Shown here: positions 1 through 33,965 of the stretch, one piece after another | How positions within the stretch are numbered: position 1 is the stretch's first letter | How the letters are laid out: every line of letters starts with the position of its first letter | From: a virus | Length of the DNA stretch: 33,965 nt | Virus record (IMG/VR): IMGVR_UViG_3300011115_000086 | Reading direction: 5' to 3' (one strand) | Program-made: the position numbers and the translations under genes | The notes under the pieces: generated by a model | What the model was told of the DNA's origin: nothing | Seen by the model: the letters and a program-made list of their open reading frames with translations, nothing else | Databases searched by the model: none

Positions 1-127
1 ACATTGGCGCATTAAACACTGTTTATGAATTGCAGGAAAAATACAAAAATAACCCAAAAGTCAAGATACAAGTCATTGATAATTCGCGTGGCGCTGGCAA
101 ATCTTTTGTAAGTTCGCTTGACAAGCT
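1..127. repeat. 127-bp terminal overlap, identical to 33839-33965 (circular assembly signature)
   Basis: Direct comparison: acattggcgcattaaacactg...ttcgcttgacaagct occurs at both ends of the window. The reading frame of the end ORF continues correctly into 1-245 when 33839 is equated with 1. Confidence 0.95.
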
Positions 128-245
128 GCCTAAATTGAACGAAAATCAAGTTGAAAGGAAGTTATATGACACGCTTGAACAGGCCCGAAGAAGCGGCGCT
201 ATTTCGGAAAACACCTACAGAGGCTTTGCCGCTAAGTCCCGCTGA
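1..245 (+). CDS. C-terminal part of the zeta-toxin-like P-loop kinase (continues 33187-33965 across the junction)
   Basis: Same frame as 33187 after subtracting 33838; stop TGA at 243-245. The complete protein is 298 aa. The ORF-track entry 30-245 is the tail of this gene. Confidence 0.75.
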   Translation, partial: IGALNTVYELQEKYKNNPKVKIQVIDNSRGAGKSFVSSLDKLPKLNENQVERKLYDTLEQARRSGAISENTYRGFAAKSR

Positions 246-261
246 ACATCGAGAGGGCAGG

Positions 262-363
262 ATGCTTGAAAAAGCCACAAGAACATTGGCTGAAGAAATG
301 TCAGCAGCTTTGAACAAAGCTGTCTTGGCTGAAGAAGCAGGATACCCAAGCCGTGGCGCTTAG
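262..363 (+). CDS. Hypothetical 33-aa protein
   Basis: ATG 262 is preceded by GAGGG. It is the non-overlapping part of track ORF 151-363, and its stop overlaps GTG 353 of the next ORF. Short, no recognisable motif. Confidence 0.3.
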   Translation: MLEKATRTLAEEMSAALNKAVLAEEAGYPSRGA

Positions 364-589
364 TTGTGCAGGCTGCAAGTTTTTTGTAAATGCTCAGATC
401 ATGGGTAGCTGTCGCCGTTACCCGCACACAATCAACAGGCACATGAATGATTGGTGTGGGGAGCATGTTGCGTTGCAGCAAATTGAACCCGAAATGGTGA
501 ATCTGCCTGTGTATGACATCATGACTGACACTGTTACCGAACCTAAAAAACGTGGAAGAAAGCCAAAAAATGATCAAGCCACTGCATGA
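353..589 (+). CDS. Small Cys-rich protein with a basic tail, function unknown
   Basis: Track ORF; the start is uncertain (GTG 353 or ATG 401). Pattern CxGCKFF...GSCRRYP...WCGEH followed by PKKRGRKPK. Confidence 0.55.
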   Translation: MALSCAGCKFFVNAQIMGSCRRYPHTINRHMNDWCGEHVALQQIEPEMVNLPVYDIMTDTVTEPKKRGRKPKNDQATA

Positions 590-827
590 CCGGGTTGTTG
601 TTCGCCCAAATGTTCGCAAGTTGTCCGACATAATTTATGTCAACAACAAGGAATCGTTCAATGAAGGAACAGTCGTGGCGGTTGGCCCAAAGGCAGACCA
701 GACACAGGTGGGCGACTTTATTAAGTACGGTAACGGTGATTATTTAAAGTGGCCTGTTCACCACATTGATGGGCAGGACTATCAGATCATTCAAGAAGCC
801 GACATTTGTGCGGTGCTGGAGGCATGA
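570..827 (+). CDS. GroES-like co-chaperonin (Cpn10 family)
   Basis: MIKPLHDRVVVR at the N-terminus and EADICAVLEA at the C-terminus parallel bacterial GroES (MNIRPLHDRVIVK ... SDILAIVEA). ATG 570 is preferred over track start 552. Confidence 0.75.
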   Translation: MIKPLHDRVVVRPNVRKLSDIIYVNNKESFNEGTVVAVGPKADQTQVGDFIKYGNGDYLKWPVHHIDGQDYQIIQEADICAVLEA

Positions 828-988
828 TGGCAAAAGCTGGACTTTATGCAAACATCCATAAAAAACAGGCACGTATCGAACAGCAAAAGGCTGCGGGTAA
901 GACACCTGAACGCATGAGAACACCGGGCGCAAAGGGCGCACCCACTGCGGCGGCATTCAAGCAATCTGCCAAAACCGCCAAAAAATGA
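824..988 (+). CDS. Small basic protein (54 aa), function unknown
   Basis: ATG 824 overlaps the GroES-like stop (ATGA). Lys/Ala-rich product (GLYANIHKKQARIEQQKAAGK...). Confidence 0.55.
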   Translation: MMAKAGLYANIHKKQARIEQQKAAGKTPERMRTPGAKGAPTAAAFKQSAKTAKK

Positions 989-1257
989 AAAAGCACGACA
1001 AGCCCATTGCCCACACCACCACAGGTAAGGGTAAAACCTACAACCCTGTGGAAAAGGGCGCTGGAATGACTGCTAAGGGCCGTGCTGAATACAACGCTAA
1101 AAACAACAGCAATTTAAAGCCGCCTGCCCCGAATCCAAAAACCAAGGCTGATGCTGGTCGTAAGGCCAGTTTTTGCGCTAGGATGGAGGGGGTAGTAAAA
1201 AACGCCAAAGGCCCAGCAGAGCGAGCCAAGGCATCCCTTAAAAACTGGAACTGTTAA
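985..1257 (+). CDS. Small basic protein with an SFCARM motif, function unknown
   Basis: Track ORF; ATGA overlap with the previous gene. Lys-rich, no antisense competitor of better quality. Confidence 0.6.
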   Translation: MKKHDKPIAHTTTGKGKTYNPVEKGAGMTAKGRAEYNAKNNSNLKPPAPNPKTKADAGRKASFCARMEGVVKNAKGPAERAKASLKNWNC

Positions 1258-1268
1258 AGGAACATATC

Positions 1269-1733
1269 ATGTCAAACTCAAAAGCAATTGGCGTAGCCTA
1301 CCAAGACCAAGATATCACAGGCGGTTCGCTAAACGATTCACCCATTGGCGCAACCACACCATCAACCGTTGTTGGCACAACCGTGTATGCCACCAGCGAA
1401 GTTGGCTATTCAAGCGCGGCTCAAGGCACTGTGACCCAAGCCACCAGCAAATCAACTGGCGTGACTTTGAACAAGAGCATGGGCAAAATCACCATGAACG
1501 CCGCATCTTTGGGCGCTGGCGCAAGCGTGACATTTACTTTGACCAACAGCACAATTTCTGCAAATGATGTGGTGATTGCAAGCATCTCTGGCGGCGGTAC
1601 TGCTGGCGCTTACTGGCCTTATGTTTCTAGCCAAGCCGCAGGTTCTGCTGTTATTGGTTTGTACAACGGCACTGCTGGCGCACTGGCTGAAGCTGTTGTG
1701 ATCAACTTTGCCGTCATTCATGGTGCATCTTGA
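1269..1733 (+). CDS. Beta-rich, structural-looking protein with a fibre-type N-terminal motif
   Basis: RBS AAAGGAAC upstream. Ser/Thr/Gly/Ala/Val-rich. SPIGATTPSTVVGT near the N-terminus matches TTIGATTPSTAAFTSGT in the 758-aa fibre protein (9069). Confidence 0.6.
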   Translation: MSNSKAIGVAYQDQDITGGSLNDSPIGATTPSTVVGTTVYATSEVGYSSAAQGTVTQATSKSTGVTLNKSMGKITMNAASLGAGASVTFTLTNSTISANDVVIASISGGGTAGAYWPYVSSQAAGSAVIGLYNGTAGALAEAVVINFAVIHGAS

Positions 1734-1906
1734 ACGTAGAAGCCCTGAAAAGCCGCATTGAGGTCTTGACCGCCCAAGCTAAACAAATGGAGGCAAACCT
1801 CCACATGATTAGCGGGGCGATCCAAGACTGCCATTATTGGCTAAACCAATTGGAGAGCAAAGATGCCGCTAATCAAGTCAATGACCCCCAAGGCGCTGAA
1901 AGCTAA
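1730..1906 (+). CDS. Possible 58-aa coiled-coil protein (TTG start)
   Basis: TTG 1730 overlaps stop 1731-1733. Heptad-like sequence LNVEALKSRIEVLTAQAKQMEANL. Below the track length cutoff; not otherwise supported. Confidence 0.25.
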   Translation: MNVEALKSRIEVLTAQAKQMEANLHMISGAIQDCHYWLNQLESKDAANQVNDPQGAES

Positions 1907-2018
1907 CATCAAGGCCGAAATAGAAGCCGGTAAGCCCGTAAAGCAGGCTGTCGCCATTGGCTATTCGGTCAAGAATGAAGCTGCAAAGGCCAAAAAAGCC
2001 ACGCCTAAAAAGAAATGA
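1863..2018 (+). CDS. Small Lys-rich protein (51 aa)
   Basis: ATG 1863 with GGAG about 7 nt upstream; the stop overlaps the terminase small subunit start (ATGA at 2015-2018). Product MPLIKSMTPKALKANIKAEIEAGKPVKQAVAIGYSV... Confidence 0.45.
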   Translation: MPLIKSMTPKALKANIKAEIEAGKPVKQAVAIGYSVKNEAAKAKKATPKKK

Positions 2019-2434
2019 CTGACTCAATCCCCGTCCTAGAAAAGCGCCCAGTAGGTCGCCCATCCACCTATGACCCAGCATATTGCGAAAAGGTCGTGGA
2101 ACTAGGGCGTATTGGCAAGTCAATTGAACAAATATGTTACCAATTGCACACGCCGGTAAGAACATTGTACGAATGGCGGGATAGGCATCCAGAATTTTCG
2201 CAAGCCTTGGAGGATGCCAAGTCTTATGAACAAGCATGGTGGGAAGAACAAGCCCAATCGTACATGGTTGAGAGCAAAGAGAGTGACCGCTTGAACCCGT
2301 CATTGTGGTCACGGTCAATGGCTGCAAGGTTTCCGAAGAAGTACCGGGAAAGCACCAAGCAAGAAATCACAGGTGCAGACGGTGTGCCATTGCTTACAGG
2401 CATTCAGGTGACATTTGTGAAGCCCAATGAGTGA
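2015..2434 (+). CDS. terS: Terminase small subunit
   Basis: GRPSTYDPAYCEKVVELGRIGKSIEQICYQLHTPVRTLYEWRDRHPEFSQAL is the usual HTH-type small terminase pattern. It lies directly upstream of, and overlaps, the large terminase. Confidence 0.75.
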   Translation: MTDSIPVLEKRPVGRPSTYDPAYCEKVVELGRIGKSIEQICYQLHTPVRTLYEWRDRHPEFSQALEDAKSYEQAWWEEQAQSYMVESKESDRLNPSLWSRSMAARFPKKYRESTKQEITGADGVPLLTGIQVTFVKPNE

Positions 2435-3701
2435 TGTTGCCAGTGCCATTGCCAAAGCTGAGTTTCCAATCAAGCTGCAAGGCTTGTTCAAGCCATCCCG
2501 CTACAAGGTAGCCTACGGCGGCAGGGGTGGGGCTAAGTCATGGGGCATTGCAAGGGCGCTACTGATCAAGGGCGCTAAAGACCCGCTACGCATCTTGTGT
2601 GCGCGAGAGTTCCAGACCAGCATCAAGGATTCTGTCCATAAGCTGCTGTGTGACCAGATCGAAGCCCTTGGCCTGTTGGGTTTCTATGAGATCACCCAAA
2701 ACAGCATCAGGGGCAGGAATGGCACAGAGTTCGCCTTTGCTGGCCTGAAGAACAACATTGCCAACATTAAATCCTTTGAGGGCGTTGACATCTGCTGGGT
2801 AGAGGAAGCGCAGACCACCAGCCGGTTAAGCTGGAACATCCTGATCCCCACCATCCGAAAGCAAGGCAGTGAGATATGGATTTCGTTCAATCCTGAGTTG
2901 GAGACAGACGAAACTTACCAGCGGTTTGTGCTTAACCCTCCTGCCAGCTGCATACAGATCAAGATCAACTGGTCGGATAACCCTTGGTTTCCTGAAACGC
3001 TGAAGCTGGAAAAGGACGCGCTGAAGAACCGCGACTTTGAATCCTACAACCAAGTCTGGGAAGGCTTGTGCCGCCAATCGGTGGATGGGGCTATCTTTGC
3101 CAAGGAACTGCAACAGGCAGAAGTTGAGGGCAGGCTTACCCGTGTGGCTTATGACGCTACAAAGCCCGTCCATGCCATCTTTGACCTTGGCTGGTCTGAC
3201 AGCACATCAATCTGGTTCTTGCAGTTTGTGGGCATGGAAACCCGCCTGATCCGGTACATTGAGGACAGCCAGAAGACCATGACCCATTATTTGGCAACCA
3301 TGCAGACCTTTGGTTATGTGTACGAAACGGTTTGGTTGCCGCATGACGCTGAGAACCAAACGCTGGCGGCAGCTGGACGGTCAATTGATGACATTGTGAG
3401 GGCGGCAGGCTACAAGACCCGGATTTTGCCAAGAGTGCCCATCATTGACTCAATCAACGCCGCAAGGACAATATTCCCCAGTTGCTGGTTTGACAGGGAA
3501 CACGCCGCAGACGGGATTAACTGCTTGCGCCATTACCGATATGAGGTTGACCCAGCCACAGGGCAGTTCAGCCGCAACCCGCTACATGACCATTATTCGC
3601 ACGGGGCTGACGCATTTCGCTACATTGCCCTGATGATTCAAGACACACCTAAGCGCAAAGCAAAAGCACAAGTTGCAATGGCTGGCGGTTGGATGGGATA
3701 A
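2427..3701 (+). CDS. terL: Terminase large subunit (PBSX/Terminase_3-like)
   Basis: Walker A-like YGGRGGAKSWGIARALL, a DxxWVEEA Walker B region and a C-terminal nuclease-like region (DLGWSDSTSIWF, HDA). 424 aa. Confidence 0.9.
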   Translation: MSDVASAIAKAEFPIKLQGLFKPSRYKVAYGGRGGAKSWGIARALLIKGAKDPLRILCAREFQTSIKDSVHKLLCDQIEALGLLGFYEITQNSIRGRNGTEFAFAGLKNNIANIKSFEGVDICWVEEAQTTSRLSWNILIPTIRKQGSEIWISFNPELETDETYQRFVLNPPASCIQIKINWSDNPWFPETLKLEKDALKNRDFESYNQVWEGLCRQSVDGAIFAKELQQAEVEGRLTRVAYDATKPVHAIFDLGWSDSTSIWFLQFVGMETRLIRYIEDSQKTMTHYLATMQTFGYVYETVWLPHDAENQTLAAAGRSIDDIVRAAGYKTRILPRVPIIDSINAARTIFPSCWFDREHAADGINCLRHYRYEVDPATGQFSRNPLHDHYSHGADAFRYIALMIQDTPKRKAKAQVAMAGGWMG

Positions 3702-3719
3702 TCCCACAAAGGGGCAAAT

Positions 3720-5912
3720 ATGGCTTACCAAGACACATCAGGCAAAGACACAAGAATCAACAAAGCCATAGAATTTTGGCGGTTGGTCAATGACGCAGAC
3801 TCAAGCAACCGGGCAGAGGCATTGCAAGACATTAAATTTGCCGCTGGCGATCAATGGCCTGTTGAGATACAGAACAGCAGGAACTTAGAAGCCAGACCCT
3901 GCCTGACCATCAACAAGATTGACTCTTACATCCGTCAGGTAACTAACCAGCAGCGGATGCAGCGCCCACGCATCAAGGTGCATCCTGTAAACAACTTGGC
4001 TGATTACAAAATTGCCCAAGTGATTGAGGGCATGACTCGCCACATTGAAGTCAATTCCAATGCTGACACCGCCTACGACACCGCCTTTGACTACGCCGTG
4101 CGGATGGGCTGGGGCTATTGGAGGATCAACACCCGCTACACAAGCGAGGATTCGTTTGATCAGGAAATCTACATCGACACGATTGACAACCCGTTTACCG
4201 TGTACTTTGACCCAAATTCAATATTGCCTGATGGGTCAGACGCTGAACGCTGCTTGATCACTACGGTGCTGGATAAGAAGATTTTCCGCGAATACCACCC
4301 AAATGCTGATGATGGCGCTAACTTCACCCAGCGATCAACTGGAGATGACACCGCAAGCTGGATCACTAAAGAAGATATAAGGGTTGCTGAATTCTTTCAC
4401 ATTGAACGTGAACGCGCCAAGCTGTATTTGCTGAGTGATGGCACACGCCAATTTGCTGATTCCGAAAGATTCTTTGAGCGTGTTGAAGCTGCTGGCCTGA
4501 CCGTGGTGGATGAGCGCGACAGCTTCCGCAAGGCGGTAAAGTGGTGCAAGATGACTGCCCTAGAAATCTTGGAAGAAAAGACATGGGCGGGTAAATACAT
4601 TCCCGTTGTGCCTTGCTATGGCGCACAGGTTATTGTGGATGACAAGCGCAAGAAATATGGCTTGGTGCGGTTTGCCAAAGACCCGCAACGGATGTATAAC
4701 TTCTGGCGCACCAGCATGACCGAATCGGTTGCGCTTGCACCAAAAGCTAAATGGCTGCTGGCTGAGGGCCAAGACGAAGGACACGAAAACGAATGGGCGA
4801 TGGCTAACATCAAGTCCAGCCCCGTCCTACGTTACAAGCAAAAAGACATTGAGGGCGTACCAGCCCCAGCCCCAACCAGACTGCAACCAGAACCGCCCCC
4901 GTCTGGCATCATGGAAGCCGCTGCCGCTATTTCAGCAGACTTGCAGATGGTGCTAGGGATTGTTGACCCCAACCAGCTACCAAGTGGCAATATTTCAGGC
5001 AAAGCCTTGGCTGGTCAACAAAATCAGGTGGATTTAAGCAACTTCCACTTCTATGACAACATGACCCGATCTATTCGGCATACAGGCAAAATCCTGTTGG
5101 ACTTGATACCGCATATTTACGACACAGCGCGGGTAATGCGGATAATTGGTTCAGACGGTCAGCCTGACATGACCGAAATCAATCAAAAGAATGAAGTTGG
5201 TGAGGTGCTAAATGATGTGACCGTTGGCGAATATGATGTGGTGATGGACACAGGGCCGGGATTCCAAAGCAAGCGCCAGCAAGCAGTTGAGGCAATGATG
5301 CCCCTGCTGACGGGCAATGAGCAATTGTTCAATGTTGCTGGTGACTTGGTGTTCAGGAACATGGACTTTCCCGGCGCTGATGTAATTGCTGACCGCCTTG
5401 CCGCCATGAACCCAATGGCAAATATTGATCAGAAATCAGATATACCGCCTGAAGTTCAAATGCGGCTGGCGCAAGCACAGAAACAAGTGCAGGATATGCA
5501 GCAACAATTGCAAGCCGCCATGCTGGAGATCAACAACCGTGGTCAGGTTGCCCAAATCCGCGAGGAAGGCGCTACTAAACGCAAACTTATGGACGTTACT
5601 GCAAGGGCGCATAACACCGAAACAAATGCAGAGGTTAAGGTTAATGACCAAAACACCCGCGCCATTACTAGCCAAAATAAGACTGAAATTGATGCAATTG
5701 TGCAATTACTGCTGCATCACATGGACACTGGCAGGCTTGAAATGGAAATTGCCAAGCGTAATGCTGAACAGCAACAATATGCTACCGCAGCCGCCGAAGA
5801 CATTTCCCAAGGTGCAAACCCTTTGATACAGCCGCCGCAGCAAATGGCGCAACCAATGCAGCAACCTATGCAGCCGCCAATGCAACAGTCATTTGAACAA
5901 CCAATGCAATAA
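3720..5912 (+). CDS. Portal protein
   Basis: 730 aa directly after terL. Contains the LTINKIDSYIRQVTNQQRMQRPRIKVHP motif typical of P22-like portals, and has a Gln/Pro/Met-rich repetitive C-terminus. Confidence 0.9.
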   Translation: MAYQDTSGKDTRINKAIEFWRLVNDADSSNRAEALQDIKFAAGDQWPVEIQNSRNLEARPCLTINKIDSYIRQVTNQQRMQRPRIKVHPVNNLADYKIAQVIEGMTRHIEVNSNADTAYDTAFDYAVRMGWGYWRINTRYTSEDSFDQEIYIDTIDNPFTVYFDPNSILPDGSDAERCLITTVLDKKIFREYHPNADDGANFTQRSTGDDTASWITKEDIRVAEFFHIERERAKLYLLSDGTRQFADSERFFERVEAAGLTVVDERDSFRKAVKWCKMTALEILEEKTWAGKYIPVVPCYGAQVIVDDKRKKYGLVRFAKDPQRMYNFWRTSMTESVALAPKAKWLLAEGQDEGHENEWAMANIKSSPVLRYKQKDIEGVPAPAPTRLQPEPPPSGIMEAAAAISADLQMVLGIVDPNQLPSGNISGKALAGQQNQVDLSNFHFYDNMTRSIRHTGKILLDLIPHIYDTARVMRIIGSDGQPDMTEINQKNEVGEVLNDVTVGEYDVVMDTGPGFQSKRQQAVEAMMPLLTGNEQLFNVAGDLVFRNMDFPGADVIADRLAAMNPMANIDQKSDIPPEVQMRLAQAQKQVQDMQQQLQAAMLEINNRGQVAQIREEGATKRKLMDVTARAHNTETNAEVKVNDQNTRAITSQNKTEIDAIVQLLLHHMDTGRLEMEIAKRNAEQQQYATAAAEDISQGANPLIQPPQQMAQPMQQPMQPPMQQSFEQPMQ

Positions 5913-5954
5913 TTGACAGCAATATAATTTCGTGGTAAAAACCGCAAAACCTTA

Positions 5955-5971
5955 CCAGTTGGGTCAACTGG
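5955..5971 (+). promoter_or_regulatory. Perfect 7-bp stem hairpin between the portal and scaffold genes
   Basis: CCAGTTG ggt CAACTGG. TTGACA (5913-5918) and TATAAT (5923-5928) lie upstream but are too close together to form one promoter. Role unclear. Confidence 0.3.
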
Positions 5972-5993
5972 GTGAATTCTTTGAGGAAACTCA

Positions 5994-6899
5994 ATGTCAG
6001 AAGTAGCAGAACGACTTGCCGCCAATGTGGTGACAAGTGAAAATTTAGCTGAATTTAATGCCAAACGAATGGGTTTAGCTGATCCATCCCCAAGCGAGGC
6101 TGTTGCACCGACAGAGCCGCAAGAGGTTGATCAAGGACAGAGTGAACCAGCTGAGGTAGAGAACGAAGCGACAGCAACAGAGGATAGAAAACAAAATCCC
6201 AAGCTGGAAAGACGGTTTTCGGAAATAACCAAGCAACGCGAATCAGCACGGGAAGAAGCCCGTAGGGAACGCCAAGCTAGGGAAGATCTGGAAACAAAGG
6301 TAAGGGACTTGGAGGCCAAAATTCAGCCTAAAGCTGAACCAGTAGCCGAAACAGAACCATTGCCAGAGCAGTTCAGCGATATGTACGAATACGCCAAGGC
6401 GTTGACAGACTATCGTGTTGAGCAGCGATTGACGGAAGAAAAGCAAAAGGAAGTGCAGGCTAAAGCTGCCGCCGAACACGCCAAGTTAATTGATACTTGG
6501 GGTCAACGGGTAAAGGAAGCTAAAGCCGAAATGCCAGACTTTGATGACATGATCAATTCCACAGACGTTACGGTAAGTAACGAAGTGCGGGATGCGATTT
6601 TTGAATCTGAGGTTGGCCCACGCATCCTGTATCACCTTGCTGAGAATCCTGATTTTGCTGTAAAGCTGCAAGGCATGACCTTGACCGCCGCCTTGAAAGC
6701 AATAGGGAAATTGGAGGGACAGTATGAAAAGACTGACCCACAGACAAAGCCTGTTGTTGGGAAAAGTAAAGCCCCAGCGCCGATCAATCCAATTCGATCA
6801 GCTGCTAACGGGCGTGATGTAAACCTGACCAGTGATGGTCAATTTCATGGTTCATATCAGGCTTGGAGAGCAGCAAGATTGGCTGGAAAGATTCGCTAA
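5994..6899 (+). CDS. Scaffolding protein
   Basis: Lies between the portal and coat genes. Very acidic/charged, with helical Glu/Lys/Ala-rich composition (REEARRERQAREDLETKVRDLEAK). Confidence 0.7.
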   Translation: MSEVAERLAANVVTSENLAEFNAKRMGLADPSPSEAVAPTEPQEVDQGQSEPAEVENEATATEDRKQNPKLERRFSEITKQRESAREEARRERQAREDLETKVRDLEAKIQPKAEPVAETEPLPEQFSDMYEYAKALTDYRVEQRLTEEKQKEVQAKAAAEHAKLIDTWGQRVKEAKAEMPDFDDMINSTDVTVSNEVRDAIFESEVGPRILYHLAENPDFAVKLQGMTLTAALKAIGKLEGQYEKTDPQTKPVVGKSKAPAPINPIRSAANGRDVNLTSDGQFHGSYQAWRAARLAGKIR

Positions 6900-6922
6900 A
6901 TTCATTCATTTAAGGAAACAAA

Positions 6923-8170
6923 ATGGCAAATAATCTGCTAACCATCAGCATGATCACCAACGAAGCGTTGATGGTCTTGGAAAACGAATTGACTTTCTCC
7001 AGCGAAGTCGAACGCAACTATGACGATCAATTCGCCGTAACTGGCGCAAAGATCGGTGCTACCCTGAACGTCCGCAAACCCGGTCGTTTCATTGGCACAT
7101 CTGGCCCTGCTTTGAACGTTGAAGATTTCAACGAGACTTCAGTGCCTGTGACCCTCTCCACACAGTTCCACGTTGACACCCAATTCACTAGCCAAGACTT
7201 GGCTTTGTCTTTGGATATGTTCTCTGACCGTGTGTTGAAACCCGCTGTCGCCGCTATTGCCAACAAGATTGACTTTGACGGTCTGACAATGGCAAAAAAC
7301 AACACCGCTAACATTGTTGGCACTGCTGGTACACCCCCAACTGGCTTGATTACATACCTGACCGCAGGCGCGTATCTTGACAGCGAGGGCGCACCCCGCG
7401 ATGGTCGCCGTTCATGTATCGTTGAGCCGTTTACTGGCGCAACCATTGTTGACAGCTTGAAAGGTCTGTTTGTTCCCTCAGACAAGATTTCGGCTCAATA
7501 CAGCAAAGGCATGATGGGTCGTGACTCAGCAGGCATGAACTGGAAGATGGATCAAAACGTTGTGGCGCAAACATTCGGTTCTTATGCAACCGCTACTTTG
7601 GCTTGCGCTACCACCACTGCAACTGGTTTCTTGACCAGCGGCTGGGCATCCACTTCCACCATTGCACTGACCGCAACCACAGCAACCGCTGGCCTGAAAC
7701 AAGGTGATGTGATCACGATTGCTGGCGTTTTCGCTGTCAACCCACAGAACCGTCAAGCCTACGGCAGCAACCGTCTGCGTAACTTTGTGGTGACCGCGCC
7801 TGTGACCGTGGCAACTTCTGGCACAACTTCTGTAATCGTTAGCCCTGCTGTGATTACTGCTGGTCAGTTCCAGAACGTTAACTTGGCAACAACCAGCGCA
7901 ACCGCTGTTGTGACTCCATTCAACAACACTGGCACTGTGTCCCCACAGAATATCGTGATGCACAAAAATGCTTTCACTTTGGCCTGTGCTGACTTGGAAT
8001 TGCCTGATGGCGTTCACTTTGCTGGTCGCGCAAGCGATAAGGAACTGGGTCTGTCAATGCGTGTGGTTCGTCAGTACACTATCAACAACGATTCGATCCC
8101 GACTCGCGTTGATGTGCTGTACGGTTGGGCTCCGCTGTACCCTGAACTTGCCTGCCGCGTTGCAGCTTAA
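6923..8170 (+). CDS. Major capsid protein (P22 coat protein family)
   Basis: N-terminus MANNLLTISMITNEALMVLENELTF...NYDDQF...GAKIGATLNVRKPGRF matches the P22_CoatProtein family pattern. Strong RBS TTTAAGGAAAC; 415 aa. Confidence 0.85.
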   Translation: MANNLLTISMITNEALMVLENELTFSSEVERNYDDQFAVTGAKIGATLNVRKPGRFIGTSGPALNVEDFNETSVPVTLSTQFHVDTQFTSQDLALSLDMFSDRVLKPAVAAIANKIDFDGLTMAKNNTANIVGTAGTPPTGLITYLTAGAYLDSEGAPRDGRRSCIVEPFTGATIVDSLKGLFVPSDKISAQYSKGMMGRDSAGMNWKMDQNVVAQTFGSYATATLACATTTATGFLTSGWASTSTIALTATTATAGLKQGDVITIAGVFAVNPQNRQAYGSNRLRNFVVTAPVTVATSGTTSVIVSPAVITAGQFQNVNLATTSATAVVTPFNNTGTVSPQNIVMHKNAFTLACADLELPDGVHFAGRASDKELGLSMRVVRQYTINNDSIPTRVDVLYGWAPLYPELACRVAA

Positions 8171-8195
8171 TTAACCATTTTAAGGAAAACATATC

Positions 8196-8627
8196 ATGGC
8201 AAATCCCGGCCCAGCAACTACCCAAACGATTCACCCAAGCAATTTGGCAACTAACCAAGCAGTGCGCCTTTTGGCCTTTGCAAGTGCAGTTCCTATTTCT
8301 GCAACAGGTGATGCAGCAGTCACTATTCCAGTTAACAACACTTCCAGCTACAACGTTCAATTTGTAGCCATCACCAACGCAAACGTAGACGTTAGCGGCG
8401 GCGCATTGGCTATCTGGACAGCGCCAGCAGGCACAGGCACTGAGATCGTGACTAACGCATCTTTGACCAGCAACACAAGTTCAACCTATGTCACCAATTC
8501 AACCGTGGTTGCTGGTACTAAGGCGACTCGTTTGACAGCCCAAACCCTTTATGTCAAGGTCGGCACAGCAGTCGCTGGCGGCACTGTAGACATTTTTGTG
8601 TATGGATACGATTTCTCCGAGTTTTAA
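8196..8627 (+). CDS. Putative capsid decoration / minor head protein
   Basis: Directly after the coat gene with a near-identical RBS context (TTTTAAGGAAAAC). Beta-rich Thr/Ala/Val/Asn composition. Followed by an intrinsic terminator. Confidence 0.5.
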   Translation: MANPGPATTQTIHPSNLATNQAVRLLAFASAVPISATGDAAVTIPVNNTSSYNVQFVAITNANVDVSGGALAIWTAPAGTGTEIVTNASLTSNTSSTYVTNSTVVAGTKATRLTAQTLYVKVGTAVAGGTVDIFVYGYDFSEF

Positions 8628-8646
8628 TCGGGAATGAGTTAGAAGA

Positions 8647-8675
8647 AGCCATCCTCAAAAGGGGTGGCTTTTTCT
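8647..8675 (+). terminator. Rho-independent terminator after the coat/decoration genes
   Basis: Stem AGCCATCC / GGGTGGCT (8 bp including one G-U), loop TCAAAAG, then TTTTT. A perfect TATAAT follows at 8687-8692. Confidence 0.7.
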
Positions 8676-8717
8676 ATTTGTAAGCCTATAATTCAACAAA
8701 CTTTTGAGGGACTCAAA

Positions 8718-9056
8718 ATGGTCAACACTTCTGTAATGCGCCCAAGTGGACGCACATACGCCCTAAATTTGACAACTTCAGCCAGTACTGCGCTGTTGAT
8801 TGAAGCCACTACAAACGATCAAACCAACTATGTTTCATTGATAAACACAGGTTCTGGCGTTGCTGCGGTTGAATTTTCAAATTCCAGCACCGTAACAACC
8901 CCCACAGTGGCATCCACTGGCAATAGCGGTTCATTTGTGTTGCCAGCAGCCATGAATTTTCCTTTGTTGATTGCTGCCCCCAAAGCGCCTTTCTACATTA
9001 AAGCTATCAGTTCCAGCACAAATACACTTTACATCACAGCCGCACAAGCGGGTTAA
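8718..9056 (+). CDS. Hypothetical structural protein (112 aa)
   Basis: ATG 8718 with GAGGGA upstream. Track start 8664 lies inside the terminator stem, so it is rejected. Beta-rich Ser/Thr/Ala composition. Confidence 0.55.
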   Translation: MVNTSVMRPSGRTYALNLTTSASTALLIEATTNDQTNYVSLINTGSGVAAVEFSNSSTVTTPTVASTGNSGSFVLPAAMNFPLLIAAPKAPFYIKAISSSTNTLYITAAQAG

Positions 9057-9068
9057 AAGGGGGTTGGA

Positions 9069-11345
9069 ATGTCCAACGAAGCCGCCGTTACATCAACGAC
9101 AAACATTGTTCCTGTACAGGGCATTTTCCAACCAGCCCCAACATTTGACCTGATCACATTGATCGGGCCAGCAGGAACGCCGTTCTACGCCAGCATTAGT
9201 CCAAACCAATCTGGTTTGAACATCACAAACAGCACGATTAACAGCACCACAATTGGGGCAACAACCCCATCCACGGCGGCTTTTACTTCAGGCACAGTGG
9301 CGGCTGCGCCCACGGGGGCAACCGACATTGCAAACAAGCAATATGTGGACTACTACGCCGCAGGATTAAGCTGGAAAGCGCCTGTAACCGCAGCATCTAC
9401 GGTAAACATTGCCAGTTTGTCGGGTTTGCTGACTGTTGACACGGTTACCTTAATGGCTGGCGAGACTGTTTTGGTAAAAAACCAAACCAATGCGGCAGAC
9501 AATGGCATTTATGTGGCTTCATCTGGCGCTTGGACACGCAGCCCAGGCGCTGATGTGTGGGAAGAATTTATTGGCGCAATTGTGTTTGTGGTTGAGGGGT
9601 CGCAATCTGGATCGGCTTGGTTTTGTACGGCGCAACCGGGCGGGACTTTGGGCGTAACCGCCAACAACTGGTCAAATTTCTCTGTTTCTTCCACTTATAC
9701 CGCTGGCACTGGCCTGACATTGGCAGGGACACAGTTCAGCATTACAAACACTGCTGTTGCAGCCGCTGCTTACGGTTCAGCAACGCAAGTTGGCACATTT
9801 ACAGTCAATGCCCAAGGGCAACTAACATTGGCTGGAAACACCACTATAACCCCCGCAGTTGGGTCAATCACTGGTTTGGGTACTGGGGTAGCAACTTGGC
9901 TTGCAACGCCATCTAGCGCCAATCTGCTGGCGGCGGTAACTGATGAAACAGGCACTGGATCACTGGTGTTTGCCACAAGCCCAAGTTTGGTAACCCCTAT
10001 TTTGGGAACGCCACAATCGGGTAATTTTTCCACCGGCACATTTACTTGGCCTACCTTTAACCAAAATACGTCTGGCAATGCGGCGACTGCCACTTCAGCA
10101 ACAACTTCCACCAACTTAGCTGGCGGCGCTGCTGGTTCGTTGCCATATCAAAGCGCGGCTGGCACTACCGCAATGCTTGGGGCTGGTTCAAACGGTCAAG
10201 TCTTAACTTTAGCGGCAGGCATTCCATCTTGGGCAACATCCACAGCTGGAACAGTAACTTCTGTTGGTCAAAGTTTTACAGGTGGTTTGATTTCGGTAAC
10301 TGGTTCGCCTATCACCACTTCTGGCACTTTGGCCTTGACTGTGGCGGGAACATCAGGCGGCATTCCTTACTTTTCCAGCGCATCCACATGGGCATCATCA
10401 GGCGCTTTAACGCAATATGGTGTTGTTTATGGTGGCGGCGCAGCTGGCGCACCCGTGGCAACCGCTGCGGGAACAACAGGCCAAATTTTAATTGGAAATA
10501 CAGGCGCGGCCCCATCTTGGGCGGCGCTTTCAAGTTCCGCAGTTTCTAGCATTTCGTTTGGAACTACTGGATTGACGCCTGCCACAGCCACGCAAGGCGC
10601 GGTTTCTGTTGCTGGCACTTTGGTGGTCGGTAATGGCGGCACTGGTGTTGCAACTTTAAGCGGATTGGCGTTTGGAAATGGCACAAGCGCATTCACTGCG
10701 GCAACCGCAGCACAAATTGTTTCAGCTATTAGCACAACCGCTGTGACCAATGCAACAAACGCAACAAACGCAACCAACACGGGCATAACTGACGACACAA
10801 CCACGGCTACGGCGGTCTACCCAACTTGGGTGACAACGACCACGGGCAATTTGCCGCAGAAAACTGCGTCCACCAAATTTTCTTTTATTCCGTCAACGGG
10901 TTATTTGAGTGTCACTGGCATAAGCAGCCCAACAATTGTCACGCCTACATTTTCAGGCGCAATTGCTGGAACGTACACGTTGGGCGGTACGCCAACCATC
11001 ACAAATCCAACAGTAACAAACTATGTTGAAAGCGTGGTTGCAATTGGCACGGTCACAACAACCAACACCTTGGCGTTAACCAACGGCACGGTGCAAACCG
11101 CTACCCTGACCGCATCAACTGCTTGCACGTTCACAATGCCAACCGCAACCGCAGGCAAGTCTTTTGTGCTTTTGCTCAAACAGGCAGCAGCCACAGGAAA
11201 TGGTACGGCAACATTTACCAGCGTGAAGTGGGCTGCGGCTGGTGCACCAACAATTACAGCAACGGCTGGCAAGATGGACATTCTGACTTTTATTGCTGAT
11301 GGCACAAACTGGTATGGTTCTGCCGCACAAGGTTACACACCATAA
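9069..11345 (+). CDS. Tail fibre protein (COG5301-like N-terminal region, repetitive shaft)
   Basis: IGATTPSTAAFTSG...ATDIANKQYVD...GETVLVKNQTNAADNGIYVASSGAWTRSPGAD is the common phage fibre pattern. Downstream are repeated units ending ...PSWA (GSLPYQSAAGTT...GIPSWATS; GGIPYFSSAST...GAAPSWAAL). Confidence 0.8.
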   Translation: MSNEAAVTSTTNIVPVQGIFQPAPTFDLITLIGPAGTPFYASISPNQSGLNITNSTINSTTIGATTPSTAAFTSGTVAAAPTGATDIANKQYVDYYAAGLSWKAPVTAASTVNIASLSGLLTVDTVTLMAGETVLVKNQTNAADNGIYVASSGAWTRSPGADVWEEFIGAIVFVVEGSQSGSAWFCTAQPGGTLGVTANNWSNFSVSSTYTAGTGLTLAGTQFSITNTAVAAAAYGSATQVGTFTVNAQGQLTLAGNTTITPAVGSITGLGTGVATWLATPSSANLLAAVTDETGTGSLVFATSPSLVTPILGTPQSGNFSTGTFTWPTFNQNTSGNAATATSATTSTNLAGGAAGSLPYQSAAGTTAMLGAGSNGQVLTLAAGIPSWATSTAGTVTSVGQSFTGGLISVTGSPITTSGTLALTVAGTSGGIPYFSSASTWASSGALTQYGVVYGGGAAGAPVATAAGTTGQILIGNTGAAPSWAALSSSAVSSISFGTTGLTPATATQGAVSVAGTLVVGNGGTGVATLSGLAFGNGTSAFTAATAAQIVSAISTTAVTNATNATNATNTGITDDTTTATAVYPTWVTTTTGNLPQKTASTKFSFIPSTGYLSVTGISSPTIVTPTFSGAIAGTYTLGGTPTITNPTVTNYVESVVAIGTVTTTNTLALTNGTVQTATLTASTACTFTMPTATAGKSFVLLLKQAAATGNGTATFTSVKWAAAGAPTITATAGKMDILTFIADGTNWYGSAAQGYTP
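10749..10778 (+). repeat. In-frame 9-nt tandem repeat (AAYGCAACM x3) encoding NATNATNATN
   Basis: aatgcaaca aacgcaaca aacgcaacc aac read directly; the frame agrees with the track translation TNATNATNATNTG. Confidence 0.85.
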
Positions 11346-12163
11346 TGTTTGCCGCTAAAAACTTTTTGTTGGCTGGCGGCGCTGCTCCTGATTTTACTTT
11401 CACGATTAGCACAAACCAGACCAATGCAAATTTACGAACTCTTGCAGTAAATGCTGGATGGGCTGGAACAACTAAAGTTGTTGCAACAATTAATTCTGGC
11501 ATTTACGTCAGCGCTAGTTCAACTGGTAGCGATGGCCTAACGATTGACGGCGCTTGGCCCGGCGGTGTTTCGCTTGTAAACAATGGCTTTATTACAGGTA
11601 TGGGCGGTGCTGGTGGAAACGGTGGAGCAGCTAACCTTATCGGTGCTCCGGGCCAACAAGGAAAGCTCGGTGTTGCTGGTAGTAGTGGTGGACGAGCGCT
11701 TCTTGTTTCATCCGCAGTCACTATTACCAACAACGGCACAATTGGAGGTGGTGGCGGTGGTGGTGGAGGGGGTTCGGGTTCGCTAGGTATTCAAGGTGGG
11801 TGTTGCCCGACTTACTACTTCCGTGGCGGCGGTGGCGGCGGTGGAGGGCGCACAGGTGCAACCAACTCAGGGGGCGGCGCTGGCGGTGTTGCATCTGGTG
11901 GCAACGGGAATTCGGGTTCTGCTGGAACTAGTTCTGCTGGCGGCACTGGAGGTGCTGGTCTGAGTGCGCCAGTTGGCTACAGCGGCGCTGGAGGTACTGG
12001 TGGTACATGGGGGTCTTCCGGTAGTAGTGGTGGATCTAACGACCCATGTACTGGATTTAACGCACCGGGAGCAGCCGGTGGCGGCGGTGCTGGCGCGTGT
12101 ATATCTGGTAACAGCAACATAACTTACGTAACTACTGGAACTAGATTGGGAGCAATAACATGA
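11345..12163 (+). CDS. Glycine-rich protein with poly-Gly runs
   Basis: The start overlaps the fibre gene stop (TAATG). Contains NNGFITGMGGAGGNGG, NNGTIGGGGGGGGGGSGS and FRGGGGGGGGR; about 40 percent Gly in the C-terminal two thirds. Confidence 0.7.
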   Translation: MFAAKNFLLAGGAAPDFTFTISTNQTNANLRTLAVNAGWAGTTKVVATINSGIYVSASSTGSDGLTIDGAWPGGVSLVNNGFITGMGGAGGNGGAANLIGAPGQQGKLGVAGSSGGRALLVSSAVTITNNGTIGGGGGGGGGGSGSLGIQGGCCPTYYFRGGGGGGGGRTGATNSGGGAGGVASGGNGNSGSAGTSSAGGTGGAGLSAPVGYSGAGGTGGTWGSSGSSGGSNDPCTGFNAPGAAGGGGAGACISGNSNITYVTTGTRLGAIT

Positions 12164-12459
12164 GCATCACAAATTTTAGCTATACCGTTTTTTTAGTAAA
12201 TGAAGCCGCACGGTGCATGGAAGTTATTTACACGGCTGACGGGCATCAAACAATGCACGTTGGAGCAAGACTTCCGTTTGAAGGTGAAAGCCTTGAAGAC
12301 GTTATAAGGGCATTTGCGCCCATTTCTTTGTGGGACGAACAAAAACGAACTGTAATTGCCCCAACGGTTGGCGTATCTGGGACATTAGAAGTTTTTAATT
12401 CTCCACAACCAAATGAGCCTGTAGTTTCTACAATAACTACTGGTACTCAGACGCTATGA
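12160..12459 (+). CDS. Hypothetical protein (99 aa)
   Basis: Track ORF; ATGA overlap with the Gly-rich gene. More AT-rich than the flanking structural genes. Confidence 0.5.
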   Translation: MSITNFSYTVFLVNEAARCMEVIYTADGHQTMHVGARLPFEGESLEDVIRAFAPISLWDEQKRTVIAPTVGVSGTLEVFNSPQPNEPVVSTITTGTQTL

Positions 12460-12734
12460 TTTCTGCGGGGCCGAAACATGTGCTCGCCTATGATGGCGTA
12501 ATGATGAATATATATCATTGCAACAAAGGCCAAGGATTATTGCGCCATGAGCACCCGTTTGCACATTTAACCATGTGCCATGCGGGTAGCTGCATCATCA
12601 GAAAAGAAAACCGTGAACTTGTAATGACCAAAGATACGCAGCCTGTCAACCTGACAGCTAATGAGTGGCACGAACTTGAAGCGCTTGAAGATGGAACGGT
12701 ATTTGTCAACGTATTTGCTCAAAGTAAAATGTAA
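12456..12734 (+). CDS. Small cupin-fold protein (putative)
   Basis: GLLRHEHPFAH and WHELEALEDGTVFVN resemble the two cupin motifs. ATGA overlap with the previous ORF. Confidence 0.45.
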   Translation: MISAGPKHVLAYDGVMMNIYHCNKGQGLLRHEHPFAHLTMCHAGSCIIRKENRELVMTKDTQPVNLTANEWHELEALEDGTVFVNVFAQSKM

Positions 12735-12769
12735 AGCGGTTAAAATTTTTACAGTCTAGGGGTATTTAT

Positions 12770-13312
12770 TTGAATGAATCTTCGCCAACATATTGGAAAT
12801 GGGATGATGCTGTTTCTCCCGCTATGTGTGATATTCTTTTAGAAGAACGCAAAGTTTTACAAGAAACACAAGGCCAAATTGGTTTAGCAAATACAACAAT
12901 TCTTTCTGTACGAAACTCAAAAATTTGTTGGGTACGACAAAACCATTGGGTGGAATCCGTTATGTATAACCACGCTTTATATGCAAACGAACTTACGGAG
13001 TGGAAGTTTCAAGTTGGTCGCCCAGAGCCTGTGCAGCTTGCATCCTACGATATAGATGGATTTTATGGTTGGCACGAAGACTGGACGCCGTTAGCTAAAA
13101 CCCCCCATGTTAGAAAGTTAAGCATCGTTCTTTTGCTGTCTAACCCCGAAGAATTTGAAGGTGGGCAATTTCAATTTAAAGATGATCCCGTAGAAATGAA
13201 GCGCGGAACATTAATTGTGTTTCCGTCATTTACTAGCCACCAAGTGACACCTGTAACTAAAGGCATCCGCTACTCGGCTACATGCTGGGTGCAAGGCCCA
13301 AAAACTCTATAA
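12770..13312 (+). CDS. 2OG-Fe(II) oxygenase, prolyl 4-hydroxylase-like
   Basis: WHEDW (HxD), LSIVLLLSNPEEFEGGQFQF, FPSFTSHQVTPV (distal His) and KGIRYSATCW (Arg) match the P4H-type 2OG oxygenase signature. TTG start as in the track; the first ATG is well inside the conserved N-terminus. Confidence 0.75.
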   Translation: MNESSPTYWKWDDAVSPAMCDILLEERKVLQETQGQIGLANTTILSVRNSKICWVRQNHWVESVMYNHALYANELTEWKFQVGRPEPVQLASYDIDGFYGWHEDWTPLAKTPHVRKLSIVLLLSNPEEFEGGQFQFKDDPVEMKRGTLIVFPSFTSHQVTPVTKGIRYSATCWVQGPKTL

Positions 13313-13402
13313 ATATGGTTATTTGTCTTGAACGCCACAAAAACTTTGTCATTCCACAAGAGTGTGACAAGTTGGATGAAAACACCAAATCTTGGATAAA
13401 AA

Positions 13403-13717
13403 ATGACAACGTTTGAATGGGAAATTTTGCAAACATCTTCAATTGGCAAGGAATTGGTTAGCGTTCATTATTTGGTGACAGCTAAAGATGACGCCAACGA
13501 AGTGCAAAGCCAAGGCCATGCGGATGTTGTTGGGAAAATCACTGTCCCATACGCCGAAATCAGGGAATCAACTATATTTGCTTGCCTAACAGAAATGTAT
13601 ATGCAAGATGACCCAAACTCTCTAAAATCCCGATTACAAGAACAATTGGACTACCTAAAAAACGCCCCAAACACTGATGTTCCTTGGAAAGATCAGATTT
13701 TCAGCGTTAAATTTTAA
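13403..13717 (+). CDS. Hypothetical protein (104 aa)
   Basis: Track ORF, AT-rich, no recognisable motif. Confidence 0.5.
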   Translation: MTTFEWEILQTSSIGKELVSVHYLVTAKDDANEVQSQGHADVVGKITVPYAEIRESTIFACLTEMYMQDDPNSLKSRLQEQLDYLKNAPNTDVPWKDQIFSVKF

Positions 13718-13726
13718 GAAAATGCC

Positions 13727-14701
13727 ATGACTACTCCATACGACATTGTTAGCAGGGCGCTTAAAGACATTGGCGCGTTAGAGGCTGGAGAAATCCCATC
13801 ATCAGATGCAGCGCAAGATGCGTTTGACATGCTCAATGACATGTGCGCCCAGTGGTCAAACGAAAACATGATGGTTTTTTACAAAACCGAAATCATTTTT
13901 CAGACCGTTCAAAACACAGTTCAATACACGCTTGGCCCGTCTGGTTCGGTTGGTGCATCTTTTACTGGTTCAATTGCAGGCACAACCCTGACCGTTCCTG
14001 TTGATGGTGTAATTTCTGGCGCAATCACAATGGGCATGACCATCAGCGGCACGGGCATCACCGCAGGCACAACGATTGTGGGGTTCGGAACGGGCGCTGG
14101 CGGCAACGTCAATGAGGGCGGCACATACACGGTCAGCCAATCCCAAACCGCTGCCAGCACAACGATCACAGCCTACTACGAGCGCCCTTTGACAATTGAA
14201 TCTGCCTTTGTTCGCGTGGCAACACAGCAAGGCGGCTCAAACGTGGCTGGCGGCTATCTCGACTACCCAGTGGCAATTTTAAGCCTAGAAGAATACGAAT
14301 CTTTGGGCATCAAGCAGCTTAACGGCCCGTGGGCGAAAATGGTCTATTACCAGCCAAGCGAGACATTGGGAACGCTGTATGTGTTCCCCAACCCGTCATC
14401 TGGTGAACTGCACTTGTTTGCAAACACCATGTTCCGCACGTTCAATACGCTGTACGACACAATCACGCTGCCGCAAGGCTACAACATGGCGCTGCGGTGG
14501 TGCTTGGCTGAACGCATGATGCCAATGTATGGAAAGGCTTCATCGACTCAAATCCAAATGATCAATTCATTTGCGGGGAACGCAAAAGCTATCATCAAGC
14601 GAACCAACATGAAGCCTGCACAAGTGGCGCGGTATCCTGATGCGTTGATGGTTGGTCGAGCAAAAGATGCTGGCTTTATCATGGATGGGGGCTTCAGATA
14701 A
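13727..14701 (+). CDS. Head-to-tail adaptor, P22 gp4-like, with an inserted module
   Basis: N-terminus [38 protein letters not shown] parallels P22 gp4 (DLVRAALRKLGVASD...AVDDLEAMMAEW). About 324 aa versus 166 aa in P22, because of the insertion at 13958-14176. Confidence 0.6.
13958..14176 (+). repeat. Copy 1 of a ~65-73-aa GTTLTV...[16 protein letters not shown] module (protein-level repeat)
   Basis: [66 protein letters not shown] aligns with the two copies at 15097-15501. Confidence 0.8.
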
Positions 14702-16563
14702 TGGCAGACTTTGGCTTTGTCGGCCCATCCTACGAAGCGCCAAGCATCTACCAAGATGCCCAAGAGTGCATCAATTGGTTTCCTGAAATTGACCCGTTGA
14801 AGCAACCCGGTGACCGAGGGGTGGTGGCGCTGTACCCAACGCCGGGGTTGTCCTCTTTGGTGCTATTTCAAAACCAACAAGAGGTGCGCGGCATGGTCAC
14901 CTTGTCGGGTGGCAGCATTATGGTTGCGGTTTGCGGCCCTTACGTCTACGCCCTGACAAGCAGTTTTGTGTCAACATTGGTTGGACAGTTAAACTCTAGC
15001 ACTGGTCGCGTAGGCATAACCGACAATGGCGTTAATGTCTACATTGTTGACGGAACTTACCGTTACACATGGCGCATTTCAACGCCGTCTAGCGCGGTTT
15101 TTACGGGGTCAACTAGCGGCACAACCCTTACGGTGACAGCCATAACAAACGGCGCTTTGGCGGTGGGTCAGGTGCTGTTTGGCGTTGGGGTTACTCAAGA
15201 AACCGTGATCACGGCTTTAGGTTCGGGAACAGGCGGGATTGGCACTTACACAATCAATCTTTCCCAAACCAATGCTAGTCAGCAAATGAATTCAGCTACG
15301 GCTGGCGCAATAATCACGGGTGCAATTGCAGGCACGACTTTGACGGTTTCAGCAGTCAGCAGCGGCACTTTGGCGGCTGGCATGACCATTCAAGGCGCTG
15401 GCATCACGGCAAACACCATCATTACAGCCCTTGGAACTGGCACTGGTGGCGCAGGGACTTACACGGTTAACTTTTCCCAAACGATTAGTTCAATCACGAT
15501 GTATGGCTTGAACTGGTCGGTGCTGCCTAGCACTGATGGGGCATTCACTGGCGGCACAAATGTGGATATTGTGGACAATTACTTTGTCTACAACCGCCCC
15601 GACACGCAGCAATTTGGCGCTTCTGCGGTTTTGTCCCCTATTTCGCCAGCGTTAAGTTTTTCAAGCAAAGATGGCGCACCCGATGATCTGGTGACTTTGA
15701 TTGTTGATCACCGTGAAATTTATTTGCTGGGTGAGACTTCTAGCGAAGTTTGGGTCGATCAGGGAACAAGCCCATTTCCATTTCAGCGCGTCCCCGGCAC
15801 ATCTACCCAGCACGGCATTGTTAGCGCATTTAGCGTTTCTAGGCTTGGTAATTCATTTGCATATTTGTCAAAAAACAATCGTGGAACAGCGCAGATTGTT
15901 CAAATGAATGGCTATGTCCCACAAAGAATTTCAACCCATGCGGTGGAAAATAGTTTATCGGGTCAAACCATTACTGACGCAGTGGCTTGGACGTATCAAA
16001 TAGAGGGACACGAAGTTTATGTCATTAGCTTCCCCTCAATTCAACTAACTTGGTGCTATGACATTGCTTCAGGAATGTGGCACAAGTGGTTGTATACAAA
16101 TAATCTAGGTCAATACGAAAGATGTCGTGGGAATTGCGCGGCAGTCTTTCAGGGATATGTTTTGGTTGGCGACTACTCTAACGGCAAAATTTATCACTTG
16201 GACAAAAACATTTACACAGATGACGGGCAAAATGTCAGGCGGTTACGCCGCGCCCCTCACTTGGTTGCCGATTTCCAGCGGGAATACTTTGATGAATTGC
16301 AGATACAGTTTCAACCCGGTGTAGGCTTATCAACAGGCATAGGGGACGACCCGCAAGCCATGTTGCGGTGGTCGAATGATGGCGGTTCTACTTGGTCGAA
16401 TGAACACTGGACTTCCATCGGGCGCATGGGAAAATACACCAACCGCGCAATTTGGCGGCGGCTGGGTACGGCAAGGGATCGGATTTTTGAAGTGTCTGTT
16501 TCTGATCCGGTTAAGTGCGTGATAGTGTCTGCCAACCTCAAAGCAACCCAAGGGGAAAATTGA
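14701..16563 (+). CDS. Tail hub protein, P22 gp10-like, with two inserted modules
   Basis: The C-terminal pattern [35 protein letters not shown] parallels the P22 gp10 end (KRVLWKRVGRIRRLIGFKLRV...LSGCQIRLE). The gene follows the gp4-like gene with an ATGA-type overlap. Confidence 0.65.
15097..15501 (+). repeat. Copies 2 and 3 (tandem) of the GTTLTV...GTGTGGxGTYT module
   Basis: [57 protein letters not shown] and [57 protein letters not shown]. Confidence 0.85.
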
Positions 16564-16793
16564 TGGCATTGCTACCCAACCCACAATCCCAGCCATATCC
16601 ACAATCAGAATTTTTGGATGGGCAGACCAAGCGCCCTACAAGGGCATGGCAACAGTTTTTCATTAACTTGCTCAACTTCAGCAGCGCAACAACTGCAACA
16701 GCTGGATCGGCAAGTTTGCCAGCAAACCCTGTTGGGTTCATCAATGTCACAGTGAATGGGGTGGCTTACAAAGTTCCCTATTACAACCAATGA
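16563..16793 (+). CDS. Small virion-associated protein (76 aa), function unknown
   Basis: ATG 16563 shares its A with the hub gene stop (TGATG); preferred over track start 16515. Ends ...FINVTVNGVAYKVPYYNQ. Confidence 0.5.
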   Translation: MALLPNPQSQPYPQSEFLDGQTKRPTRAWQQFFINLLNFSSATTATAGSASLPANPVGFINVTVNGVAYKVPYYNQ

Positions 16794-17254
16794 ACGATGT
16801 AACTCCAACAGCTGTGCCAACCCGTGAGCAGATCGAAAAGCTGCAAGCGGAAATGTCTGCAATGCCGCAGTCTGAATTGCAGCTGGCGGCTGATGCCATG
16901 CAAACAGAGCATTATTTTCATGCTGGAATGTATGCCAGAAAGTTAAGCAGGCCAGCAGGCTGTTTGATTGTGGGCAAGGTTCATAAGCAAGACCACTATT
17001 TTTTATGTGCCAAAGGTGAAATAATCTCTTGGTCAGAAAAAGGAATGGTGCATCTGTATGCGGGTGACATCATTGAGAGCAGACCCGGCACAAAGCGGGT
17101 CACGTTGGCGGTGACTGATGCAATCGGCATCACATTTCACAAGACCGATAAAACCGACTTGGATGAATTAGAAAAAGATTTGGTTGAGCCTGATGAACTT
17201 TCATTGTTTGATTCAAGCAACAAATTGAAAGTTTTGGAAATTAAAGGGGAATGA
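16790..17254 (+). CDS. Hypothetical protein (154 aa), possibly cupin-like
   Basis: Track ORF; ATGA overlap with the previous gene; lies within the tail/ejection gene block. Confidence 0.5.
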   Translation: MNDVTPTAVPTREQIEKLQAEMSAMPQSELQLAADAMQTEHYFHAGMYARKLSRPAGCLIVGKVHKQDHYFLCAKGEIISWSEKGMVHLYAGDIIESRPGTKRVTLAVTDAIGITFHKTDKTDLDELEKDLVEPDELSLFDSSNKLKVLEIKGE

Positions 17255-17255
17255 C

Positions 17256-17981
17256 ATGAGTTTTGTAACAGCGGCTTTAATTACTGGTGGCATGGGAATA
17301 GTTGGCGGCTACATGGCTGGTCAAGGCGCTAAAGCAGGCGCAAAAACACAAGCAGATGCAATGCGGGAATCGGCTCGATTGCAGAAAGAAATGTTTGATG
17401 TTCAGAACGAAAATCAAAGGCCATATCGTGAAGCTGGATATAGCGCATTAGGCGATATTTCCGGAATGAAACCGTATCTGACCAAGCAATTTGGGCCAGA
17501 GGATTTTGAGGCAGGAATTGATCCAAGCTATAAATTTAGGTTTGAGCAAGGCAATTTGGCAACCACTAACATGGGTAATCGGTCTGGTGGCGCTATAGGC
17601 GGTAATGCCTTAAAGGGATTGGTGGATTATGGTCAAGGCGCAGCAAGCACAGAATATGGAAATGTTTTTAATCGTTTTCAAACACAAAGAAGCAACATTT
17701 ACAACAACTTAGCATCTATTGCGGGGCTGGGTCAAACTTCACTTGGTCAAACAGGACAGCTTTCATCCAGCGCAGGACAAAGCATTGGGGATGCTATTTC
17801 TGGTGCTGGTTCTGCAATTGGTGGCGGTCAGGTTGCCGCAGGCAATGCTTACGGCGGCGCTATAGGGGGCGCTGGTAATTCATATATGTTGTCTCAATTG
17901 TTGCGCCGTCAACCGCAACCGCAAATGCAACCGCAATTTGGCAGCCCTATTAGTGAACCATTTGATGTCAATATTGGTTAA
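17256..17981 (+). CDS. Putative internal virion / ejection protein (Gly-rich, N-terminal hydrophobic segment)
   Basis: Position matches the first of the three ejection genes in P22-like phages. N-terminus FVTAALITGGMGIVGGYMAG; C-terminus QPQPQMQPQ. Confidence 0.45.
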   Translation: MSFVTAALITGGMGIVGGYMAGQGAKAGAKTQADAMRESARLQKEMFDVQNENQRPYREAGYSALGDISGMKPYLTKQFGPEDFEAGIDPSYKFRFEQGNLATTNMGNRSGGAIGGNALKGLVDYGQGAASTEYGNVFNRFQTQRSNIYNNLASIAGLGQTSLGQTGQLSSSAGQSIGDAISGAGSAIGGGQVAAGNAYGGAIGGAGNSYMLSQLLRRQPQPQMQPQFGSPISEPFDVNIG

Positions 17982-17990
17982 GGAAAAAAA

Positions 17991-19370
17991 ATGGCAACTT
18001 ACACACCAGTAGCGGCGCTATCAAAACCTACGCCGCCAATGTCTTTGGCTGAAATGGTTAACCTTGCTGGCGGCATACAATCGTACCAGCAAGCGCAACA
18101 AGTCAACCCATTGTTATTGCGCCAGCAACTAGCTACAACTGATGTTGCAGAGCAAACTGCTGCGCCTAAAATTTCTACTGCTATAAGCGAGGCTGCTACT
18201 TCTTTAACAGGTTCGCAATCTGCGGCTATGAAATTAAAGCAAGACCAAGCAAAAGAAATTGGTAGTGGGTATGTGGGCGCAGTAAATGACCCTTTGATTT
18301 TGGAGGCGGCAAAAAACCCCAACGGAATTGATAAAAGCAAATTAGTAAATTTTGTACAAAATTGGGCTAAAACTCAAGCCAAAGCTGGAGGAATTCCAGA
18401 AGATAGAGCCGTTGAACTTGCTGCCCCCTATATTGACATTGCCAATAACAATCCCGCTGCTTTGCGTGATTACATGATTCAACGTCACATAAAAGGATTA
18501 AATGACGCAGCACAAGTTTCTTCATATCAACCAACAACGCAAGTTGATGCAAGCGGTCGCACAATTACTCAAACACCAAATATAGGCAGAGCACCGACAG
18601 TAGAAGTTGGACAGGCTGTTGGATTTCAAACAAACGCCCCTACTAACGTTATCGCAGGTGCAGAAGTTGCGCCCGGTATGCGTGTGCCTTACCCTGTTAG
18701 AAAGGCTGACACGCCTTACAGACCTGAACCTACTGAAATTGCAGACCAAAATTCAGGAGTTGAATACCGTAATCGCATAGTAAACGCCCAAGGCACTTTG
18801 TCTGAAAATCGCCGAAACGTAGAAGAAGTTATAAAACAAGCCAACCTTATTGGTCAAAACCTTTTTGAAATAGAAAAGGGCGGCGGTCTTATTGGCAAGG
18901 CTGGTCAAAAAATTAGAATGGCAATCAACAGTGCAGAATACGAAGTTTTGGCTAAAGACCTTGCAAAGCTGGCTTTGTCTAACGCAAATGCTTTGGGCGG
19001 TGCAAGTAATACCGTTTCAGGTTTGGATATGCAGTCAGTGGCAAATGGCACAATCAAAATGCCCCCTGAAAAGTTAATAGAAATTGCTCAAAGAGTGCAA
19101 GCCGACCAAACTAACCTTGATTTGCAAGCAAAGGGCGCACAACAATTTGCTCAAAGGTTTGGCGACAACAACATGAAAGCCTATCAACAGGCTTGGAACG
19201 CCAATGCGGACAGCAAAATTTTTGAAGCAATGAACATTATTAAAAGTGAACAAGACCCTGCCAAACTAAAGAAAGAATTGGACAGGCTGTTTCCGTCAAA
19301 AGCTAAACACGATGAATTTTTAAACAAGTATAGAAATCTAAAAAAATTATCTGAAACAGGGACGCAATAA
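17991..19370 (+). CDS. Putative internal virion / ejection protein (459 aa)
   Basis: Large Ala/Gln/Asn-rich helical protein between two other internal-protein candidates; call made by position. Confidence 0.45.
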   Translation: MATYTPVAALSKPTPPMSLAEMVNLAGGIQSYQQAQQVNPLLLRQQLATTDVAEQTAAPKISTAISEAATSLTGSQSAAMKLKQDQAKEIGSGYVGAVNDPLILEAAKNPNGIDKSKLVNFVQNWAKTQAKAGGIPEDRAVELAAPYIDIANNNPAALRDYMIQRHIKGLNDAAQVSSYQPTTQVDASGRTITQTPNIGRAPTVEVGQAVGFQTNAPTNVIAGAEVAPGMRVPYPVRKADTPYRPEPTEIADQNSGVEYRNRIVNAQGTLSENRRNVEEVIKQANLIGQNLFEIEKGGGLIGKAGQKIRMAINSAEYEVLAKDLAKLALSNANALGGASNTVSGLDMQSVANGTIKMPPEKLIEIAQRVQADQTNLDLQAKGAQQFAQRFGDNNMKAYQQAWNANADSKIFEAMNIIKSEQDPAKLKKELDRLFPSKAKHDEFLNKYRNLKKLSETGTQ

Positions 19371-22045
19371 TGGATGTTTTAGAACAATATCTAGGCGGCG
19401 GGAAAGCGGCTGCCCCGTCCACGCCTACGCCGTCCACACCCGGACGGTCTGTGGTTACGGATCAATTGCTGGATAGCTTAAAAAAGGTCGAAAGCGATAA
19501 AGACCCGTTTGCCTTAAACAAACAGTCCAAGGCAATGGGCGCTTATCAATTTATGCCAGAAACCGTGCAAATGCTGCACAAGCAAGGCATAGAATTTAAC
19601 CCGTTTAATGAAAAGCAAGCCAGAGAAGCTGCGCGTACCTATTTGGGCCAATTGGTTGACCGTAACAAAGGCGATGTGGATAAGGCGCTGGCACAATATG
19701 GCGGGTTTATAACCAAAGACCCATCGGGCTATGTCAACAAGGTCAAGCAAGGTCAAGCCGCAGCGCCATCAACAACTTCAACTGCACCAGCCGCGCCTGC
19801 ACAGACTTCTGCTGATCCATTGGAAGCGTTCTTGTCTGGTAAGCCTGCAACCGCACCATCACAGGCCGCCCCAGCCCAGCCAGCCCAACCAGCCCAAACC
19901 GTAGCGCAGCCAGCCCCAGCAATTTCTGGTCAAGCACAGCCATCCAGAATTGCCAACATAGCAGCCCAGACATTTAATAAGTATCAAGACGTAAAAAGAG
20001 ACTTGGGAGAACGTGTTGTTGGGGCTATTGATACCGCTTATGGAATCGTGCCTACTATGTATGGCGCTGGTGTTCAGGCTTTGGCTAGAACCGTAAACAC
20101 GCCACAAAGGGCCGAACAAATTGGACAAGCCGCAGCTGCATCGATTGACAAGCCATTAGGCAAAGCAATTGGCATCACTGGCAGCGAAGCCTATCAAAAG
20201 CCATTGGGCGGGATAACTGAACCAATTGCTCAGCAAGTTAACAAGATGTTTAACGCTTTGGGAATGACTCCAGAACAAATATCTGAAAAAACAGGCATAC
20301 CGCCCGAAGATATTAGAAACATGGTTGTCATTGGGTCTGCTGCTTTGCCTCAAGCCATCAGAGAAGTTTCGCCAGTTGTTGGGAAAGCAGTTCAACCTTT
20401 GCGTGAAATGGCAAAAGAATTGGAGATAGTCGGCCCCGGACAGCTGACAAAACAACAAATGCAGGCGCAGTTTGAAGCTGCACAAGGAAAAATTCCAGCT
20501 GGTAGCGTAGGCGCGGCTGGGACACAAAACAATCCATATTTTGGCAAGATCACAGGCGAAGAAACCGTTCGCGGTCAATTCCCACAAGTCAAGCTATCCA
20601 AGACCCCGAACGATGTGCCAGTGAACGAGCAAATGCTTCGGTCACAAATAGCTCAGGAAATTATGCCGGGCGGCGGTGTTAGACCGGGTGTTGTCACTGG
20701 TAACGAAAACCTATTGCGGAACGAATACACAAAGGCAAAATTAGACACGCCAGAAGGCCAATTGTTTAAGCAACAAATTGCCAATGAACAAACAGCGTTG
20801 TCAAAATATGCCGAAGATCGGGTAAACGCTACAGGCGCATCCCGCAGCCTAATTAATGATGAACAACGTGGGCAAAGCATTAATGACGTAATTCATGGCG
20901 TATCGCCAGACGGCTCAGGCCCATTGAGCTTGATGGGTTATTTTAAAGATTCCAAAAAACAAATTTACGATTCCGCTTTTCAACGTGTTGGCAACAATCA
21001 AATTAAAACCGCAAATACAGATTCATTTTTTAACAACGCACAACAATTAGCAACTGCTGAAAAAGATGGAACACTTAATTTTTTAAATGGGGCAAAAAAA
21101 GAAATTGAACTGGCAAAAACTGTAGGGTATGAACTGCCTGATGGAAAAATAGCTCCAGCTAATTCTGTGGCTGCCCTCAATGCGGTAATAAAAAGCAACA
21201 ACGCTGCATGGACTCCAGAAAAAGCAAACACAATTAGAAAAATAAACGCAGCCATCAATAAGGATATTGCGGCGGTTGCTGACCCATCCCTTTACAAACT
21301 TGGCGACAAAATTCACAAGCTAGAAAAAGAATTATTTGAATCTAGAGGCATAGACAAAATTTTTGGTGAAGTTGACAAAAATGGTGTGGTTACGTCAGCT
21401 ACAGCTCTGGAAAAAATACCATCCAAGTTGAACAATATGCCCAAAGACCAATGGCGGCATATTCGGGACACGTTGAACGAACTAGCAAGCGGAAGAATTA
21501 GAAACGCGCCAGAAGGAATGCCGCCTATACCGCCAGAATTGATGCAATCAGCTAAAGCTGCTGTAGCTGAAATGGATGGGGCTTTGGCCCGTGAAATCCA
21601 AAAAGCTGGTGCATCAAAAATGGGCGAATGGAATCAGAATTCAGCAAACAATGTGATGAACTCGGTTGTGGGACAAAAAATCCTAGAAACGTTTCCACCA
21701 ACTGAAATACAAAAATTCCACATTTTAAATTATGCTGGTCACTTAATGCCGGGTATACACGGCTATGAGGGCGCAGCACTTCAAGGAAGGCGCGTTGGCT
21801 TAATTGAGGGTAATTTAGGCAAGTTAGGGGCAGGAACAGGGGCAACTATTGGCGGCGCTATTGGAGAAGCGCCCGGCGCTGCTATTGGTGCTTACATTGG
21901 CGGTCAAGCTGGTGTAAGAGCATCAGAAAAAATGGCAGCAAAAGCACTAAATAAAGAAGCCTTGAAAGCCCAAAAAGAAATGGAAAAAGCTAAGGCGCTT
22001 GGTAAACAATCAGGTCAAAATAAAATTAACGATTTGAACAAATAA
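19370..22045 (+). CDS. Internal virion / ejection protein with an N-terminal lytic transglycosylase (SLT) domain
   Basis: KKVESDKDPFALNKQSKAMGAYQFMPETV ... ALAQYGG is the ES / GxxQ / AYxxG pattern of SLT domains. 891 aa, with a Pro/Ala/Gln linker (AQPAQPAQTVAQPAPA). Confidence 0.7.
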   Translation: MDVLEQYLGGGKAAAPSTPTPSTPGRSVVTDQLLDSLKKVESDKDPFALNKQSKAMGAYQFMPETVQMLHKQGIEFNPFNEKQAREAARTYLGQLVDRNKGDVDKALAQYGGFITKDPSGYVNKVKQGQAAAPSTTSTAPAAPAQTSADPLEAFLSGKPATAPSQAAPAQPAQPAQTVAQPAPAISGQAQPSRIANIAAQTFNKYQDVKRDLGERVVGAIDTAYGIVPTMYGAGVQALARTVNTPQRAEQIGQAAAASIDKPLGKAIGITGSEAYQKPLGGITEPIAQQVNKMFNALGMTPEQISEKTGIPPEDIRNMVVIGSAALPQAIREVSPVVGKAVQPLREMAKELEIVGPGQLTKQQMQAQFEAAQGKIPAGSVGAAGTQNNPYFGKITGEETVRGQFPQVKLSKTPNDVPVNEQMLRSQIAQEIMPGGGVRPGVVTGNENLLRNEYTKAKLDTPEGQLFKQQIANEQTALSKYAEDRVNATGASRSLINDEQRGQSINDVIHGVSPDGSGPLSLMGYFKDSKKQIYDSAFQRVGNNQIKTANTDSFFNNAQQLATAEKDGTLNFLNGAKKEIELAKTVGYELPDGKIAPANSVAALNAVIKSNNAAWTPEKANTIRKINAAINKDIAAVADPSLYKLGDKIHKLEKELFESRGIDKIFGEVDKNGVVTSATALEKIPSKLNNMPKDQWRHIRDTLNELASGRIRNAPEGMPPIPPELMQSAKAAVAEMDGALAREIQKAGASKMGEWNQNSANNVMNSVVGQKILETFPPTEIQKFHILNYAGHLMPGIHGYEGAALQGRRVGLIEGNLGKLGAGTGATIGGAIGEAPGAAIGAYIGGQAGVRASEKMAAKALNKEALKAQKEMEKAKALGKQSGQNKINDLNK

Positions 22046-22054
22046 GGAAGCATC

Positions 22055-22843
22055 ATGGCAGTAAATCTTTCGCCGATTGGCAACGCCCAGCAATTCTTTG
22101 ACAACACTGGAATTCCTTTAAATGGTGGGTTGTTGTATACCTACCAAGCTGGATCAACCACCCCGCTGGCAACCTATACAGACATCAACGCCACTGTTGC
22201 TAATGCCAATCCAATTGTGCTGGACGCATCTGGACGTTTGGCTAGTGAAGTTTGGCTAACTTATGGCGTGAACTATAAGTTTGTGTTAAAAAATTCCGCA
22301 GGCAGCACCATTGGCACTTATGACAATATTTACGGCATTGTGGGCGTTCAAACTGCGGTTGGCACTACCATCCCACTAGGGGTGATTACGCTTTGGTACG
22401 GGTCGATTGGCAGCGTTCCAACAGGCTGGTATTTGTGCGATGGCGCAAATGGCACACCTGATTTGCGCGATAAATTTATAGTTGCGGCTGGTTCAACCTA
22501 TGCGGTTGGTGCAAGTGGCGGCACTGCTAATTCAATCGTTGTTTCCCACGATCACACATACAGTTCTACAACCGGATCGGCTGGTTCTGCAACTGGTACT
22601 GTTACTGGCGGCTTTGGTAGCGACTTTGGTATATTTAATGGCGCTACTGGGGTTTTTGCTACATCTGGTAGTTTGTCAAATCGTCCTCAAGGTGCAGCCG
22701 GTACTGGAAGCCAAAATACAGCAACACTTACCATCCCAACCCATACCCACACCGTTAGCGGCACAACAACTACTGCTGGTGTGTCTGGCACAAACGCAAA
22801 CTTGCCACCTTATTACGCGCTGGCGTATATCATGAAAAGCTAA
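22055..22843 (+). CDS. Tail fibre protein with a phage tail-collar domain
   Basis: ITLWYGSIGSVPTGWYLCDGANGTPDLRDKFIVAAG is the tail-collar (MdpB-like) signature. Confidence 0.7.
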   Translation: MAVNLSPIGNAQQFFDNTGIPLNGGLLYTYQAGSTTPLATYTDINATVANANPIVLDASGRLASEVWLTYGVNYKFVLKNSAGSTIGTYDNIYGIVGVQTAVGTTIPLGVITLWYGSIGSVPTGWYLCDGANGTPDLRDKFIVAAGSTYAVGASGGTANSIVVSHDHTYSSTTGSAGSATGTVTGGFGSDFGIFNGATGVFATSGSLSNRPQGAAGTGSQNTATLTIPTHTHTVSGTTTTAGVSGTNANLPPYYALAYIMKS

Positions 22844-22845
22844 TC

Positions 22846-23046
22846 ATGGAAGTTGATCTAGTCAAATACGGTGTGCTTTGGCAAAAAGTTCAGGACATGG
22901 ACAAAAAAATGGACAAGGTTGAACGCCAACTTGAAGAACTGGTTGCCTTGGCAAACAAGGGGCGCGGTGGCTTTTGGTTTGGCATGACGTTTGTTTCAGG
23001 CATGTCTGCTGTGGTTGGTTACCTCCTGAACAATTGGAAGCACTGA
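22846..23046 (+). CDS. Tail-anchored small membrane protein (66 aa)
   Basis: Charged coiled-coil N-terminal half (KVQDMDKKMDKVERQLEELVALA), then one C-terminal TM segment (FWFGMTFVSGMSAVVGYLL). Confidence 0.55.
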   Translation: MEVDLVKYGVLWQKVQDMDKKMDKVERQLEELVALANKGRGGFWFGMTFVSGMSAVVGYLLNNWKH

Positions 23047-23047
23047 T

Positions 23048-23173
23048 GTGGAAGCGCTGCCACCACCCCCGCCAGCGGCGCAATCGCCTGTCTTTGAGTG
23101 CATAAAATGGACTTGGACACCTGACCGTCTGCTGGTCTGGTGCTTGCAGTGGCGGGAGAAGAAAAATTATTGA
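23048..23173 (+). CDS. Possible Pro-rich 41-aa ORF (GTG start)
   Basis: The GTG lies 2 nt after the previous stop. Product VEALPPPPPAAQSPVFECIKWTWTPDRLLVWCLQWREKKNY. Its stop TGA 23171-23173 overlaps in-frame ATT 23169 of the next frame. Weak support. Confidence 0.25.
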   Translation: MEALPPPPPAAQSPVFECIKWTWTPDRLLVWCLQWREKKNY

Positions 23174-23246
23174 TCCACTTACAGCCCTAGCAGGCATACA
23201 GGCAGCTGTTGCTCTCATCAAAAAAGTCAGCAAAACTGTTGACGAT

Positions 23247-23636
23247 GTGTCCTCGCTCGGCCCCGTTTTGGGCAAGTACTTCGATGCCAAGTCCACGGCT
23301 ACTAAAGCTGTTGTTCAGGCCAAGAAGTCCAAGTCCTCGATGGGGACTGCTATCCAAATCGAGATGGCGCTGGATCAGGCCAAGCGGTTTGAGGATGAGC
23401 TACAGCTCTTGTTTATGCAAAGCGGAAAGATTGATGTGTGGAACAAGATCAAGTCTAGGGCGGCGGCAATGGATGTGGAATCTGCCCATGACGCTAGACG
23501 GGAACGAGAAGCGGCGGCGCAGCGCAAGCGAGAGATGGATGAAGCAATTGAACTTGCGCTGATGGCGCTTGTCTTTTTTAGCTTGCTTGGCGCTATCCTT
23601 TATTTCAGCTTTGGCATCATGGAGCAGCGTGGGTGA
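23247..23636 (+). CDS. Tail-anchored coiled-coil membrane protein; the true start may be upstream
   Basis: Track ORF (GTG 23247) without an SD. The frame is open from 23106 and encodes plausible sequence (IIDPLTALAGIQAAVALIKKVSKTVDD) after GGGAG plus ATT codons at 23166/23169. C-terminal TM segment LALMALVFFSLLGAILYFSFGI. Confidence 0.55.
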   Translation: MSSLGPVLGKYFDAKSTATKAVVQAKKSKSSMGTAIQIEMALDQAKRFEDELQLLFMQSGKIDVWNKIKSRAAAMDVESAHDARREREAAAQRKREMDEAIELALMALVFFSLLGAILYFSFGIMEQRG

Positions 23637-24241
23637 GCGCCGAACAACTGAGCCTAGTTGACAAGGTGCTGGCGTATGTCAGCAGCCCGTTTCGGTTGTT
23701 CGCAATGGTGTTAATGGCGGTCTTAACATTTGCAGGCTATTTTGTATATACAAACCAAGAACTTCTAATTGGTGCTTACAAGGAATCCAAAAAGATTCCG
23801 TCCATTGCAGAAGATCGGGTCGAGGACGCTGCTGCCCACCTGTTCAAGCAGTCAGGTGCGTTGGTGGTGGCGGTCTTCAAGGTCAACAGCATGTTTGGCA
23901 CAAGGGTGCTGTATAGGGCTTACGGAAAGAATGGCAGAGACAAAACAAATGACGGGCTAGACGTTGGCCTGTTCACCCAGAACGCAGCCAACAATGCCGA
24001 TGTAGTCAAGCTGATGGCAAACGAAATTCCATGCGGAGAATATCGTTCAGCACAAAGTGAAATGGGGCTTTGGTATATTTCCAAAGGTGTTGCCTACACA
24101 TGCCGCATTTCCGTGCCACCTGAACCCGGCAGATTTGTTGGACAAATTACAGTCGGATGGGCGGCAGAACCAGAAGACATGGACAGCACCCGTGCCATGC
24201 TACAAATTGCAGCAACAATGCTTTCAAGGAGTAAACAGTAA
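23633..24241 (+). CDS. Membrane-anchored protein (N-terminal TM plus ~160-aa globular domain)
   Basis: GTGA overlap with the previous gene. TM segment FRLFAMVLMAVLTFAGYFVY. Function unknown; lies directly upstream of the holin. Confidence 0.6.
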   Translation: MSAEQLSLVDKVLAYVSSPFRLFAMVLMAVLTFAGYFVYTNQELLIGAYKESKKIPSIAEDRVEDAAAHLFKQSGALVVAVFKVNSMFGTRVLYRAYGKNGRDKTNDGLDVGLFTQNAANNADVVKLMANEIPCGEYRSAQSEMGLWYISKGVAYTCRISVPPEPGRFVGQITVGWAAEPEDMDSTRAMLQIAATMLSRSKQ

Positions 24242-24738
24242 TGGATTGGCTAAAACAAATTGCGCCCACAATTGCCACTGCAATGGGTGGCCCACTAGCT
24301 GGCATGGCTGTCTCTGCCATCTCTAAAGCTATCGGTGTTGACCCCGACAAGGTGGGCGACTTGATCTCCAACAACAAACTGACAGCAGAGCAAATTGCTC
24401 AGGTCAAGATTGCAGAGATTGAACTGCAAAAGCAGGCGCAGGAACTTGGCCTTAACTTTGAAAAGCTGTCTGTAGAAGATCGAAAGTCTGCGCGTGACAT
24501 GCAGGCTGCGACAAGATCAATCGTGCCGCCTGCGCTGGCTGCAATCATCACTGTTGGCTTTTTTAGCATTCTAATTATGATGATGCTTGGAAAAGTAGAC
24601 GGAAACAACCCAACAATTTTAATGATGCTTGGCAGCTTGTCCACCGCTTGGACAGGAATCATTGCTTACTATTTCGGCTCATCAGCTGGTTCACAAGCCA
24701 AAACCGATCTACTTTCTAAAGCGCCTGCAATCAAATGA
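24241..24738 (+). CDS. Holin (GTA_holin_3TM-like)
   Basis: N-terminal hydrophobic segment, a central charged helix (AEIELQKQAQELGLNFEKLSVEDRKSARDMQ), then two TM segments. Lies directly upstream of, and overlaps, the endolysin gene. Confidence 0.6.
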   Translation: MDWLKQIAPTIATAMGGPLAGMAVSAISKAIGVDPDKVGDLISNNKLTAEQIAQVKIAEIELQKQAQELGLNFEKLSVEDRKSARDMQAATRSIVPPALAAIITVGFFSILIMMMLGKVDGNNPTILMMLGSLSTAWTGIIAYYFGSSAGSQAKTDLLSKAPAIK

Positions 24739-25145
24739 CAGAACATTTTACGCTTGCGGAACTGACCGCCACCAGCCACCGCCAGTTTGACAACACGCCA
24801 AACGAAACAGAAACTGCCAACTTGCAAAAGCTGGCTGAGTTTTTAGAACAAGTCAAAGAAGCGTTAGACGGAAAGCCAATCATGATTAACAGCGCTTTCC
24901 GGTCAAAGCAAGTCAACGACTCTGTAGGCAGCAAAGACACCAGCCAGCACCGAACGGGCTGCGCCGCTGATTTTAAAGTGCCTAGCATGACCCCTGACGC
25001 AGTGGTGAGGGCAATCATTGCGGCTGGCCTACCTTATGATCAGATCATCCGTGAATTTGACGCATGGACGCACATTAGCATCAGCGACACACCGCGCAGG
25101 CAGGCGCTGGTGATTGACAAATCAGGAACTAGGCCATTTGCGTAG
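24735..25145 (+). CDS. Endolysin, peptidase M15 (VanY / L-Ala-D-Glu peptidase-like)
   Basis: HFTLAELT..., INSAFRSKQVNDSVGSKDTSQHRTGCAADF and DAWTHIS give the H-D-H zinc ligand pattern of M15 peptidases. Confidence 0.85.
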   Translation: MTEHFTLAELTATSHRQFDNTPNETETANLQKLAEFLEQVKEALDGKPIMINSAFRSKQVNDSVGSKDTSQHRTGCAADFKVPSMTPDAVVRAIIAAGLPYDQIIREFDAWTHISISDTPRRQALVIDKSGTRPFA

Positions 25146-25236
25146 CGCCTTTAGTGGGTGCTGTCTCTCCAGCAGTCACGCATTTGCCGCCTGCGTTTGG
25201 CGAACTTACCAACCCACTCGGTAATCCGTAAAAACC

Positions 25237-25665
25237 CTAGAGGTTGGTTGCAATTGGTGGTGTGCATGTGTGAATTGTGGTCAGGTCAGCAGTGCGCTTG
25301 CCGCAGCGGGGGCAGAAGTTGCGCTCCTGCACTGGCAGGGGTGCTACACAGTTACATTCAGCGCAAGGCTCAGTGACAAAGTGTCGGAATGTCTGACAAG
25401 TTACGCCATGCGCTTCATACCGTTCAACCACTTTTAGCAGGTCAAAGTAATGTGACGCCAGTTTTGCGTTTGTGTCATTCACATCACGCGCTGCTTCAGC
25501 ATTGACTTCCTCGCGGGTAGGCTCCTGCTCTGGCTGTGCCAAGGCTTCTTTGATGGCGGTGATGGCATCATCAATCGTAGTATTGCCAAAGCCCATTGCG
25601 GGGCTGTACATTTTTTGCAGCTTCAAATATTCCAGCGCCAGCTTCAGTGCTTCGTCTTTAGTCAT
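25237..25665 (-). CDS. Hypothetical protein with a C-terminal zinc-ribbon-like Cys cluster (142 aa)
   Basis: ATG 25665 with GAAGGAGAAG upstream; ATGA overlap with the upstream gene. CAECNC...CPRCGK near the C-terminus. Track start 25737 is rejected. Confidence 0.6.
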   Translation of the reverse strand: MTKDEALKLALEYLKLQKMYSPAMGFGNTTIDDAITAIKEALAQPEQEPTREEVNAEAARDVNDTNAKLASHYFDLLKVVERYEAHGVTCQTFRHFVTEPCAECNCVAPLPVQERNFCPRCGKRTADLTTIHTCTPPIATNL

Positions 25666-25928
25666 GTGTTCTTCTCCTTCAAAGCCTTTTCCACAGCCTC
25701 CATAAACACCAGCCAGTCGGCAGACATGGCCCCGCACTCAAGCGCAATAGCCTCGCGCTCCCACTCGGTCAGGCCGACCCATTGTCGGTTTGAGGAATGC
25801 TCTTGAGGAATCTGAGGAATGGCTTGGGTAATGGCTTGGTGCTCAGGCAACACCTGTATCCGGTAAAACATCGCCTTGCCCTTATCGTAGAAGTCGTGGT
25901 TTCTTCCTGTGATGTAGCTTTTTTTCAT
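25662..25928 (-). CDS. Hypothetical early protein (88 aa)
   Basis: ATG 25928 overlaps the stop of the 31-aa ORF (ATGA). Contains GLTEWEREAIALECG. Confidence 0.55.
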   Translation of the reverse strand: MKKSYITGRNHDFYDKGKAMFYRIQVLPEHQAITQAIPQIPQEHSSNRQWVGLTEWEREAIALECGAMSADWLVFMEAVEKALKEKNT

Positions 25929-26020
25929 ATCAGCAGACTCCAAATCCAAAGCCCCGTAAAGAACATCAGGGCCGCTATCACCACCAGCGCCACCAGCTTC
26001 AGTGCTTCGTGTTTAGTCAT
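25925..26020 (-). CDS. 31-aa single-TM micropeptide
   Basis: MTKHEALKLVALVVIAALMFFTGLWIWSLLI. ATGA overlaps at both ends. The C-terminal 11 aa are identical to the end of the 89-aa protein at 26289-26558. Confidence 0.5.
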   Translation of the reverse strand: MTKHEALKLVALVVIAALMFFTGLWIWSLLI

Positions 26021-26292
26021 GCTTGTCCCCTTGCCTCAATCCATTTTGGAAACATCTTGCTCTGCGCTGGATAATTTTTATGCCAATCAGCAGAAGCCTT
26101 TTCATTCAGCCATTTCACGCCGTTTTCAAGGTCGGACATTACACATGAGTGCCACTCAGCGTAGATTTCTTCACGCTCTGCTGCTGCGACAAGGGCGGCA
26201 AAGCGCTCAAGGAATTTACGGTCTTCTTTAAGAGTGTGCTCCCAATCGTCACCAGCCTCACGCGCCATGCGGATGATGTCTTCGTTGGTCAT
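26017..26292 (-). CDS. Hypothetical early protein (91 aa)
   Basis: ATG 26292 with GGAG upstream; ATGA overlaps at both ends. MTNEDIIRMAREAG...FAALVAAAEREE. The longer track start 26397 is rejected. Confidence 0.55.
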   Translation of the reverse strand: MTNEDIIRMAREAGDDWEHTLKEDRKFLERFAALVAAAEREEIYAEWHSCVMSDLENGVKWLNEKASADWHKNYPAQSKMFPKWIEARGQA

Positions 26293-26558
26293 ATCAGTAA
26301 ACTCCAAATCCAAAGGCCGGTAAAAAACGCCATAGCAAAGAACACCATCAGCACTGCCATTACAGCGCCGATCATCAGCCGCCCCACTGTGTGCCATGTG
26401 TCCGGCACTGGGTCGATGTTGGCGGGTATCGCCGGATACGGGGCGATCTTGCGAATGGTTGTCTCCCCCGTGTCAAGAATAGCATCCGTAAATTGGCAGA
26501 AGCTGGCGCATTGTGGCGTATGTGGGCAGATGCCCCCCGTGTCGCATTGCCTATTCAT
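26289..26558 (-). CDS. Cys-rich protein with a C-terminal TM anchor (89 aa)
   Basis: N-terminus CDTGGICPHTPQCASFC; C-terminus LMIGAVMAVLMVFFAMAFFTGLWIWSLLI. ATGA overlaps at both ends. Confidence 0.55.
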   Translation of the reverse strand: MNRQCDTGGICPHTPQCASFCQFTDAILDTGETTIRKIAPYPAIPANIDPVPDTWHTVGRLMIGAVMAVLMVFFAMAFFTGLWIWSLLI

Positions 26559-26854
26559 ATTAATTCCCTTTGAAATGGGCTAATTTTCCATTCGCGTTCC
26601 ATGCGCCCTGAATAAGACTTGACAACATTACCCGTCAAGCAGATTTCGCCCTCACGTTCTAGTTCGTGCAGCCGTCTAGCAACTTGCATGGATTCAAGCC
26701 CCGTTATGGCGGCTATGCCATCTTTACCCAATGCGCCACCTTTGGCTAAACAATCCACAATCATTTGGGCGTGGCGTTTGGCAAGGTCTTTTGCAGACCC
26801 CGCCGCCTGCCAGCTGGTCAAAGGGTCTGTTTTTCTGTTTCTTGGATGCCGCAT
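26555..26854 (-). CDS. Winged-helix (MarR-like) DNA-binding protein
   Basis: IVDCLAKGGALGKDGIAAITGLESMQVARRLHELEREGEI is a typical wHTH recognition region. Confidence 0.55.
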   Translation of the reverse strand: MRHPRNRKTDPLTSWQAAGSAKDLAKRHAQMIVDCLAKGGALGKDGIAAITGLESMQVARRLHELEREGEICLTGNVVKSYSGRMEREWKISPFQRELI

Positions 26855-26863
26855 GGCTATTCC

Positions 26864-27118
26864 TTAAAAGGGTATGTCATCACGCATATCGTCAAACCCG
26901 CTTTGGGGGGCTTTGGGCGCTTCTTTTTCTTCTAAGTCGTAGCAATTAGCCCAGCCATTCCAGCCACCATCACTTAGGGGAAGTGAATCAAGTTTGATTT
27001 TTAGGTTTTCGTTGTCATCTAAAAAAACTGATCCAATGGTTTGGTAACGTTTTTTCTCTTGCCCCTCGCGGGTTTTGTATGTGCCAGTGATCACAACAAT
27101 GTTTTTAAATTTTTTCAT
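26864..27118 (-). CDS. Miniature SSB-like protein ending in the acidic DDIPF tip (84 aa)
   Basis: Directly downstream of the exonuclease. The C-terminus FDDMRDDIPF equals the canonical SSB C-terminal tip motif. The N-terminal ~60 aa are beta-rich (NIVVITGTYKTREGQEKKRYQTIGSVF). Confidence 0.5.
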   Translation of the reverse strand: MKKFKNIVVITGTYKTREGQEKKRYQTIGSVFLDDNENLKIKLDSLPLSDGGWNGWANCYDLEEKEAPKAPQSGFDDMRDDIPF

Positions 27119-27119
27119 G

Positions 27120-27731
27120 TCAGTCTTTCAGTTTGTTAAGTTGGGTAATTTTGTCTTCTAAGTCAAGCAAAAAATTGATGATTTCTTTGTCAAGTTTGCC
27201 AACATAAACAGGGTCAAATTCAACCCGTTTGATGAACAGCTGCAAGCCCTCTGCCATGCGTGGATCAAAACTTACATAGTCACACCAATGGCGCTGAGTG
27301 CAAGCCATTTGCCATTGCATTTGCGTGTTGTACTTTTCAGGCACTTTCTGTTCAAGCAATGTTTGAATGTGGGTTGCGGTGTTGGGGCATTTGATTTCCA
27401 CCAGCCCAAATTCCCCCACAAGGCCATCAGGGGACGCGCCAGCCTCTGAAAATGATGGGTGCGGTACAAACCCCACTTCTTCAACTAAAACGTCTTTGGC
27501 AGACTCATAGGCGGCACGGGCAAAAGGTTCTTGCTCAGTACCCCAAGCCATTGCCGCATTGCTGTATGACTCTGCGGGTTTGCCCGTCATGCGCTCACAG
27601 ACCAGTTGGGCAAGGTAGTTCTCGCGGCTGGTGCTGTAACCTGTTTTGGTCTTGGCGATAATGTCTGCCACACGGCTAGCGGTGACCTTGCCACACCTAG
27701 CGGCAAACCATTCTTCAGATCGTTGTTCCAT
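27120..27731 (-). CDS. YqaJ-type (lambda Exo-like) recombination exonuclease
   Basis: MEQRSEEWFAARCGKVTASRVADI..., GASPDGLV and LVEIKCP form the PD-(D/E)XK YqaJ signature. Confidence 0.9.
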   Translation of the reverse strand: MEQRSEEWFAARCGKVTASRVADIIAKTKTGYSTSRENYLAQLVCERMTGKPAESYSNAAMAWGTEQEPFARAAYESAKDVLVEEVGFVPHPSFSEAGASPDGLVGEFGLVEIKCPNTATHIQTLLEQKVPEKYNTQMQWQMACTQRHWCDYVSFDPRMAEGLQLFIKRVEFDPVYVGKLDKEIINFLLDLEDKITQLNKLKD

Positions 27732-27936
27732 TTGTAATCTCCAGTTTTGTTTGATTTAAAAGAAAATAAATAGCCATGTCAATTTGGCTTGCGGCTTTGT
27801 AGGCACGTTTACGCATATCGGAAGTGCGATGAAATTCTTCTAAATCTTTCATTGCCAGTTCCATGTGCGACTGCGATAGTTCCTCTAAAGCGCGTTTTGC
27901 CATGACCAGTGTGTCAAGAGAAATTTCAGGTTTCAT
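27715..27936 (-). CDS. Hypothetical helical protein (73 aa)
   Basis: Track ORF. The start immediately follows the erf stop; 17-nt overlap with the exonuclease start. Confidence 0.5.
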   Translation of the reverse strand: MKPEISLDTLVMAKRALEELSQSHMELAMKDLEEFHRTSDMRKRAYKAASQIDMAIYFLLNQTKLEITNGTTI

Positions 27937-28500
27937 TTATCCCCCCACTTTTGATTTTTTGGCATCTTTATGTGCAATGACTTTCTTTTGCCAAGTTGGG
28001 TCACCATTGGTTGCGGCATACGCTGCCTTGTAAGTCTTTTGCAAATCTTCTAGCGTGGTGGTTTCGTCCATTGCCGCCATCAGGTCGATTATTTGGTTTT
28101 CATTGACCGTGGACTTGATTTCGGTGCGGCGGCTGGCGCTGTTGCCATCGTCATCTTCAGGCGCAATCCCAGCTGCTGCCATCAGCGAATACCTACGAGC
28201 GTAGGTCAAGGCTGACCCGTATCCCTGTGGATCATGTTTGGCGGCGGGAACGTGGAGGATGCCGCATTCCAACGTTTCGCCACTTTCGTGGACAAAGACT
28301 GTTTCCACCATCACGCCGTCTGTGCAGTCATAGCATTTTTGGATCAGTGCTATCCCGTTGTCGTTCAAGCCTGTGATGACAGCTTCTACGCAGGCAGAAA
28401 GGTCTGCGTAACGCGATCTGAAGTGCGGGTTGGTGCTGGACTTCAGGGCTGGGCCAAAAGCCTTTTGTGCCTTGACAAGTGCGGTTGCAATTTGTTTCAT
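27937..28500 (-). CDS. erf: ERF-family single-strand annealing protein
   Basis: ALVKAQKAFGPALKSSTNPHFRSRYADLSACVEAV matches the ERF family N-terminal signature. RBS AAGGAGAACCC. Paired with the YqaJ exonuclease. Confidence 0.8.
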   Translation of the reverse strand: MKQIATALVKAQKAFGPALKSSTNPHFRSRYADLSACVEAVITGLNDNGIALIQKCYDCTDGVMVETVFVHESGETLECGILHVPAAKHDPQGYGSALTYARRYSLMAAAGIAPEDDDGNSASRRTEIKSTVNENQIIDLMAAMDETTTLEDLQKTYKAAYAATNGDPTWQKKVIAHKDAKKSKVGG

Positions 28501-28549
28501 GGGTTCTCCTTAGTGCGTAACATGGGTTAAAAAAACGTATTTCATAGGG

Positions 28550-28666
28550 CTATGGCCTCCAGATAAAAACATCAAGGGCAACCACTACGATTGCTGTAAT
28601 GGACACGATCCACAGGGCGACTTGCGCCCAGTCGGTAGGCTTGCTGTACTTTTCTATTTCAAACAT
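28550..28666 (-). CDS. 38-aa single-TM micropeptide
   Basis: MFEIEKYSKPTDWAQVALWIVSITAIVVVALDVFIWRP. AAGGA lies 6 nt upstream, directly after the GNRA hairpin. Below the track cutoff. Confidence 0.45.
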   Translation of the reverse strand: MFEIEKYSKPTDWAQVALWIVSITAIVVVALDVFIWRP

Positions 28667-28681
28667 GATTGATCCTTTGAT

Positions 28682-28695
28682 GGGGCTTGCGCCCC
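28682..28695 (-). promoter_or_regulatory. Intercistronic GNRA-tetraloop hairpin (GGGGC GCAA GCCCC on the transcript)
   Basis: Perfect 5-bp GC stem with a GCAA loop on the minus strand, 7 nt after stop 28703 and 3 nt before the next RBS. No U tract follows. Confidence 0.7.
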
Positions 28696-28702
28696 GTTAA
28701 AT

Positions 28703-28954
28703 TTACTCTTTGACAGTGCCAACTAAAGCGCCATCCATGATTTCAAACAAAATGGCTTTGGCACGATTTAGGCTTTGTCTAGCGCCCTCTAAATCATCAA
28801 ACTCTATTTGTGTTTGAGCATCTGACATCAGGCCAGCAACCACCATGTTTGCGCCAGTAAATTTGTAGGTGACTGAGTTTTTGACCGAAGCAATGAATTG
28901 ATTGATGTCATTGACACCGTACATAGCTTGGTTGTTTGATTGAGTAGCTTGCAT
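28703..28954 (-). CDS. Hypothetical early protein (83 aa)
   Basis: Track ORF. RBS AAGGAAATCAAAATG. Preceded by promoter-leader copy A. Confidence 0.55.
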   Translation of the reverse strand: MQATQSNNQAMYGVNDINQFIASVKNSVTYKFTGANMVVAGLMSDAQTQIEFDDLEGARQSLNRAKAILFEIMDGALVGTVKE

Positions 28955-29000
28955 TTTGATTTCCTTAAAGACCCTATGCGTTGTGCTGGGGAATGAATGT

Positions 29001-29029
29001 ATTATTAAGCAGGCTTAACAAGAGGTCAA
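29001..29029 (-). promoter_or_regulatory. Sigma70-like internal leftward promoter (copy A)
   Basis: Minus strand TTGACC (29029-29024), 17-nt spacer, AATAAT (29006-29001). The spacer holds the inverted repeat TTAAGC ag GCTTAA (29005-29018). Confidence 0.55.
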
Positions 29030-29094
29030 GCCTTTTCGCTAGGTGTTTTCCCTAAGTTGTTCAAAAAAGCCACAACTTGTAAAACTCCCATTTT

Positions 29095-29310
29095 TTACTC
29101 TTGAACGTCAGCAATTTTTTTGGCGTAGGCAACAGCCTGATCCAACATGGTGGCGGAATAGATGCGGGTGGCAACAATCATTTCGGCATCAGTGTCCAGC
29201 AGGGTCACTGCGTAGCCTTTTTTGGTCTGAGTGACCAAAGAAGAAATGCCGTAAAAAACGTTGACAAATGTTGCCACTTGCGCGGTGTTTGAAATTTGAG
29301 AAATAACCAT
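29095..29310 (-). CDS. Hypothetical early protein (71 aa)
   Basis: Track ORF. RBS AAGGAGTAAAAAAATG directly after the second GNRA hairpin. Confidence 0.55.
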   Translation of the reverse strand: MVISQISNTAQVATFVNVFYGISSLVTQTKKGYAVTLLDTDAEMIVATRIYSATMLDQAVAYAKKIADVQE

Positions 29311-29326
29311 TTTTTTACTCCTTAGA

Positions 29327-29342
29327 GGGGGCTTGCGCCCCC
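29327..29342 (-). promoter_or_regulatory. Intercistronic GNRA-tetraloop hairpin (GGGGGC GCAA GCCCCC on the transcript)
   Basis: Perfect 6-bp GC stem with a GCAA loop, 6 nt after stop 29349 and 3 nt before AAGGAG. Same core and similar flanks as 28682-28695. Confidence 0.7.
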
Positions 29343-29348
29343 GATTGA

Positions 29349-29939
29349 TTAAGCTGCCAACAAGCCCACTGCACCGTAGCCGTAACCGTCATCACCTAGA
29401 AAGGCTACACGGGCTAACGTGGCGCTTTGTGCGGCATCGTCCATGCTGTATTCGCTGGCTGCTTCCCGAATGATTCGTTCAATGTCTCTAGTTTCGTAAC
29501 CGCGAGAAGCGCTGCCAGCGTTGGGGCCGACTGCCTTAATCGAAGCGCCAAAATACTGACCGCCGCTATCAATCAAAACTTCGTTGTCGAACCCAAAACG
29601 GTTGCACACATCAACAGCCACGCCTGTCAAAATTGGTGCGGTAAACCGGCGATTTACAAAAATAAAATCAGCACCAAACGAAACTGGCTGACCGTCCAAG
29701 CTGCTGTAATTGTTGCCCTTGTAATCGGTCATGCCGTCAAAATAAGAGCCTTCAAACATGCTGACAACAGCCTTGACTTGGCTGGCGTTAGGGCCGTCAG
29801 TGTAGGAAACATTGATGCTAGCGCCGCCAGCGTAGCTGCTGGACTTGACACTGAACTTGACGCCGGGGAATGACTCTTTGAGAGCCGCCCGAACCAACTT
29901 TGCGGTTTCGGAACAAGAGAGGTATTGAGTGCTTGACAT
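29349..29939 (-). CDS. First leftward early gene; resembles the polyvalent-protein-associated domain LPD29
   Basis: SETAKLVRAALKESFPGVKFSVKSSSYAGGASINVSYTDGPNASQVKAVVSMFEGSYFDGMTDY matches my recollection of the LPD29 family pattern. Strong RBS TAAGGAGAAAGCAAATG. Confidence 0.5.
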   Translation of the reverse strand: MSSTQYLSCSETAKLVRAALKESFPGVKFSVKSSSYAGGASINVSYTDGPNASQVKAVVSMFEGSYFDGMTDYKGNNYSSLDGQPVSFGADFIFVNRRFTAPILTGVAVDVCNRFGFDNEVLIDSGGQYFGASIKAVGPNAGSASRGYETRDIERIIREAASEYSMDDAAQSATLARVAFLGDDGYGYGAVGLLAA

Positions 29940-29986
29940 TTGCTTTCTCCTTAAAGACCCCGTGCAATTTGCTAGGGAATGACTGA

Positions 29987-30015
29987 ATAATAAGCTAGCT
30001 TAATAGCCTTGTCAA
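29987..30015 (-). promoter_or_regulatory. Sigma70-like leftward early promoter (copy B)
   Basis: Minus strand TTGACA (30015-30010), 17-nt spacer, TATTAT (29992-29987). The perfect 12-bp palindrome TAAGCTAGCTTA (29991-30002) overlaps the -10 and the spacer. Confidence 0.65.
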
Positions 30016-30051
30016 CTGTTGTTTGTAAAGCCCCCTTAACTTTGTCGGGTA

Positions 30052-30081
30052 TTGACAAGTTGGCATAAGTTGGCTTACTAT
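30052..30081 (+). promoter_or_regulatory. Sigma70-like rightward early promoter
   Basis: TTGACA (30052-30057), 18-nt spacer, TACTAT (30076-30081). The spacer holds the direct repeat AAGTTGGC at 30057-30064 and 30067-30074. ATG 30088 lies 7 nt after the -10. Confidence 0.65.
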
Positions 30082-30087
30082 GCGAGG

Positions 30088-30246
30088 ATGGAAAAAGAGC
30101 AAGCAATAAATTTAGCGGGGTCGGCGAGAAAATTAGCAGAGATGCTAGGGATCAGCCGTGCCGCCATCAGCCAGTGGGGTGTGACCATCCCACAGGCACG
30201 GGTGTGGCAGTTGAAAGCCATGCGCCCTGATTGGTTTGGTAAATAA
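30088..30246 (+). CDS. Cro / YdaS-like HTH regulator (52 aa)
   Basis: AINLAGSARKLAEMLGISRAAISQWGVTIPQARVWQLKAMRPDWF is the YdaS/Cro-type HTH pattern. ATG 30088 is preferred because track start 30052 is the promoter -35 itself. Confidence 0.75.
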   Translation: MEKEQAINLAGSARKLAEMLGISRAAISQWGVTIPQARVWQLKAMRPDWFGK

Positions 30247-30266
30247 ATTTACAGGGGGGAAAGCGG

Positions 30267-30356
30267 ATGCTGGCAAGTCGTTGTTCTAGGCGGCGCAGGT
30301 TGAACCCAAAACGCCAGACGCAGCGAGTACCCCCACCTTTTAATTTTGATGTATGA
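30267..30356 (+). CDS. Arg-rich 29-aa micro-ORF (speculative)
   Basis: MLASRCSRRRRLNPKRQTQRVPPPFNFDV. AGGGGGGA lies 6 nt upstream of the ATG. Sits between the cro-like gene and the long terminator. Confidence 0.3.
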   Translation: MLASRCSRRRRLNPKRQTQRVPPPFNFDV

Positions 30357-30388
30357 TTTCACATCCCTTGGCGGGGAATTTTCAGCAA

Positions 30389-30468
30389 GACTTAGACGGG
30401 ACACTGCTGGTGCTGACCAGTCCGCCAACACCGGAAACGGTGAGTGTCTCGCCTAAGTCTTTTTTTTT
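30389..30468 (+). terminator. Long-stem intrinsic terminator between the cro-like and replication genes
   Basis: GACTTAGACGGGACAC (30389-30404) pairs with GTGTCTCGCCTAAGTC (30444-30459): 16 bp with one mismatch and one G-U. Nine Ts follow (30460-30468). The 39-nt apical part contains CTGGT gctg ACCAG. Confidence 0.75.
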
Positions 30469-30475
30469 GGACTTT

Positions 30476-31249
30476 ATGCACTACTACCAATTCAACATTG
30501 GTGACTATGTAAGCCACACCCGGCATCTCTCACCCATCGAAGACATTGCTTACAGGCGCTTGCTTGATGCCTACTATCTAAGTGAACGCCCGTTGAACAG
30601 CGGTATAGCGGTGGTTGCACGGCAGATCGGCTTAAAAGATCATGAATCAGAGGTACATGAGGTACTTCAGGAATTTTTTAAGCTGACTGAAGATGGCTGG
30701 ATAAACACCCGTGCAGACAAGGAAATTGCCCACTTCAAAGGGAAAATTGAACAGGCGTCTAGGGCTGGTAAAGCATCTGCTGAACGCCGGAGCAACCCCC
30801 GTTCAACGGACGTTCAACCAACCAATAACCAAGAACCAATAACCATTAACCAAGAACTATTGAAGAAGCAGCGCGGGTCGCGCCTGCCTCAAGACTTTGT
30901 GTTCCCAAAGGAATGGGCAGACTTCTGCATACAGCAACGACCAGACCTTAACTTGCAGAACACGTTTGATTCGTTTAAAGACTTTTGGACTGCAAAGGCT
31001 GGGTCTGGTGGTGTTAAGCTGGATTGGCTGGCGACATGGCGCAACTGGGTTCGCAATCAGTCAGTCCCGAAGGCATCTTTTGCACAGATCAATGCGGATA
31101 TAGCCCGAACAACAGTGCCTAGAAATCAAGCCTATGAGGACACGCAACGCAGACTAAGGGAGGAGGCTGACAGAAATTGCAGCGGCCCTTCCTTGGAGGT
31201 TTTGGCGAAGATGGCAGCTATTCGCGGCGGTGTGAAGGAGAGCATGTGA
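30476..31249 (+). CDS. DUF1376 / YdaU-like replication-associated protein
   Basis: MHYYQFNIGDYVSHTRHLSPIEDIAYRRLLDAYYLSERPL is the DUF1376 N-terminal signature. The position after a YdaS-like gene mirrors the Rac prophage ydaS-ydaU order. Track start 30353 would run through the terminator. Confidence 0.7.
   Translation: MHYYQFNIGDYVSHTRHLSPIEDIAYRRLLDAYYLSERPLNSGIAVVARQIGLKDHESEVHEVLQEFFKLTEDGWINTRADKEIAHFKGKIEQASRAGKASAERRSNPRSTDVQPTNNQEPITINQELLKKQRGSRLPQDFVFPKEWADFCIQQRPDLNLQNTFDSFKDFWTAKAGSGGVKLDWLATWRNWVRNQSVPKASFAQINADIARTTVPRNQAYEDTQRRLREEADRNCSGPSLEVLAKMAAIRGGVKESM
30816..30861 (+). repeat. Tandem heptamer array AACCAAK (about 6 units) inside the replication gene
   Basis: AACC AACCAAT AACCAAG AACCAAT AACCATT AACCAAG AACTATT, preceded by the direct repeat GTTCAAC at 30801 and 30812. 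Confidence 0.85.
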
Positions 31250-31521
31250 ATCGTGAAGTAGCAAACAAACTTTTGGACAAAGCCCGTGAAGGACACAGGT
31301 ACACCCTTGAAGAAATCAGCGCCGCCCTCTACGCAAGTGGCGACCTACATGATCCGCTGCGAAGCGCGGGAATGGCATCGGCGCTATCGGGCCAAGGTGA
31401 AACAATTGGGCAGTGTGAGAGCGCAAAGCTGGTGGCATCAAGTGAAAACAGACATTGTGCAGATTCGTGGGCAGGCTACAGCCGATATCTTGATAAACGA
31501 AATGAACAGGCAGCAGCATGA
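31246..31521 (+). CDS. Hypothetical protein (91 aa, GTG start)
   Basis: GTG 31246 with AAGGAG 8 nt upstream, overlapping the previous stop. Its own stop overlaps the next start (ATGA at 31518-31521). Confidence 0.5.
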   Translation: MNREVANKLLDKAREGHRYTLEEISAALYASGDLHDPLRSAGMASALSGQGETIGQCESAKLVASSENRHCADSWAGYSRYLDKRNEQAAA

Positions 31522-31784
31522 GACACGCAGCAAGAATTGATGCCAATCAAGCGCAAATCGTAAGCGCACTTAGGGCGGCTGGCGCTTATGTGTGGATCAT
31601 CAGTCTGCCAGTTGACCTTTTGGTTGGTTACAAGGGTCACACATTCTTGGTGGAAGTCAAAACCAACGCTAAAAAGCGTTTAACGGCCCTACAAGACGAT
31701 TTTTTTAAGAATTGGTCTGGCAGTACCTTGGCAAGAATTGACAGCCCTGAAGCCGCCCTACGCATGATTGGAGTGTTGAAATGA
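31518..31784 (+). CDS. VRR-NUC-like PD-(D/E)XK nuclease (88 aa)
   Basis: IDANQAQIVSALRAAGAYVW...PVDLLVGYKGHTFLVEVKTN...LTALQDDF fits the VRR-NUC arrangement. Confidence 0.5.
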   Translation: MRHAARIDANQAQIVSALRAAGAYVWIISLPVDLLVGYKGHTFLVEVKTNAKKRLTALQDDFFKNWSGSTLARIDSPEAALRMIGVLK

Positions 31785-32110
31785 AGCCTGAAGAAGCCGC
31801 CGAAAGCATACGCAACAAAGCCCCGGCCTACGGTGAAGCCAAAGCCCAGCGGGTTTACCTTGAAGAATTCCGCAAAAGCCAAAAAGCTATGTTGATGAAA
31901 GAATCCTTAGAGATGGGCTACGAAGCTGCCAATGCCCAAGAGCGCGAAGCCTACGCAAGCCCTGTTTACCAAAAGCTGTTGAACGGTTTGGCTGTGGCAA
32001 TTGAGCAGGAGGAAACCCTTAAATGGCAAATTGAAGCTGCTAGGCTTGACATTGAAATCTGGCGAACACGCGAAGCCACCAATCGACTGCAAGATAGGGC
32101 GCATCAATGA
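31781..32110 (+). CDS. Hypothetical coiled-coil protein (109 aa)
   Basis: Track ORF; ATGA overlaps at both ends; helical charged composition. Confidence 0.55.
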   Translation: MKPEEAAESIRNKAPAYGEAKAQRVYLEEFRKSQKAMLMKESLEMGYEAANAQEREAYASPVYQKLLNGLAVAIEQEETLKWQIEAARLDIEIWRTREATNRLQDRAHQ

Positions 32111-32292
32111 AATGTCCCGAATGCGGGGCTTGGACAACAGTAAAAGACACCCGATTAATTACAGACACCAGCCGCCGCCGAAAAATGGAATGCGCCAATC
32201 TGCACCGATTCACCACACTGGAGACAATAATTGTTTCAAAAACACCAATACATAAGAAGCAAAAAGCTATTAAGACTAGTGGCGGGGCTTGA
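32107..32292 (+). CDS. NrdR-like zinc-ribbon protein (61 aa)
   Basis: MKCPECGAWTTVKDTRLITDTSRRRKMECANLHRFTTLE parallels the NrdR N-terminal zinc ribbon (CPFC...V.DSR...RRR.C..C..RFTT.E). Confidence 0.5.
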   Translation: MKCPECGAWTTVKDTRLITDTSRRRKMECANLHRFTTLETIIVSKTPIHKKQKAIKTSGGA

Positions 32293-32563
32293 CTGCCAAG
32301 CCTGCGGGTCAGGCGGCATGGTGCAGGCAGCGCACAGCAACTGGGGAGGCGGCAAGGGCCGAGGCATCAAGGCTGATGACAACCTTGTGGCGGCGCTGTG
32401 CCTGAAGTGCCATTTTGAGATTGACCAAGGCAAAGACCTGACCAAGGAAGAACGCCAAGAAAAGTGGCGCAAGGCCCACGCTGCTACGGTTGAAAAATTG
32501 TGTGACCAAGGGGCTTGGCCCTCTGACGTTCCGCTGCCTATAATGGAAGCGCAGTTGTCTTAA
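32231..32563 (+). CDS. DUF1364 / YbcO-like protein (putative nuclease); start uncertain
   Basis: CQACGSGGMVQAAHSNWGGGKGRGIKADDNLVAALCLKCHFEID matches the YbcO-family Cys/His pattern. ATG 32231 overlaps the previous gene by 62 nt; GTG 32279 is an alternative. Confidence 0.55.
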   Translation: MFQKHQYIRSKKLLRLVAGLDCQACGSGGMVQAAHSNWGGGKGRGIKADDNLVAALCLKCHFEIDQGKDLTKEERQEKWRKAHAATVEKLCDQGAWPSDVPLPIMEAQLS

Positions 32564-32564
32564 C

Positions 32565-32591
32565 GGGGGGTGTTGCAACCCCCCTTTTTTT
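32565..32591 (+). terminator. Rho-independent terminator closing the rightward early operon
   Basis: GGGGGGT gttgc A CCCCCC (G6/C6 plus T-A), followed by seven Ts (32585-32591). It starts 2 nt after stop 32563. Confidence 0.85.
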
Positions 32592-32599
32592 GATATAGT
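32591..32599 (+). promoter_or_regulatory. Extended -10 promoter element TGATATAGT
   Basis: TGn-TATAGT. The last base is 7 nt upstream of ATG 32606 and there is no purine-rich SD in between. No good -35. Confidence 0.45.
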
Positions 32600-32605
32600 G
32601 CCAAC

Positions 32606-32965
32606 ATGAACGAAGAAGTAGCCGAATTTGTAGCGCAACTGCTGCACAGCAGTACGGTGACGCATTTCATGCACTGGTCAACGACCAGCTATGCAAAACA
32701 TGTAGCGTTAGGGGAGTACTATGTCCAAATTGTTGACTTGGTTGACCAATTTGCCGAAGCGTATATGGGCAAATATGATCAGCTTAAAAAATTTCCTGAT
32801 GAGTTTCACACAGAAAAAGACCCCGTGAAATACTTGGAAGGAATGAAAGAATTTGTGGAAGAATCCCGCGAGGAACTACCACAAGACTCAGAATTGCAAA
32901 ATTTGGTGGATGAAATCGCCGACTTGATCAATTCAACCTTGTACAAACTGCGTTTTCTTAACTAA
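32606..32965 (+). CDS. Helical protein with a Dps/ferritin-like pattern (119 aa)
   Basis: LLHSSTVTHFMHWSTTSYAKHVALGEYYVQIVDLVDQFAEAYMG resembles the Dps helix A/B pattern (HW.v.G..F..lH..l.e.y...D..AE). Confidence 0.4.
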   Translation: MNEEVAEFVAQLLHSSTVTHFMHWSTTSYAKHVALGEYYVQIVDLVDQFAEAYMGKYDQLKKFPDEFHTEKDPVKYLEGMKEFVEESREELPQDSELQNLVDEIADLINSTLYKLRFLN

Positions 32966-32974
32966 GGAAAAATC

Positions 32975-33187
32975 ATGGCGAATATGATGAAGAACGAACC
33001 CAAAGGCTACGGCGCGTCTGCTTCTATGTCGGGCAAAGCAACCGCTTCTGACGCCACAGGCACACAGGGAAGCGCCAAAAAAAGCATTCCCGCTGCTAAA
33101 ACCAACATGACTGGCGCTGACAAGTCATTTGGCGGTGGACGTTCCAGCGGCGTTTGCTACTCGCATGACCGCAAATGTAGCCAGTAA
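32975..33187 (+). CDS. Low-complexity Gly/Ser/Ala/Lys-rich protein (70 aa)
   Basis: Track ORF with RBS AAGGAAAAATC. The stop shares its A with the kinase ATG (TAATG). Predicted disordered from composition. Confidence 0.5.
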   Translation: MANMMKNEPKGYGASASMSGKATASDATGTQGSAKKSIPAAKTNMTGADKSFGGGRSSGVCYSHDRKCSQ

Positions 33188-33965
33188 TGCCAATTCCGCT
33201 GTCCAGCATGATGGCGGCGGGACAACCAGCGCCTGTTCCTGACCAAAACAGGGCATCGGCGCTTATCCCGCAGGGCCAGCCACAATCGCAAGACCCGATT
33301 GAGCAGGAGTATTTTGACAATTTAAATAATAATTATTTAAAATTGCGTCAGAATTACGCTGCTATAAAAGACTCTGACGGCGGGAAAATTTTAAGCACAG
33401 ACATTGCGCGGGAATTGTCCCCGCACTACTTGGCTGACCGCACAAAGTCTGCCAATGTGCATGAGCCATCTAGCCAATTTATCAAGCGGGTTTATGCGGA
33501 AAAGCTGTCAAATCCAACCCCAAAGGGAAGCGACAACACGGTTGTTTTCACTGCTGGCGGCACTGGGGCTGGAAAAACCACTGCTTTAAAAGGGCTTACA
33601 AACGTCTCTGAATTGGTCAAACGGGCCGAAATAGTGTACGACACCAACATGAACAAGTTTGAAAGTTCCGACAAAAAAATCCAGCAGGCGTTAAGAGGCA
33701 ACCGCAACGTTCAGATCATTTACACCTACCGCGATCCTGTAGAAGCCTTAGAAAATGGTGCGCTAAAACGCGCCAACGGGCAAGAAAAAGAATTTGGCAC
33801 TGGCAGAACTGTGCCCATCGGCGAACATCTAAAAACGCACATTGGCGCATTAAACACTGTTTATGAATTGCAGGAAAAATACAAAAATAACCCAAAAGTC
33901 AAGATACAAGTCATTGATAATTCGCGTGGCGCTGGCAAATCTTTTGTAAGTTCGCTTGACAAGCT
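33187..33965 (+). CDS. Zeta-toxin-like P-loop kinase, N-terminal 259 codons (continues at 128-245 of the circle)
   Basis: Open frame from ATG 33187 to the window end, so it is absent from the ORF track. Walker A GGTGAGKT at 33556-33579, then IVYDTNM and GRTVPIGEH..., similar to zeta/PezT family kinases. Confidence 0.6.
   Translation, partial: MPIPLSSMMAAGQPAPVPDQNRASALIPQGQPQSQDPIEQEYFDNLNNNYLKLRQNYAAIKDSDGGKILSTDIARELSPHYLADRTKSANVHEPSSQFIKRVYAEKLSNPTPKGSDNTVVFTAGGTGAGKTTALKGLTNVSELVKRAEIVYDTNMNKFESSDKKIQQALRGNRNVQIIYTYRDPVEALENGALKRANGQEKEFGTGRTVPIGEHLKTHIGALNTVYELQEKYKNNPKVKIQVIDNSRGAGKSFVSSLDK
33839..33965. repeat. Second copy of the 127-bp terminal overlap
   Basis: Identical to 1-127 by direct reading. 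Confidence 0.95.

Follow-up and report, generated by a model that had tools for sequence, protein, structure and literature searches.

A zeta-family kinase and a co-occurring small gene form an accessory cassette in a predicted leaderless operon of a freshwater phage

The region beyond the early genes of a freshwater phage raises the question of what a free-standing P-loop kinase does there, and whether it forms one closed unit with the two small genes in front of it. We analysed IMG/VR virus record IMGVR_UViG_3300011115_000086, a stretch of 33,965 nt (the window), which carries a 127-bp terminal overlap and represents a circle of 33,838 bp. The phage is of a P22-like freshwater type of about 34 kb. 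Integrase, excisionase and CI-type repressor genes were not detected in its genome, in agreement with the initial annotation, which had described a phage without lysogeny genes and whose coordinates for the terminator, the promoter, the open reading frames, the Walker A motif and the wrap across the junction to position 245 were all correct (Table 1). With moderate confidence, the region as a whole is best explained as the leaderless head of a late operon with an accessory cassette that consists of an ng_zeta1-type kinase and a 65-aa partner. The parts are of known kinds, while their arrangement is new and easy to test.

Table 1. Positions in the window of the features discussed
Feature	Position	Strand	Remarks
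Terminal repeat	1-127		duplicates 33839-33965
Kinase gene, 3' part	1-245	+	stop TGA 243-245
Shine-Dalgarno sequence of the 65-aa ORF	154-160		AAGGAAG, within kinase codons
65-aa ORF, MTRLNRPEE...SPAEHREGRMLEKATRTLAEEMSAALNKAVLAEEAGYPSRGA	166-363	+	shares the final 80 nt of the kinase gene, in a different frame
78-aa four-Cys zinc-ribbon-like protein gene	353-589	+	CAGC...CRRYP...WCGE; backbone gene
GroES/Cpn10 gene	552-827	+	backbone gene; likely start ATG 570
891-aa SLT protein gene (ejection-protein genes)	19370-22045		far from the kinase gene
61-aa Ogr/Delta-like or NrdR-like zinc ribbon gene	32107-32292	+	two genes upstream of the promoter
Alternative promoter candidate TTGGCC-18-TATAAT	32515-32544		upstream of the terminator
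Intrinsic terminator	32565-32591	+	stem 32565-32584, GGGGGGT/ACCCCCC; loop GTTGCA; T7 32585-32591
Extended -10 element TGATATAGT	32591-32599	+	6-nt spacer GCCAAC, then ATG 32606
119-aa DUF5856 protein gene	32606-32965	+	backbone gene
70-aa basic Gly/Ser/Ala/Thr-rich protein gene	32975-33187	+	backbone gene; stop overlaps the next ATG (TAATG)
Kinase gene, 5' part	33187-33965	+	residues 1-260
Accessory insert relative to kinase-less L098	33194-33965 and 128-372, across the junction	+	1,017 nt; kinase and 65-aa ORF
Promoter-like match inside the kinase gene	33314-33343
Walker A motif GGTGAGKT	33556-33579		residues 124-131, with K130

The kinase is a single-domain protein of 298 aa, encoded by an open reading frame that crosses the junction, and its first 35 residues form a disordered, Pro/Gln-rich N-terminus. 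The Walker A motif and the motifs IVYDTNM and GRTVPIGEH, which had suggested a likeness to zeta/PezT kinases, were all present, together with a TDIAREL block containing D72 and the residues D152, R195 and R207. The protein matched the Pfam family PF06414 (Zeta_toxin) at 46.6 bits (cutoff 22.3, E 3.4e-12), and among the matches listed 120 of 120 homologues carried the same family. Its best sequence match in the PDB was 6EPH, ng_zeta1 (3e-7), with a HMMER alignment that was collinear over residues 56-289. The AF2 model (pLDDT 88) ends in two helices. When it was searched with Foldseek, 6EPG, 6EPH and 6EPI were found at E values of 4e-14 to 2e-12 (TMq 0.71-0.73), followed by zeta, PezT and AvrRxo1 at about 2e-4 to 2e-3 (TM 0.34-0.45); the top 11 PDB matches were ng_zeta1, zeta and AvrRxo1, and PezT was also found at an E value above 1e-3. 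With PF06414 above its cutoff and zeta-family structures first in Foldseek, the zeta/PezT-like assignment is supported: the phage protein truly belongs to the zeta-family kinases and, within them, to the ng_zeta1 subclass with its rewired topology.

Although ng_zeta1 from Neisseria gonorrhoeae is the best match both in structure and in sequence, the identity is only 17-19%. Both proteins have the rewired topology, in which the block with the catalytic Asp stands before the P-loop, and the D-x-x-[KR]-E-L form of this block also occurs in the phage kinase. The phage protein, with 298 aa against 401, lacks the OB domain that ng_zeta1 has at its C-terminus, and the TM of the model normalised to the ng_zeta1 target was only 0.56. 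In the alignment, D72, R75, K130 and R195 correspond to Asp56, Lys59, Lys115 and Arg175 of ng_zeta1, and R207 adjoins Arg181; the catalytic and phosphate-binding roles of the ng_zeta1 residues are described in PMC5923241. All of these residues, like the stretch G124-K130, did not vary among 54 phage homologues, and conservation was 95% or higher across 146 domains, most of them from polyvalent proteins. On this alignment the catalytic Asp is D72, N-terminal to the P-loop, and not the Asp of IVYDTNM. Streptococcal zeta and PezT, which are UNAG-3'-kinases, and the Xanthomonas NAD kinase AvrRxo1 have PF06414, the P-loop fold and the catalytic logic in common with the phage kinase; unlike it, they carry the Asp behind the P-loop, which is the classical order of the blocks. 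Zeta and PezT have helical antitoxins and AvrRxo1 a helical, chaperone-like partner, all of them encoded differently from the 65-aa partner of the phage kinase.

The nearest relatives of the kinase (45-59% identity over the whole domain) are domains inside polyvalent proteins of 700-4500 aa from phages and conjugative elements. Most of the best representatives (131 of 149) were longer than 450 aa with the kinase domain internal, which bears out the initial annotation in its remark that zeta-like domains occur in phage polyvalent proteins. Such domains have been described before (Iyer et al. 2017, PMC5512222); these closest sequence relatives have conserved residues identical to those of the phage kinase and belong to a setting of phage and conjugative-element conflict, whereas their proteins are multi-domain and the phage kinase is free-standing, with 298 aa and a dedicated 65-aa partner. 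The kinase is the stand-alone form of the kinase domain of polyvalent proteins. Among 51 polyvalent relatives, the accompanying domains were ddrB-ParB (8), SLT (2) and NUDIX, InPase, SAM lyase and ART-PolyVal (once each), so that cell-wall domains were rarer beside the kinase than nucleotide-directed ones. Prophage copies of the kinase were not found in 185,579 genomes, where the best match was 53% identical and lay within a polyvalent protein.

By analogy with the activity of ng_zeta1 on UNAG and UNAM, the phage kinase most likely uses ATP to phosphorylate a UDP-activated amino sugar (UNAG or UNAM), the gamma-phosphate being transferred to one of its hydroxyls. Such phosphorylation would deplete the infected cell of precursors for its wall and LPS, and we infer that the kinase may be toxic. 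A role in lysis is not required, since the phage encodes an endolysin of its own. Of the UNAM contacts of ng_zeta1, Lys59 is replaced conservatively by the invariant R75 and Asn75 by the nearly invariant A89, next to N90 (both from the sequence alignment only). Because the kinase stands mostly beside nucleotide-directed domains in its polyvalent relatives, the substrate may not be a cell-wall precursor. It could instead be NAD+, phosphorylated to 3'-NADP in the manner of AvrRxo1, or ADP-ribose or a nucleotide immune signal, with the 65-aa protein as the regulator of an anti-defence kinase. This is rather unlikely, with some points in its favour: AvrRxo1 shares the fold family of the kinase and was matched significantly by Foldseek (E 3e-4), the ddrB-ParB, NUDIX, InPase, SAM lyase and ART-PolyVal domains of the relatives target nucleotides or nucleic acids, and the UNAM-specific Asn75 is not conserved. 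However, ng_zeta1 is a closer match to the model than AvrRxo1 by ten orders of magnitude (TM 0.72 vs 0.45), the kinase and ng_zeta1 have their rewired topology and D-x-x-[KR]-E-L block in common, the NCBIfam XopAJ/AvrRxo1 model, whose cutoff is 300 bits, gave only 12.8, and neither a PADLOC match nor another defence link was found for the kinase. If the anti-defence role were true, the kinase would protect the phage from an NAD-depleting or signal-based defence.

The terminator in front of the DUF5856 gene has a stem of seven pairs, six of them G-C, and is the strongest of the terminator-like sites on the + strand of the genome; none of comparable quality was found elsewhere on this strand, and none between 245 and about 25145. 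The hairpin and T-run were found in most relatives, in which stem changes on both sides preserve the pairing (cGGGGG..CCCCCg, tGGGGG..CCCCCa, GCGGGC..GCCCGC). The strong terminator described earlier after the early operon is therefore upheld by pairing kept across relatives; it is the end of the early-right operon, where early-right transcription would stop. By number alone, the motifs are not beyond chance: terminator-like matches in the region were 8 against 7.8 expected, and TGNTATANT was found 3 times in the genome against 2.0 expected. The support for promoter and terminator thus comes from the comparison with relatives.

Among 74 unique upstream regions of relatives, the best -10-like hexamer (TATAGT, TATATT, TATCAT, TAATAT, TATTAT and TACATT are examples) ended exactly 6 nt before the ATG in 64, although the relatives are phylogenetically non-independent and such counts exceed the number of independent events. 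The spacer between the hexamer and the ATG varies in sequence, and the TG extension was present in 49 of the 74 regions. The DUF5856 start codon of the phage has no Shine-Dalgarno sequence in front of it, and only 4 of the 74 regions have one, whereas these sequences are the norm at most other genes of the phage genome. The proposed leaderless geometry is thereby supported, and extended -10-dependent transcription, without a usable -35, is predicted to start at the A of this ATG and to give a leaderless mRNA. The same -10 placement for a start at the AUG and the same absence of a Shine-Dalgarno sequence are known from lambda cI transcribed from PRM; the difference is that the leaderless gene of this phage opens a long late operon as its first cistron and has a terminator immediately in front of it.

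A good -35 element is absent, so the promoter may be weak or dependent on an activator. A candidate for this activator is the 61-aa Ogr/Delta-like zinc-finger protein, which matched PF22811 at 1.1e-8 and PF04606 at 6.2e-6 (26.5 bits, cutoff 26.3) and may help the promoter. A -35-less promoter downstream of an Ogr/Delta-like zinc-finger gene resembles the Ogr/Delta-dependent late promoters of P2; an Ogr-type TGT-N12-ACA site was not seen at the promoter.

The lack of a good -35 and the chance-level frequency of TGNTATANT are also compatible with a DUF5856 message that is not leaderless but part of an early transcript extended by antitermination or read-through, TATAGT-N6-ATG then serving as a binding or translation signal. 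The stronger-looking TTGGCC-18-TATAAT candidate upstream of the terminator, an arrangement that recalls lambda PR'-tR', also fits such an origin, which we nevertheless regard as unlikely. This candidate lies within coding sequence and is not kept in distant relatives, while the -10 at N6 is retained even in a subgroup that lacks the hairpin (L132 and L135 types). A canonical promoter with identical N6 geometry, TTGACA-18-TACTAT-N6-ATG, stands before the P22_Cro-like gene of the phage and is kept in most of about 38 relatives compared, and the rarity of Shine-Dalgarno sequences in front of DUF5856, against their presence at most other genes, likewise argues against it.

From the leaderless start, the transcript would pass the DUF5856, 70-aa, zinc-ribbon and GroES genes and continue into the terminase and structural genes. 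GroES/Cpn10 is followed by DUF6321 and then by the terminase, with no terminator between. Open reading frames of 119, 70 and 298 aa with a TAATG stop/start overlap are present as reported; the closed three-gene unit that they were thought to form is not, as no terminator follows. Because no + strand terminator of comparable quality lies downstream as far as about 25145, the promoter with DUF5856 is most likely the head of a late (or delayed) operon. One functional unit of three genes is contradicted as well, since the DUF5856 and 70-aa genes also occur in kinase-less phages and belong to the backbone. The 70-aa proteins of those phages show 71-84% identity, and the stop of their gene overlaps the zinc-ribbon gene instead, which lies directly 3' of it. 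The 70-aa protein ends in a conserved motif F-x-G-G-[RK]-x-x-G-[VI]-C-Y-[ST]-H-x-R, and its family had 1254 clusters in a profile search; it had no Pfam or PDB match, and no Pfam family was found for the zinc-ribbon-like protein.

The kinase, in contrast to these backbone genes, is an accessory insertion, a point that the initial annotation had missed. The flanks align to the kinase-less phage L098 (32501-33193 at 89.8% and 373-867 at 93.5%), and the stretch between them is missing from L098. Its 5' boundary is 7 nt after the kinase ATG, exactly at the junction formed by the 70-aa stop and the start that overlaps it, and about half of the relatives were found to have the kinase cassette. No promoter was found ahead of the kinase gene; a single promoter-like match was internal to it.

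The insert holds a second gene, which the initial annotation had not noticed. All 57 unique kinase-bearing regions contained this 65-aa ORF, and none of 57 kinase-less ones did. In its non-overlapping part, third-codon-position differences numbered 8628, against 5492 and 4522 at the other positions, and the synonymous share of codon differences was 36% in its frame, against 10% and 3% in the other two. Its Shine-Dalgarno sequence and ATG were conserved in 46 of 47 unique versions. The 65-aa ORF is thus the partner gene of the kinase in the cassette, strictly co-occurring with it and under coding selection. Its product matched no Pfam or PDB family and showed no similarity to ng_epsilon1 or known antitoxins, and the ORF was absent from the polyvalent relatives and bacterial loci. 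The protein has a Pro-rich N-terminal half and probably an amphipathic helix in its C-terminal half. It would be made from its own Shine-Dalgarno sequence inside the 3' end of the kinase gene, and its most likely role is to bind the kinase and hold it in check or set its timing, like an immunity protein or antitoxin.

Immunity genes of polymorphic toxins usually lie immediately downstream of the toxin gene, the position that the 65-aa gene has here. Together with the place of the kinase gene in the late operon, this would fit a kinase that is made late, held inactive by the 65-aa protein, packaged, injected with the DNA and active early in the next host, a mode of action that has been proposed for polyvalent proteins. 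A homologous domain is fused into large proteins of phage structural modules: it forms the C-terminus of an 878-aa protein in MW202577, and lies in a 1259-aa protein in L074, whose N-terminal sequence is SLT transglycosylase-like by eye only. The disordered N-terminal 35 residues of the phage kinase resemble a linker, and the partner is absent from the fused forms. Delivery in the virion nevertheless seems distinctly unlikely to us: packaging of the kinase would have to be assumed, its gene is far from the ejection-protein genes with the 891-aa SLT protein, a producer cell near lysis has little need of protection, and the free 33-kDa protein has no obvious capsid-targeting signal. Equally speculative, and improbable to a similar degree, is that kinase and partner are a phage effector-immunity pair of a new kind, a portable minimal polyvalent zeta domain that is injected or released at a set time and aimed at a nucleotide-derived metabolite or immune signal, or at the UDP-sugars with which receptors and the cell envelope are renewed. 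If true, it would be a new enzymatic mechanism of host takeover or anti-defence, patchily distributed in a very abundant clade of freshwater phages.

As to the upstream 70-aa protein, which the initial annotation had considered as the partner of the kinase, its gene and DUF5856 are also found in kinase-less phages and so are not partners of the kinase; that place belongs to the strictly co-occurring 65-aa ORF downstream. The contrast with helical antitoxins that had been drawn for the 70-aa protein leaves ng_epsilon1 out of account, whose chain is extended and non-globular when bound to ng_zeta1 (PMC5923241). The ng_epsilon1/ng_zeta1 pair (PDB 6EPG/6EPH/6EPI; Rocker et al. 2018, PMC5923241) resembles the phage pair in that a small, non-globular-looking protein accompanies the kinase, while the gene of the phage partner lies downstream and overlaps that of the kinase, and its product has no sequence relationship to ng_epsilon1; the former is a plasmid or chromosomal TA operon, and the phage pair lies inside a late operon without a promoter of its own. 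A classical epsilon/zeta module for addiction or abortive infection, with the 70-aa protein as antitoxin, could draw on the TAATG overlap, on the precedent of a non-globular zeta antitoxin and on a 70-aa homologue in every kinase-bearing phage of the core group. However, the 70-aa family outnumbers that of the kinase (1254 vs 545 clusters, obtained with different methods and cut-offs), 50 of the 77 loci closest by DUF5856 similarity have the 70-aa gene without the kinase, as do 48 unique kinase-less regions, and in the kinase-less versions the stop overlaps the following backbone gene in like manner. DUF5856 and the kinase also occur without the 70-aa gene, in a more distant group, and the missing promoter, lysogeny genes and prophage copies also speak against such a module. 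The gene distribution thus largely refutes the 70-aa protein as antitoxin, and we consider this module very improbable.

Still less credible is an ordinary enzyme of nucleotide metabolism (thymidylate, dNMP or polynucleotide kinase), the outcome against which the zeta assignment was to be checked: the P-loop kinase fold and the name 'thymidylate kinase' given to homologues in GenBank MW202577 and one JGI record would suit it, but no such family was the best profile match, the dNMP and thymidylate kinase families all stayed below threshold (dNK E 0.13), Foldseek placed zeta-family structures first and polynucleotide kinase only at E 1e-2 (TM 0.26), and the conserved residues are those of zeta kinases.

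The 119-aa protein at the head of the operon matched Pfam PF19174 at 2.5e-24 and phrog_858 at 2.8e-29, and its AF2 model (pLDDT 83) is a bundle of four helices. The Dps-like character ascribed to it is plausible, but all matches to Dps were sub-threshold. Like Dps/ferritin-like bundles, it has four helices and a long crossover loop, and its invariant H23, H32, D47 and E51 align with H51, H63, D78 and E82 of E. coli Dps, four of the five ferroxidase ligands, in an alignment that is itself sub-threshold (E 0.3-0.4 with the PDB profile, hhalign E 0.0035). Foldseek gave no significant match for the model (best E 0.26), and Dps is longer, with about 160 aa. The DUF5856 protein is probably, as a prediction, a miniature Dps/ferritin-like metal-binding protein. 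Relatives of this protein carry the JGI label 'DNA-binding ferritin-like protein'.

The 298-aa kinase was almost certainly a member of the zeta family of the ng_zeta1 type. Its Pfam match was Zeta_toxin (46.6 bits against a cutoff of 22.3), and the closest solved structure by sequence was that of the gonococcal toxin ng_zeta1 (6EPH, E 3e-7, aligned over residues 56-289). An AlphaFold model with 54 homologues as input was confident (pLDDT 88), with residues 1-30 disordered. When the model was searched with Foldseek, ng_zeta1 was far in front (E 4e-14, TM 0.72), followed by classical zeta, AvrRxo1 and PezT (E about 1e-4, TM 0.34-0.45), while polynucleotide kinase appeared only at E 1e-2 and the matches included neither a dNMP kinase nor a thymidylate kinase. 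The best match was therefore not the ordinary nucleotide or polynucleotide kinase that the initial annotation had set against its zeta/PezT-like reading, and that reading was borne out. Public records, GenBank MW202577.1 (related phage locus L001, 4117-6753) and JGI entries, label kinase homologues 'thymidylate kinase'; this name is wrong by profile and fold evidence and is corrected by the present analysis. Only one kinase homologue was present in the phage GenBank collection, and nothing was found in the literature on characterised free-standing phage zeta kinases.

In the ng_zeta1 subclass two sequence blocks are swapped, and the catalytic Asp56 lies ahead of the P-loop Lys115 (PMC5923241). 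The phage kinase had the same block order, with D72 in the block TDIAREL. In the alignment with ng_zeta1, D72, R75, K130 and R195 corresponded to Asp56, Lys59, Lys115 and Arg175, respectively, and R207 adjoined Arg181; all five residues were invariant across the phage homologues (54 in the alignment). Both GGTGAGKT and IVYDTNM had been taken as zeta motifs. The Walker A motif stands, but the Asp of IVYDTNM is not the catalytic base, since D72 aligns with Asp56 ahead of the P-loop. The phage kinase differed from ng_zeta1 in the absence of the OB domain and in an Ala aligned with Asn75, which contacts UNAM in ng_zeta1. The structure of a 279-aa P-loop protein from Brazilian cedratvirus (BFVD A0A2R8FDL0) strongly matched that of the kinase (E 1.6e-14, TM 0.71-0.75), and on these models a rewired zeta-type kinase may also occur in eukaryotic giant viruses.

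The features described in the initial annotation were all recovered at the same positions, and are listed in the table with the neighbouring genes and sites.

Features of the phage genome discussed in the text (plus strand unless marked)
Feature	Position	Remarks
SLT-bearing 891-aa presumed ejection protein	19370-22045	without kinase domain
LPD29 (polyvalent-protein-associated domain 29) protein	29349-29939, - strand	divergent from cro, at the CI repressor position
Promoter of the LPD29 gene	30015-29987	near-consensus, TTGACA-17-TATTAT
P22_Cro-like gene	30088-30246	TTGACA(30052)-18-TACTAT(30076-30081)-N6-ATG, leaderless geometry
61-aa zinc ribbon	32107-32292	NrdR-like PF22811 1e-8; Ogr/Delta PF04606 26.5 bits against cutoff 26.3
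CAGTTG(C/T)C motif	32553-32560	overlaps the last HNH/DUF968 codons
Terminator hairpin	32565-32584	G+C-rich stem, then seven T
-10 element TGATATAGT	32591-32599	ATG 32606 six bases on, no Shine-Dalgarno
DUF5856 ORF, 119 aa	32606-32965	clear member of PF19174 and PHROG 858
70-aa ORF	32975-33187	stop overlaps the next ATG
Kinase ORF, 298 aa	33187, wrapping to 245	Walker A GGTGAGKT at 33556-33579
65-aa ORF	166-363	second gene of the insert; overlaps the 3'-terminal 80 nt of the kinase gene, in a different frame
78-aa four-Cys protein	353-589	CxxC...CRRYP...WCGE; conserved, always 5' of GroES
GroES/Cpn10, phage-encoded	552-827	between cassette and terminase genes
DUF6321 protein	985-1257	basic, low-complexity; between cassette and terminase genes

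Gene content was compared in the 77 viral contigs nearest by DUF5856 similarity with sufficient downstream sequence. DUF5856, the 70-aa gene, a four-Cys Zn-ribbon gene and GroES were found without the kinase in 50 contigs and together with it in 18, and the remaining 9 had neither the 70-aa gene nor the kinase. In L098, the nearest kinase-less relative, the alignment to the window ended at 33193 (89.8%) and resumed at 373 (93.5%), and the intervening 1,017 nt (33194..372) were missing. The TAATG overlap in kinase-less phages joined the 70-aa stop with the start of the Zn-ribbon gene. It is thus very probable that the kinase sits in a cassette, an insert carrying the kinase gene and the 65-aa partner gene. 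The 70-aa protein was basic and Gly/Ser/Ala-rich as initially described (51% Gly/Ser/Ala/Thr). Its proposed role as the upstream partner of the kinase did not hold, since its presence in kinase-less phages marks it as a backbone gene rather than an antitoxin specific to the kinase. A profile search of this family returned 1,254 clusters keeping the motif F-x-G-G-[RK]-x-x-G-[VI]-C-Y-[ST]-H-x-R; no match was obtained in profile searches against PDB and Pfam, nor any similarity to ng_epsilon1, the antitoxin of ng_zeta1. Every pairwise combination of the DUF5856, 70-aa and kinase genes was found somewhere.

The 65-aa ORF was present in 57/57 kinase-bearing and 0/57 kinase-less regions after identical regions were removed, and the kinase-bearing set included a distant group without the 70-aa gene. 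Outside the kinase overlap, differences among relatives numbered 8,628 at the third codon position against 5,492 and 4,522 elsewhere, and the synonymous share of codon differences was 36% in the 65-aa frame but 10% and 3% when the other two frames were read. The Shine-Dalgarno sequence (AAGGAAG, within kinase codons) and the ATG were conserved in 46/47 unique versions. Among relatives the protein diverged more quickly (28-88% identity) than the kinase did (55-92%). Its N-terminal half was Pro-rich, while the C-terminal half, with the motif [ST]PAEHR...AE..A.ALN.AV, looks helical by inspection. Profile searches of the family against Pfam and PDB gave no match, and it had no similarity to ng_epsilon1. 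In the gonococcal complex ng_epsilon1 covers the ATP site as an extended, non-globular chain (PMC5923241), which gives a precedent for a small, poorly structured inhibitor in exactly this subclass; the phage gene differs in lying downstream of the kinase and in its unrelated sequence. By this analogy the 65-aa protein may be an inhibitory partner, a role that we rate just short of an even chance.

The promoter and terminator motifs by themselves were within chance expectation (TGNTATANT found 3 times in the genome against 2.0 expected, terminator-like matches 8 against 7.8), so the case rests on comparing relatives. The best -10-like hexamer ended precisely 6 nt before the ATG in 64/74 unique DUF5856 upstream regions (TATAGT, TATATT, TATCAT, TAATAT, TATTAT, TACATT, TAAGAT or TAGAAT, with varying spacer sequence), a TG extension was present in 49/74 and a Shine-Dalgarno sequence in only 4/74, these being counts over mutually related sequences and not independent events. 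Shine-Dalgarno sequences preceded most other genes of the phage genome. The hairpin and T-run were kept in most relatives with stem changes paired on both sides, and one subgroup had lost the hairpin and retained TGATATAGT-N6-ATG. The same N6 geometry at cro, kept in most of the roughly 38 relatives that were compared even though -10 and spacer sequences vary, supports the leaderless reading at DUF5856. The leaderless geometry and the terminator read initially from one genome thus gained support from its relatives, and a leaderless start at ATG 32606 is predicted as likely. Judged from sequence, leaderless first cistrons seem to be a regular device of the phage group, and the occurrence of the N6 geometry before cro as well as before the first late gene makes a clear comparative case for their systematic use in a phage.

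No convincing -35 was found at the DUF5856 promoter. The 61-aa zinc ribbon encoded two genes 5' of DUF5856 might, as a speculation, be a late activator of this -35-less promoter; no Ogr-type TGT-N12-ACA site was seen by eye near -55. Transcription from a lambda PR'-like promoter before the terminator (TTGGCC-18-TATAAT, 32515-32544) is a minor alternative, and this candidate was rejected as coding sequence unconserved in distant relatives. The three genes from DUF5856 to the kinase had been described as a separately promoted unit. No + strand terminator of comparable quality was found from the kinase to the end of the structural/lysis genes, so these genes most likely head the late operon and do not form a closed unit. 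The CAGTTG(C/T)C motif was present 47-62 nt 5' of the DUF5856 ATG, just 5' of the hairpin, in 44/81 unique upstream regions; it may serve regulation or may reflect a constraint on the coding sequence.

In total, 2,175 relatives of the kinase came out of an exhaustive profile-free search. Their best 149 representatives were 45-59% identical to it across the entire domain, and 131 of these 149 were longer than 450 aa (median 875 aa, longest 4,522 aa) and carried the kinase as an internal domain. Co-occurring Pfam domains in 51 of them were ddrB-ParB (8), SLT (2), and InPase, SAM lyase, NUDIX and ART-PolyVal (1 each). The catalytic residues were at least 95% conserved across fused and free-standing forms. 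Close relatives in bacterial genomes (42-53% identity) lay nearly all inside ORFs of 749-3,375 aa, and large 'Zeta toxin domain containing' proteins were likewise returned by a viral structure library search. The long multi-domain relatives are polyvalent proteins as described by Iyer et al. 2017; that study recorded zeta-like kinases among their domains and suggested a weakening of the cell wall at entry (PMC5512222). The polyvalent link made in the initial annotation was therefore confirmed, the nearest relatives mostly carrying the kinase as a domain inside such proteins. Neither 70-aa nor 65-aa segments were found inside the polyvalent relatives, the 65-aa protein was also absent beside them, and no partner-like ORF with the ALN motif lay downstream of 32 bacterial-genome homologues. 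In the related phage locus L074 (2588-6367) the kinase-homologous domain was fused into a 1259-aa protein, the N-terminal part of which was SLT transglycosylase-like by eye.

We propose that a leaderless late or delayed transcript would deliver the backbone genes and, in cassette-bearing phages, the ng_zeta1-type kinase, which would phosphorylate a UDP-activated sugar and drain envelope precursors, while the 65-aa protein would hold the enzyme back or time its action. The closest characterised enzyme, ng_zeta1, phosphorylates the 4'-OH of UNAM/UNAG and causes lysis of E. coli within 30 min (PMC5923241), so by analogy a UDP-activated sugar is the leading candidate substrate, an assignment that is tentative and somewhat doubtful. 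In the main rival reading the kinase would counter host defence by acting on nucleotides, in the manner of AvrRxo1 or otherwise, and the nucleotide-related company that the kinase domain keeps in polyvalent proteins speaks for it. PADLOC matches of the kinase to defence-system members were all insignificant. As a further variant, the kinase could be packaged in the virion and injected.

Zeta-type kinases are a common domain of the giant polyvalent proteins encoded by phages and conjugative elements. To our knowledge none of these domains has been characterised, and the proteins that contain them are hard to handle. This clade provides a 298-aa stand-alone zeta kinase with all catalytic residues intact and a natural small candidate partner, and natural near-isogenic phages without precisely the 1-kb insert exist; the substrate, toxicity and mode of restraint of a polyvalent zeta domain thereby become directly testable. 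The kinase itself is a new representative of a known kind. The free-standing cassette of two genes, in which the partner gene lies downstream and overlaps the kinase gene, inserted in a predicted leaderless late operon, is new as a variant and not as a category, and it is an unusually convenient handle on polyvalent zeta domains.

The DUF5856 protein, initially read as a Dps-like helical protein, was modelled as a four-helix bundle (pLDDT 83), which agrees with the helical part of that reading. The Dps identity was not established, with E values of only 0.3-0.4 against Dps entries and ferritin-like proteins at TM 0.5-0.58 in Foldseek, none significant. The invariant H23, H32, D47 and E51 aligned with Dps ferroxidase ligands at an hhalign probability of only 9%, and a Dps/ferritin-like protein is plausible. 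Nothing on DUF5856 was found in the literature.

The genome was complete and circular (33,838 bp), and its ends shared 127 bp exactly (1-127 = 33839-33965). Most likely the assembly of a circular molecule overlapped itself here; less probably the shared ends are a short direct terminal repeat. The phage group is large, uncultivated and from freshwater, with genomes of about 33-36 kb and P22-type portal, coat and small terminase. Further genes encoded Erf, a YqaJ-type exonuclease, a DUF1376 replication protein, an HNH/DUF968 protein and an endolysin, in addition to the P22_Cro-like and 891-aa SLT proteins. No integrase, excisionase or CI-type repressor was detected anywhere in the genome, and the Rfam scan of the entire window gave no RNA family. 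When 185,579 genomes of bacteria and archaea were scanned for a prophage, no close kinase copy was found (best match 53% identical, within a large ORF), and the scan thus yielded neither evidence of lysogeny nor a host assignment.

The 78-aa four-Cys protein had no Pfam family, and the probable start of its gene, GTG 353, lies within the 3' end of the 65-aa ORF. In the related phage locus L054, a DUF6321-like ORF lay immediately 5' of the kinase.
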